DNA from: Eledone cirrhosa
Lineage: Eukaryota
NCBI GenBank assembly: GCA_964016885.1
Contig: OZ024765.1
Coordinates: forward strand, 23,312,001-23,376,000
Direction of reading: 5' to 3'
Length of the DNA: 64,000 nucleotides
Shown here: one piece after another, positions 1 to 64,000 of the stretch
Layout: each line of letters begins with the position of its first letter
Numbering within the stretch: position 1 is the first letter of the stretch
Notes under the pieces: generated by a model
Databases searched by the model: none
The model's input: only the letters and a program-made list of their open reading frames with translations
What the model was told of the DNA's origin: nothing
Translations under genes and position numbers: made by a program

Positions 1-930
1 GATCTCACCACAACTATTTTTAGTTATATTTGTAGATTTAGGTGTTTTATCCTTTTTATTAGGAGCTTTATTATTAATATTTATTAGAGTTGTATGATGA
101 GTAGTTTTTTGAGAGTTACTATACTTTATATTAGAAGATTTGGTATTTTGGGGTATAGTGTGGGTGGCATTTAGGTGTGTACTTTTCATTTGGTGTTTGT
201 TGGTAATATTATGTTGTATGCTTTCAGTATTTTTAGTAGAAGGTATATACTCTAATCTATTTTTGTGGCCACTTCTATCTAGAGCTTCGTTATAGAAGGT
301 CGCATTTTTATCAAATACATCTTGGTTAGAAGAAAGGTTAGAAATTCTAAGTGATATATTATATGCAAGGTTTTTAAGGATAGATTTAGGGTGATTAGAT
401 TGTGAGTGTATGTAATGTAAGTTTTGGTTAGGTTTATGGTAAGGTTGGTAGATACCCGTAGCTAAATCTAAAGTTATATCTAGGAAATTTACTACTTTAC
501 TTGTTTTTTCAAAAGTAATATTAAGATTATAATAGTCTTTAAGGAAAGTTCTAATATGTTTTTTGTTTTTTTCAATTTCTGAAAGGCTAAGGTTGTTAGA
601 AAGAAGAAGACAGTCATCACGATATAAACCACCTTTAAGGTGGGGAAAAGAGGCATTTATGTTGAAAAGGAGAAAGAGGCCCACAAGATCAGTAATTTGG
701 GCGGAATCGCTTGAACCCATAGTAATATCAAAAGGATTACTATATGTGTTTCTGGTCCAGTATTCATTCTGAAATTCAATAAGTGTTAGTCTAGCATGTG
801 TAATAATATTAATGTCATCCAAAGTTAAGTTAGATCTATTTTTAGCAAATATCAATGCTTTGTTCAGGAGTATAGGTGATATAGAAGAATAGTAATTATC
901 TATATCAAATTGTAGGAATTATAGGAATTG
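1..930 (-). mobile_element. Penelope-like element RT fragment (same clade as the element at 53932-56150)
   Basis: Minus-strand translation gives FLQFDIDNYYSSISP, PFDITMGSSDSAQITDLVGLF, GLYRDD and VNFLDIT, matching the 636-aa ORF at 53932-55842. Truncated near 930. Confidence 0.85.
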
Positions 931-1523
931 TAGGAATTAATTATCAAATTGTAGGAATTAATTATATCGTGTAATCATAAACTAAAAAAAACATTTAAAT
1001 ATTATAAACCTAATTAATAACATTATTTTAGAAATTAATTTAATTTAAATGTTATTTAACCTATAAATTTAATTTAATTAAAATTTTATTACAGATGAGA
1101 ATATAAAATATTATGTAATCATAAATTGTGAAAAACCTTTAAATATTACTAATATATACTTAGTAATTTAATTTATAGATTAATTTTAATTTATTTAAAC
1201 CTTTTATTATAATTCTTTTACAGATAAATTATAACAAAATATTATCGTGTATCCAATGACAGAGAAATAATTTTTAGTATTATAGACCTAATTAATATAC
1301 ATTTTAGAAATATATTTATAATTTGGTTTTAATTTTAATCAACCTAAAAATTTAATTTTAATTTGCTTAAAATTGGTATCCTTATACAGACGAATTGCAG
1401 AAAGTCATGTAATCATAGAATGAGATGTGTTTTGGATATATACCTAGTTAATATATTCTATGCAATTTTTTGAAAAAGATATGTATATGTATATGTGTAT
1501 GTGTATGTGTGTGTGTATGTATA

Positions 1524-1554
<31 letters not shown>

Positions 1555-2389
1555 GTGTATATATATGTATATATGTATGTGTATATATATGTATATGTAT
1601 ATATGTATGTGTATGTATATGTATATGTATGTGTATTAATTTTGATGTCTATTTGCATATAATTATATTATGCTATTGATAAAATACAATATCTGTTTTA
1701 TGTATTATATACCTAATTAACATATACTATAGAAATAAATATATAATTTTTAATTTAGTTAACCTATAATTTATATTCTACTACCGATGTAATACTTTAT
1801 TTTATTTGTTTTTTTCCCTATTACTAAATTCATTTCCTAATATTGATACCATAACGTTATTAACTTTAATTTAGTTATACTATAATTAATACTCTACTAC
1901 TATTTAACTTTAAAATTCTGCTTCAAATATTATAAACCTAACTAATTCACACCTTAGAAATCAATATGTTAACTATCTTTGGTTTAGTTAACATATAGTT
2001 AATGGTATACTTGTTTATTTTGAGATGCATAGATTTTGCCTTAGTTCTTGTTTGTTGTATTTCCTAACACTGAAACTATGTAAAAACATACATTGGATCA
2101 AGATACGGAAAATATTCTGTTTCTTGAAACATATATTTAATATGATCCCCTTCTCCAAACCCCCCCTTTCCCCCATACTATTATCATCTGTATTTGTAAG
2201 CGTGTATGTATGAATATATATGTAGGTAGGTGTCTATATAGGTTTGGGTATTTATATCTGAATATAAAAATACATATATGCGCATGCAAATATGAATGTA
2301 AGATTGTGTGTGTATATATGAGTGTGTGTATATATGTGTATATATGCATGTATATATGTATGTGTATGTGAATGTGTATATGTATATGT

Positions 2390-2435
<46 letters not shown>

Positions 2436-2690
2436 ATATAGGGATATATATATATATATATATATGTATATGTATGTGTGTGTGTATGTATGTGTGTGTA
2501 TGTGTGTTGTGTATATATATATGTATGTCTCTCTATTTATATGTCTATCTTCGTATCTATGTGATATATGTGTGTGTGTGTGCATGTATGCACATATATG
2601 TGTTTATGTATATATATGTGTATGTATGTATATATGGGTGTATGCACACACATATATATGTGAGTGTGTATATGTGTCTGTGTATATGTA

Positions 2691-2725
<35 letters not shown>

Positions 2726-2896
2726 GGGTGTCTATGTGTGATTATATGTCTATATTTCGTATGTGTGTATATATGTATGTATATGTCTATATGTATATAT
2801 ATATATATATATAAGTATGTATATATATATATATATAAATTGAAACAAAATGAAAACGAAATTTCATTTCTCACTCTCAGTATGGCACTTACTTAA

Positions 2897-3495
2897 ATGT
2901 AAGTATGCATGTATACGTACATACATATATGTATACAGACGTACAGTAGCATGCACATATATACATATATATACATATATACATACATATGCATACAGGT
3001 ACACATACATATATGCACGTATCAGTTTAGCGGCGCTAACGTCGCTTTGTTCGTTTGTAAACAAACTGAACAGCCTGAATTTATGCCATACGGTGTTAAG
3101 GCAACCACGTCACCTTTTTGTTCAACACTCAGTGTGCAAATTAGGCTGCTCAGCCGTTAATTTTCATAAGGAAAGTATATACTTTCGAACGTTCAACTAT
3201 CTGGCAGATGGGTAAACGGTGCTGATGATAGCTAACAAGCTTGAGACTAGTGCATCGTTCCTGTGTCAGTGTTGAACAAAAAGGTGACGTGGTTGCCTTA
3301 ACACCGTATGGCATAAATTCAGGCTGTTCAGTTTGTTTACAAACGAACAAAGCGACGTTAGCGCCGCTAAACTGATACGTGCATATATGTATGTGTACCT
3401 GTATGCATATGTATGTATATATGTATATATATGTATATATGTGCATGCTACTGTACGTCTGTATACATATATGTATGTACGTATACATGCATACT

Positions 3496-3500
<5 letters not shown>
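2897..3500. repeat. Inverted repeat (arms about 2897-3129 and 3268-3500) around a hammerhead-bearing spacer
   Basis: The arms read as exact reverse complements, giving the same ORF on both strands in the track. Spacer plus right arm recur, diverged, at about 43075-43420. Confidence 0.9.
3215..3259 (+). ncRNA. Minimal type I hammerhead ribozyme, core-mutated copy
   Basis: aacggtg CTGATGA t agct aaca agct t GAGA ctag TG catcgtt. Stems I and II pair; GAAA is GAGA and the cleavage triplet is GUG. Confidence 0.7.
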
Positions 3501-3532
<32 letters not shown>

Positions 3533-3662
3533 TTTATTTTATTTTTTTATTATTATAATATAACTTATGTGTATGTGTGTATATGTGAGGTTGTGTATGT
3601 GTATGTAATATGTGTATATATAAGTGTAGAAAAATTATATATATATGTGCATGTCTGTTTTT

Positions 3663-3694
<32 letters not shown>

Positions 3695-4204
3695 CGTGTG
3701 TATATATATGTATATGTGGGTGTTTGTATGTGTATTTATGGTGGTATGTGTGTGTGGGTATCTATATATATATATATATATGAATGTATGTGTGTATGTA
3801 TATATATATGTATATGTATATATATATATGTATATATATGTATGTATATATATGTCTCGATTAATGCGTGTATATATGTATATACATATGCCTTTTTATT
3901 TTTATTTGTATGTCTGAGTTAGGTGAGGTTGTAGTGGCGTTTTTATGTATATACGCATATATGGATGCGTATGTATTTGTATATATGAGTATAAGTAAGT
4001 GCATATATATGTATGATTATATATCTAATTCTATGTATGAATATACATGTATATATATGTATGTATGTAAGTTGTGTGTGTATGTATGTATGTGTCTATG
4101 TGTGTATATATATATGTATGTATATCGATGTACGTGTATGTATGTACATGTACGTCTATGTATGTGTGTATGTATATGTATGTATATGTGTGTGTATGTG
4201 TATA

Positions 4205-4256
<52 letters not shown>

Positions 4257-4546
4257 TATGTATATATCTTTGTTATTTATTTTTTTTATATATATGTGTA
4301 TGTGTGTATATGTTGTGTGTGTGTGTGTATGTATATATATCTTTATATATGTGTAAGTGTATGTTCGTGTAGGTGTTTGTGTGTGTATGACTTTATATGT
4401 ATGTGTGTATGTGTGTATGCGTATATATTTCTATGCGTGTGTACATGTATGTATGTGTGTGTATGTGTATGTGTGTGTATGTGTATATGTATGTGTATAT
4501 ATATATATATATATATGTTATATATATATATGTGTATATATATATC

Positions 4547-4580
<34 letters not shown>

Positions 4581-4899
4581 TATGTTTTTCTATTTGTATA
4601 TGTATGTGTGTATAGGTATATACCTTTCTCTTTGTATTTCTAAGTTGTGTGATAGTGTACTGGTGTTTGTATGTATATACCGATATATAGATGCGTAAGT
4701 ATTTGTCTGTATGTATATATGTAAGTCTGTATATATTTGTGTGTATATATAGCTATGTATGTGTATATCTGTATGTATATTAGTATGTAAGTGTTGTATA
4801 TGTGCATGTATGTGTGTGGTTATATATATGTGCGTCTATATAGTATGTGTGATTATATGTATATGTGTGTGTATATGTACGTGTATATACATATATGTG

Positions 4900-4940
<41 letters not shown>

Positions 4941-5140
4941 GTATATATATATGTGTATTTGTGCGTATGTGTATATGTATGTATGTGTGTATATGTTTAT
5001 GTATATGTTTATATATGTGTGTGTATGTATGTTCTTAGTGTGGATGTGTGTATATGTATGTATGTGTTTGTATATGTGTGTATATTTTATGTATGTGTGT
5101 GTGTGTGTCTATGTGTATATATATGTATATTGTATATATA

Positions 5141-5179
<39 letters not shown>

Positions 5180-5861
5180 ATATATGTATGTATATATATA
5201 TATATATATGTATATTTTCTTGATATATTTCTTTTTTCTTTTTTCTTTTTTCTTTTTTTTTTTCTTTTTTCTTTCTATTCTTTCCTCTTTAATGTTTTTT
5301 TATTATTTTTTATTTTCTTAGTTTATAGATACATCTATATTAGGCAGTCTGCTCAGACCGTTGAATACTGACCTCTCCCCCCCCCCCTCCCACCTAATTT
5401 CTGTATCTTGATCTAAAAATGTGTGTGCCAGTGTTTATGTGAGTGAATTAATATCCATGTGCTTATGATTTTATATCCACATATATAAATGTGAGTGGGG
5501 GTGTGTGTGTGTTTGTATGTTCGTGATTATGTGTATATTTATGCATATACGCGCGTGTATGTGTGATTGTACGGATAAGTGTGAGTATGAAAAAATATAT
5601 TTATATTTCATACTTGTGTCAATACGCATCTTATCTGTGCATTATAAACTTACAGAGACATTAACCTTGAAATTTTGTATTTGCATCCATCCTTTTAGTA
5701 TGCGTATACAAATTATACATACATTTTTGTAAAATATGTGTAAGGGTTTTACATGTATATACACACACCGAACTGCATTTAACCCTTTGTGTTTTCATTG
5801 GTCAATTTTGTTCCCAAACGGACCTGAAATTTTGAATTGTTGTTATTATCAATAAATATAC

Positions 5862-6015
5862 TTCATTAGTTCTGAAGACGGCGTATATATGTGTTGGTAT
5901 GTATATTTAATCTTGATAATTTGTATAATTTTGTATAATTTTGTACATAGATCTGTTGAATATGCATACCAATTCTAACACATATATATCCTAGAAACGA
6001 TCGTTAAATAATGAA
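5862..6015 (+). ncRNA. Type I hammerhead ribozyme with very long stem II
   Basis: ttcattagtt CTGAAGA [about 115-nt hairpin: tatatatgtgttgg/ctaacacatatata, ggtatgtatattta/tgaatatgcatacc] GAAA cgatcg TT aaataatgaa. Confidence 0.75.
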
Positions 6016-6202
6016 CTTTTTTTGTTTAATATAAGGAATTGTTTATTCATTATTTGTTTAATATTTTATCTTGACTCTGTATACCGTTTATCTTTCACCG
6101 AAAGTGATTTTTCATTACATCTCTTCTTTCCATGATATCCGGAATACATTGAGTTCTTCATACGGATTGGACACTACCGTAAACTCTTGGTAGATTTATC
6201 TA

Positions 6203-6445
6203 CATATATATTATATATATATATTATATATATATATATTATATATATATATATTATATATATATATTATATATATATATTATATATATATATTATATAT
6301 ATATATTATATATATATATTATATATATATATTATATATATATATTATATATATATATTATATATATATATTATATATATATATTATATATATATATTAT
6401 ATATATTATATATATATATAATATATATATTATATATATAATATA

Positions 6446-6512
<67 letters not shown>
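6203..6512. repeat. (TA)n-derived pure A/T tract
   Basis: Repeating TATATATATAT-TA units. Confidence 0.95.
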
Positions 6513-9091
6513 CGGACAATATAGAGGGAGAGTGGGAATTTCTGAAAGCAAACCTGCTGTTGGCGACAGACGAGGTCTGTGGCTGGAGCAGGCCTGTAGG
6601 CAGGAGGAGAGTAACATGGTGGTGGAACAGTAAGGTGGAGGGGTCAATTAAGGCCAAAAAGCAGGCTTGGAAAGTATGGCGGGATGGGGGAAGTAGAGAG
6701 GACTATCAAGTGGCCAGGAGGGAAGCTAGGAGACAAGTGTACTTAGCAAGAAGGGAAGCTGAGGAAAGAAAGTTCAAGCATGTTCTACAACGCGATGACC
6801 AAAAACGTGAGGTGTTCAGGATTGCTAGGCAATGCGTCAAGGAAAACCGTGATATTGTCGGGGAGAAGTGTGTACTAAACGACGATGGCACACTTGCCAT
6901 CACCGACGCTGATAAGAAGGTAGCTTGGAAGTGTCACTATGAAAGGCTACTAAATGAGGAGAATAATTGGGAGAAAGGCAGTCTCCCCCATATCGACCCA
7001 ATAGAGGGACCAGCAGTGTTAGTCGAGGGGAGTATAATAAGTAAGGCAATCAAGGATATGAAGACTGGTAAGGCGGCTGGGCCTTCGGAAATAGTTGCTG
7101 AGATGCTGAAGGCATCTGGCACGGTGGGACACACCATGGTCACCCGCATAGTTAACCAAGTCGTACAGAATGGGGTTGTTCCGAAGGACTGGCATAGCAG
7201 CATCATCGTTAACTGTTATAAGGGTAAAGGAGACGCCCTAGATAGGAGTAACTATAGAGGCATTAAATTAATCGACCAGGTCATGAAGGTCACGGAAAAA
7301 GTAATAGCGCAACTAATCAGAGAGAGAATTGACCTAGATGAAATGCAGTTCGGGTTTGTGTCAGGCAAAAGTACCACAGACGCTCTTTTCATAGTACGAC
7401 AACTACAGGAGAAGTACCTAGCTAAAGGTAAACCCCTCTACTTAGCTTTTGTCGACTTGGAGAAAGCCTTCGACAGAGTCCCCCGCTCCATTATCTGGTG
7501 GGCTCTTAGAAAACTAGGCGTTGACGAATGGCTTGTGAGGGCTATACAAGCCATGTATAAAGAAACAGTCAGCAAGGTTAGAATTAACAACGAATATAGT
7601 GAAGAGTTTAGCGTAAAAGTTGGCGTCCATCAGGGCTCTGTTCTCAGTCCACTACTATTTATTATTGCCCTTCAGGCTATAACAGAGGAGTTCAAGACAG
7701 GCTGCCCATGGGAACTCCTATACGCAGACGACCTGACACTCATAGCGGAATCAATGGCCGAGCTAGAGAAGAAATTCCAAACATGGAAGCACGGCCTAGA
7801 GTCAAAAGGACTTAAAATTAACCTGGCTAAGACCAAAGTACTAGTTTGTAGGAAAGAAAACAAGGCGGCGGTCCCTTCTGGGAAATGGTCGTGCTCGGTG
7901 TGTAGGAAAGGCGTAGGTAGAAACTCCATTTTATGTCCTAAATGCAAAGTATGGGTGCATAAAAGATGTAGTGGGATCACAGGTAAGCTAACTAAGAACA
8001 TAGATTTTACATGTGGCCGGTGCTCTGGTGCAATAAGTAGCAGCAAGTGCCCACAAACTACTAGCTCTTTCAATTGCGCAGAGGGTTCTATAGAAATAGT
8101 GGACAGCTTCCGTTACCTGGGCGATAAAATCAGCAGTGGGGGAGGGTGCTCTGAAAGTACTGTAGCTAGAGTCAGAACTGGTTGGAAAAAGTTCAGAGAG
8201 CTTATACCACTATTAGCTGCTAAAGGGTTCTCACTAAAAATGAAAGGCAGGTTGTACGATGCCTGCATACGAACAGCAATGCTGCATGGCAGTGAGACCT
8301 GGGCATTGTGTGCAGAGGATATACGCAGACTAGAGAGGAACGAAGCTTGCATGCTCCGCTGGATGTGTAACAGTAATATACGTGAACGGCAAAGCATAAA
8401 CGAACTAAGGAAAAAATTAGAGATAAGAGGGATCAGATGTTGTTTACTCGAGAGAAGGCTACGTTGGTATGGACACGTGATGCGCATGAAAGTCGATAGC
8501 TGTATAACAAAGTGCAGGGCAATAAAGATAGACGGTAGTCACGGAATAGGCAGACCTAGAAAAACCTGGGACGAGCTGATAAACTCCGACAGATAAACTC
8601 CGACATCACACACTTACACCTCTCCAAGACAATGTCACTGGACCGAGACCTTTGGCGGTACTCAGTAACAGAGAAGACCCGCCTTACCTAAATATATAGT
8701 AAAACCTACTCCAGCCAGTAGGCATCTCTAACAAAATACACCCCGTCCCACCACCACCACCCCCACCCGATCCACACCACCCCGTTCTATGTAAAGTTAT
8801 GTTGGTGCCGCGCCATCGAGGCCGAAACAAATGAGATCGTGTAGGTGTCACGACAAAAAACACACAGTCCACGCTGTAATGTGGCCGTGTAGGCAACACG
8901 GTAAAAACCTCCCAGACCCACACTGTAAATGTGGTTGGTGTTAGGAAGGGCATCCAACTGTAGAAAACCTGCCAGACAGTCCTATGCGAGCAAGACAATC
9001 ACTCTTGCCTCAAGTGGGACTACCCCCGTCCAAACCCATGCAAGCGTGGAACACGGACGTTAAACGTTGATGATGATGATGATGATGATGA
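6513..9091 (+). mobile_element. RTEX-type non-LTR retrotransposon, 5'-truncated, long open RT ORF (6560-8596)
   Basis: NYRGIKL, FVDLEKAFDRV, GVHQGSVLSPLLF and LLYADD motifs; Cys-rich insert CSVC..CPKC..WVHKRC..CGRC; RLRWYGHV; (GAT)n tail. An ataaactccgac duplication at 8579-8604 creates the stop. Confidence 0.95.
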
Positions 9092-9099
9092 TATATATA

Positions 9100-9162
<63 letters not shown>

Positions 9163-9454
9163 CTCCTTCTACCTGGAGTTGTGACCAATAGATAGTATTA
9201 GCAATTGGAAAGACCAATGGAAACATTGTTTCTTCGGTCCAATTTGACGAAAGTCGATCGACTGACGATATATGTATATATATATATTATACATATATAT
9301 ATAAAATATATATATATGTGTCACTTGCTGGATCTGCTAGAAGGACCCAGATAATATGAGATGTTCTCTCGGCTGTATCATATACTGCAAATCTATGCAG
9401 ATGTATACACATATATACACAAACACATAAAGATACACAAGTAATTATACACAC

Positions 9455-9980
9455 ATTGAAGTGGTTGATAGCTTCTGTGACTTAATTAGCAGTGGAGGAT
9501 GACTGTATAACACCTGCCAATAAAGTATAATGCTGCATGGTCGTGAAACAAGGGCTGTGACAGCAGAAAAAAAGCGTAGACTGGAGAGAAATGAAGCAAC
9601 CATGATTCATTGGATATGCCATTTAAGTGTGAGAGAAAGCAGAGCTTGGATAAGTTGAGGGAGAAGCTGGGTTTAAGAGGGAACTTAAGAGATGTGTAAG
9701 AGAGAAGACTGAAATGGTAAGGACATGTGATACACATGGATAATGACAACTGGGTGAAGAAGTGCCAGGACATCCCAGTAGAAGGAAGCCATAGTAGAGG
9801 TAGACCAAGAAAGACCTGGAGAGAGGCTGTTGTGAACTGACTTCAAATGACTGACTCTCACAGAGGATATGACAAAGGAACACGACAAGTTCAAAGATGC
9901 CATGTTGAGAAGGACATGTCCAAACCAAAAAAGCATGGAAAAACGAACATAAAAACAGTGATGATGTTGATGAAGATGAC
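9455..9980 (+). mobile_element. Decayed RTEX 3' fragment (paralogue at 21058-21690)
   Basis: Homologous to the RTEX 3' end with a GAT tail; part of the ZNF segmental duplication. Confidence 0.75.
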
Positions 9981-10202
9981 GTACATATACACACATACAT
10001 AATAAATAAATCAAATACAGATATGCACATACTTATATACAAACACAGATACAAACATATACATGGACACAAATTTCTACACACATACATTCACATATAT
10101 ATAACGTATGTCAATTCTGAACAATACAGTTTTGTCAGCACAAGTCTTGGTTACAACTTCTACAAATAAAATGAAAGGAGAAGAATTTCTTAGTAAAACA
10201 GT

Positions 10203-10208
10203 TTTATT
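10203..10208 (-). promoter_or_regulatory. Candidate polyadenylation signal of ZNF gene A
   Basis: AATAAA on the minus strand, conserved in the paralogue at about 21898-21903. Confidence 0.45.
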
Positions 10209-10299
10209 CAAAATATTAACAACATTGGTGGCACTATTTTAGGTGAGTGACATGGTTTTTATCTTGTCTGATTGTGTTTGTGTTGCATCAAGTAACCTT

Positions 10300-10550
10300 T
10301 ACAAGAGAATTATTTACCACAGACATCACAGTGATATGGTTCCTCTCCTGTATATGTTATTGTCTAGTGAAGCCACAACATTTAGAGAAGGATTTATCAC
10401 AGACATCACAGTGATATGGTTCCTCTCCTGTACATGTTAGTGTCTAGTGAAGCCACAATATTTAGAGAAGGATTTATCACAGACATCACAGTGATATGGT
10501 TCCTCCCCTGTATATTAGTGTGTAGTGAAACCAAAATTAGAAAATGATTT
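10300..10550 (-). repeat. 80-bp minisatellite made from a frameshifted zinc finger (3 copies)
   Basis: The ttcctc anchor recurs at 10339, 10419 and 10499; the unit resembles the 84-bp finger unit. Confidence 0.8.
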
Positions 10551-10998
10551 ACATGGGTGGATGTGGCGAGAGCAGACGTTTGAAGCTCACGGTGGTGATG
10601 ACAAAGGACCGTGACATGTGAAGAGATGCTTTGCTGAATAGGACCAATCCCACACTTGCAAGCAGGGAAAAGCGGACGTAAAATGATGATGACGATGATG
10701 ATGATGATATAGTTTCCCTCATCTATGCATATATTTAGTTAAATTGCTGCATTAAAAGATATATTTTCCAAACATATCAAAGTGATATGGCTTCGCCCCT
10801 GTATATGTTTGTGTGAAGTTAATGTAGCATTGAAAGAGAATGATTTACCATAGATATTACACTGATATATATTTGTATTCTCATTAATTCACAATTTTGA
10901 GAGGATTTATCATTGATGTCAATGAATTAAAATTTCTCCTCTGCATATATGAGTTTGTGAGTAGAGAATGATATACCACAGATATCACAGTGATATGG

Positions 10999-12519
10999 CT
11001 AGTCTTCTGTATGCGTATGTTTGTGTCTAGTTAAGGTACTACTTTGAGAGAATGATTTACCACAGATATCACAGTGATATGGCTTGTCTCCTGTATGTAT
11101 ACGTTTGTGGCTAGTTAAGTGACTACTTAGAGAGAATGATTTACCACAGATATCACAGTGGTATGGCTTGTCTCCTGTATGGGTACGTTTGTGTCTATTT
11201 AAATGACCACTTACAGAGAATGAGTTGCCACAGATATCACAGCGATATGGCTTGTCTCCTGTATGCATACGAATGTGGGAAGTTAAGTGACTACTTAGAG
11301 AGAATGATTTACCACAGATAACACAGTGGTATGGCTTGTCTCCTGTATGGGTACGTTTGTGGCTAGTTAAGTTACTACTCTCAGAGAATGATTTACCACA
11401 GATATCACAGTGATATGGCTTGTCTCCTGTATGGGTACGTTTGTGGCTAGTTAAGTGACCACTTACAGAGAATGATTTACCACAGATATCACAGTGATAT
11501 GGCTTGTCTCCTGTATGGGTACGTTTGTGTCTATTTAAATGACCACTTACAGAGAATGAGTTACCACAGATATCACAGTGGTATGGCTTGTCTCCTGTAT
11601 GGGTACGTTTGTGGCTAGTTAAGTTACTACTCTCAGAGAATGATTTACCACAGATATCACAGTGGTATGGCTTGTCTCCTTTATGTATACGTTTGTGGCT
11701 AGTTAAGGAACTACTCGCAGAGAATGATTTACCACAGATATCACAGTGGTGTGGCTTGTCTCCTGTATGGGTACGTTTATGTTTAGTTAAGGTACTACTA
11801 TCAGAGAATGATTTACCACATATATCACAGTGGTATGGCTTGTCTCCTGTATGTATACGTTTGTGGCTAGTTAAGGAACTACTCACAGAGAATGATTTAC
11901 CACAGATATCACAGCGATATGGCTTGTCTCCTGTATGCATACGTTTGTGGGAAGTTAACTGACTACTTTGAGAGAATGATTTCCCACAGATGTCACAGTG
12001 GTATGGCTTGTCTCCTGTATGGGTACGTAAGTGTTTAGTTAATGCATCACTTTGAGAGAATGTTTTACCACAGATATCACAGCGATATGGCTTGTCTCCT
12101 GTATGGGTACGTAAGTGTTTAGTTAATGCATCACTTCGAGGAAATGTTTTACCACAGATATCACAGTGATATGGCCTATAACCTGTATGTAAATGGTTGT
12201 GAGTAGTTAAGGTACTACTTTTAGTGAATGATTTACCACAGATCTCACAGTGATATGGCTTCTCACCTGTATGTAAATGGTTGTGACAAGTTAGGCTACT
12301 TTTCCCAGAAAATGATTTAGCACAGATATTACAGTGATATGGTTTGTCTCCTGTATGTATAACTTTGTGAGTAGTTAAGGTACTACATATATTGAATGAT
12401 TTACCACAGATATTGCAGTGATATGGTTTCTCTTCTCCAACCTTTGTCATCTCACCAGGAATACTAAACATTTTCGATTGTGTTTCGCATTTAACCTTTT
12501 CACTCAATTTATTTTCCAT
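10999..12519 (-). CDS. C2H2 zinc-finger protein A, 506 aa, 17 tandem fingers, single coding exon
   Basis: Open ORF of CxxC-x12-HxxxH fingers with TGDKPY linkers; no KRAB, BTB or ZAD domain visible. Upstream acceptor ttctctcttatttcag at 12677. Confidence 0.93.
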
Positions 12520-13289
12520 AATAATTTTATCTCCTAATATATATTATATTCCTAAAAAATATATCTTCTATATTTCCCTCAACTGTGATTTCAGTTAATA
12601 GTCTTCAAATGATGATAAATAGAGGTGATGTATCTGAGATTGAAAATAATAATTTATCCCAATGTGATCTGGTATTCTGAAATAAGAGAGAAACAGTATG
12701 AGATAATACAGAATACTTAAGAAGCAGAGATAGATTTAACAGTGGAAATTTTATGTTTCTATGGTGGTAAAATGTAGATATCAACTTTCCTGTCCAGAGT
12801 AATTCTCTCCGATGCAAACAGTGGTATTCCAGCATGCTCTATAAATGTTATCCTTCTATCTCTAGAGAAGTCTGCTCTATGGCAGTTTAGTGAAAAATTC
12901 ATTCTGATAGGACTTTCTAACATAGCTATTATCTCCTCTCCTGGTGACATGTCAACACCAGTTTAACATCCATCTTTTTATTAGTAGGAGTCAATTGTTC
13001 CTCTATATCTTTTTCTTACTTCTTTTCTATCTTTCGCTGGGAGAAATCGGCCGTGTTTAGACCAGGAGTTACGAGTCTATATGAATCCATACAATATCTG
13101 ATTTCACTTGAAGTTTTATTCAGATCTCAATTGTGTTCAAACGAGAGAGGTGATGGGTTCCATCAGGTTTTAAAATATGCCCGAGAAATATTGTATGTCA
13201 CTTAGAGCACCCCTACGACTCCGCCAGTGTTTCATTTGTTTAGGACTATGTCTGGGTTAGCCAGCCAAGTATCAGTAGAAGGGAAAACA

Positions 13290-13925
13290 GGGCCCTGATC
13301 CCCTCAGAAAAATGGCCTTGCTCAGTGTGCTAGAAAGGTGTAGGTAGAAATTCCATTCTCTCTCCAAAATACAAACAATGGGTACACAAGAGATGTAGTG
13401 GGATCTCAGGTAGGTTAGCTAAGAATATAGGTTTTACATGTGGCCATTGCACAGGAGCAGTAAGCAGCAAACATTCACAGGAAGCAACGATTGACTTTCG
13501 TCAAATTGGACCGGGGAAACAATGTTTCCATTGGTCTTTCCAATTGTTAATACTATGTTTCAGTCGCAACTCCAGGTAGAAGGAGCAATGTGAAATAAAA
13601 TGTCTTGCTCAAGGACATAACGCATCACCCAGTCGGTGAATCAAACTCACAATGTCACAATTGAGAATCCAATTCTCTAACCACTCAGCCACACGCCTTC
13701 ACAGGAAACAAGTTCTAACAAACTGTTGGAGGGTCACATAGAAGAGGTAGACAGCTTCTGTTACCTGGGTGATGATATCATCAGTGGAGAGGGGTGTTCT
13801 TAAAGTAGAGCAGCCTGAGTAAACATGGAATGGAAAAGGTTCAGGGTGCTACTACCATGGCAACTTACTAAAGGCTTTTTATTCAAAACAAAGGGCAGGT
13901 TGAATAATGTGTGTATACGAACAGT
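13290..13925 (+). mobile_element. RTEX fragment split by a SINE
   Basis: KWPCSV and WVHKRCSG coding remnants on either side of the insert. Confidence 0.75.
13488..13697 (-). mobile_element. tRNA-derived SINE with target-site duplication
   Basis: Minus strand has box A tggctgagtgg, a box B-like gagtttgattc and the central tgtccttgagcaagac segment. Flanked by ttcacaggaa(g/a)caa at 13474 and 13698. Its tail recurs at 9160-9265 (+). Confidence 0.75.
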
Positions 13926-13994
13926 TTAACACACACACATATATATATATATATATATTTATATAATTGTGTATATGTATATATATATACACAT

Positions 13995-15430
13995 TAAGAC
14001 AATGTCACTGGACCGAGATCTTTGGTGCTACTCAGTAATACAGAAGACCCGCCTTGCCTATGTACAAAGCGAAACCAACAGTCAGTAGGCACCTCTTAAC
14101 CAAATATACACCCCCATCCCACTATTCAACCCCCATCAACACCACCCTATCTCTGTAAAGTTATGTTGGTACCACAACATCCAGTCCTAAATAAATGAGG
14201 TCGTGTAGGTGTCACGACAAAAAAAACACAGTCCACACTGTAATGTGGCCATGTAGGTAACATGGTAAAAAACCTCCCAGTCCACACTGTAAACGTGGTT
14301 GGTGTTAGGAAGGATATCCAGCCATAGAAAACCTGCCATCTAGTCCTATACAAGTGAGACACGGTCACCCGACCAATCTTGCCTCAAGTGGGACAATTCC
14401 CGTCTACGTGGAAGGTAGACGTTAAACGATGATGATGATGGTGACAAGCAATATATATAATCTAAGTAGAATGGTATAATGAAAGCATATAATGTAGGTA
14501 CAGCAGTATTCTCTTAAATTGCTACAAAGGTAAAGGGGATGCTCTAGAGAGGAGCAATTATAGGGGCATAAAGCTGATGGATCAGGTTATGAAAGTGGCA
14601 GAGAGAATATTAGCGCAGCTGATTAGAGAAAGGGTCAATTTAGATGAGATGCAGTTTGGTTTTGTGCCTCGGAAAAGTACAACAGAAACTCACTTCTTAG
14701 TGAGGCAACTACAAGAGAGGTTCTTAGAGAAGAATAAGTCTCTATACTTAGCTTTTGTTAGGGTACCCCGATCTGTCAACTGATTGTCCCTAAGGAAACT
14801 AGGTGTAGAGGAATGGCTTGTGAGGACAGTGCAAGCTATGTACAGGGGTGCTGTCAGTAAAGTGAGGGTAGGAATGGAGTTTAGTGAGGAATTCCAGATA
14901 CAAGTAGGTGTACATCAAGGTTCGGTCCTCAGCCCACTCTTGTTCATTATAGGCCTCCAAGCTATAACAGAGGAGTTTAAGACTGGATGCCCATGGGAAC
15001 TTCTCTATGCTGATGAACTGGTTCTTATAGCAGAATCAGTAGAGGAGCTAGAGAATAAATTCTGGCTATGGAAACAGCAGTTGGAATCAAGAGGCCTCAG
15101 AGTCAACATAGCTTAAACAAAAGTATTGATGAGTAGAAAAGAGGACAAAACTGTGATTCCATCAGGGAAATGGCCATGTTCGATATATAGGAAAGAAACT
15201 GGCATAAATTCCATAAAATGTATGCAATGCAGATGTTGGGTACACAAGAGATGTAGTGGGACAGCAGGCAAACCAACAGGTAGGGATAACTATGTATGCA
15301 GTAGATGTATAGTGAAAGATGGCAGTAGTAATCACAGTGATAAACACACTTTTCAAATACAGGTGGGTTCTATAGATGTGGTTGATAGCTTCCGGGTACC
15401 TAGGTGATCACATTAGCATGGGAGGGTGGA
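13995..15430 (+). mobile_element. RTEX 3' end (13995-14440) and a separate decayed RT fragment (14500-15430)
   Basis: 3' UTR matches 8625-9090; ORFs 14577-15407 carry QGSVLSPLLF, LLYADE and WVHKRC. Confidence 0.85.
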
Positions 15431-15592
15431 TTATGATATATATACTAGTATTCAAGATAACATTGTTAGAACTCATTGCAGCCTTGAAGAGATGGTTTCA
15501 ACAAGGTTGGGTGATGAAAGTTATAGTTTTTGTAGTAGGATCTCATCACATTAGGTTCCTTCAAAGATTCTTCTAGAGTTACAGAGTCATTT

Positions 15593-15896
15593 ATATATAT
15601 GTGTGTGTTTTGAACAATGAAAGTAAAACTAGAGACAAAGATATGTTCTTGATTAGTTCATTGTTTTACGATCATTTCAGAGGTTTGATTGATCATGGTA
15701 GATTGATATATTGACAAACAGGTAGTTGTTATGTCACTAACTATTTCTAGTCTCAAAATCCCTGATCAATCACACCGTATCAATATATTGATTTACCATG
15801 ATCAATCAACACTCTGAAACGATCGTAAAACAATTAACCATATCTCAGACTTTTGTTTTATTTTCAATGTTCAATACCCACAAACACACATATATA
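15593..15896. repeat. Degenerate inverted repeat with a hammerhead 3' half in each arm
   Basis: Arms about 15593-15714 and 15780-15896; GAAA cgatcg TA at 15816-15827 and its imperfect reverse complement near 15668-15680. Confidence 0.65.
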
Positions 15897-15899
15897 ATT

Positions 15900-17490
15900 G
15901 ACAATTTCTTTGGAATAATTGATAAGACTTGTGGCTGGAACAAAGTACCAGCCAGACAGAGGGTGACCTAGTGGTGAAACAGCACAGTAGATAGAGCTAT
16001 TAACCCTGTAGCATTTACATTACTCTATATTTACTATTATATTTTCATGGTAAAGTCTTTATCTCACATAATATTGAATCTATGAGACTTTGATATTACT
16101 TATTTTGAGGACAATACATTAACATCAATATGAGCAGCGAGTTACAGCCGGTTTGAACAGAAAGAGGTGAGAGAATTCTGGCTGGATATGGCCAGTTTAA
16201 ATGCAAAAGGGTTAAAGACAAGTGACAGGCATGGAAAGACTGGAAAAATAGGGGCGTCAGACCAGGACCAGGTAGCTAAAAGAGAAGCGAGAAGACAGGT
16301 ATACATAACACAGAGAGAGGCTGAAAAAAGATAGTTTGCCAACGTCTTGAGACATGAGAATGAGAGGTGTGAAGTGTTCCACATTGCAAGACAGGGAAAG
16401 GTGTTTTAGAAATGACATTGGTACACTTAGCACCACTGATGCTCAAAAGAAAGAGGCCTGGAAATGTTACTATGAGAGATTGATGAATGTAGAGAATAAA
16501 TTAAAAAGCAATCTTAGACTTTTGTTTTATGTTCATTGTTCAACACACATGCAAGTGACATTCTCTTTGGAATTACTGATGAAACTTGTTAGTGACACAA
16601 CTACAAGAGAAGATCCTAGATCTAGAAAAGGGCCTTACTCTATTATCTGGTGGTCCTTCAGAAAATTAGGTGGAGAATGGCTTGTGAGAGCAGTGCAAGC
16701 CATGTACAGAGGAGCTGTGAGTAAAGTGAGAGTAGGAAGGGAGTTTAGTGAAGAATTCAATGTACAGGTAGGTGTTCATCATGGTCAGTTCACAACCCAC
16801 TGCTGTTCATCATAGTTCTCCAGGCCATAACCAATGGGTTTAAGACTGGCTGTTCACGGGAAACAGTCTATGTGAATGATCTGGTCCTTATAGCCGAATC
16901 CATAAAAGAACTAGAGAATAAGTGACTCTACTGCGCATGTAGGAAAGAAGTAGGCATAAACTGTACACAATGATAGCTTCCGCTATCTAGGTAACCTAAT
17001 TAGCAGCGGAGGAGGGTGCTTCGTAAGAGAGGATAGGATTGAAGTTTAGAGAGCTACTTACACTGTTGGCAAATACAGGTTTCTCCCTACATACAAAGAT
17101 GTTGGCTGTACAATGCCTGTGTGTATGTAAAGTGCAATACTGCATGTAAGTGAAACATGGGCAGTAACTGCAGAAGACATGCATAAGCTGGAGAGAAATG
17201 GAGCAACCATGCTTCGTTGGGTGTGCAACGTAAATGTGAGGGGAAGGCAGAGCTTGGATAAAATGAGGAAGAAATTGGTAATCACTGGTTAAAGAAGTGC
17301 CACGGAAAACCAGAGAAGGGAAGCCATACTAGAGGGAGACCAGGGTAGATGTGGTGAGAGCTGATCTTAAATTGCTGAGACCCACAGATGACGAAGGAAC
17401 AAGCAAGTGGGGAGATGTTGTGCTTAAAATGACCCACCAACCCATGCCAGGATTGAAAAACTGACGTAAAACTATGATGATGTAGATGAA
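15900..17490 (+). mobile_element. Heavily deleted RTEX relic
   Basis: Patches of TCGW, AWKCYYERL, WLVRAVQAMY and the 3' end. Confidence 0.75.
16004..16211. mobile_element. piggyBac-like MITE
   Basis: TTAA|CCCTGTAGCATTTA ... TAAATGCAAAAGGG|TTAA. Removing it restores the RTEX codons gct att aaa gac aag (AIKDK). Confidence 0.85.
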
Positions 17491-17543
17491 GTAAATTAAA
17501 TCAAGATAGATTTAGACTAAAACGAACAAAACTTCCCTGAAAC

Positions 17544-17957
17544 AACAAGGTACAGCTAAATATAAAATATATTTTATAATGTAACCACATAATTAAATAG
17601 ACGGAGGTAATTTAAATAATAAAGATATCTTTAATTTACTTAAAGCAATAACAAGGTACAGCTAAATATAAAATATATTTTATAATGTAAGGTAGTGAAC
17701 AAGATAATTAAATAGACGGAGGTAATTTAGATAATAAAGATATCTTTAACTTACTTAAAGCAATAACAAGGTACAGTTAAATATAAACTATATTTTATAA
17801 TGTAAGGTAGTGAACCTATAATTAAATAGACGGAGGTAATTTAAATAATAAAGATATCTTTAACTTACTTAAAGCAATAACAAGGTACAGTTAAATATAA
17901 ACTATATTTTATAATATAAGGTAGTGAACCACATAATTAAATAGACGGAGGTAATAA
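17544..17957. repeat. About 115-bp tandem repeat, about 3.6 copies
   Basis: aacaaggtacag recurs at 17544, 17650, 17765 and 17879. Confidence 0.9.
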
Positions 17958-18095
17958 AGACAGTCATGTTAACAATATATTTTATATCACATGTAACAGT
18001 AGAATCTGGTTAATTACTGGATCGTTGTAGGGTTCACATAATTATATTATTTACACACATTAATATAGACATTAAGTAAATGTTTGTCAACTTAC

Positions 18096-18297
18096 CTCCT
18101 TCACATATAATCAATGTATTGTGTTGTTAGTTGTTACTAAACAACCAAAGAAATAATCTCTTTGTTATCAAATTAGATGTTTCAAAGATGTTATCAGCTT
18201 TATTTCACGACATTAACGTTGGTGTATCTTCTTCATCTTTAGTCATAAATTGATATCTTGTCAGAATGAAGTAGTGAGGCTGACTTTACGTCTTTAG
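18096..18297 (-). other. Probable 5' non-coding exon of ZNF gene A
   Basis: Acceptor ctgtag and donor GAG|GTAAGT, both conserved in the duplicate at 31472-31670. Confidence 0.6.
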
Positions 18298-18934
18298 CTA
18301 CAGATTTGATAGGAAATATATATATATTAGGTTGATATGTGGTCTAAAATATATATATTGTCTATAAATGGCTGATAGCAGATGTTCTGGTGAAATAGTA
18401 GTTTTACTACTACAGATTGTAATGGAACTCTTAGTAGACACAATTGTAAAGTAAGAATAGATATGACAGTGTAAGACTGATGTCGGTGAATTAAAATTGT
18501 GTATATATATATAATTGTTACACAAGATATAATTAGATTAATTAAAGTTATAATGAAGACAGCAGGTACGCGGTGTCGTTAAGAATGTTAAACTATCTTA
18601 ACGGTGTCATTAGTTAAAAGTCCCTGGTATAATTTAATACCTTCAGACACAGTTCCAATCGTATTTAATTGGTGGTAAATCAGAAAGTATCACTCATTAA
18701 AATATCAATTATATATCAATAAGAAAACCTCTACGTAGTCTCTCTAACTGCTAGAAATAGCAGTGATATTATCCATTAGAACTTAGTTTTTTGTTTAAAA
18801 TCTCCAGAGTTTAGTTATACAATCAACAGCAAATCTTTTGTACAGACTTCGGAATAAAGTGGGAGACCGTCAGAATATCATTCTCCTTCTCTCTGTATAT
18901 ATATATAATATATATATGTATGTATTTTCAATAT

Positions 18935-19406
18935 CCACCGTTTTACATCCATTCTTCCACGCTAGCATGGGTTAGACGGGCTGTCCTGTTGTGGGCAATG
19001 CCAGGTCAGGTGATCTTGCCTTGCTCATACAGGAACTTATCTTGGCTGATTTCTACAGCTGGAAGCCCTTCCTGACACCAACCCCATTTACAGTGAGTGC
19101 TGTGTGATTCTTTACCGTGGCACCTACATGACCACTTTACAGTGTGGGCTGGATGTTTTTTATTGTCACACCTCCACGACCAGTTTCCAGTAGGAGTGAA
19201 TGGGGGCATATTGTCTATATGTTTCAGCTTTGGCTTGTTCACGTGGGAATTCAGGTCGTCTGTATTACTGGTGACCCCAGAGGTCACGGTCCTGTATAAT
19301 CACCTTTGAGAGGTTCAATTGGGCAAGGTTGACTTTTATCACCTCATCCCATGTCTTCTTCGTTCTCCCCAGCTTCCGTCAACTTTTAGTGCTCTGCACC
19401 TTTTTA

Positions 19407-19442
<36 letters not shown>

Positions 19443-20790
19443 ATATATACGTGTATATTCATATATTATACATCAATACGGTTTAACTTCCATTTTACAT
19501 ACGAGCATGGGTCAGAGGAGTTGTCCTGTTGTGTGAAAACTTAGATCAAATAACCGTGTCTTACTCATGCAAGAACCATTTCCAGTTGGTTTCTACGGCT
19601 GGATGCCCTTCCTAACTCCAACCATATTTACAGAGTGGACTTGGCATTTATTGTTGTGTTGCTAACATGTCCAACCTACAGGGTGGACTGGGTGCTTATT
19701 GTTGTGTCACCATCATGACAACCACCAGCTAACAGAGCAAACTTAGTGCTCTTTGTCATGTCACCAATTTGACTACTTTGAAGGGTGGTTCGAGTGCCTT
19801 CAGTCTTGCCACTAGCATGACCACTTTACTGAGTGGGCTAGAGGCCTCCTGTCATGTCTACATCACAGGGTGGACTGGGTTTAGCCATTTCAGCAGCATT
19901 GGAGTAGAGCATGTTAAGCTTTCCTTACTTGTATACATGGGTTGGTCAAGAGAGGTTTATCAGATGTGAAAGTGGGTGTGGGGCTGTGTGTATGTAGGGT
20001 GGGGATTGGAGAGGTAGGTCAGGGTGGTGTACTTAGCTGGTAAGGGGGTGGAGTGTTAAGATGCGGAGAGGAGGAAAACTGGAGCATACTTCAAACCACT
20101 AAATGTTGTGTCAACCTGTGGACATGGGAATGCAGGTCTCCTGCAGTACTGTATAACGCCAGAGATTTCAATCCTGTTTCATCACCTTTGAGAGGTACAA
20201 TGGTGTCAGCTCAGTTTTTAACACCTCATCCCAAGCTTTCCTAGGTCTTCCTCTTCCATCAATTTCAAGCAGTCAACCTTTTATATAGCATCTCTACCTT
20301 CATACACATCCCATGTCCATACCACAGCAATCTCCTCTCATGCCCGAGTTCTCTCAGATTATTTACACTTTCCTCTTCATGTATATTAATATTACACATC
20401 TTGTGGAGAATTCAAGCTTCATTTCTATCCAATCTTCGGAGGTCCTCTGCACACACTGCCCAGATCTCACTGCAATGGAGCATTGCTGTTCATATGCAGA
20501 CATTAATTTGATGAAACAACTTTTTGTAGCTAGCAGCAGTAGTAGCACCTAAACCTTTGCCATCTTGTTCTTACTGTAGTTACTGTACTTTCAGAACACC
20601 TACCTCCACTGCTAATTTGGTCACCCTGGTAACAGAAACTGTCAACTACTTCTATGGAACCCATTAAATGTTTGATAGAACTTGTCTCCTAAAAGCAATT
20701 GCTGCTTACTGCTCCAGTGCAATGACCCCATGTAAAACCTACTTTCTTAGCTAACTCACCTTGTATCCCACTAAATCTCTTGTGTACCCA
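18935..20790 (-). mobile_element. Decayed RTEX 3' fragments
   Basis: Reverse complements of the RTEX 3' UTR (ggaagggcatccagc) and of RT C-terminal remnants. Confidence 0.65.
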
Positions 20791-22004
20791 TAGTCTATTT
20801 AGAATAAATAATGTTTCATACACATAACATATATGTGTGACCATTGGTTGTCAAGTCCACTTATGGCCACCACTGTATATTAGGGGAGGCACTTCCAAAC
20901 AGACCCTTCATTAGGTATGCTGACAAATATATTAAAAGGAAGTCCTTTCCTCCAACAATTTTCACTTGAAACAGAGGAGAGTTTCATATTGTCAAAAAGG
21001 GAGGTAAATCCTTAGTGGTGGAATTGTCAGGCTTAATTATATATGTAATTAGACATACATAGAAGTGGTTGATAGCTTTTGCAATGTAGGTGACTTAATT
21101 AGAAGTGGAGGGGGCTGCTCTGAAAGATGAATAGCTAGAATAAGGATAGGATGGAAAAAGTTTAGAGAGCTACTGCAACAGTTGACCACAAAAGGTTTCT
21201 CTCTCTGTACAAAAGGACAACTGTATGACACATGTGGGCGATGTGCAATGATGCATGGTAACGAAACAAGGGCTGTGACTGCAGAGGATATGTAGACTGG
21301 AGAGAAATGAAACAACCATGTTTTGTAGGATATGTTGTGTAAGTGTGAGAGAAAGACAGAGCTTGGACAAGTTCAAGAAGAAGCTGGGTTTAAGAGTGAT
21401 CTGAAGTGGTGTGTAAGAGAGAAGATTGTGTTTGTACAGTTATGTGATGCCCATGGATAATGACTGCTGGGTGATGAAGTGCCAGGAAATCCCAGTAGAA
21501 GCCATAGTAGAGGCAGACCAAGAAAGACCCGGACAGAGGCTTTGTCAGCTGACTTCAAATAACTGACTCTCACAGAGGACATGACAAAGGAACATGACAA
21601 GTGGAAAGGTGCCATGTTGAGAAGGACCTGTCCAACCCAAGGAAGCATGGAAAAACTGATATAAAAACAGTTATGGGGTTGATGAAGATGACATACATAT
21701 ACACACATAGATACTAAATAAATCAAATCCTTATATGCAAACATAGATACAAACATATACATGGACACAAATTTCTACACACATACATTCACATATATAT
21801 AACGTATGTAAATTCTGAACACTAGTTTTGTCAGCAAAACTCTTGGTTACAACTTCTACAAATAAAATAAAGAAGAAGAATTTCTTAGTAAAACAGTTTT
21901 ATTCAAAATATTAACAACATTGGTGGCACTATTTTGGGTGAGTGACATGGGTTTTATCTTGTCTCATTGTGTTTGTGTTGAATCAAGTAACCCTTACAAG
22001 AGAA

Positions 22005-22490
22005 TTATTTATCACAGACAATAATATGGTTCCTCTCCTGTATATGTTACTGTGTAGTGAAACCACAACATTTAGAGAAGCATTTACCACAGTGATATGG
22101 TTCCTCTCCTGTATATGTTAGTGTGTAGTGAAGTCACAACATTTAGACAATGATTTACCACAGACATCACAGTGATACAGTTCCTCTCCTGTATATGTTA
22201 GTGTCTAGTGAAGCCACAATATTTAGACAATGATTTACCACAGACATCACAGTGATATGGTTCCTCTCCTGTATATGTTAGTGTCTAGTGAAGCCACAAC
22301 ATTTAGTCAATAATTTACCAGACATCACAATGATATAGTTCCTCTCCTGTAGATGTTAGTGTGTAGTGAAGCCACAACATTTAGAGAATGATTTACCACA
22401 GACATGACAGTGAAATGGTTCCTCTCCTGTATATGTTAGTGTGTAGTGAAGCCACAACATTTAGAGAATGATTTACCAAATATATCAAAG
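22005..22490 (-). repeat. 80-bp dead-finger minisatellite (6 copies)
   Basis: ttcctctcctg at 22029, 22101, 22181, 22261, 22339 and 22419. Confidence 0.85.
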
Positions 22491-22641
22491 TGATATGGCT
22501 TCCCAGCTGTATGTATATTTTGTGTGTAGTTAATGTAACATTCAAAGAGAATGATTTCCCTCACATGTCACAATGATATGTATTTGTATTCTAATTAATT
22601 TAAAAAATTTGAGGGAAGGATTTATCACTGATGTCAATGCG

Positions 22642-23832
22642 TTATGATTTCTCTTCTGTATGTATAAGTTTGTGAGTAGTTAGGCTACTTTTCCCAGAGT
22701 ATGATATACCACAGATATCACAGTGATATGGCATGTCTCCTGTATGTATACGTTTGTGTCTAGTTAAGCTACTACTTCCAGAGAATGATTTACCACAGAT
22801 ATCACAATGATATGATTTCTCTCCTGTATGGGTACGTTTGTGTCTAGTTAAGTTGGTACTATCAGAGAATGATTTACCACAGATGTCACAGTGGTATGGT
22901 TTGTCTCCTGTATGGATACGTTTGTGGCCAGTTAAGGTAGTACTAACAGAGAATGATTTACCACAGATATCACAGTGATATGGCTTGTCACCTGCATGTA
23001 TACGTTTGTGTCTAGTTAAGGTACTACTTTGAGAGAATGATTTACTACAGATATCACAGTGGTATGGCTTGTCTCCTGTATGTATACGTTTGTGATCAGT
23101 TAAGTAACTACTTACAGAGAATGATATACCACAGATATCACAGCGATATGGCTTGTCTCCTGTATGTATACGTTTGTGTCTAGTTAAGGGACTACTATCG
23201 GAGAATGATATACCACAGATATCACAGTGGTATGGCTTGTCTCCTGTATGTATACGTTTGTGTCTAGTTAAGTCACTACTTTGAGAGAATGATTTACCAC
23301 AGATATCACAGTGATATTGCTTTTCTTCAGTATGTATATGTTTGTGAGCAGTCAAATTACTACTTCGAGAGAATGATTTACCACAGATTTCACAATGATA
23401 TGGCTTATCTCCTGTATGTATAGGCTTGTGGCTACTTAAGCTGCTACTTACAGAGAATGATATACCACAGATATCACAGCGATATGGCTTGTCACCTGTA
23501 TGTATACGTTTGTGTCTAGTTAAGGTACTACTATCGGAGAATGATATACCACAGATATCACAGTGGCATGGCTTCTCTCCCGTATGTATACGTTTGTGAG
23601 TAGTTAAGGTACCACTTTGAGAAAATGATTTACCACAGATATCACAGTCATATGGCTTGTCTCCTGTATGGGTACGTATGTGCTTAATTAAGGTACTACT
23701 TAAAGAGAATGATTTGCCACAGATATCACAGTGATATGGCTTCTCTTCTCTAGCCTTTGTCACCTCACCAGTAATACTAAACATTTTCGATTGTGTTTCA
23801 CATTTAATCTTTTCACTCAATTTATTTTCCAT
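22642..23832 (-). CDS. C2H2 zinc-finger protein B, 396 aa, 13 tandem fingers
   Basis: Open ORF; the N-terminus [19 protein letters not shown] is shared with gene A. Candidate acceptors at 24165 and 23938. Confidence 0.93.
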   Translation of the reverse strand: MENKLSEKIKCETQSKMFSITGEVTKAREEKPYHCDICGKSFSLSSTLIKHIRTHTGDKPYDCDICGKSFSQSGTLTTHKRIHTGEKPCHCDICGISFSDSSTLTRHKRIHTGDKPYRCDICGISFSVSSSLSSHKPIHTGDKPYHCEICGKSFSRSSNLTAHKHIHTEEKQYHCDICGKSFSQSSDLTRHKRIHTGDKPYHCDICGISFSDSSPLTRHKRIHTGDKPYRCDICGISFSVSSYLTDHKRIHTGDKPYHCDICSKSFSQSSTLTRHKRIHAGDKPYHCDICGKSFSVSTTLTGHKRIHTGDKPYHCDICGKSFSDSTNLTRHKRTHTGEKSYHCDICGKSFSGSSSLTRHKRIHTGDMPYHCDICGISYSGKSSLTTHKLIHTEEKS

Positions 23833-25116
23833 AATGATTTCTTCTTCAACAAATGTTTTACTTGTAATATTTTTTATATTATATTCCTAAAAAATATATC
23901 TTCTATATTTCCCTCAACTGTAATTTCAGTTAATATCTGAAGATAATACAAAGTTAGGTTTCATCTAAGTTTAGTTAAAATACAAAACCATCTCATAGTG
24001 AAGAAATAAACTCAGTTTTGAGGAAATATTTCACAGTAATACGATGAGAGATTTATATAAACAATGTTATATAATTTCTGCTTAGAATGTTTTAAAATGA
24101 TGATAAATAGAGGTGATGTATCCAAGATTGAAAATATTAATTTATCCCAATGTCATCTGATATTCTGAAATAAGAAAGAAACAGTATGAGATAATACAGA
24201 ATACTTTAGAAGCAGAGATAGATTTAACAGTGGAAATCTTATATTTCTATATTGGTAAACTGTAGATATCAACATTCTGTCCAGAGAAATTCTCTCCAAT
24301 GTAAGCAGTGGTATTCCAGCATGCTCTATAAATCATATCCTTCTATCACTTCAGAGGTCTGCTCTATGGCAGTTTAGCAAAAAATTCATTCTTATAGGAC
24401 TTATAAGAGAGAAACAGTATGAGATAATAAACCAGTCCAACACTGTAAACATGGTTCATGTCAGGAAGGGAATCCAGCTGCAAAATACTCGACCAAATTT
24501 ACAGACCTCACCTGAGCAAGGTGTGACACATGACCAACCCTGGCCAGACTTGCCTCCTGGCGTGGATGACCCATCTAACCCATGCAAGAATGGAAAAATG
24601 GACATTAAATAGTGATGACACAGACATATATATATATATATATATATATCCCACCCACACTGGTCATGTAAAAGACACAGCAAAAAGCACCCAGCCCACA
24701 CTGTAAAGTGGACATGTAGGTGTCTTGGGAAATGCACCCAGTCCACACTGTCAATGGGGTTGGGGTTAGGAAGGGCATCCTGCTATAGAGAGCTAGCCAG
24801 AAACACCCCCATATGATTGAGACACGGTCACCTGACACAACTTGCCTCTAAATGGGACCTGTTTAACCCATGCTAGCGTGAAATATGGACATTAATTGAT
24901 GATGATATATAATAAAATGTTGCAGTTTGCTTGAAGCATTCTATATAAAATATAATGTTGAAAGAGATAGAAGGCTAAACAATGCAAAATGGACTGTAAA
25001 ATGAGGTAAGGATTAGTAAAAGTTACCTGGTAATCTTTGTTTTTTTTATTTTTTTATTGCTGTTCTTTTATTTGTACAATATTGTTTGACCTAAAAGTCC
25101 CTTCTTCAGGGTTTAA

Positions 25117-25333
25117 CCCTTTAGCATTTACATTACTACATATATACTATTATATTTCCATGGTAAAGGCTTTACATCACATATGTCACATAATATTGAA
25201 TCTATGAGATTTTGATATTATTTATATTGAAAACAATACCTTAACATCAGTATGAGTGGCCAATTACGGCTGGTTTAAAACGAAAAAGGGGACAAAATTC
25301 TGGCCAGTTATGGCCAGTTTAAATGTTAAAGAG
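25117..25333. mobile_element. piggyBac-like MITE, second copy
   Basis: TTAA|CCCTTTAGCATTTA ... TAAATGTTAAAGAG|TTAA; the interior is homologous to 16004-16211. Confidence 0.85.
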
Positions 25334-25432
25334 TTAAGCAACTTTCAGTGGATAATGTTCCAATTTTCTCTTTTGGGATTACATTTTGACTTTGATTAAA
25401 AAATTTTCTAAGTCATTTTCAAGCATTTTATA

Positions 25433-26070
25433 AAATTGATGGAAGCTGTGAAGGAGGAAGACATAGTTTGAGGTGATAAAAGCTGACCTCACACAATTGA
25501 TAGACGCTATGGAGTAGGAAGACCTAGTTTGAGGTGATAAAAGCTGACCTCACACAATTGATAGACGCTATGGAGTAGGAAGACCTTGTTTGAGGTGATA
25601 AAAGCTGACCTCACACAATTGATAGACGCTATGGAGTAGGAAGACCTTGTTTCAGGTGATAAAAGCTGACCTCACACAATTGATGGAAGCTATGGAGTAG
25701 GAAGACCTTGTTTGAGGTGATAAAAGCTGACCTCACACAATTGATAGACGCTATGGAGTAGGAACACCTTGTTTGAGGTGATAAAAGCTGACCTCACACA
25801 ATTGATAGACGCTATGGAGTAGGAACACCTGGGATGAGGTGATAAAAGCTGACCTCACACAATTGATAGACGCTATGGAGTAGGAACACCTTGTTTGAGG
25901 TGATAAAAGCTGACCTCACACAATTGATAGACGCTATGGAGTAGGAACACCTTGTTTCAGGTGATAAAAGCTGACCTCACACAATTGAAGGAAGCTATGG
26001 AGTAGGAAGACCTGGGATGAAGTGAGAAAAGCTGACCTCACACAATTGAAGGAAGCTATGGAATAGGAAG
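25433..26070 (+). repeat. 61-bp minisatellite, about 10 copies, derived from the RTEX ORF end
   Basis: aggtgataaaagctgacctcacacaattga recurs every 61 bp; homologous to 29686-29760. Confidence 0.92.
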
Positions 26071-26599
26071 ATAAGTACAGTTGTTTGAGGAAGACCAACA
26101 GTCACCCATGTATACCAGTCTCTCACTCCACACCACCGATGTTGTCCAAAGGAAAGGTAATGACTGATACAGCTTGGTACTAGTGATATCACAACATATA
26201 TATACACTATATATTATATATACACTGTGTACACTATATATTATACACTATATATGATGTTGTCCAAGGGAAAGGTAATGACTGATACAGCTTGGCACCA
26301 GTGATTTCACAACATATATACTATATATATATACACTATGTATAATATATATATTATACATACACTATGTACAGTATATATAGAATTCAAATTCTCCGTT
26401 TTTCTCTTGGATTTTCAATTAATATCTTACATGTTTTTAATAATATATCTCATTCTGTTGGACCCTTCCTAAAAACTAACCTTCTGCTAAAGTTACCCAT
26501 TTCCCACCCCTCAGACACCACCATTTATATATGGTTCAATCATAACTGAGAGGCTTATAGTAAGTTCTCAGTAACAAATCAGTAGAGCAAAGCTACCAC

Positions 26600-29500
26600 C
26601 TGTTTGATGGGTGGACTGCGGAATTTGGAAAGTCTAAGCACTCAATGACAATGTCACAGATAAAGATAAATTCTCCTCCCGCTGCAGGATGATCAACATA
26701 ATTCCGTCTCCCACACCCCTCCAACCCATCCATCCCAACTTCAGAGTTGGTACCATGAACGTAGGCACATTGAAAAGTCGCTCAAATGAGGTTGTAGAGA
26801 TGCTTGAACGTAAAGAAGTTGATGTTTGTTGTATTCAAGAGACTAGATTCATCGTGGGTAAAAAACGATGCTATAAACTTTTCTGGGTGGGAAATGACAA
26901 CGGACAGGGTGGAGTAGGAATTATGTTAGCAGAAAAATGGGTAGATAAGGTAATTGACGTAAATAGAGAAAATGACAGAATAATTAAAATGAGACTAGTC
27001 CTAAATAGAACTACTGTGACAATAATATCCGTTTATGCACCACAATCTGGTCTACCTGATGTTATAAAGGACAGGTTCTATGTGACGCTAATGCACACTA
27101 CCTCCCAAATAACCGACAGCGACTACTTAATTATTGCTGGCGATCTAAACGGTCACGCTGGACAACATAGTGATGGCTATGATGGAATCCATGGAGGCTG
27201 TGGGGTTGGAAATAGAAATGAGGAGGGCTTCAGAATCCTGGAATTCTGTGACACTAATAACCTAACTCTCTGTAATACAAACTTCAAAAAACAAGACAAT
27301 CACTTGATCACCTATAGATCAGGGGAACACGCCAGTCAGATAGATTATATCCTTACTAGAAGACGTGACAAAGTGTCTGTTGTAAACACTAAATCCCTCC
27401 CCCGTGAAGAATGCACCTCCCAACATAGCCTAGTAGTTAGTGACAAACAAGACAATCACTTGATCACCTATAGATCAGGGGAACACGCCAGTCAGATAGA
27501 TTATATCCTTACTAGAAGACGTGACAAAGTGTCTGTTGTAAACACTAAATCCCTCCCCCGTGAAGAATGCACCTCCCAACATAGCCTAGTAGTTAGTGAC
27601 CTCATAGTAAGGAATAGACGTACTCGACGTCAGAGGAGGCCTACCTTGAGGAGAAGAATATGGAAGTTAAAGGACCCCATAGACAGTGCCAAATTTAAAA
27701 GCTTATTACTTGATGCCTTTGACAATAAGGAAGAGCAATTAGAGACGTGCGATATAGAGGAACAGTAGCAATTCTTGAAAGTGAACCTGCTGAAAGCAAC
27801 GGATGAAATCTGTGGCTGGAGCAGACCTATTGGCAGGAGGAGAGTAACTTTGTGGTGGAACAGTAAGGTGGAGGAGACAATCAAGGCCAAAAAGCAGGCT
27901 TCAAAAGTATGGCAGGATGGGGGAAGTAGAGAGAACTATCAAGTGGCCAGGAGGGAAGCTAGGAGCCAAGTGTACCTTGCAAAAAGGGAAGCAGAGGATA
28001 GAAAGTTCAAGCATGTTCTACAGCAAGAGGACCAAAAACGTGAGGTGTTCAGGATTGCTAGACAATGTGTCAAGGAAAACCGTGATATTGTCGGGGAGAA
28101 GTGTGTCCATAATGAGTGTTACCCTCACTTTTACTGATAAGAAGGTAGCTTGGAAGTGTGACTACGAGAGACGATTAAATGATGAGAATAAATGGGAAAG
28201 AGATAGTCTGCCCCAAATCGATCCAATAGAAGGACCAGTGGTGCAGGTTAAAGATATGAAGACAGGCAAGGCAGCTGGGCCTTCAGAGATAGTTGCTGAG
28301 ATGTTGAAGGCATCTGCAATGGTGGGACATACTATGGTCACCCGTATAGTTAACCAAGTAATAATGAATGGGGTCATACCGAAAGACTGGCGTAGCAGCA
28401 TCATCATTAACTGCTACAAGGGTAAAGGGGATGCTCTAGATAGGGGAAACTATAGAGGCATTAAGTTAGTTGATCAGGTCCTGAAGGTCACAGAGAGCGA
28501 CTTGATCTAGATGAAATGCAGTTTGGGTTTGTGTCAGGTAAAAGTACCACAGACGCTCTTTTCCTTGTACGACAACTACAGAAGTACCTAGTTAAAAGTA
28601 AACCCCTCTACTTAGCTTTTGTAAACCTGGAGAAAGCCTTTGACAGAGTTCCCCCGCTCCATTATCTGATGGGTTCTTAGAAAACTAGGTGTAGATGAAT
28701 GGCTTGTGAGAGCTATACAAGCTATGTATAAAGAAACAGTCAGTAAGGTTAGAATTAACAATAATATTGTGAAGAATTTAGTGTAAAAGTTGGTGTTCAT
28801 CAAAGCTCTGTCCTTAGCCCCCTATTTATTATTGCCCTTCAGGCTATAACAGAGGAGTTCAAGACTGGCTGCCCATGGGAACTCCTATACGCAGACGATC
28901 TAACTCTCATAGCTGAATCTATGGCTGAACTAGAGAAGAAAAAACATGGCAGCATGGCCTAGAATCAAAAGGCCTTAAAGTTAACTTGTCTAAGACTAAA
29001 GTTCTAGTTTGTAGAAAGGAAAATAGGCCACAGGTGCCCTCAGGGAAATGGCCATGCTCAGTGTGTAGGAAAGGAGTAGGCAGAAATTCCATTTTATGTC
29101 CCAAATGCAAACTATGGGTACATAAAAGACATAGTGGGATCACAGGTAAACTATCTAAGAACATAGACTTTATATGTGGCCAATGCTCAGGTGCAATAAG
29201 TAGCAAATGTCCACAGGATACTAGCTCCTTCTATTGCCCAGATGGTTCTATAGAAATAGTAGACACTTTCCGTTACCTGGGTGACGAAATCAGCAGTGGT
29301 GGAGGGTGTTCTGAAAGTATAGTAGCCAGAGTCAGAACGGGATGAAAAAAGTTCAGAGAGCTTATACCGCTGTTGGCCACTAAAGGTTTCTCTCTAAAAA
29401 TGAAAGACAGATTGTATGATGCCTGTATACGAACAGCAATGTTACATGGCAGTGAGACATGGGCATTACGTGCAGAGGACCTGCGCAGACTGGAAAGGAA

Positions 29501-30245
29501 CGAAGCTTGCATGCTCCGTTGGATGTGTAATAGTAATATACGTGAACGGCAAAGCATAAATGAACTAAGTGAGAAATTAGGAATAAGAGGGATCAGATGC
29601 TGTTTACTTGAGAGAAGACTACATTGGTATGGTCACATGATGCCCATGAAAGACAATAGCTGCATAAAAAAGTGCAGGGCGATGAAAATTGATGGTAGTT
29701 ACGGAGTAGGTAAACCCAGAAAAACCTGGGACGACCTGATAAATTCCGACCTCACACACTTACACCTCTCTAAGACAATGTCACTTGACCGAGATCTTTG
29801 GCGCTACGCAGTAATACAGAAGACCCGCCTTGCCTATGTGCAAAGTGAAACCTACAGTCAGTAGCCACCTCTTAAGCAAATATACACCCCAATCCACTAC
29901 CCCTACCCTATCCTCCCACCAACACTACCCTCTCTCTGTAAAATTGGTACCACAACATCGAGTCCAAATAAATGAGATAATGAGATCGAGATTGTGTAGG
30001 TGTCACGACAAAAAAACACAGTCCACGCTGTAATGTGACCGTGTAGGTAACACGGTAAAAAGTTCCCAGTTCCAGACTGTACATGTGGTTGGTGTTAGGA
30101 AGGGCATCCAGCCGTAGAAAACCTGCCGGATAGTCCTATATGAGCAAGACACGGTCACCAACCAACCTTGCCTCAAGTAGGACAACTCCCGTTTAACCCA
30201 TGCTAGCATGGAAGATGGACTTTAAACGAAGATGATGATGATGAT
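26600..30245 (+). mobile_element. Near-full-length RTEX (APE endonuclease + RT), frameshifted
   Basis: VGTMNV, CIQETR, SVYAPQ, AGDLNGH and QIDYIL; RT fragments; Cys-rich insert; (GAT)n tail. Confidence 0.93.
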
Positions 30246-30446
30246 ATACATATTATAGATACAATATGTACAGTATATATTATACACGATATATGATGTC
30301 CAAGAGAAAGGCTATAGCTGATACAGCTTGGCACAAGTGACATCACAACATATATATATATACTGTGTATATACACTATATACATATTATATATATACTG
30401 TGTACAGTATATAATATACACTATATATATATGTCCAGAGAAAAAT

Positions 30447-30617
30447 TATGGTCGATACAGCTTGGCACTAGTGACATCACAGCTCATTTCTACAGCTGAG
30501 TAAACTGGAGCAATGTGAAATAAAGTGTTGTTCAAGGACACAACACAACACCCCGTCCGAGAATTGAACTCACCACCTTTTAATTGCAAGCCCAATGCTC
30601 TAACCACTGAGCCATGA
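30447..30617 (-). mobile_element. tRNA-derived SINE
   Basis: Box A tggctcagtgg, box B gagttcaattc, then tgtgtccttgaacaacactttatttcacattgctccagt. Partial copy at about 42500-42572 (+). Confidence 0.8.
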
Positions 30618-30619
30618 TA

Positions 30620-31181
30620 CACTCCAGAACCAACCGTTATATAGAAGAGACCATAAAGACAACCGCTGTTTCAATAGTTTCAGCCTTAAAATACCTCTCC
30701 TACATGCTTTAAGTACATATAAACTTATTAAAACACACTTTTGTATTTAAACACCAAAAATAGCCAGTAACGATCTTATAGAAACTACCACCAACCATCG
30801 TACCACTAGTTACCAATGAGGACCATTGCCAGCCACGGTAGCCACTTGGTAATACACTGCACATCTCCAGTCAATCTATGAAGGGTTTGTAGTAGATTAG
30901 AGCAAAACACAATCAGTAAAACAGTAATGGAATGAAAAATATAAACATTTGTTCATAACTTAAGATGTCCCTTCCTTACGATATACACTTTAATAACATT
31001 GAAACATATTTAATATGTTTAAATTTTAAACACTTTTTATTCAGACGTACCGTGAAAAGAAACTAGATATGTTTTAACGAATAATCCGCGATGTGGCGAG
31101 GATTACCGCGATAGGAAATTAGATACGTTCCAAAGGCATATCCGCGATGTAACGGGACCGCGATATAGCGGGGGATTACTG
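30620..31181. mobile_element. One end of a pogo/Tigger-like DNA transposon
   Basis: Ends ccgcgatatagcgggggattactg|TA (reverse complement CAGTAATCCCCCGCTATATCGCGG) with repeated ccgcgat motifs. The other TIR was not found and the left boundary is uncertain. Confidence 0.5.
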
Positions 31182-31471
31182 TATATATACACACACAACA
31201 TACATCTATCTATATACACTCATAACATTTATTTCGATGTTTGACATTAAAATGTTGACTGAGGGTGACAACTGTTTCTTGTTTGAGGTTGTTCCAGTGG
31301 TTGAAATATAGACGGAGGTAATTTAAATAATAAAGACAGTCATGATAACAATATATTTTATATCACATGTAACACTGGAAACTGGTTAATTACTGGATCG
31401 TTGTAGGGGTCACATAATTATATTATTTACACACATTAATATAGACATTAAATAAATCTTTGTCAACTTAC

Positions 31472-31670
31472 CTCCTTCACATATAATCAATGTGTTGTGT
31501 TGTTAGTTTTTACTAAACAACCAAAGAAATAATCTCTTTGTTATCAAATTAGAAGTTTCAATGTTATCAGCTTTATTTCACGACATTAACGTTGGTGTAT
31601 CTTCTTCATCTTTAGTCATAAATTGATATCTTGTCAGAATGAAGTAGTGAGGCTGACTTTATGTCTTTAG
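31472..31670 (-). other. Probable 5' non-coding exon of ZNF gene B
   Basis: Paralogue of 18096-18297 with the same splice sites, inside an about 840-bp duplicated block (17940-18780 vs 31306-32150). Confidence 0.6.
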
Positions 31671-32782
31671 CTACAGATTTGATAGGAAATATATATATAT
31701 TAGGTTGATATGTGGTCTAAAATATATATATTGTCTATAAATGATTGATAGCAGATGTCCTGGTGAAATAGTAGTTTTACTACTACAGATTGTATTGGAA
31801 CTCTTAGTAGACACAATTGTAAAGTAAGAATAGATATGACAGTGTAAGACTGATGTCGGGGAAATAAACTTGTGTGTATATATATAATTGTTACACAAGA
31901 TATAATTATATTAATTAAAGTTATAATGTAGACAGCAGGTACTCGGTGTCGTTGCGCATGTTTCAACTCTCTTACCGGTGTCATATGTTAAAAGTCCCTG
32001 ATATAATTTAATACCTTCAGACACGGTTCCAATCGTTTTTAATTTATTGTAAATCAGAAAGTATCACTCAATAAAATATCAATTATATATCAATAAGAAA
32101 ACCTCTAGGTAGTCTCACTGACTGCTAGAAATAGCAGCGATATTACCCATTACAACTGCTCTCTCTCTATATATATATATACATATACACACATATATGT
32201 ACGTATGTATGTATATGTGTATGAATGAGTGTGTATATGTGTGCATAGGGTTTTGGTATATGTACGTTTGGTGAACATATGTGTATTTACCTGTAGGTAT
32301 GTGTGACTGTGCGTTCTATACGCATTTATGCTTGTATATTTATATATGTATTTATAAGTGTATTTATATGTGTATTTGGTGCATACAATCGTATGTGTGC
32401 GGGTATATGTGTTGCGCCGGTTTACGTCCGTGTGTGCCTGTTTATGTGTACGTATATGTATATGCATGCATGCCGTGAGTTTTCGCATATGCTCGTGTAT
32501 AAATGTGTGTATGTATATATTTAATTATTATTACTTTTATCATTTTAATAACATCTGTCATTTTCGTTCAACTAATTTATTTACATTATTCTGGACTCCG
32601 AAGCCGAGCATCATTCAGTTTCCTTAATAGAATATTAGTCTACGACTCCATTTACACCATAAACGTGGTTTTGTCTTTACGTGTAATTGTTGTCACCGCT
32701 CCACATAACGACGTACTATCTTCGCTTTTTCCCGTTCATTGCCAGGGAACGTCTTCACGAATCAAAGCATAAATTATTTTCA

Positions 32783-33344
32783 CTAGTTGACGTACCCAGC
32801 TTCGCCCGGGTAAACAGATGATAAAAAAAAGGTCCCTATTTACTCCCTTCACAACTCTGAATGTTAGACTGACAGACAGGCACACAGACAAACTGCGTGG
32901 CGATTGTGGAACGCCGCACGTATACACACATAGACGCACACAAACTTACACACGCATCCGTGCACTTATACACACGCACACACTCACACATGTTGATAGT
33001 TTTTACTTTCTGTGGAACGCTGCACGCACGCACACATACATAAACATACGCGCACGTACATACACACGCACACATGTTAATAGTTATTGCTTTCCTCCCC
33101 CTCTTATTTCCACATACATCAGACACACACACACACACGTCTCTACACTGACACATATACATAGTGTATCCAACACAGCGTTCACTTTGCCTCTCTCTCG
33201 CCTCTCACTCTCTCATTGGCTTTATACATATTAATTTAAGTTTGGCGACGTTGAGGTGGGCGGAGTCGTTTGAAACCTATGAACCAATGATAATCGAGAA
33301 ATATGACACACGGAATATTGACATTGTTGAAATTAATATATAGA
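32783..33344 (-). mobile_element. Non-autonomous Helitron
   Basis: Minus strand begins TCtatatattaatt and ends with the hairpin tacccgggcgaagctgggta followed by CTAG|T. The body matches 38775-39188. Confidence 0.88.
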
Positions 33345-36300
33345 CTAGCTGACGTACCCAGCTTCGCCCGGGTAAACAGATGATAAGAGAAGACAGGTAA
33401 AAGAGAAAATGACTGTATTGGATGTTTGTCTGGTTACAGTGTGAGGCGAGTCCGTGTTGTCTGTGTGATACAAAAAAACAGTAAAAGAAATCTTCCAGAT
33501 ATATCAGATTCTTCGTTGTGCGGTTTGTGCATAGTATATGAACAATTCTAGGTGCTTCCACCTAGAATAGTGACCTATAGGAGATGGTTCCTCTTCTGCC
33601 TGACTGGAAAACGTGTATCATTGCATAGACGTGGTTGTTCCACGTTTCTCAAAAGGATGATGGAAGTTCCAATCTTTTATATTATATGTAGATATAGATA
33701 TAGATAATTAATAAAAAAGATGTCCGTCAATATAAAAAAGGTCCCTATTTACTTGAAATGGTTTATACAAATGCCAAATTAATATGGATATGGATAACAT
33801 GCTTATCTATAAGTGGTCAGCTATAATAATAAAACAACAAATTATATGACACAAAAATTTATTCAGTAATTTCCAGGCTCTTAGCCACTGAGTAATACAC
33901 AGTCAATATTGCCGAGAGTTCAACTCGGAGAGGTGTCCCCTGGTTGGAACTCAAAATGGCGGATCCTTCTACTTCGAAAATAGAATCGTTTTTCAATATT
34001 ACTCTAGCCCTGGCCGGCCATAGGCACCAAACTTTTTGCCAGACTCAGCATATGATGAGGTTTTATTACCACTGCAATCAGAAGCGATAAATTTGAAGGC
34101 AATTTCTACCAATACTTGTTGGTTTTTATTGCTCATTATCGACAATAAATGACATTGAACATAAATGATAACTCTGCCAAAGCTCACAATACAAATGAAA
34201 GGAAACCAATGTCCGAATCATATACGTCGCTTATTGATAGCATTAAAGATATGCATACATCAGCTCAAAGCTTCATTATAGACAATATTTAGGTTTGTTC
34301 CTCTGTTAGTGGTATCAATTGCAAATTTTATACCATCAGGATCGCACACTCGAGATGCAGCAACATACAGTTGCCCATGGCTGAATGCTGGATCATTCAA
34401 GTAGACATCGACTCGCTTGAAAGTCTGTCCCTGTGCCTTGTTGACAGTCATGGAGAAGGCCAAATTGACGGGAAACTGTCTCCTTTGCCAAATAAATGGC
34501 AGCAGATCTTCACTTGGTCTCAGCATGATCCTCGGAATGAGAACCGATTCCTCTCTGCCTGGGAGTTTAGCTTCTAAAACTCTTCCGTTAATCAATCTCT
34601 CAACAATCAATCTGGTACCATTGCAAAGACCCATTTTATGATTGATATTTCTAAGCAATATAATCGGCAAACCCTTTTTCAACCTCAAAATATGTGGGGG
34701 GAAATCCGGGTATTTGAAGTGAATTCAGATACTCAGTCGGAACATCCATACTGTTCTGCTGATTAGGCTCCATTGCATCCGCACTGACGGTCAACCATTC
34801 CTCTCCAGGAAACATTCCGGCTACTGGTGAATTTATTTCATCGACCGTTGCATTCGTATGAGTTAGAATAACACGTTCCGATATCCAGGAGATATTCTGC
34901 CAAAAAGCATTCAAATTAGGGAACACCCAGTCAATCAATGCTTGGCGGTCCAGTGGCATGACCAAATGGTCTGGGATTCATACAGTCTGATTATCACCAA
35001 CGTGTGGCAATTCATCGTTTCCCAACTGCATCAACCATCGGCCGTATGTCTCAGCCTCTTCGTTTTGCCCGAACATAGGAAGTCGCATATTATCGTGTAA
35101 TCGCAAAACTCTGAAATGGCGCCACAACGGGGACTTTTTCAGACATGCATTGACAATTTACGCTCTGTGAGCATTCCTAACAATTGGTAGCACCTGTCTG
35201 AAATCTCCACCAACAACGATAGTCTTACCACTGAATGGCAGGTCACTACCGCAGATATCTCTCAAAGTTCTGTCCAATGCCTCCAGCAAATATCTGTGTG
35301 CCATTGGAGCCTCGTCCCAAATAATCAGAGACGTATTGCGTATAAGGCCCACGAGTTCACTTTGTCCTGTAATATTACAGACACTCAACTCATCTGGAGC
35401 CAATGGAGCCTTGAAGCATGAGTGGAAGGTCCTTCCACCACTCAGCAAAGTGGCAGCGATGCCCTGGTGGGCACAGGGAGAACAATCTTCCTCTGAGCTC
35501 TGACTGCCGATAACATAGTGTTGAAACAGAATGTCTTTCCGGTGCCTCCTGGAACATCTATGAAAGCACAAAGTTGCTCATTAGTGAAAATCGAGTGGAG
35601 AACGCCATCGACCAATTCTCTCTGAGATTGGGTCAACATTGGCATACGTTCATCCACAATACGTTGCTGTTCCAGTGGATCAAACTGGAATAGTTCCCTC
35701 CGATCGAGTGGCAACCGTCTAAGCTGCAATCTCATGTTCAATGCTAAGACACGTTGCCGCATTTCTTCATCAGGAATTGGCAAATTGAAATCTGTTAAAC
35801 ATTTGAAATGAACTTCAAGCAGTTGCTCAATATTGAGCAAAACAATAGCCTTCAGCAAATTTTCATCATAGACCTGAAGATGATGCCTAAAATCATCAGC
35901 TATAATTCCCCAATGGCGTTCGAATAACTCTCTTGGATCGGCAGGATTGCAGAATCCTAGAATCGTGACAAATAACTGCCATATTCGAGCTGGCATCTGT
36001 GTTGTTCCTGCAGCTTCCATGGCGTTATTCCATTCAGCGTCATCCTGAAGGAGTCCCAGATGCTGACACACAGCCTGGTATCTTTTATATTCCACGCCAT
36101 TGATTGTTTTCAAATCAGCGAAGCTCTGTTTACCTCTCGAAAAATCACTATGCAACAGAATTCGGAGATAAAACAAATCACCAGATGCTGGATGGACATT
36201 ACAAACCCGTCCAATAGTCATGAATCTCAACTTTTGTTTTCTATCATTCCATTTCTTTCCCTTCTTATCCCACGTATAGTGCGAAGGGAAATCGCAGTAG

Positions 36301-39188
36301 AGTTGCTTTTGATCCGGGTTCAAAGCATGTTCCCTATTATGCTTGAACCACTCAGTCAATTCCGTCTTAGGAGGTGGTGCGTTAGCAATTCTTTCGATAC
36401 CTCTTCTAGTGTCCTTAAAACAGACCATTTGCCTATTCTCTAAGTGAACCGTCAGTTTCTGAACGCTGGGTTTGCGTTCATTGAGATCAAAATCGAACAA
36501 TCTCCAGCAAGCTTCGCTAGATCCAATCGAGCGAACATCCTGGAACCTGCCAACTTCATCTCCTTGGTTCGCTTCCTCATTCCTGACATTCATCATTGCC
36601 CCATCATGACCTTTGTAAACATACTTGAATAGATATTTGCAAGCTTTCACTGAGCTACAAATTTCCACATTAATATGACAACGATATTTCATAATCAAAT
36701 ATGGATTGTATGGCACAACCCATTGATTTGTAAGCTGTCGACCGTTTACATTTTCGACCAAACCGCCATCGGCAGGCGACCGTCTTCTGTATGAGGGATG
36801 AGCATCCCCATCATTCCAGGAAGTGTTCGTGACAAAAGATTTCGGAAAGTGCTTACTGCATTGGCCATTTTTTATGCAAGGCGCTTTCCGATTTGCCACT
36901 CCGCATTGGTTGTGCACCATTGACTTTGCCACCAAGTTGCATAGTGCCTCATTCTCCGGCAGTTCAGCACACACAATGCTGTCGACATCCTCAGCACATC
37001 ACAATTTGCAATGTCTATGTAAAATGATCAGCAAATGTGCATGTGGCAATCCTCTTTTTTGGAATTCAATTACGTATGTAAAAGCAACTATACCTCCAAA
37101 GATTCCCTCTTTTTCCACATCATCCATTATCTTTTTCAGATATCCTTTGAATACTCTTGCCACAATATCAGGACGGTCCTTTGGCTGTTGTCCTGGCAAA
37201 AGTGCATCCTTAATATCAGTCCATTCAGGATTGCATGTAACCGTTATAAACAAATCTGGCTTTCCAAACTTTCTGACAATAGCCATTGCATCCTGATAGC
37301 GAATGTTCATATATCTCGGGCCGCCGATGAACGACGATGGCAAAATGATGCGTCGACCAATTTGCTTGTAATTGGCATCATCGGCTGTTATCGCATCCTG
37401 TATATTATTATACAATTCAGCTCTATGTTGCTGATGTGTAGCTATATAATTTAGCCTTTGATTTTCGATCTTTGCGTATGCCATACAACAGTATTCCTGG
37501 AACAATCTGCTGGCTTGAAATAGCGCATTTCTCTATTGATTCCTCTCGTTCAAATGGAACGCGTAAAAGTCGCGAATCGAATTATTGTGTCTATTGCCAC
37601 CTCCCTGTTGATGCTGATTCTCATGATCATCTAAATGAACAGACATGTTCCATCCATTTTCACCTTTTGGGAATAAAAGAACATAATGCAATGGATGGTA
37701 TGTCCTATTTGACTCATTGATAGTTTTGAGACCACCATCTCTGCGATTGAGGGCGATATCTCTCGATCCAGGCTTATCGTCCATCAACACAGCAACTTCA
37801 CGAAATCCTTCAGGGGCATTATATCGCCGTTCGTGTTGATTCCTTGGCACTGCGTCAGCCTTAATCACCAATGTTTGTTGCTGAACATTTTGCAGTTCAG
37901 CCACCAACATGAAATCCATAACATAAGGATTACACTGTCTAAGCCATGAATGCAAATCACGGATCAAATCACTTAACCTTTGCCGTTCAAGTTCAGTTAT
38001 ATTTCCCGGCAACTTCATCCAACCGATCCTGATATCCTCCTCCGATTCACTATAATCTGGATCGTTAACGTAAATTTGAGCAAATCGATGTCTCTCTCCT
38101 GGGGTAACTTCTAAATTACCGATACAATGATACAAACGGCATTGAATGACTACATTCGGTTGCCATGCTCCACTCTCAAACATCTAACTCTCTGCGATGC
38201 TAAAGCTAATAAATTGTTAATTTGCCGCGAATATTTGCGCAGTAATCTACCTCGGTCTCATTGATCACCCCACATACTTAGTATTTTAAACTCCGGTGAC
38301 TCCCCATCATCCGGCATTCGCAAGGGTTCTAGTTGAACTGCTCCTTTGTGACACCACATTGTGTTCCACGTCTTTTCGTGCCATCAAAGCAATGCTCCAC
38401 AATATGGAGACTCTGCTCGTCCACCAATCTGACAATGACACGGTTGCCATGATCCATTTTTAATATCATTCGTTCGCCTTCTAGCCTCTTTACTGGAATG
38501 AGGAGCACTTTGCGACACATTCCCTGAACTTCTGTATTGCGCTGGCGCTGTTCAGCCAGCTCCTCTTCATCCATCGGAGCACGCCATTGCTGCTGAATTC
38601 TGGCCACCTGTTGATGATGCTCAGCCAGTTCGTTTTTCAACCATCGCAGCACTCCGTCGCCGCTGTAGTTCACTGTTTGATAAAGTCGAATTCCTTTTGT
38701 TATCAGTATTCATTTGGAGCAATTGTAAAAAAAATGACACAATAATAAATATAAAAGATGTCCGTCAATGTAAAGAAAGGTCCCTATTTACTCCCTTCAC
38801 AACTCTGTGTATGACAGACAGGCACACAGACAGATAAACTGCGCGGCGATTGTGGAACGTCACACACATATACGCATGGAAATGCGCACACGCACACAAA
38901 CTTACACACGCACACACTCACACATGTTGATAGTTTTTACTTTCTGTGGAACACTGCACACACGCACACAGACATAAACATACGCGCACATACATACACA
39001 CGCATACATGTTAATAGTTATTGAACACAGCGTTCACACTCTCCCCTCTCACTCTCTCATTGGCATTATGCATATTAATTTCAGTTTGGCGTCGTTGGGG
39101 TGGGCGGAGTCGTTTGAAACCTATGAACCAATGATAATCGAGAATTGTGACACACAGAATACTGACGTTCTTCAAATTAATATATAGA
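33345..39188 (-). mobile_element. Helitron with decayed Rep/Helicase
   Basis: 5' A|TC at 39188; 3' hairpin and CTAG at 33345; RepHel coding fragments inside. Confidence 0.9.
34260..38330 (-). pseudogene. Helitron RepHel (HUH Rep + PIF1-type helicase), frameshifted
   Basis: LPSSFIGGPRYM, GKPDLFITVTCNPEW, EFQKRGLPHAH, KYLFKYVYKG, GGTGKTF, IIWDEAPM, GDFRQVLP, TVNKAQGQT and HGQLYVAASRV, spread over six ORF pieces. Confidence 0.95.
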
Positions 39189-39365
39189 TATATATATATA
39201 TCATCATCATCATCATCATTTTACGTCCGCTTTTCTCTGCTTGCAAGCCATGTGCCTCTTCCTATATATACATATATACTATATACATATACATATATAT
39301 ATTTAATTATATATATATATGTATATATATATGTATATATATATATATGTATCTATATATATATA

Positions 39366-42310
39366 TCACCTTGACCGACCAGTCTGTCGGGCGTCCATTC
39401 GGCGCCGCTGGTCACAGCACGCCGTCCATTCCTCTCTGGATTGTGCTTTCCTCATCCATGTAGTCCCAATCATATTCCTAAAATTATCTGCCACCTTCGT
39501 GGAGGCCTTCCGAGTGGTCGCTTCCAATCGCACGGGTACCACTCGGCAACTGCGCAGGTCCAGCGATTATCGGTGAACCGGGCGACGTGTCCAGCCCATC
39601 TGAACTTGCTGCGTATATATTGCGCGATGACGTCCCTCACGCCAGACTTCTGTCTAATGACTTCGCTCCTGATGTGCTCTCTCAACGAGATTCCTAGCAT
39701 TGATCTCTCCATGGCTCTTTGAGCCGTTACCAGCCTCTGCTCTTCTCTCTTCGTTGTAGCCCAAGTTTCACTGCCATATAACATTGCAGGTAAAACTGTG
39801 CTATTGAAGGGGTTGGCGCGGGTGGTCTTGTCCAACCTCCCCTTGAGCACATCCCTTATGCCGCTGAACGCCTTCCATCCGGCCCTCAATGTCTCAGCGC
39901 ATGTTCACTTCTTGTCCTAGGTAGACGTATTCCTCCACCTCCTCTATTTCATCACCGCCAACCACCATTCGACCTGTTGGTACGTTGTCGGACCGCATGA
40001 AGTTCGTTTTCATGCTGTTCATCTTGAGGCCTACTGCAGAGCTTTTGATGTCGAGCTCCGTCAGCATGGTCTGAAGCCGATCCGTGGTTTCAGCGATGAG
40101 TACGATCTCATCAGCCAAACGGAGGTGGGTAAGTATCTCCCCATTGATGGTGACACCGCCTTGCCAGTCAATGCCTCTGATGATCTGCTCGAGACACGCG
40201 GTGAAAACTTTTGGAGAGATCGCATCTCCTTGCTTCACTCCCTTCTCGACCGGCACTCGTACGGGTGATGACAGCAGAGCTATGTCGGTGGTGCATCCGG
40301 AATTCGCCCCCTTGAGCAGTTGAACGTATTGCGCCTTGACTCCTTGCCTCTGCAGCGAGTTCAGCACTGCGTTGATTTCGACGCTGTCGAAGGCCTTCTT
40401 GTAGTCTACGAACGCGACGCAAAGAGGCATCTTGTACTCTTTTGCTTGCTCAAGCAGTTGTGTCAGAGTAAATATGTGGTCCATCGTGCTGTAGTTCTTC
40501 TGGAAGCCGGCTTGCTCTTTCGGTTGCTGTTCGTCCAGATGATGTGATAACCTGTTCAGGATTATCTTCGTGAACAGCTTGTACACGTGAGACAGCAGGA
40601 ATATGGGTCAGTAGTTCTTCAGATCTTCTCTATCGTCCTTCTTTTATAGCAGGATGGTATTCGACTCTTTCCACTGTGAGGGTATTCTTCCCTCGTCCAG
40701 ATCGTGTGCGAATCGCTCGGCGAGGATTTTCCAGAGCTGCTCTCCGCCTGACTTCAACACCTCCGATGTTATGCCGTCTTTCCGCTTTTCATCACGCCGA
40801 CGGCTCTTTCGACCTCACCGACAAGGATGGGTGGCACATTTTCTTCCTGTTTGAGTGACGGCAACGGCTGCACATTCCCGGCAGACTTGAAGAGCTTGGT
40901 GTAGAAGTCTTCAAAATCTTTTCCATTTCATTCTCTCCGCTGACCGGTACTCCAGCTGTGTTCTTCAGGGTCATCACCTCCGATCTGTACATTGCCATGT
41001 CTCTCTCGCATTTCTTGAGGCTCTTCTTTTTCTCTGCGGCCTTCAGGAGCTTCCCCATCCGGTATGCCTCGAAGGCTCTCTTCAGTTGCCGTATCACTCT
41101 GCTGAGAAGGGAATATTCGAGGTGATCTTCAGGTGTCCTCTTCATAATCTTCCTCTTCTCAAGCAACTTCATAGTTTCCTCCCAGACTCTTCCCTTCCGC
41201 TCCTTCGGGCACACACCCTTAGCCTTCCTCAAGCTCTCCTTCAGTTTCTTTATCAGTGAGTCGTAGTCAGCATCTATGCCGTCTCCTTTACACCACTTTT
41301 CCTGCATGATGGCTTCCTGCTGCTGCGCCTCGTTGAAGACCCAGACGCGTTCTCCCTTCGACGCCAAATGCAGCGCCTTCTTCTCCCTCGTCCGATCGAT
41401 GACGACCTTCGCCCTCACCAGACGATGATCACTGCCAGTGTTAAATGGCGTTATGACAGAGACGTCCTGCAGTATACGTCGCTTGTCGACCAGGATATAG
41501 TCGATCTCGTTTCCGTGCTCAGAATTTAGCGATACCCAGGTCCATCTTTTCTCCTCCTTCTTCCTGAATAGGCTGTTTCCGATGTAGAGCCGTCTCCTCT
41601 CCGCCATGGTGACCAGACACTCTCCTCTCTCATTTTGATACCCTAGGCCGAATTTTCCGACATACTCTTCCCCTTGCCGTTCCTGTCCGACCTTTGCGTT
41701 GAAGTCTCCCATCACGACGGTGTAAGTGGACTTCACAGCTAGCACTTTGTCTAGCTGGCGATAGAATTCTTCCACTTCCTCGTCGTCGCTGGCACTTGTG
41801 GGAGCGTAGGTCTGGATAATCTTGAGGGTGGCCTTCCCTGAGAGGTTTACGTTCAGTACACCAATCCGTGACGATATGAACTGGCAAGAAGCGACCTTCG
41901 AAGCCCATTCCTTGCTTACGATAAACCCTATACCTCCGACCAATCTGGCATCCTCTGCTTTCCCGAGTCTCACGGCGCATCCATCTTGCCATCGGGAATT
42001 CGCCTCCTTCTTCTGGCGGGTCTCGCACAGCCCTAACACGTCCCACCTGATCTTCTTCTTCTTCTTCTCCTCCATTAGGTGGTTCAGTCCTTGCCCCCTG
42101 CCAAAGACCTGCAGCTGTATGTGCATATGGCAAGGTTAGTCCTGTTCCATGGCGGCCTTCGGGAACCTGTGATTCTTAGCAGCCTCTCGTCGCTCGGGTT
42201 GCACTCCGCCATCATGGAGTAGCCCGATTGACTCGCAGGGTACTGAGGCCCTTTTCTTTGTGCTGTTTTAACCATAAGATGACGCCATCCCATTGGCTGT
42301 GCGGGCAGGC
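39366..42310 (-). mobile_element. RTE-clade LINE (APE + RT), GC-rich, frameshifted
   Basis: LGLCETR, QTYAPT, MGDFNAKVG, EIDYIL and SDHRLV; FVDYKKAFDSV, GVKQGDAISPK, LRLADE, YVYLG and KFRWAGHVAR. No Cys-rich insert. Confidence 0.93.
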
Positions 42311-42906
42311 CGGTACCTCTTCAGTTTAGCTAGCTTTTGAACTCTAGAAGATGATGAATCATCTCTAGGACCCAATTCGGGTCAAACAAATAAAAAAATA
42401 TATATATATATATTTCGTTTCTGAATTTGTTTAGCAACATTATTGGCAACATGACCCTCCCAAAGTATAACAATATATATATATATATATATATATTCTC
42501 AGACCGGGTGATGTGTTGAGCAAGACACTTTATTTCACATTGCTCCAGTTTACTCAGCTGTAGAAATGAGATGATAGGGACTTGAGTCCCTATCATTCCA
42601 CTGCAAAGTGGTCGTGGAGGTGCCATGGCAAAAAAGCACCCAGCACTCACTGTAAATGAGGTTGGTGTTAGGAAGGGCATCCAGCTGTAGAAATCAAGCC
42701 AGAATCAGTTCCCGTCCCACCATTGCAAGCAGGGAAAAGTGGACGTAAAATGAAATGATGATGATACATATACTTGGGGAGGGTCATATTGTTGTAATAA
42801 TGTTGCCAGAAATAATAACAGAACACACTCACTGTTTGGTTGGTTTTCGCTTCTATATCTTTTATATCTCCATAGTTAATTTATTTGGCAATCAAAGAAC
42901 TTTGTT

Positions 42907-42955
<49 letters not shown>

Positions 42956-43161
42956 ATATATATTTATATCTGTATATTTAACCATTGGTCAATCAATGCC
43001 AAATAAATTAACTATGGAGATATAAAAAATACAGAAGCGAAAACCATTTTCGGTGTGCCCGCCGACTGAACTCACTCAATATGCAAATTAGGCTGCTCAG
43101 CCGTTAATATGCATAAGGAAAGTATATACTTTAGACGTTCAACCATCTGGCAGTAAGGTAT

Positions 43162-43204
43162 ACGATGCTGACGATAGCTAATAAGCTTGAAATTAGTACA
43201 TCGT
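43162..43204 (+). ncRNA. Minimal type I hammerhead ribozyme, intact core
   Basis: acgatg CTGACGA t agct aata agct t GAAA ttag TA catcgt; perfect 6-bp stem I and a GUA triplet. Confidence 0.8.
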
Positions 43205-43420
43205 TCCTGTGTCAGTGTTGAACAAAAAGGTGACGTGGTTGCCTAAACACTGTACGGCGTAATTCGGGCTGTTTGTTTGTTTACAAACAAACAAACCGAA
43301 CATTATAATAAATGTTCGGTAAACCGATACGTGCATATATATATGTGTGCATGTATATATATACATACTACTGTACGTCTGTATACATATATGTATGTAC
43401 GTATACATACATACTTACAC

Positions 43421-43455
<35 letters not shown>

Positions 43456-43583
43456 ATTATATAGAACAATAAAATATGGCACCAGATGTTCAACCCAAGA
43501 CCTTATGATTGAGAACAGCACACCTGTAACCTCTAAGCTATATATCTTCACACAGACTTTCTGATAAAGACAGAAGTACCCAC

Positions 43584-43721
43584 CTGACTGACAGTTGTCT
43601 CCCCTGAAACCAGCTGCACATCCAACACTAGAACACACCCCAGATTTAATGTCGCAATGATTGTTGTCAGCACAGTGGCACAAATACTGACAGTTCAAGC
43701 CAAAATAACCCTTTTTACATT
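43584..43721 (-). CDS. Internal exon of an EGF-like repeat protein (MEGF10/SREC-type repeat)
   Basis: 138 nt, phase 1-1, poly-T tract plus cag acceptor, G|gtgggt donor; CKKGYFGLNCQYLCHCADNNHCDIKSGVCSSVGCAAGFRGDNCQS. Confidence 0.88.
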
Positions 43722-43852
43722 CTGAAAAAAAAAAAAAAAAAGAAAATAGAATTATATACACAACATATATATAAAATTATACACAATAACACATATATAC
43801 AATTATACACAGCTATAACATACATATACACAATTATACATAACTATAATGC

Positions 43853-44203
43853 CAATGTGCGTGAATGACCAAGCATAGACGAGTTGAGAAAGAAACTGGG
43901 TATAAGAGGGATAAGTTGTGGTGTGCAGGAGAGAAGGCTGAGCTGAGATGGTATGGACATGTGATGTGCATGGAGGATGACCGCTGGGTAAAGAAGTGCC
44001 AAGAAATCCCAGTAGAAGGAAGACGCAGTAGAGGTAGACCATGAAAAACATGAGCGGAGGTGGTGAGAGCAGACCTCAAATTGCTGAAACTCACAGAGGA
44101 GATGACAAGGGACCGTGACGAATGAAGAGATGCCATGCTTAATAAGACCCATCCCACTCTTGCAAGCAGGGAAAAGCGGACGTAAAATGATGATGATGAT
44201 GAT
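43853..44203 (+). mobile_element. RTEX 3' end
   Basis: LRWYGHV coding remnant and a (GAT)n tail. Confidence 0.8.
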
Positions 44204-44204
44204 A

Positions 44205-44682
44205 ATAATAAAATTATTGTGTACAGTGCTCAGGTGCACTACAACTCATCAATGGTGAATGTATAGTACATTAGTGAACAGACAGTGAACAGTGTATGAG
44301 TCATGAGATACACACAGACACATGCATGCGTGTGTATGGAGGGGGAATATCAGGTGTAGTGTTGGCGCAAAAAAAAAATAAAAGGAAATGCTTACAGCAC
44401 CTAGGTTTCTCAAGTGGTTTCCCATCTAAGTACTAACTAGGCTCGAGTCAAGATATATGTGTGTGTGTGTATGTATGTATGGAGGGGGAATATCAGGTGC
44501 AGTGTTGGCGAATTTCAGGCAGCATTGAGGTTTTAAAGGATGCAGTGTCCCGGCAGCTAACAACTGATGCAGGTAGTTTGTTCCATGCTTTAGTGAATTT
44601 CAGGAAGCATGGAGGTTTTAAAGGATGCAGTGTCCTGGCAGCACATAACTGATGCGGGTAGTTTGTTCTATGCTTCAGCAAA
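44205..44682 (-). mobile_element. 3' fragments of a CR1/L2/Jockey-group LINE
   Basis: KAWNKLPASVVSCRDTASFK, internally duplicated, with a (TTA)n-like tail. Confidence 0.6.
44387..44446 (-). pseudogene. 5S rRNA 3'-half fragment
   Basis: Reverse complement tcgagcctagttagtacttagatgggaaaccacttgagaaacctaggtgctgtaagcatt resembles metazoan 5S (TCGGGCCTGGTTAGTACTTGGATGGGAGACC...GGTGCTGTAGGC) and is followed by a T run. Confidence 0.8.
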
Positions 44683-45055
44683 TTTTTATATATATAGATT
44701 GACCAACAGTTAAAAAATATAAATATAGTTTCTCAGAGTTTTTTCATCACACATCTGTGACATCATCAGTGATATTTCTATGCTTGTCATATTCCTGTGA
44801 TGTTTTCTTATTCTATTTTATTTATTTGCAGTAGTTCCAACGTAAAAGACTTTCATAATAGTTGATCACTATAAATAACAGTTAGGAAAACCAGATAAAG
44901 TACATGTGGAGATAGAAAGAAGTAGACGGAGGGTCCTGTAAGGAACAGGTGCAAGTTTGCTTCCTTGCAAATATTTCTGTCTACATCTACCTTTCTCCTG
45001 AGATACTTTACTACCCACATTAACCTGTCACCTGTGGTCCATTACTGTCTACCAG

Positions 45056-45241
45056 GAATAATAATTGTTTCTACTTTAAGCACAAGGTCAGCAATTATCC
45101 GAGTGTATTACTGGTAATTTATTTTATCGACCCCGTAAGGATGAAAGGCAAAGTTAACTTCGGCGGGATTTGAACTCAGATTGTAAAGGGACATAACTAT
45201 GCTGGAAAGCACGGCATCCGACTCTCTACCGATACTGCCAT
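45056..45241 (-). mobile_element. tRNA-derived SINE, second family
   Basis: Box B gagttcaaatcc; homologous to 53261-53463 and 56200-56400. Confidence 0.8.
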
Positions 45242-45666
45242 AATATAGTTAGACTAGTTTGTAGTAAAAATAAAAGACTATTAAACATATGTAGTCATTA
45301 ATAATATATAGTTAGTAGTAAAAGTAAAAGACTATTAAATATATGTAGTCATTAATTGTTTCTACTTTAGGCACAAGGCCAGCAATTACCCAGTTCATTA
45401 CTGGTACTTTATGAACTGGGTAATTGCTGGCCTTGTAGTCATTAATAATATATAGTTAGTAGTAAAAGTAAAAGAGTATTAAACATATGTAGTCATTAAT
45501 AATATAGTTATACTAGTTAGTAGTAAAAGTGAAAGAGTAATACACCTATGTAGTCATTAATAATATAGTTATACTAGTTAGTAGTAAAAGTAAAAGAGTA
45601 ATAAACCTATGTAGCCTTTAATAATATAGTTATACTAGTTAGTAGTAAACGTAAAAGAGTATTAAA
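45241..45666. repeat. About 59-bp intronic minisatellite
   Basis: tagttagtagtaaaagtaaaagagtattaaac-type units, about 6 copies, interrupted by a SINE-tail hairpin. Confidence 0.85.
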
Positions 45667-45671
45667 CCAAC

Positions 45672-45809
45672 CAGTTTGACAATCAGTTCCTATATAGCCT
45701 GGTTCACAGTTGCCCTCTTCACAAACACCATTGGTTCTGTTGCAGTATTTACTTTCTTCACAATGACAAACCTTTTGACAGTTAGACCCAAAAGTATTGC
45801 TTGGACAGA
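45672..45809 (-). CDS. Internal exon of the same EGF-like repeat gene (absent from the ORF track)
   Basis: 138 nt, phase 1-1, tttatttcatccag acceptor, G|gttggt donor; CPSNTFGSNCQKVCHCEESKYCNRTNGVCEEGNCEPGYIGTDCQT. Confidence 0.88.
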
Positions 45810-45851
45810 CTGGATGAAATAAAGGATCAAACAGAAATTTAGTAAATTTAA

Positions 45852-46043
45852 CCCTTTAGCATTTACATTACTTTATATATATATACTATTGTATTTTTAC
45901 AGTAAACACTTTATCACATAATATGGAATCTACGAAATTTTGATGATGATATTATTTATTTTGAGAAGAATACCTTAATGTCAGTATTAGTGACCGGTTA
46001 TTGAAAGAAGTCAATATATAACCCTTTAGCATTTACATTACTC
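45852..46043. mobile_element. Truncated piggyBac-like MITE copies
   Basis: TTAA|CCCTTTAGCATTTACATTACT at 45852 and the same left end again at 46022; no right TIR. Confidence 0.7.
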
Positions 46044-46045
46044 AT

Positions 46046-47990
46046 AGACATTCAATGTAGAAGAGAACTGGGAGTTCCTAAAAAATAACTTACTAGAGGC
46101 GACGGATGAGGTCTGTGGCTGGAGTAAGACCTCAAGCAGGAGGAGAGTGACTTGGTGGTGGAACAATAAGGTAGATGAGGCAGTTAAGGCCAAGAGACAG
46201 GCATGGAAAGAATGGAAGAACGGGGGGAGCAGGGTACATTACATAGAGACCAAGAGGGAAGCTAGGCGACAAGTATACTTAGCTAGGAGGGAAGCAAAGG
46301 ATAGAAAATTCAAGCATGTTTTGCAACGTAAAGACCAGAAACAGGAGGTGTTCAAGATTGCGAGGCAGTGTGTCAGAGAGAATTGCGATGTCATTGGAGA
46401 GAAGTGTATCCGGAATGATAAAGGTGAGCTTGCCCTCACAAGTGCTGAGAAGAAAGATGCATGGAAGAGTCATTATGATAGATTACTAAATGAGGAGAAT
46501 GCATGAGAAGAAGAGTTCCACGTGCTGTAATCTGGTGGGCTCTTAGAAAACTAGGAGTAGATGAATGGCTTGTGAAAGCTGTACAAGCCATGTATAGGGG
46601 AGCAGTCAGCAAAGTTAGGATTAGCAATGAGTATAGCGAGGAATTTAGCGTACAGGTTGGGGTCCACCAGGGCTCTGTTCTTAGCCCCCTCCTGTTCATC
46701 ATAGTCCTGCAGGCAATAACGGAGGAGTTTAAGACCGGATGCCCATGGGAACTCCTGTATGCTGATGACCTCGCACTTATAGCTGAATCTATGGTAGAGC
46801 TAGAGAAGAAATTCCAAACTTGGAAGCAGGGACTAGAAAGAAAGGGTCTCAAAGTCAACATGACAAAGACTAAGGTTCTTGTAAGTAGACGAGAAAACAG
46901 AACCCAGATCCCCTCAGGGAAATGGCCTTGCTCAGTATGTAGGAAAGGTGTAGGTAGGAACTCCATTCTCTGCCCCAAATGCAAACAATGGGTACACAAG
47001 AGATGTAGCGGGATCTCAGGAAGCTTAATTAAGAATGTAGGCTTCACATGCAGCAGCTGTGCTGGGACAGCAAGCAGCAAAAAGCCACAGGACATAAGTA
47101 CCACAAATCTCTGGGAGGGCTCTGTAGAAAGAGTAGTCAGCTTCTGCTACCTAGGTGACCGAATTAGCAGCAGAGGTGGGTGTTCAGAAAGTACAATAAC
47201 TAGGGTAAGAACGGGATGGAAGAAGCTAAGGGAACTACTACCACTGCTAGCTGCAAAAGGCTTCTCCCTCAAAATGAAAGGCAGACTGTATGATGCGTGT
47301 ATCCGAACAGCGATGTTGCATGGTAGTGAGACCTGGAGGCTGAAGGTGGAAGACTTACATAGATTAGAGAGAAACGAAGTCTGCATGCTCCGATGGATGT
47401 GTAACAGTAATATACAAAGCATAAATGAATTGAGAGAGAGACTGAGCATAAGAGGAATCAAATGCTGTGTGCAGGAGAGGCGGTTGCGTTGGTATGGACA
47501 TGTGATGCGTATGAAGGATGACAGCTGCATAAAAAGGTGCAGAGCACTAGAAGTCGATGGAAACTGCGGAGTGAGGTGATAAAAGCCGACCTTACCCAAT
47601 TACACCTCTCAAAGGTGATGACACACGACCGTGCCCTCTGGCGTCACGCAGTAATACAGTGTACCCGATTTCCCATGGGTACAAGCTGAAGCATATAGAC
47701 AATATGCCCCCACAGCCCCCACTGCAAGGTGGTCGTGGAGGTGCCACGGCAAAAAAGCACCCAGCCCACACTGTAAAGTGGACGTGTAGGCGCCACGAAA
47801 AATCACCCAGCACTCACTGTAAATGAGGTTGGTGTTAGGAAGGGCATCCAGCTGTAGAAATCAAACCAAATCAGTTCCTGTATGAGCAAGGCATAGTCAG
47901 CCGACCAGACACTGCCCACAACAGGACAACCCGTCTAACCCATGCTAGCCTGGAAGAACGGACGTAAAACGGTGATGATGATGATGATGA
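46046..47990 (+). mobile_element. RTEX with 5' truncation and internal deletion
   Basis: ORFs 46147-46506 and 46503-47579 jump from LLNEEN to RVPR; (GAT)n tail. Confidence 0.92.
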
Positions 47991-50900
47991 TATCATCATC
48001 ATCATCTTACGTCCGCTTTTCCCTGCTTGCAAGGGTGGGACGGGTCTTATTCAGCACAGCATCTCTCCACTCGTCACGGTCCCTAGTCATCTCCACCATG
48101 AGCTTCAATGATCTGAGGTCTGTTCTCACCACCTCCGCCCGTGTTTTTCGTGGTCTACCTCTACCACGTCTTCCTTCAACTGCCAATTCCTGGCACTTCT
48201 TCACCCATCGGTCATCCTCCATGCGCATCACATGTCCATACCACCTCAGTCTCCTCTCCCGTACACTACATTTTATCCCTCTCAGACACAGTTTCTCTCA
48301 CAACACATTTATGCTAGGTCGTTCACGCACATTTACACTGCACATCCAACGGAGCATTGCTTGCCTCATTTCTCTCCAGCCGTTGCATATCCTCTGCAGT
48401 TGCTGCCCATGTCTCACTACCATGCAGCATCGCGCTCCTCACACAGGCATCATACAACCGGCCTTTCGTATGCAGGGAGAAACCCTTCTTCGTCAACAGA
48501 GGAAGCAGCTCCCTAAACTTCTTCCAACCCGTCCTTATTCTAGATACTATGGCCTCGCAACACCCTCCTCCCATGCTAATCTGATCTCCTAGGTACCGGA
48601 AGCTATCCAGCACTTCTATAGCGCCCTCATACATTTGAAAAATGTGTCTATCAATGTGACTTCTACTGTCTAATTTCCCTGTACATCTACTGCATACATA
48701 TTTCTCCCTACCTGTTAGTTTGCCTGCTATCCCGCTACATCTCTTGTGTACCCAGGATCTGCATTGTGTGCATTTTATAGAATTTATGCCAGTTCCTTTT
48801 CTGCATATCGAACATGGCCATTTCCCTGACGGAAGCAGGGTTTTGTCCTCTTTTCTACTCATCAACACTTTTGCCTTAGCTAGATTCACTCTCAGTCCTC
48901 TTGCTTCCAATTGATGTTTCAATAGCCAGAATTTATTCTATAGCTCCTCTACTGATTCTGCTATAAGAACCAGATCGTCAGCATAGAGAAGTTCCCATGG
49001 ACAGCCAGTCTTAAACTCCTCTGTTATGGCTTGGAGGACTATAATGAACAAGAGCGGGCTGAGGACCGAACCCTGATGTACTCCTACTTGTATCTGGAAT
49101 TCCTCACTAAACTCCATTCCTACCCTGACTTTACTGAGAGTACCTCTGTACAAAGTTTGCTCTGTCCTCACAAGCCATTCCTCAACACTTAGCTTCCTTA
49201 GGGACCACCAGTTGACAGATCGGGGTACCCTATCAAAGGACTTCTCTAGGTCAACAAAGGCTAAGTATAGTGGCTTATTCTTTCCTAAGAACCTCTCTTG
49301 CAATTGTCTCACCAAGAAGAGGGCATCTGTTGTACTCTTCCCAGGCACAAAACCAAACTGCATCTCATCTAGTTTGACCCTTTCTCTAATTAGTTGTGCT
49401 AAAATCCTTTCTGCCACTTTCATAACCTGATCTATCAGTTTTATACCCCTATAATTGCTCCTCTCCAAAGCATCCCCTTTACCTTTGTAGCAATTTATCA
49501 GAATACTGCTGCACCAGTCTTTGGGTATGACACCACCATATATAGCCTGATTGATGATGCGTGCAACCAGTTTAGTGCCTACGTCCCCTGATGCCTTCAG
49601 CATCTCAGCAACTATTCCCGATGGTCCGGCAGCCTTACCATTTTTCATTTCCCTAATCGCCTCTTGGACCCTATATTCGTCAATCTCAATAGCTGGTCCC
49701 TCTGTCGGATCTACCAAGGGTAATTTCTCTCTCTCCCATTCGTTCTCCACATTCATCAGTCTCTCATAATGACATTTCCAGGCCTCCTTTTTCTGATCAT
49801 TCGTGACACTAAGTACACCGGCATCATCCCGGACACATTTATCTCCAACAACATCCTGACTTGCATTGACACACTGCCTTGCAATGTGGAACACCGCACG
49901 CCTCTGATCTTCCCATCGCAGAACATTGGCAAACCTCCTACTCTCTGCCTCCCTGCGTGCTAAGTACACCTGACGTCTAGCTTCTCTCTTAGTAGCTGTA
50001 TATTCTTCCCTACTCCCACCCTTTTTCCAAGCCTTCCATGCTAGTCTTTTGTCTCTAATAGCCTTATCTACTGTGCTGTTCCACCACCAGGTCACTCTCT
50101 GTCTGGTTGGAGCTCTGCTCCAGCCACAAGTTTCATCAGTAGCCTGCAGCAAGTTGTCACGTAAGAAATTCCAGTTATTATCTATGTCATACATCTCTAA
50201 ATCGTCTTCTTTTTCGTCATATACATCTTGAAGGGCTTTCCTAAATTTGTATTTTTGTGAAAGGTCTTTTAGCTTTCATACCTTTCTTCTCCACACCTTC
50301 CTATATGTCTCATTCCATCTCTTGCTTACTGAGATATCACTAACAACTAACCTATGTTGTGGGGTACATTCTTCCCCATGGTATGCCTTGGTACTCTATC
50401 TGCCTGTCCCACTGCCTAACTAGTAAGAAGTCAATCTGGCTTATGTGCTCACCAGATTTGTAGGTTATTAGGTGATTGGCAGGTTTCTGGAAGTTTGTAT
50501 TGCAAATAGTCAATGTACCTGCATCGCAAAATTCGAGAAGTCCGACTCCTTCTTCATTTCTTGAACCGTGACCGTGCCCACCATGTACCCCAGTGTAACC
50601 ATCCTGGAGCTGTCCAACATGACCATTGATGTCTCCGTCATCTGTCATTGCGGTTGTTTGCAAAAGTTGCTCATAAAAGCAGTCTTTCTCTTCTTTGTCT
50701 AGGCCTGCTTGGGGAGCATAGGCCGAGATGATTGTCAGTCGTCTCCTACCTACAACTAATCTAAGCTTAATTATTCGATTACTAACTCGAACTACCTCTA
50801 TTGTCTCAATGATCCATTTCTCAGCCAGGAAAATGCCTACTCCCCTTAACCCATCATCCTTACCTACCCAGAATAGCTTATAGCTAAGACGTTTGCCTAC

Positions 50901-51240
50901 GACTAGTCTCGCAGAGGCACCTCTCCATCTCACCTCTTGCACGCAGCACACATCCACCTGCCTTCTCTCCAGCATCTCCGCTATTTTAGCAGATCTACCT
51001 CTGAGAGTGCCAACATTAAGTGTTGCAACTCTGAGATGCGACGTCTTCATATTTTGTTGTTGTTCCTATTTGTTGCTGTGCTGATAAGCGTTTTGGCATT
51101 GATACACTGGTTGGATGCCCTTCCTAACACCAGCGTCATTTTACAGCATGGACTGGGTGCTTTTATTTGTGTCACCAGCACTTAGAGAGGATGTCTTACT
51201 AGACTCAAGGGCCCTCTCTACCCCTCCATTTTACAGCATG
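47991..51240 (-). mobile_element. Near-full-length RTEX subfamily copy (APE + RT)
   Basis: ORFs 50352-51050 (VATLNVG, CVQEVRW, SAYAPQ), 48938-50194 (RT, LLYADD), 48323-48922 and 48007-48231. Tail-to-tail with the previous copy. Confidence 0.93.
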
Positions 51241-51428
51241 GTCGAAAAAAAAAAAAATTGTTGACACGACGCGCACACACACACTCACACACCAACACTC
51301 ATGCATACAAACCACAACCACACACACGCCACTCACACACCAACACTCATTCATGCATACAATCACACACACCACTCACAAACACACACATATATATATA
51401 TTACCGACAGTACTGATTCAAATACATG

Positions 51429-51464
<36 letters not shown>

Positions 51465-51634
51465 TATAGATAGGTAAATATACACGGGTCTGTATGATTG
51501 TGTATAGAAGATTATATTAATAAGAGGAATTCCAACTTTGTCTGATTTACTCGTTTTATTTACAATCCTTTAAAATATATATAATGGTATTATAATGAAA
51601 TAGTATGATAGAATATTAAATTCTAAGTGTTAAT

Positions 51635-51673
51635 TGAACAAGTACTTTCATGCTTTCGCAATCTTCAGGTTCA
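51635..51673 (-). ncRNA. Minimal type I hammerhead ribozyme (left palindrome arm)
   Basis: Reverse complement of 51746-51784. Confidence 0.82.
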
Positions 51674-51745
51674 TGATATGTGGTGACAGTCGAGTTTGCA
51701 ATTTTCAACTGAGAAAATTGCAAACTCGACTGTCACCACATATCA

Positions 51746-51784
51746 TGAACCTGAAGATTGCGAAAGCATGAAAGTACTTGTTCA
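51746..51784 (+). ncRNA. Minimal type I hammerhead ribozyme (right palindrome arm)
   Basis: tgaac CTGAAGA t tgc gaaa gca t GAAA gtac TT gttca. Confidence 0.82.
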
Positions 51785-51939
51785 ATTAACACTTAGAATT
51801 TAATATTCTATCATACTATTTCATTATAATACCATTATATATATTTTAAAGGATTGTAAATAAAACGAGTATATCAGACAAAGTTGGAATTCCTCTTATT
51901 AATATATATATATATATATACATGTATATATATATGTAT

Positions 51940-52066
<127 letters not shown>

Positions 52067-52085
52067 CATGTATATATATATATAT

Positions 52086-52214
<129 letters not shown>

Positions 52215-52340
52215 AAAGTTTTATTTAAAATGTTGGGTTACAACGAGTAAATATTTTATAACTGATATAAAAGCACTCAACAGGTTTTGGAGTATTTTAC
52301 GATATTAAACAAATGGAAATTACATTTATAAAACCATATT

Positions 52341-52406
52341 TATTTCATTATATATATTTCAGGGATATCATATTAAAAATATGGTATGCCCTCTTCAGAT
52401 AAAATA
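52341..52406 (-). ncRNA. Type I hammerhead ribozyme in the left arm
   Basis: Reverse complement of 57250-57315. Confidence 0.8.
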
Positions 52407-53260
52407 CAATATATAGACAGCTTTATAAATAAATTTGACATACCTTAGAGTTCACAACTTCCATTTAAAAAGTTGTTACGGTAGTGAAAATGTTATGGAC
52501 GGTTAGAAAGAAAGACGGAGAGAAAAAAGGAAAAAGAAAAAGGAGAAAAGAAAAAGAAAGAGCAGAAGGTGAAGAAGATGAAGAAATGTATGTAAAGAGA
52601 AAATCACCAAATGAGATATCTATGAGAGAAGGGGGTACTGTAATTATTCATTTGTTTATTTCTTTATTTAGTGTTAAGGATACGGGGAGAAATAAAAAAT
52701 AAAAACAAAATAAAGAGAAGTAGATCGAGTAATATCTATTATACGAGGTGGGAGAGATAGGGGAGGGGTGATATACAGGAGATAGAGTTAAAACAGCCGA
52801 TATAAGAGTAGAAGGGAGGAGGAGAGGAGATATACTGAGAAACAAAAATGATAGTTTTAAAATATTATGTTTCATCAGTCTATCAATTCCTATGAATTAT
52901 AATGTAAACATCAATATTCATGAATGAGACACATATCAATAATGTGTGAAAAAATAGTGACTATATGTTTAGTTTAAAAATTCATAGGTTTATAATCAAA
53001 ATCTGAGATAAAACCTCAAAAAAATACTGGAATACATAGGTATATATGTATTTTCATGAAAAAAGAGAAAAGAGAAAGAGAAAGAGAAAGAGAAAGTTAT
53101 CTCAAAATGACATTATAGACACATGTGAGTTTACATGATCAGCTCTGTAAATTTTTATTTCACATGGAACTCTTCATTGCGTTAAAAAGATTTTACCATA
53201 CACATAAGTGTACATACATATATATATACATAAAATATACATTATTAATAATAATAATAT

Positions 53261-53463
53261 GAAGGGCGGTGGATTGGCACTATCAGTAGAGGGTCGGACG
53301 CCATGCCTTCCAGCATAGTTACGTCCCTTTACGATCTGAGTTCAAATCCCGCCGAGGTTGACTTTGCCTTTCATCCTTACGGGGTCGATAAAATAAAGTA
53401 CCAGTAATACACTGGGTAATTGCTGGCCTTGTGCCTAAAGTAGAAACAATTAATAATAATAAT
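53261..53463 (+). mobile_element. tRNA-derived SINE inside the left arm (mirror copy at 56200-56400)
   Basis: Box B gagttcaaatcc, then gttgactttgcctttcatcc and an (AAT)n tail. Confidence 0.8.
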
Positions 53464-53931
53464 ATTCTTGCCCTTTCTTACATGATTATCGTACAAGCAT
53501 AGAATAGAACAGATATCAATATATTAAAAACGCCAAGAATATTTTCCTCCCCAGAATATCTAGGGCCGTAATAAAAACACAGTGGGCCCAGCATATCAAT
53601 CAATCCCTCCAATTTATTTGACAATACTGCCAAGTTTATTAGAAGCAATCAGAGTCAAAAGCAAACAAAACCAAAATTATTCACCAAACTTAATTAGCAG
53701 AAATCATTCAAAAAAACTTTAGGATGCTCGGTTGTTCTACAGATGCTCTTATATTTATTCTAGAAGTTTATCTAGCATAAAAATTTTATTCTATAGATTT
53801 GGATCATCACCGTTTTAAGGTAGTTTAATTACATTATTAATTATATATTCATGAAGAAGGTTTAAAGAATTGAAGGAATCGAAAGAAATCGCCAAGTTTT
53901 CTAAAATAATTAAAAGTCTTAAGTAAATATA

Positions 53932-55842
53932 TTACATTTTAAACTTATATTTATATTTAAAAGTTGAGTTCAATCTATGTCTGCAGCAACTGAATAAATT
54001 GGTCCGTAAATTAAGGGAATTTTTAGATTTTAGTATAAAGAATATCTCCTCTGCGCAGAGGTCACATGTCTCAGAGGAGGAATTAAAAGGAATCCCTCTT
54101 GAGACTATATTCCAAACCGTCGAATATCCAACGTTATCATGTTTAAGTTGCCAGAGCAAGCCTGATAGTGATGTTGAAGATTTTTTGTTTGGATCTGTGA
54201 AAGAATTCTTGTGATTATTATAGCGAAGTTTAAATTCTGTCGAGGTGGAACCAACATAATTAAAAGAATTTAAGTCAGTTTTAACATTACAGTTGTATAT
54301 TATATTTTTAACTAAGCAATTGTTATTTAACGGGCATTTAGATCTATCTCTACAGTAACAGTTGTTTACTTGAATATTGTTTATGCTATTATCGGTATTT
54401 TGGCTAGGTTTTAGATTTCTATTATTTATTCTATTAATATTTTGTGCTAAATTTTTGGTGGACGAGTAGGTTAATTTTATAGTATGTCTATTGAAAATTG
54501 AGTGATACTTATGTGTTCTAGGGAATCGTTTGTCAAGAGCATTAAAAAATAGTTTAGTGATGTGGGTTTTAATGTTTAGTGAGAAAGGGGGGGCAAACCA
54601 AATTATGTTTCTAGTTCTATTCCTTTTCTGGTTTTGGGAATTATTGTAATTCTTTCTATTATAGTTGTTAAAGTTGTTACCGTAATTAAAATTGTTGTTA
54701 TTTTGGTTAGTTTGTCTATTATTATCGATGTACATAATTTTATCACTATATCCTGCTCTAGCTAACGCTTCATTGTAATAGTGGGCTTTTTGGTCGAAAA
54801 TATTTTTATTAGATGAGATTCTAGAGATACGTTTTTGAACAGAGTTTACTATAGTATTTTTAACAGATCTGGGGTGGTTGGAGTTAAAATTGACATAATT
54901 CAAGTTTTCATTTAACTTGTGAAATGGATAGTGAAGACATGTGTTGAGATTTAATGTTACATCTAGGAAATTGACTATTCTATGGTTATTCTCAATTTCT
55001 ATTTTTAGATTAAGGTAATTAAAAAATTGTATAATTTGTTTTCTTTTTCTATTTAGTTCAGAGTTATTATTTTCAATAAGTAAAAGCATGTCATCCCGAT
55101 ATAATCCTCCGGTAGCACCGGGTAATTTCCTATGCAGCGAATTAATTATAAATAGGCCCACAAGGTCTGTTACCTGAGCCGAGTCAGATGATCCCATAGT
55201 AATGTCAAAATTGCTATCCCTATCTGCCCTAGTCCATAGTTGGTTATTAAATTCTATCAATGTTTTTCTTGCCGATAGTATAATGTGCATTTCATTGCTA
55301 GTTAGGTCTGTATGTTTGAATGCATAATTTAGTGCCTTATTTAGTAGGTTAGGGGTAATAGATGAATAGTAGTTAGCAATATCTAGTTGAATAAATTTAT
55401 TATTATTGTTATATTTAATTTCTTTAAACCACTCAATAACCTCTCCAGTTCCCTTCCACAAGCTTAAGTTAGGTGAACAATTCAAGTTCTTAATTTGCTG
55501 TATCACCCTGTCTAGAATGTTTTTGCTAAGTTTACCCAGGTCAGATTTTGATGGTGCGATCAATCTGACTGGCAAGTCGTTTTCAAAATTTCTTTTGTGA
55601 TCTTTCATATTGATCTTGGGTTTCCTGGGCAAGAAAGGTTGTGTTTTGTTCTCAATTTCCAACTCATGCATTATACAAGATGCCTCAACGTTCATTTTCT
55701 CAAGTTCAGCCTTATCTGCTACCTTGTACTTTTTCCTTAGTTCTTTCAGTATGAGGCCATTATACATGTCTTTATCCAGTCCATAGAGGTTGTTGGTTTT
55801 GTCCGATTTCACCAAGATCTTCTCTGTTCTCTCTAAGCTCAC
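53932..55842 (-). CDS. PLE polyprotein: RT + C-terminal GIY-YIG endonuclease (Naiad-like); the frame stays open upstream to about 56140
   Basis: KSDKT, PSKSDLGK, QLDIANYYSSI, ITMGSSDSA, GLYRDD, NFLDVT, WFAPPFS, CYCRDRSKCPL, IIY..YVG..FKLRYNNH and CDLC..E..LNLR..CRH. The clade assignment is from memory of these motifs. Confidence 0.9.
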   Translation of the reverse strand: MSLERTEKILVKSDKTNNLYGLDKDMYNGLILKELRKKYKVADKAELEKMNVEASCIMHELEIENKTQPFLPRKPKINMKDHKRNFENDLPVRLIAPSKSDLGKLSKNILDRVIQQIKNLNCSPNLSLWKGTGEVIEWFKEIKYNNNNKFIQLDIANYYSSITPNLLNKALNYAFKHTDLTSNEMHIILSARKTLIEFNNQLWTRADRDSNFDITMGSSDSAQVTDLVGLFIINSLHRKLPGATGGLYRDDMLLLIENNNSELNRKRKQIIQFFNYLNLKIEIENNHRIVNFLDVTLNLNTCLHYPFHKLNENLNYVNFNSNHPRSVKNTIVNSVQKRISRISSNKNIFDQKAHYYNEALARAGYSDKIMYIDNNRQTNQNNNNFNYGNNFNNYNRKNYNNSQNQKRNRTRNIIWFAPPFSLNIKTHITKLFFNALDKRFPRTHKYHSIFNRHTIKLTYSSTKNLAQNINRINNRNLKPSQNTDNSINNIQVNNCYCRDRSKCPLNNNCLVKNIIYNCNVKTDLNSFNYVGSTSTEFKLRYNNHKNSFTDPNKKSSTSLSGLLWQLKHDNVGYSTVWNIVSRGIPFNSSSETCDLCAEEIFFILKSKNSLNLRTNLFSCCRHRLNSTFKYKYKFKM

Positions 55843-57249
55843 AATATTATCCTTAATGCTTTTCAGATATTCTTGGCCTTTGAAGTTTCTCTTGAATTTG
55901 ACTCCTTGTATGATAGAGATTATATCGTTTTCAAAATCAATTAAAAGTTTGTTGGGGGGTGGATTTTTTTTAGATTTGAAAACTTTATCTAAGTCTGAGA
56001 CATTTTCATTTGTATTAGATTTATCAAAGTGGAATGCACGCCACCTGATTCTCCTTATAAAAGAGTCTGATTTATCTATTAATTGTTTAATAAAGTCTTT
56101 GTTTCTTGGCGTTTTTAATATTTTAATATATTGATATCTGTTCTATTCTATGCTTGTACGATAATCATGTAAGAAAGGGCAAGAATATTAATATTATATT
56201 ATTATTATTAATTGTTTCTACTTTAGGCACAAGGCCAGCAATTACCCAGTGTATTACTGGTACTTTATTTTATCGACCCTGTAAGGATGAAAGGCAAAGT
56301 CAACCTCGGCGGGATTTGAACTCAGATCGTAAAGGGACGTAACTATGCTGGAAGGCATGGCGTCCGACCCTCTACTGATAGTGCCAATCCACCGCCCTTC
56401 ATATTATTATTATTAATAATGTATATTTTATGTATATATATATGTATGTACACTTATGTGTATGGTAAAATCTTTTTAACGCAATGAAGAGATCCATGTG
56501 AAATAAAAATTTACAGAGCTGATCATGTAAACTCACATGTGTCTATAATGTCAGTTTGAGATAACCTTCTCTTTTTCTTTCTCTTTTCTCTTTTTTCATG
56601 AAAATACATATATACCTATGTATTCCAGTATTTTTTTTGAGGTTTTATCTCAGATTTTGATTATAAACCTATGAATTTTTAAACTAAACATATAGTCACT
56701 ATTTTTTCACACATTATTGATATGTGTCTCATTCATGAATATTGATGTTTACATTATAATTCATAGGAATTGATAGACTGATGAAACATAATATTTTAAA
56801 ACTATCATTTTTGTTTCTAAGTATATCTCCTCTCCTCCTCCCTTCTACTCTTATATCGGCTGTTTTAACTCTATCTCCTGTATATCACCCCTCCCCTATC
56901 TCTCCCACCTCGTATAATAGATATTACTCGATCTACTTCTCTTTATTTTGTTTTTATATTTTATTTCTCCCCGTATCCTTAACACTAAATAAAGAAATAA
57001 ACAAATGAATAATTACAGTACCCCCTTCTCTCATAGATATCTCATTTGGTGATTTTCTCTTTACATACATTTCTTCATCTTCTTCACCTTCTGCTCTTTC
57101 TTTTTCTTTTCTCCTTTTTCTTTTTCCTTTTTTCTCTCCGTCTTTCTTTCTAACCGTCCATAACATTTTCACTACCGTAACAACTTTTTAAATGGAAGTT
57201 GTGAACTCTAAGGTATGTCAAATTTATTTATAAAGCTGTCTATATATTG

Positions 57250-57315
57250 TATTTTATCTGAAGAGGGCATACCATATTTTTAATATGATATCCCTGAAAT
57301 ATATATAATGAAATA
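57250..57315 (+). ncRNA. Type I hammerhead ribozyme in the right arm
   Basis: tattttat CTGAAGA gggcataccatatt ttt aatatgatatccct GAAA tatata TA atgaaata. Confidence 0.8.
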
Positions 57316-57356
57316 AATATGGTTTTATAAATGTAATTTCCATTTGTTTAATATCG

Positions 57357-57397
<41 letters not shown>

Positions 57398-57398
57398 G

Positions 57399-57447
<49 letters not shown>

Positions 57448-57738
57448 ATATATATATATATACATGTATATATATATATATATATACATGTATGTATATA
57501 TATATATATATATACATGTATGTATATATATATATGTATATATATATATGTATGTATGTATATATATATATATATACACATGTATGTATATATATATATA
57601 TATATACACACATGTATGTATGTATAGATATATATGTATACATGTATCTATATATATATACTACCAAATCAACTTTTTAAATGGAAGTTGAAGTGTAAGG
57701 TATGTCAAATCTATCTATTTATAAGACGGTTTATATTG

Positions 57739-57804
57739 TATTTTGTCTGATGAAGGCATACCATATTTTTAATATGATATCCCTGAAATATATATAATGA
57801 AATA
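57739..57804 (+). ncRNA. Type I hammerhead ribozyme in a diverged tandem copy (about 57670-57846) of the arm end
   Basis: tattttgt CTGATGA aggcataccatatt ttt aatatgatatccct GAAA tatata TA atgaaata; the changes preserve pairing. Confidence 0.8.
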
Positions 57805-57857
57805 GATATGGTTTTATAAATATAGTTTCCATTTATTTAATATCGTATATATACATG

Positions 57858-57889
<32 letters not shown>

Positions 57890-57988
57890 TGTATGTATGT
57901 ATATATATATATATATATATATGTATACATGTATGTATATATATATATACATGTATATATATGTATATATACATGTATATATATGTAT

Positions 57989-58142
<154 letters not shown>

Positions 58143-58165
58143 GTATATATATATATATATATACA

Positions 58166-58523
58166 CATGGTCGGGTCGTTGGCGACTAAACTGGCAACCC
58201 CACCAAGGTTTCTTGGTGAGGAGGGTGACTTTGGACATCCTGCAGGACTAAAAACAAAACCTGTCAAAGGGCAAAGGAGCTCTTAAGAGTCAATGGCCAA
58301 CCAAAATCACCAGGAGAGATGACCCCTTAGCCTTTCTCAAGGCAGAATTCTAGGAGAAGGAAAACTCTGATATAACACCTGCAACCCTGATGGTATCGAA
58401 TGACGTTGACTTATTCTTCTTTTTGGTAAATATCATCTTGGTTAAGAGAGTGGGACTGGCTTTGTGCAGTGCCTTTGCTCACTATAAAAGCTTCACGGCA
58501 CAGGCATTGCTTTATATCTGGAG
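58166..58523 (+). mobile_element. Isolated GC-richer island resembling an RTE-type 5' UTR
   Basis: Contains ctaggagaaggaaaactctga, recalled from RTE-clade leaders; embedded in microsatellite. Confidence 0.35.
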
Positions 58524-59559
58524 ATATATATATATATTAACATGTATGTATATATATATACATGTATATATATATATACATGTATGTATATATATATACA
58601 TGTATGTATATATATATATATATATACATATATACACGTATGTATATAAATACATGTATGTATATATATATATATACATATATACACGTATGTATATATA
58701 TATACATGTATGTATATATATACATATATACATGTATGTATGTATATATATATATATATACATATATACACGTATGTATATATATACATGTATGTATATA
58801 TATATACATATATACATGTATATATATATATACATGTATGTATATATATACATGTATATATATATATATACATGTATATATATATGTATATATATATACA
58901 TCTATATATATATATACATCTATATATATATAAATATATATACATACATGTATATATATATATACATGTATATATATATATACATGTATATATATATATA
59001 CATGTATATATATATGTATATATATATACATCTATATATATATAAATATATATACATATATGTATATATATATATACATGTATATATATATGTATATATA
59101 TACATACATGTATATATATACATACATGTATATATATATATGTATATATATACATACATGTATATAAATACATGTATATATATATGTATATATATATACA
59201 TACATGTATATATATATATATACATACATGTATATATATACATGTATGTATATATATACATGTATATATATATATACATGTATATATATATATATACATG
59301 TATATATATATATACATGTATACATATACATGTATATATATATATATATACATACATGTATATATATATATACATACATGTATATATATATATATATATA
59401 CATACATGTATATATATATATACATACATGTATATATATATATACATACATGTATATATATACATACATGTATATATATATACATACATGTATATATATA
59501 TATATACATGTATATATATATATACACATGTATGTATATACACATGTATGTATATATAT

Positions 59560-59601
<42 letters not shown>

Positions 59602-59706
59602 ATATATATATACATACATGTATATATACATACATGTATATATATATACATGTATATATATATATATATATACATGTATATATATACATGTATATATATA
59701 TATATG
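58524..59706. repeat. (TA)n tract punctuated by CATG (also 51907-52211, 57359-57660, 57847-58165)
   Basis: Seen directly; source of the spurious 464-aa and 398-aa ORFs. Confidence 0.95.
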
Positions 59707-59787
59707 TTATTCCGGGTTGAATCGGAGGTAACCACAGTAAGTAAGGTACTCAATACATTGCAGAGTATAAAAGTTTTAATATAGATG

Positions 59788-59838
59788 AGATTCTACAGGA
59801 CTAGAACTGTTTCATTCTTTAGAAATCATCAGGAATCT
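59788..59838 (-). ncRNA. Type I hammerhead ribozyme with a full stem III
   Basis: agattc CTGATGA t ttc taaa gaa t GAAA cag ttctagtc ctg TA gaatct. Confidence 0.87.
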
Positions 59839-60369
59839 GGGTATCAAAAAATAAGTATGGTATTTATACAAGTGGTAGTAGAGGGTGGGGAGTAGGATGG
59901 GTGTAGGTCATTGGTTGATAGAAAAGGGAATTCATTAAAAGCTAATTCTACAAAGCTATAGTTTATATTTATTTTTATTTATTTTTGTTTTTAGAGTAAC
60001 AAAGGCAGACAGAATTCTATAAACAGGTTCAGGATGGCATGCCACTCCTTATTATTAAGTTTCTCTTAAGCTAACAGGTGTCTATAAGATCAGTGGGGGG
60101 TCAGTCATGGTAGATAGATTTAAAGGAAAGGGAGATTCTTTAAAAGCTAAATTCATTTAGGATCTACTAAGTGACAAAGGTTTAGAGAATTCTGTAGACA
60201 AATTCAAAATATTGAGTGCATATCATACAATTATCCTCAAATTTCTCTTAAACTATTCAACTATATGCCAAAAATCAACAGACACATTCACAAAACACAC
60301 TCACTCACACACTCGCGCGCACATACACATACACATATACACACATATACACAGACACACATATAAATA

Positions 60370-60401
<32 letters not shown>

Positions 60402-60432
60402 AAAATATATATATATATATACACATACATAT

Positions 60433-60493
<61 letters not shown>

Positions 60494-60506
60494 CATATAC
60501 ACACAC

Positions 60507-60581
<75 letters not shown>

Positions 60582-60586
60582 CATAT

Positions 60587-60640
<54 letters not shown>

Positions 60641-60675
60641 TAGGAGCCAGCATAAAATTAACCCTTAAGGAACAT

Positions 60676-61974
60676 ATGTTCAAATTTAATGGTAAAACAT
60701 ATGCCCAAGAGGAAGGAGCAGCCATTGGTGTTAGCATTGCAGGCAACGTAGCTAACTTATTCATGGTATGGTGGGACAGTAGACTTAAACTTAAACTTAA
60801 AGAACAATTAGAAGACAGCTTAACCCTGATAATGAACTCCCGCTACGTAGATGATATAAACATCGTAGTTAAGACACCCCCACTAGAGAACAGTCAGGAA
60901 CTAGAGAAAAACACAATGGAAAGCATCCAGCAAATAGCAAACTCCATCCACCAGAGCATTAGAGTTACTATAGACTACCCAAGTAGACACCCCAACCATC
61001 GATTACCTGTACTAGACACAGAGCTCTGGTTAGATACCATTAACAACAAAAAACAAATCCTCCATTCCCATTATGCCAAACCCATGACTTCCAAACATCT
61101 GATCCACCGAAACTCGGCCATTTCGGACCATAACAAAATCAACATACTGATTGCGGATTTGGTACGGGTGATGAGAAATGTGTCCCGCATGTGCAACCCC
61201 GAAGAACTAGAGAGACACATACAACACTTCATCCACCGTATGCAGTTCTCTGGCTACAATCAGAGAGATAGAATCAGAGTGTATAGAGGAGCCAGAACCA
61301 AATGGGAAAAAATGGTAAATAATGACATAAATGGGACCTGCCCCTTGTATAGGAGCAAATTTTGGAATAGAATAGAAAGAACTAGGAACAAGGCCAATAG
61401 AATAAACTCATGGTATGATAGCAATAAATACCAGAGTGTAATGTTCATCAATACAACCCCTAGAGGCGAACTAGCCTACAAATTTAGAAGGGCCCTAAAT
61501 AAACATAAACTCAATATTAAGATAGTAGAAAGACCAGGTACCTCCGTAAAAACACTTATTAGCAAGACATACCCGTTCCAAAGACCCTCATGTATAGATA
61601 AGAAATGTATAACCTGTAAAATAAGCCCCCATATTAACTGTAAAACTAGAAATGTAGTGTATAGCATAAGATGTACTGAAGGACAATGTAGAAACAAAAA
61701 TATAGTGTACATAGGTGAGACAGCTCGTAGTATAGGGGAACGGATAAATGAACACTGGCGAGACCTTCAAGATAATAAAGAATCATCTGTACTCTACCAA
61801 CATGCTAAGATAGAACACAAGGATAAATTAGAGAACATAGAAATAAAAATAGAATCTACACACAGAAAAGATGCAATGTTTAGGCAAATTACAGAGGTAG
61901 TAAGCATAAAAGAATTACAACCAAAATTAAATAGAAAATATGAGTGGAACAGCAACATCACAACTTACAATTAA
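60676..61974 (+). CDS. PLE RT C-terminal half + GIY-YIG endonuclease, 432 aa
   Basis: [30 protein letters not shown] knuckle, [26 protein letters not shown]...H and LNRK. Confidence 0.9.
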
Positions 61975-62178
61975 GGACAAAATGAAAACACACACACACA
62001 TAGAACAAACAACCAACCAACAACATGTAAATAAATAAACAAATAGATAAATGAACACAAACACACACAGACACCCGGATGTGGCGCATGCGCAAACTGA
62101 GCACACAACACACACACAGAAACAAAATGGCGTAGGACAGAAGAAAGGAAAGGCACAGAAACAAAGAAAGGAATCCCC

Positions 62179-62223
62179 AGTCACTGAAGAGGTCACAGAG
62201 TGTGTGACGAAAGGACTATGACT
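62179..62223 (+). ncRNA. Minimal type I hammerhead ribozyme 3' of the PLE ORF
   Basis: agtca CTGAAGA g gtcaca gagtg tgtgac GAAA ggac TA tgact. Confidence 0.8.
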
Positions 62224-62469
62224 ATATATAAACAACTATCTGGTTGAGGAACCAACCAACCAACCAGAAACTTAGAAGTTTGTAGATTTGTAAATTTATA
62301 AATTTATGAATATATAATAAATTGAAGTGAAAGCAACTGGTGCGTGTGTTTCTTATTGGCAACATGACCCTCCCAAAGTATAACAATATATATATATAAA
62401 TATATATATAAATATATATATATATACATATATATGCGCAGAGGTTATATTTAATTTATTGGGATTCAA

Positions 62470-62750
62470 CAAGCTTAAAAATATCCTTTACGAATATTGA
62501 TAAAAAATCTTCAACTTCTCTATCCAACTTATTATGGAACTTAAAATCTAAGAATATTAACTATTCTTTATCTTGGGAAATTATTTGCAAAGCTCCTTCA
62601 TACACTGCTTTATCCAAAAATTGCTCCCTTTGCGTTGAAGAAATATTCTTTATACTAAAAAGTAAGAACTCTATTAACTTGCGAAATAATTTATTTAGTT
62701 CTTGTAAATATCGTTTAAAATCAACTTTTAGATATATATATAAAATGTAA
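62470..62750 (+). mobile_element. C-terminal fragment of a third PLE copy related to 53932-55842
   Basis: SFTNIDKKSSTSLSNLLWNLK...CSLCVEEIFFILKSKNSINLRNNLFSSCKYRLKSTFRYIYKM aligns with the end of the 636-aa ORF. Confidence 0.85.
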
Positions 62751-64000
62751 TATATGGTTAATCTCCTTTACATAATGTTTTCTATATCCAACCACCTACA
62801 ACCTCATCCTCCAGATTATATCTATATATGATTAATATATATTTAATTTATTTTCTATTATCTCTACCTCATAAATATACTTTATATTATTACACTTATC
62901 AATAGATTATAACCTTTTTATATGACTACTTGAAATTCCTTTAAGGAAAAGTTTAGAAAATTCTGAGAAAGTTCCTTTGAAAGATATAGAAAAACCATTA
63001 TTTTCATATCTTCCAATATTTTATATCTTCAAACATTCTTAATATATGTATCCAAATATTTATATTTATATATATGTGGAATAACATGATTTTTATATAT
63101 AGGTTTTATTTATATATGTATGTGGAATAACTTATCGTTTATGTTTTAACTATATTCTTAAGATAAATTTTTTAACTTTATAACAAGTATGACTTCTTAT
63201 AAAGTAACCTATGGTTTATGTGTTAATTATATTCTTAAGATAAATTTGACTTCTTATAAAATAAAATATGGTTTATGTTCTAACTATATTCTTAAGATAA
63301 AATCTTTTTACTTTTTTAACTTTATAACATTTATGACTTCTCATAAAAAGATTTTTTTTATGTATCCTTGGAGTCTTTTGAGTTCTAACTTCCTTTATAT
63401 TTCCTTACTGTTTTTATAATATAATTAAGTAGTTATTCCTTTGTAAACTCTCGTAAATTTTCATAAATTTAGAATTATTTGGATGTGTAAGTTTTGACTT
63501 ACAACTATTAATAAATATAATTTTGCCAAACTTACTTTAATAAAATAAACTATACTGGATTTTCTCTAATGTAAAATATTATATATTTATTTAAATAATT
63601 TATAATCCATAACATACACATCTAAACCAATATATTATTACTAATACATCTTAATATAATATAAATACTTGTTTTAATTTCAATTTTTTTAATTTTTTAA
63701 TTTTTAATTTTTAATTTTTAATTTTTAATATTAAATATTAAATTTAAATTAAATTAAATCTTTAATATTAAGGCAAATTTTAATCTTTATTTTTAATTTT
63801 TAATTTTAATCTAATTTTTCAACCTATCATTATAAATATTGTAATCACAACGTAATTGAACCCTACATTCTAAATATTATTCTTCCACGTTAATCTTATT
63901 TCTTATTTCACTTAGATATATTTACGCTATATTTCTCCATTAAAACTTATTTCTTCATTCATTCTGACTATATCCACTATCACTATGTATAATCGTTCTT

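Follow-up and report, generated by a model that had tools for sequence, protein, structure and literature searches.

The reverse transcriptases (RTs) of Penelope-like elements (PLEs) are placed as the sister group of telomerase RTs in the text available from PMC8557442. According to the available portions of PMC8557442 and PMC3846280, the standard layout of these elements is an inverted, 5'-truncated pLTR with a one-sided tail, and both sources leave the mechanism of the inversion open. In Schistosoma, dual hammerheads lie 100–700 bp apart on opposite strands, as described in the accessible part of PMC4209133. For a PLE protein studied in vitro, the accessible part of PMC11167929 describes cutting and extension of both strands, a predicted dimer, and two neighbouring internal start sites between which the tail lies; the start site was the same for both strands, and initiation was not homology-based. 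Titles and abstracts, the range searched here, contained no report of twin priming for PLEs or of genomic ends at the ribozyme cut. Against this background the locus described below is itself ordinary, since pLTR inversions that have a tail on one side and hammerheads on opposite strands have already been published. Its family bears on two questions, namely the origin of inverted one-tailed PLE insertions and the activity of weak hammerheads in vivo, and the family counts hint at information beyond the locus on how PLE insertions form and whether the ribozyme acts in vivo.

The window, which is the whole analyzed stretch of 64,000 nucleotides of the Eledone cirrhosa genome, contains an inverted repeat with arms of 194 nt each (51513–51706 and 51713–51906), a single mismatch (51547/51872), and the loop AACTGA. 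The earlier note had described this geometry of 194-bp arms, one mismatch, a 6-nt loop and no ORF, which was confirmed and is far beyond chance; the longest stretch without a stop codon in the six frames of the hairpin was 45 codons. The coordinates given there, 51513–51906, are correct for the inverted repeat, but they missed a one-sided tail of about 46 nt that reaches to about 51463. The left arm extends approximately 46–50 nt past 51512 (51463–51512, minus strand) as the tail of the element, so that the unit 51463–51906 is asymmetric. In element numbering, where the A of ACAGTT is +1, the long tailed arm (51463–51711, minus strand) runs from +2 to about +250 from the likely transcription start, and its tail covers about +201 to +246/250, between the two end points of inserted copies. 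The short untailed arm (51713–51906, plus strand) covers +7 to +200. The apex (51707–51712) takes five of its six letters, AACTG, from positions +2 to +6 of the left arm itself, and the final A is a junction letter. The mismatch is due to a rare derived T allele in the right arm, at 51872, which had 23 exact genome matches vs. 6,979 for the other allele. Both outer ends of the insert abut (TA)n tracts: a (TA)n tract at 51434–51462 and a (TA)n-rich tract at 51907–52211, likely the two halves of the target. The left and right flanks differ from each other, and no target-site duplication was callable at the hairpin, because the target is a microsatellite.

The arm belongs to the pLTR of a young PLE of Neptune/Nematis type. 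In the parent copy, L074 (C1:21871400–21881300), two full-length elements that look intact form a palindrome of 8.7 kb, whose halves are 2 substitutions apart over about 4.3 kb, with the exception of the apex and the tail. The long arm of the hairpin differs from the 3' pLTR of L074 at only 3 of 250 positions, and the insert is therefore young. In both halves of L074, +73 to +250 precedes ORF1 and the full arm follows ORF2, which is the arrangement of a pLTR. Both elements begin at the predicted ribozyme cut (+73/74), and one of the two outer ends is tailed and the other untailed. In each element, ORF1 (448 aa from Met) overlaps ORF2 (775 aa between stops), which lies in the −1 frame, at a TTTTTTA heptamer. 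Domain searches of ORF2 returned RVT_1 at 299–439 (E 2.9e-6, below the curated cut-off) and GIY-YIG at 687–773 (E 3.3e-6, above it); the protein thus combines an RT with a C-terminal GIY-YIG endonuclease, as do EN+ PLEs. The linker of ORF2 carries a CX4CxxC motif (CNDNRCGTC) and the endonuclease carries CCHH residues, with CPNC between the LIY and YVG motifs and two His further on. In the available text of PMC8557442, a CX2-5CxxC linker and a CCHH endonuclease motif are assigned to Neptune and Nematis, and by motif only the parent family is of this type. The linkage of the arm to PLE ORFs, suggested earlier as a check, was thus found in L074, with its RT and GIY-YIG domains and the same pLTR, and the hairpin is almost certainly a by-product of a PLE. 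An ORF that lies 2 kb from the hairpin (53932–56142) was rejected as the parent, with a best blastp score of 27 bits and no third arm in the window. The overlap of ORF1 and ORF2 (L074 6437–6527) with its TTTTTTA was also kept in the two other independent covering copies (L017/L062 and L126), and downstream of the heptamer in L074 no strong hairpin was found (−5.8 kcal/mol). A frameshift after ORF1 is noted in Fig. 1 of PMC8557442, a source consulted in part.

The family is large. Genome-wide (3.0 Gb), there were 6,979 exact matches to one arm 26-mer, 5,429 exact matches to a hammerhead 35-mer, and at least 1,112 places with this apex pattern; each of the reversed controls gave 0. Thousands of exact matches mean that the arm is not single-copy, which answers the copy number check proposed in the earlier note. 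A preliminary impression that the same A/T mismatch was present in every hairpin (5/5) proved to be an ascertainment artefact, since the DNA search skips common words and had picked the rare T allele.

Other elements lie around the hairpin. An unrelated PLE occupies 52212–57850, with Hydra-clade-like motifs (RWR, DKT, and CxCX5C, as defined in the part of PMC8557442 available) and a 736-aa ORF at 53932–56142 on the minus strand. It is flanked by a 1.2-kb inverted repeat (52298–53529/56121–57358, 98%), both copies of which contain a dispersed SINE-like repeat of about 190 bp, and it has hammerheads with a long stem II at 52398 (minus), 57258 (plus), and 57747 (plus). The Hydra-type family ends within a few hundred bases of the present arm in 4 of 19 other loci (L007, L015, L016, and L019), likely because both families target (TA)n. 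A third PLE-like ORF of 523 aa is located at 60403–62230 (plus), with a hammerhead-like motif at 62184 (plus) and a related motif at 44769 (minus). Pfam returned nothing for the two PLE-like ORFs of the window. The 5' end of an AP-endonuclease/RT LINE at 47900–51220 (minus) is about 250 bp to the left of the hairpin. The minus strand also carries two C2H2 zinc-finger arrays (10999–12543 and 22642–23886) and an EGF-like exon (43303–43776). Fragments at 34260–38183 (minus) presumably represent a Helitron-like Rep/helicase, a label based on sequence motifs.

The ends of the arms were determined in 78 regions, which together contain the first 100 matches listed for the 26-mer on contig C1; since the samples were taken from the starts of the largest contigs and exact seed matches were required, they lean to young copies. 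Among the 115 arms of this sample that reach the 3' end, 68 start at −2 to +12, 22 extend further upstream than −2, and 25 start at +13 to +151. A TATAWAAG motif was present at −31/−30 in 17 of the 20 copies that keep the upstream sequence, across subfamilies; two of the three misses were truncated and one was mutated. No TATA box occurs inside the arms. The TATA box, together with the position where copies end, indicates that +1 is the likely Pol II start, and the arms would accordingly represent complete copies of the RNA 5' end, minus the promoter. A splice acceptor at +5 was rejected as the cause of the shared 5' edge, as many arms include +1 to +4.

At the 3' side, the arms end at either about +200 (untailed, 45 of 115) or about +246 (tailed, 65), and 5 were unclear. 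The junctions in the 78 regions included 44 head-to-head and 0 adjacent tail-to-tail cases. One tailed and one untailed arm were combined in 32 of 33 complete pairs (p 8e-9 against 50%), a count that includes three hand calls, namely L136, scored by its outer ends, and L163 and L180, scored by eye. The same combination was found in 33 of 33 complete pairs of a set chosen by apex, which overlaps partly with the loci of the first sample and to which three loci were added by hand, and in 44 of 47 complete pairs of a third set. A further 18 pairs of the apex-chosen set have one very short arm. The subfamily-diagnostic positions did not differ between partner arms in 16 of 25 true pairs, vs. 6% of unrelated pairs; the remaining 9 differed at 1–4 diagnostic columns, and 2 of the 27 listed pairs had been dropped from this comparison as cross-pairs within L193. 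Because partner arms share subfamily variants, the sequences indicate that both arms of a pair were copied from one template, and the shared variants rule out two unrelated RNAs as the source of the arms. In the hairpin at 51513–51906, both arms span the ribozyme site, and the template was therefore uncut RNA. Among the very short inverted arms, 15 of 18 end at +20 to +37, just before stem I of the hammerhead, which raises the question of a third priming or joining site.

The hairpin consists of head-to-head pLTR copies in a (TA)n tract, and it is fairly probable that they arose in one insertion, with both cut ends priming on the same RNA. From the family identity, the copy number, the start and end points of the arms, the tailed-plus-untailed rule, and the variants shared by partners, all of which were observed, we infer the following series of steps. 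A TATA promoter in the 3' UTR of the element would give rise to an RNA starting at +1, and the GIY-YIG domain would cut both strands of a (TA)n tract. One 3' end would then prime at about +200 and the other at about +246, at AU-rich sites near the RNA 5' end; both cDNAs would extend to the RNA 5' end, the second displacing the first, and their ends would be joined via short microhomology or templated fill. A class of hairpins approximately a tenth as numerous likely stems from RNA that had been cut at the hammerhead, or from an enzyme that stalled there. Templated insertions were present in many apexes of the apex-chosen set. Such insertions are an expected outcome of end joining. The 51 apexes examined fell into 30 orientation-and-class categories. 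For the full-length palindrome L074, priming from both ends would need strand displacement over 4.3 kb. As noted above, the in vitro work found the same start site on both strands, so that the rule of one tailed and one untailed arm is not forced by itself, at least as far as the accessible part of PMC11167929 goes.

The closest competitor of this reading is fold-back, in which a tail-primed cDNA that has reached the RNA 5' end snaps back, serves as its own template up to about +200, and is then joined to the other end of the target. It gives a simple account of arms from the same template and of a one-sided tail, and several apexes, for example that of L074, can be drawn as snap-backs of 1–3 bp. 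Self-priming is also the reading offered in the available text of PMC3846280, there on an antisense template and with the matter left open. A cDNA that copies itself would, however, impose a fixed polarity, with the tailed arm always furthest 5'. This was not observed: although the tailed arm extended further 5' in 9 of the 13 asymmetric pairs of the C1 sample and the untailed arm in 4, the third set (n = 34) gave 15 tailed vs. 19 untailed, many of these pairs differing by a few bases. The differences were not always small, since in the young copies L003 and L131 (97–98% identical to the reference) the untailed arm reached more than 100 nt further 5' than the tailed one, and the long arm was the untailed one in 9 of the 18 pairs with one very short arm. 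The apex showed no fixed polarity either; when the tailed arm was placed on the left, the centre of the commonest apex was T in 5 cases and A in 8. An untailed cDNA cannot supply a tail, and fold-back from it is therefore unable to yield a tailed partner. In a variant of the fold-back reading, endonuclease resolution, which is offered for the tail in the part of PMC8557442 consulted, or later inversions and deletions at the centre blur the polarity; a later inversion or deletion at the palindrome centre could indeed be a source of both the mixed apex polarity and the arm lengths. Since either arm may reach further 5', the apex polarity is mixed, and the PLE protein of PMC11167929 cuts and extends both strands, we lean toward two primers rather than fold-back, and we regard fold-back as rather unlikely. 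The earlier interpretation of the hairpin as a young fold-back product of PLE reverse transcription therefore holds with regard to a young product of PLE reverse transcription, whereas simple fold-back is weakened by the lack of fixed polarity.

Each arm of the hairpin contains an identical hammerhead of 39 nt, at 51635–51673 on the minus strand, with a predicted cut between 51640 and 51639, and at 51746–51784 on the plus strand, with the core at 51751 and a predicted cut between 51779 and 51780. The earlier description of one 39-nt hammerhead per strand, with a GAAA loop on stem II and the palindrome AGUACU as stem III, was matched in the sequence. The core is CUGAAGA/GAAA, stem I has 5 bp, and stem II has 3 bp with the GAAA loop and a U-U pair in place of the G10.1-C11.1 closing pair, which is absent. 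The motif thus has the parts of a minimal type I hammerhead (a CUGANGA...GAAA...UH core, stems I and II, and a palindromic helix III); Rfam gave 0 matches at the gathering score in the window, and the motif call rests on the consensus core. In predicted folds, the monomer reached −5.0 kcal/mol with stem III open, and two copies co-folded at −18.0 kcal/mol. As the two hammerheads lie on opposite strands, one transcript carries only one of them and no dimer is formed in cis.

Apexes downstream of about +56 were searched for and located at 187 places; the first 50 listed were examined, and one duplicate among them was dropped. The furthest 5' end fell within +72 to +78, the stretch that includes the predicted cut U73/G74, in 32 of the remaining 49 (p 3e-16 vs. 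a uniform distribution over 50 positions); the seven positions on either side contributed 2 (+65 to +71) and 3 (+79 to +85). The peak is not sharp, with 12 ends at +76 and 14 at +72 to +74, which counts against cleavage as its cause. Local microhomology alone was rejected as the cause of this pile, since the strongest palindrome was barely used: the 8-bp palindrome at +66 to +73, which is the longest in the region and is destroyed by the cut, was the apex at 4 places genome-wide, vs. 63 places (35 and 28) for two apex forms, matched exactly, that lie immediately 3' of the cut. A form with one T among these apexes was absent from 129 intact arms and is therefore junctional, and a 6-bp palindrome at +96 served as the apex in 1 of 49. 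Scaling (187 × 32/49) gives about 120 cut-site apexes, approximately a tenth of the 1,112 at +1, a rough ratio because the two patterns differ in their anchor. The C1 sample contained only 2–3 cut-site events among the 25 arms starting at +13 to +151, and genome-wide there were 3 solo copies whose G74 directly adjoins (TA)n. This second pile of 5' ends probably reflects ribozyme cleavage of the template RNA, as judged from the positions of the junctions. A stall of the RT at stem I could produce ends at +72 to +78 as well, the same stretch being the 3' strand of stem I, and a hammerhead folded on the template, whether cut or uncut, is more probable still than cleavage. A single inverted arm, in L157, spans +1 to +73 and stops precisely at the predicted cut, as would a copy of the 5' cleavage fragment.

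The mutation rate of hammerhead cores after insertion is 2.0%, vs. 1.7% for the rest of the arm, and no purifying selection on inserted hammerheads was found. The 16 common polymorphic columns all lie outside +39 to +89, which is a modest hint that the source elements may be under some constraint across this segment.

Taken together, the family may be a fossil record of how PLEs insert, in which the two ends of a double-strand cut prime on one RNA, at two fixed sites 46 nt apart, with the cDNAs joined head to head and with about a tenth of the hairpins derived from ribozyme-cut RNA, a combined reading that we put forward tentatively and at somewhat less than even chances. If it is true, head-to-head joining explains both the inversion and the one-sided tail; in addition, the ribozyme-cut class includes the only full-length copies examined and would be genomic evidence for cleavage by a metazoan PLE ribozyme in the germ line.

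A quite different possibility, which we consider improbable, is that the hairpin has a function or propagates itself as a non-coding unit (retrozyme- or MITE-like), or that it supplies dsRNA to Dicer or ADAR. The high copy number would agree with such a unit, as would L002, whose hairpin is nearly identical and has this rare allele in one of its arms; the apexes, however, vary by locus, and the rare allele is in the tailed arm in L002 vs. the untailed arm here, which indicates that hairpins are made anew. No tandem arrays of the retrozyme type were found, and the hammerhead core is not more conserved than the rest of the arm. With respect to dsRNA, the full hairpin RNA is predicted to fold at −311 kcal/mol, and the EGF-like exon 8 kb away on the minus strand means that the locus could be intronic. 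The arms are nevertheless devoid of a TATA box, only read-through from outside would yield the full hairpin RNA, and no editing signature in the form of an A>G excess was detected in 90 arms (14 A>G in 63 A columns; 22 T>C in 51 T columns). The role as a Dicer or ADAR substrate raised in the earlier note is thus possible in principle and unsupported, and the insert, which has no TATA box, is probably an inactive remnant. Perfect palindromes are a known class of artefact and no listed record spans the whole stretch, but a fold-back artefact of sequencing or assembly is very improbable given the unlike flanks, the tail on one arm, the arm-specific allele, the 1,112 sister apexes at one element position, and the apex-type joints also found in contigs of an independent run.

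A comparison with the non-LTR retrozymes described in the available text of bioRxiv 10.64898/2026.07.22.740005 showed that both are non-coding and pLTR-related and carry a type I hammerhead. Retrozymes are defined there by units arrayed in tandem, head to tail, every unit having its hammerhead on one strand, in contrast to the head-to-head pair found here; the window has two inverted arms only, and the sampled loci are singles and head-to-head pairs.

The hammerheads resemble those of metazoan PLEs, which, as far as the accessible part of PMC4209133 describes them, are of type I, are located in the pLTR, and have a tiny palindromic helix III that needs a dimer. Unlike the motifs in that text, stem II here has 3 bp and a U-U pair without the highly conserved G10.1-C11.1, and position 17 is U. 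The hammerheads of PMC4209133 are presented there, in the portion available, without in vivo evidence, whereas in the present family genomic 5' ends accumulate around the site of the predicted cut.

The Anolis Poseidon element (PAc), described from in vitro work in PMC11167929, of which a part was accessible, shares with the present family two adjacent internal RT starts that bound the tail, AT-rich targets, and uncut RNA as the main template. It is of another clade type, the linker Zn-finger being present here. Another difference from PAc, as reported in that part of the paper, is that the start sites of the present family are AU-rich and match (TA)n. The RNA-seq data on PAc given there showed no ends at the ribozyme cut, whereas a minority of copies start there in the present family.

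Among the close matches are the EN+ PLEs as they are described in the available portions of PMC8557442 and PMC3846280. The present family has the same head-to-head inverted pLTR, the junction palindrome, and the tail on one arm only, and likewise a TATA/Inr-like pLTR promoter, (TA)n targets, and an ORF1 set off by a frameshift. The differences from these descriptions are a tail of about 46–50 nt vs. 30–40 and arms that both comprise only the first 200–250 nt of the RNA, with no ORF, at no fewer than 1,112 apexes. A young, intact-looking element with thousands of junctions allows exact predictions, namely a start at +1, priming at +200 and +246, and a cut at U73/G74, and these suit the type of in vitro assay that was built for the Anolis element.

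Follow-up and report, generated by a model that had tools for sequence, protein, structure and literature searches.

As described in the texts of Craig et al. (2021; PMC8557442) and Arkhipova et al. (2013; PMC3846280), insertions of Penelope-like elements (PLEs) have outward-facing hammerhead ends set in (TA)n, as well as a one-sided tail. The Hydra hammerheads given in File S2 of Craig et al. are all ORF-sense, save for the one in the inverted copy of Penelope-13_HM, an element of 3045 nt that has a 966-nt inverted 5′ copy, an antisense hammerhead at nt 102, and a sense one at nt 2944 (PMC8557442). The hammerheads of metazoan PLEs have been reported to show low in vitro activity, with dimers likely being needed (PMC4209133). 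In the Adineta vaga Pen elements, as far as the text of Arkhipova et al. describes them, the ORF's first 12 codons fall within the pLTR and inverted junctions are palindromic, with Pen1 having a long spacer before the 3′ pLTR and Pen3 having permuted inverted copies (PMC3846280). An antisense template has been proposed for these elements, as has mobilization in trans of the sequence between pLTRs, and in the discussion of the same paper the choice between sense and antisense RNA as the PLE template is treated as an open question (PMC3846280).

The locus described here lies in a window of 64,000 nucleotides from Eledone cirrhosa (GCA_964016885.1, contig OZ024765.1, 23,312,001 to 23,376,000), and positions below are those of the window. 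For the Hydra clade, inverted arms that each bear a hammerhead at the outer end have already been described and are ordinary; the present locus is unusual in that its arms contain the ORF start and that a hammerhead end lies upstream of the ORF, in the opposite orientation. The openly accessible literature searched, together with part of the Craig et al. supplement, yielded no account of arms with an ORF start opposite a hammerhead.

Structure and clade of the element

The insertion is 5.1 kb long, as compared with generally less than 3 kb for Hydra-clade PLEs (PMC8557442), with a 2.56-kb spacer between its arms. An earlier note on this DNA had placed an RT/GIY-YIG ORF between near-identical inverted arms, and alignment within the window bears this out: the left arm (52298–53539, 1242 bp) and the right arm (56103–57358, 1256 bp) share 1230 matches, with 6 mismatches and 5 gaps, two of which are 8 and 11 nt long. 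The divergence between the arms is 0.5%, and their duplication is young. The right arm is continuous with the ORF and its outer end lies directly in (TA)n, and the left arm is read as an inverted, truncated partner copy. Not mentioned in the earlier note is a tail of 85 nt (52213–52297, minus strand), which lies outside the left arm, has no counterpart on the right arm, and ends in (TA)n; both outer ends of the insertion thus adjoin (TA)n-type microsatellite. Raw reads cross 52297/52298 with very high depth (about 10,000 at 52272–52297 in run X8), showing that the tail is a feature of the family.

The ORF (53932–56142, minus strand) is open over 736 codons from stop to stop and encodes a PLE reverse transcriptase and, C-terminally, a GIY-YIG endonuclease. 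Its first 13 codons, including ILKTPR, lie within the right arm, where the frame had been noted to begin, and align with the N-termini of relatives' proteins; with the ORF start so placed, the arm sequence does act as leader on one side and as hammerhead-bearing trailer on the other. The first ATG is at codon 126, with none earlier, a point beyond the earlier note, and the copy at this locus is likely to be non-autonomous unless a spliced leader provides the start codon. Rebuilding the start codon of the family was attempted and abandoned, length differences at 53503 and 53507 giving no single reading. The left-arm copy of the ORF start (53482–53539, plus strand) has an ATG, a stop after 6 codons, and then NRTDINILKTPR, and is broken off at 53539/53540, 13–19 codons into the ORF. 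A direct repeat is absent; the ORF start is repeated only in inverted form, at the inner arm end. Judged from the sequence, the new junction is 53539/53540, with the right arm unbroken with the ORF and the left arm interrupted inside it. Directly joined to the inverted ORF start is a 3′ UTR of 392 nt without a hammerhead (53540–53931, minus strand), which is multi-copy in the sequencing runs (a 130-nt contig at 53547–53676, depth 226 and 254).

No clear palindrome or microhomology was found at 53539/53540, only the 6-bp AATATT, and neither arm nor spacer yielded a second ORF or remnants of PLE coding sequence. Comparison of the tail and spacer with the 3′ UTRs of neighboring PLEs gave nothing above low-complexity matches. 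The arm contains an imperfect hairpin of 101 nt (52888–52988), the fold of which (−25.4 kcal/mol, against −12.9 ± 2.7) was equaled by 0 of 200 shuffles, and the read-depth bin holding it is about 10 times as deep as both adjacent bins. This hairpin may mark the place where an earlier head-to-head junction turned, or may be a small separate repeat. Purine skew shifts near 53110, and an internal, first-round junction inside the arm was not located by this measure.

Among 8000 sequences scored, 317 were homologues of the predicted protein (P0001), the best having 39% identity over 98%; Pfam returned 0 families for three proteins, P0001 included, at E 0.1. The signatures of RT and endonuclease are YRDD (348–351) and IIY...YVG near the C-terminus, an N-terminal CxC/EN being absent. 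The RWK that replaces GxKF/Y appears as RWR at 33–35, a conservative variant also present in P0002 and P0004; DKG is changed to DKT (SDKT, 113–116); and the linker contains CxCX5C (CYCRDRSKC), with CDLC and CRH corresponding to CxxC/CxH around the conserved E and N. CCHH is absent, and the GIY-YIG core has a single Cys. CIDKKCITC and a core containing two Cys are present in the other PLE of the window (60403–61974). The (TA)n target of the Hydra clade is found at both ends, and its sense hammerhead near the 3′ end at 52341–52406. On these sequence features, the element is a PLE of the Hydra clade and represents a new family within it, and the protein motifs do not lead to the references Naiad, Neptune, and Poseidon named earlier. 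Naiad/Chlamys (N-terminal endonuclease, CxC linker, DKA, and no canonical hammerhead) was rejected, given the C-terminal endonuclease, DKT, and hammerheads, as were Neptune, Nematis, and Penelope/Poseidon (CCHH and DKG, with a CX2-5CxxC linker in Neptune), whose features P0001 lacks. A quick tree of 47 rows without named references placed P0001 in a group that also holds P0003, from Argonauta, and four further rows; the support for this group is 90 and is not starred.

Hammerhead motifs and the panhandle model

A descriptor search of the window placed type I hammerhead motifs, each complete in its three stems, at −52398, +57258, and +57747. The first (52341–52406, minus strand) is ORF-sense with a predicted cut after 52349, and the second (57250–57315, plus strand) is antisense to the ORF with a predicted cut after 57307. 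Both face outward, with the end of stem I 43 nt (about 45 nt in the earlier note) and the predicted cut site 51 nt from the arm end, and read-through of either strand would, as had been claimed, end in a hammerhead motif. The descriptor matched 7 sites in the window, as compared with none in any of 20 block-shuffled windows. Rfam gave no hammerhead match in 52220–57355 even at E 10, only microsatellite noise, and the motifs folded no better than shuffles (z −1.06 and +0.26); the assignment therefore rests on the descriptor. The exact hammerhead pattern had 0 matches in metagenome and viral contigs. The ORF-sense hammerhead lies 1.53 kb beyond the stop codon, behind the inverted ORF start, as compared with 59–513 nt in 38 relative loci.

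The third, tandem hammerhead that had been counted with the element is indeed present as a motif (57739–57804, plus strand), and belongs instead to a separate stump of about 188 bp (57660–57847, plus strand). This stump, a 3′ end of the same family in (TA)n, has 17 mismatches over 188 aligned positions with the arm (91% identity), and 300 bp of (TA)n-type microsatellite lie between it and the right arm; it was rejected as part of the element. On the other side, 300 bp from the element, a 390-bp palindrome (51514–51906) with a hammerhead at each outer end shows that head-to-head pairs arise in this region.

The earlier note had proposed a panhandle RNA with ribozyme-defined ends and, possibly, a recently active family of fixed inverted architecture; in such a family, the entire inverted-repeat element of 5 kb would move as one unit in the form of this RNA. 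The 99.5% identity of the arms, the 736 open codons, and a hammerhead motif ending either strand are in keeping with such a model. The ribozyme-defined ends do not hold up, however, with the transcript of either strand having a single motif in catalytic sense, at its 3′ end only. Furthermore, predicted pairing with the complementary arm (−112 kcal/mol over 76 nt) is far stronger than the motif's own fold (−12 kcal/mol), and a full panhandle would thus be predicted to mask the ribozyme. Relative to relatives, 15 of the 26 best-supported coding differences are silent (expected share 0.28, p 0.001), indicating that the family was under selection; this excess concerns differences between subfamilies and the best-supported rows only, and the other 11 of the 26 alter the protein, several of them contrary to nearly all of the read depth. 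With no ATG before codon 126 and with the SINE described below missing from multi-copy relatives, an active family of this fixed architecture is very unlikely.

Origin of the inverted arms

A SINE-like insert, a further feature beyond the earlier note, is carried by both arms: one copy (53261–53448, plus strand) is flanked by a 17-bp target-site duplication (53244–53260 and 53449–53465), and about 70 nt separate the second (56213–56400, minus strand) from the open frame downstream of it. The first is 91% identical to a copy at 45059–45240. Reads of four public runs were aligned to the one-arm stretch 52213–56140; the runs listed included no RNA run, and the best share of words per run was 0.40, indicating that the runs likely contain relatives and not the present locus, and the joint and loose-end tables of this alignment were dominated by the SINE. 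The joint 53243→53449, which marks the empty site and has 17 letters in common, was present in the runs at depths of 230 and 344, the multi-copy relatives being without the SINE. At 52496 and 52627, both arms share changes from which 100% of the read depth in X1, X2, and X8 differs. The common SINE and these private changes point to one recent source for both arms and speak against the fixed inverted architecture that had been suggested.

As the arms contain the gene start, an RNA antisense to the gene is the likely template of this copy. It is tentatively proposed that the locus is a young, second-round, head-to-head insertion, copied from the ORF-antisense RNA of an earlier inverted-repeat copy that carried the SINE. 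An ordinary first insertion would have set an inverted hammerhead end ahead of a full ORF, a parental shape matched by L083, a relative with such an end ahead of an ORF complete from about residue 21 (compare Penelope-13_HM); in L048 and L081, the inverted end precedes 5′-truncated ORFs. The SINE would then have inserted into the leader of this first copy, and its antisense transcript, ending in the hammerhead end, would have become a template for RT/endonuclease acting in trans. Priming at a (TA)n target would have started a copy running from 57358 to 53540, through the hammerhead end, the leader, and the ORF into 392 nt of 3′ UTR; this RNA end, copied a second time over a shorter length (52213 to 53539) and joined head to head, would have yielded the left arm. 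Against this proposal, an identical final sequence is also expected from a DNA-level template switch; the junction has no clear microhomology; and the runs gave no joint at 53539/53540 among the 15 of 629 joints listed. Moreover, arms with the ORF start and with the hammerhead end upstream and opposite occur in 0 of 31 assessable relatives, so that such events are at best rare.

The template switch, or a gene conversion, would be a local DNA event that extended the inverted repeat of an ordinary insertion, with the right arm, including SINE and ORF start, being copied over the inner left end. Such an event, considered possible if unlikely, would equally explain the common SINE and private changes with no need for a second locus, and is consistent with the position of the tail at the ORF-sense 3′ end, as in an ordinary copy. 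In 78 metagenome loci, moreover, the hammerheads near intact ORF ends are all ORF-sense (38 downstream and 31 upstream), with 0 antisense ones upstream of an intact start. The switch must, however, run several hundred bases past homology and rejoin without visible microhomology, an extra process that is unneeded given that head-to-head pairs are routine in PLE insertion.

A further explanation, regarded as doubtful, is that the family natively has an opposed upstream hammerhead end and normally copies ORF-antisense RNA, the locus having gained an inverted truncated partner. In X1, read depth over the arm is greatest near the hammerhead end and drops toward the interior (about 236,000 at 52391, 4,666 at 52496, 1,208 at 52627, and 403–660 at 53107–53170), the 392 nt past the stop codon have no hammerhead, and X1 and X2, from one sample, both have the multi-copy contig starting at 53547, 7 nt off the junction, all of which would fit; contig ends in repeats, however, often reflect single differences. 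Read depth over the ORF climbs about tenfold toward the 3′ end, as for sense templates—a pattern that conservation could mimic—and the Hydra hammerheads in File S2 are sense apart from the inverted copy of Penelope-13_HM (PMC8557442). Among the 25 loci with a leader of more than 300 nt, 0 antisense upstream hammerheads were found.

An assembly artefact, namely a fold-back read or a mis-joined repeat, appears very improbable. Assemblies are reported to be troubled by PLE inverted structures (PMC8557442), and the lack of a read over 53539/53540 among the joints listed would fit; the arms, however, differ by 6 substitutions and 5 gaps, their outer neighbors are unlike, the spacer spans 2.56 kb, and the left arm runs into the tail across a join backed by independent reads.

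Comparison with known systems

Of 93 relative loci, 3 have inverted arms that both end outwardly in a hammerhead. The locus shares with canonical head-to-head PLE insertions an inverted truncated partner, outward 3′ ends, and a one-sided tail. In those insertions, the 5′-truncated inverted partner lies 5′ of the ORF-sense copy; here, the derived arm, which contains the ORF start, is found 3′ of the ORF, and the long copy, read toward its own hammerhead end, is ORF-antisense. It is rather unlikely that the family routinely copies ORF-antisense RNA, with many copies having the hammerhead end upstream of the gene and opposed to it, and with the gene able to flip between its arms from round to round of insertion; if true, this would be direct genomic evidence for the antisense-template Penelope model proposed in 2013. 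A backward gene between hammerhead-ended arms, together with the SINE as a lineage marker, makes the template question testable in one genome. On its own, the single locus amounts to a rearranged copy from a new family, within a clade already known.

Compared with the descriptions in Craig et al. (2021; PMC8557442), the hammerhead at 52341–52406 has the same layout as the Hydra motifs in File S2, and the element resembles Penelope-13_HM in protein motifs, (TA)n target, and hammerhead layout. The inverted copy of Penelope-13_HM is a 5′-truncated 3′ end, unlike the arms described here with their leader and ORF start. Hydra-1_Obim of Octopus bimaculoides, compared by eye, agrees in clade, in (TA)n target, and, motif for motif, in the N-terminal half, and is another family, with different hammerhead stems and leader, a length of 2507 bp, and the annotation 'no pLTR' (PMC8557442). 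With the metazoan PLE hammerheads presented in Cervera and de la Peña (2014; PMC4209133), the motifs share type I, a short palindromic helix III, and an extra nucleotide after position 9; they differ in a long helix II with bulges. Among the Adineta vaga elements, Pen1 is similar in its long spacer before the 3′ pLTR and Pen3 in its permuted inverted copies. Finally, inverted pLTRs, a one-sided tail, and initial ORF codons within the repeat are shared with Pen1–Pen4 of Adineta vaga as described by Arkhipova et al. (2013; PMC3846280), whose pLTRs are about 200 bp long and whose tail is 31 nt, as compared with 85 nt here; those elements have a direct pLTR at both ORF ends, whereas the Eledone cirrhosa locus repeats its ORF start in the inverted orientation, without a direct repeat.

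Layout and protein of the element

The Penelope-like element (PLE) at 52298-57358 comprises a left arm (52298-53539), an inverted right arm (56103-57358), and, on the minus strand from 56142 to 53932, an open frame of 736 codons that lies between the arms and reaches into the right one with its first 13 codons. In local alignment the arms match at 1230 positions, with 6 mismatches and 5 gaps; they differ by 0.5%. The layout described in the earlier note, with hammerhead motifs at the outer ends, is borne out; overlooked there were a tail that extends the left end by 85 nt (52213-52297), one SINE-like insert per arm (53261-53448 and 56213-56400), apparently octopus-like and with a 17-bp target-site duplication, and a 101-nt hairpin (52888-52988, mirrored in the right arm) whose stability was reached in 0 of 200 shuffles. 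Depth over the hairpin in public runs is about tenfold that over its flanks; it may be a turning point or a small separate repeat.

A stop lies just upstream of the frame, no ATG precedes codon 126, and a nearby ATG (53482, 56168) runs into a stop after six codons. Spliced leaders are documented for PLEs, and one may be used here. The protein, P0001, contains RWR, DKT, CxCX5C, CxxC, and CxH motifs and lacks CCHH, the set defining the Hydra clade (PMC8557442). Its best named homologue is an Argonauta hians protein (39%), which, with the octopus-like SINE and surroundings rich in microsatellites, is in keeping with an octopod host; Hydra-1_Obim, compared by eye, is a different family. The element is a young copy, likely non-autonomous, of a new Hydra-clade family. 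An Asn-rich stretch between the RT and endonuclease (54610-54730, residues about 470-510), expanded too in the relatives' proteins P0002-P0004, recalls the N-rich inserts of Adineta Penelopes, although those are much longer.

Hammerhead motifs and neighboring elements

Three type I hammerhead motifs, each with its stems I-III, were located at -52398, +57258, and +57747, and the descriptor scan returned 7 sites in the window versus 0 in 20 shuffles; the Rfam search did not detect these motifs, and their folds were not more stable than those of shuffles. The third motif, previously assigned to the element, is present but does not belong to it: it sits on a stump of 188 bp, 91% alike, that stands apart beyond 300 bp of microsatellite. 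The panhandle RNA with ribozyme-defined ends that the earlier note proposed appears weak and improbable, since each strand holds a single catalytic-sense motif, the predicted pairing with the other arm (-112 kcal/mol) exceeds the motif's own fold (-12 kcal/mol), and PLE hammerheads cut poorly in vitro and are likely dimer-dependent (PMC4209133).

Another hammerhead-like motif, with a 6-bp stem I, lies at 43168 (+). A second, 5′-truncated PLE ORF (60403-61974, +) is Neptune-like in its CX4CxxC linker and in having two Cys within the GIY-YIG core, and a hammerhead follows at 62184, 210 nt past its stop. Fragments of two other Hydra-type families occur at 1-918 (-) and 62478-62747 (+), 48% and 61% identical to P0001, respectively; no hammerhead was found in the 1.25 kb past the latter. 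LINE-like ORFs at 48323-51065 (-), which by eye correspond to an endonuclease and an RT, are broken and have a 642-bp inverted match (88%) at 14754-15395. Tandem units of 84 bp that are 80-94% alike form two arrays (10879-12522 and 22528-23835), and their period would fit C2H2 zinc-finger repeats.

Sequencing runs and origin of the copy

Four public runs, from three samples at most, were compared with 52213-56140; the share of words was at most 0.40, so the runs likely show relatives rather than this locus. Raw reads connect the hammerhead end with the tail, both of which are very abundant. The joint that lacks the SINE (53243->53449) reached depths of 230 and 344 in two runs from a single sample, most listed contigs having depths of 2-11, which indicates multi-copy relatives without the SINE. 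At 52496 and 52627, all depth in runs X1, X2, and X8 carries a different letter, while both arms carry the window's; with the SINE and these private letters in common, the arms therefore derive from one recent, already marked source. On the Octopus vulgaris scale (distance 0.09 for 25 million years; PMC13282606), the arm difference would correspond to under a million years, if Eledone cirrhosa is comparable. Among the 40 rows listed of 652, 15 of 26 coding differences are silent (expected share 0.28, p 0.001), reflecting selection on the family, and 11 alter the protein, several of them contradicted by nearly all depth, as would be expected if this copy is decaying. One X1 contig (depth 3704; joint 52374->53389) connects a portion of the hammerhead end with the 3′ portion of the SINE, and is possibly a multi-copy SINE/PLE-end chimera.

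The right arm is continuous with the ORF and aligns with the N-termini of relatives, and therefore the junction that arose newly is 53539|53540, the left arm being the derived copy. The 15 joints listed, of 629, did not include this one. An assembly artefact is very unlikely. Viewed from its right end, the locus resembles a PLE head-to-head insertion: hammerhead ends facing outward in (TA)n, a long and a short copy head to head, and a one-sided tail. The long copy, however, carries the ORF in antisense. The simplest path, which we tentatively favor, would involve two rounds: an ordinary inverted-repeat copy, shaped like relative locus L083, would become marked by the SINE, and its antisense transcript, ending in the hammerhead end, would then be copied in trans with addition of a truncated inverted partner. 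Antisense templates have been argued for, and trans mobilization of sequence between pLTRs, the PLE terminal repeats, has been shown (PMC3846280). A local template switch extending the inverted repeat would yield identical sequence, and is a possible but rather unlikely origin. That the family natively copies antisense RNA is doubtful, though favored by depth that declines steadily with distance from the hammerhead end along the arm, and by a multi-copy contig beginning 7 nt from the junction.

Comparison with known inverted-arm elements

Ribozyme-tipped inverted arms are an already known shape. PLE insertions can carry at their 5′ end an inverted 5′-truncated copy, so that inverted repeats flank the unit, with a tail on one side only (PMC8557442); in the 3045-nt Hydra element Penelope-13_HM, the inverted copy measures 966 nt and hammerheads lie at nt 102 and 2944 (PMC8557442 supplement), and pLTRs containing the first 12 ORF codons have been reported (PMC3846280). 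Inverted repeats of at least 40 nt occur in 14 of 93 fetched relative loci, and outward hammerhead cores in both arms around the ORF end in three (L048, L081, and L083; the 758-bp L081 arms are identical), both counts being lower bounds because most loci are short contigs, where long inverted repeats would tend to break. Loci L079-L093 are Hydra-type, and several adjoin (TA)n; their contigs are catalogued under bacterial MAGs, probably because DNA of animal hosts was binned there. Several nested inversions occur in L084 and L088. In (TA)n 300 bp left of the element, a near-perfect 390-bp palindrome (51514-51906; two ~194-bp arms, 1 mismatch, short center) has an outward Hydra-type hammerhead in each arm (+51751, -51668), and represents a head-to-head insertion, in miniature, of a different PLE family.

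The present arrangement was found in 0 of 31 relative loci that include both ends of the ORF plus 500 nt downstream. In 78 metagenome loci, ORF-sense hammerheads follow the ORF end by 59-513 nt in 38 and precede the start by 135-362 nt in 31, with none in antisense before an intact start, 25 of the 78 having a leader of >300 nt. The reversed-gene variant was seen at this locus alone: in Penelope-13_HM, L048, L081, L083, and the palindrome, the inverted arm consists of the 3′ end of the element, whereas here the leader and ORF start occupy the arm's inner end and an oppositely pointing hammerhead its outer end.
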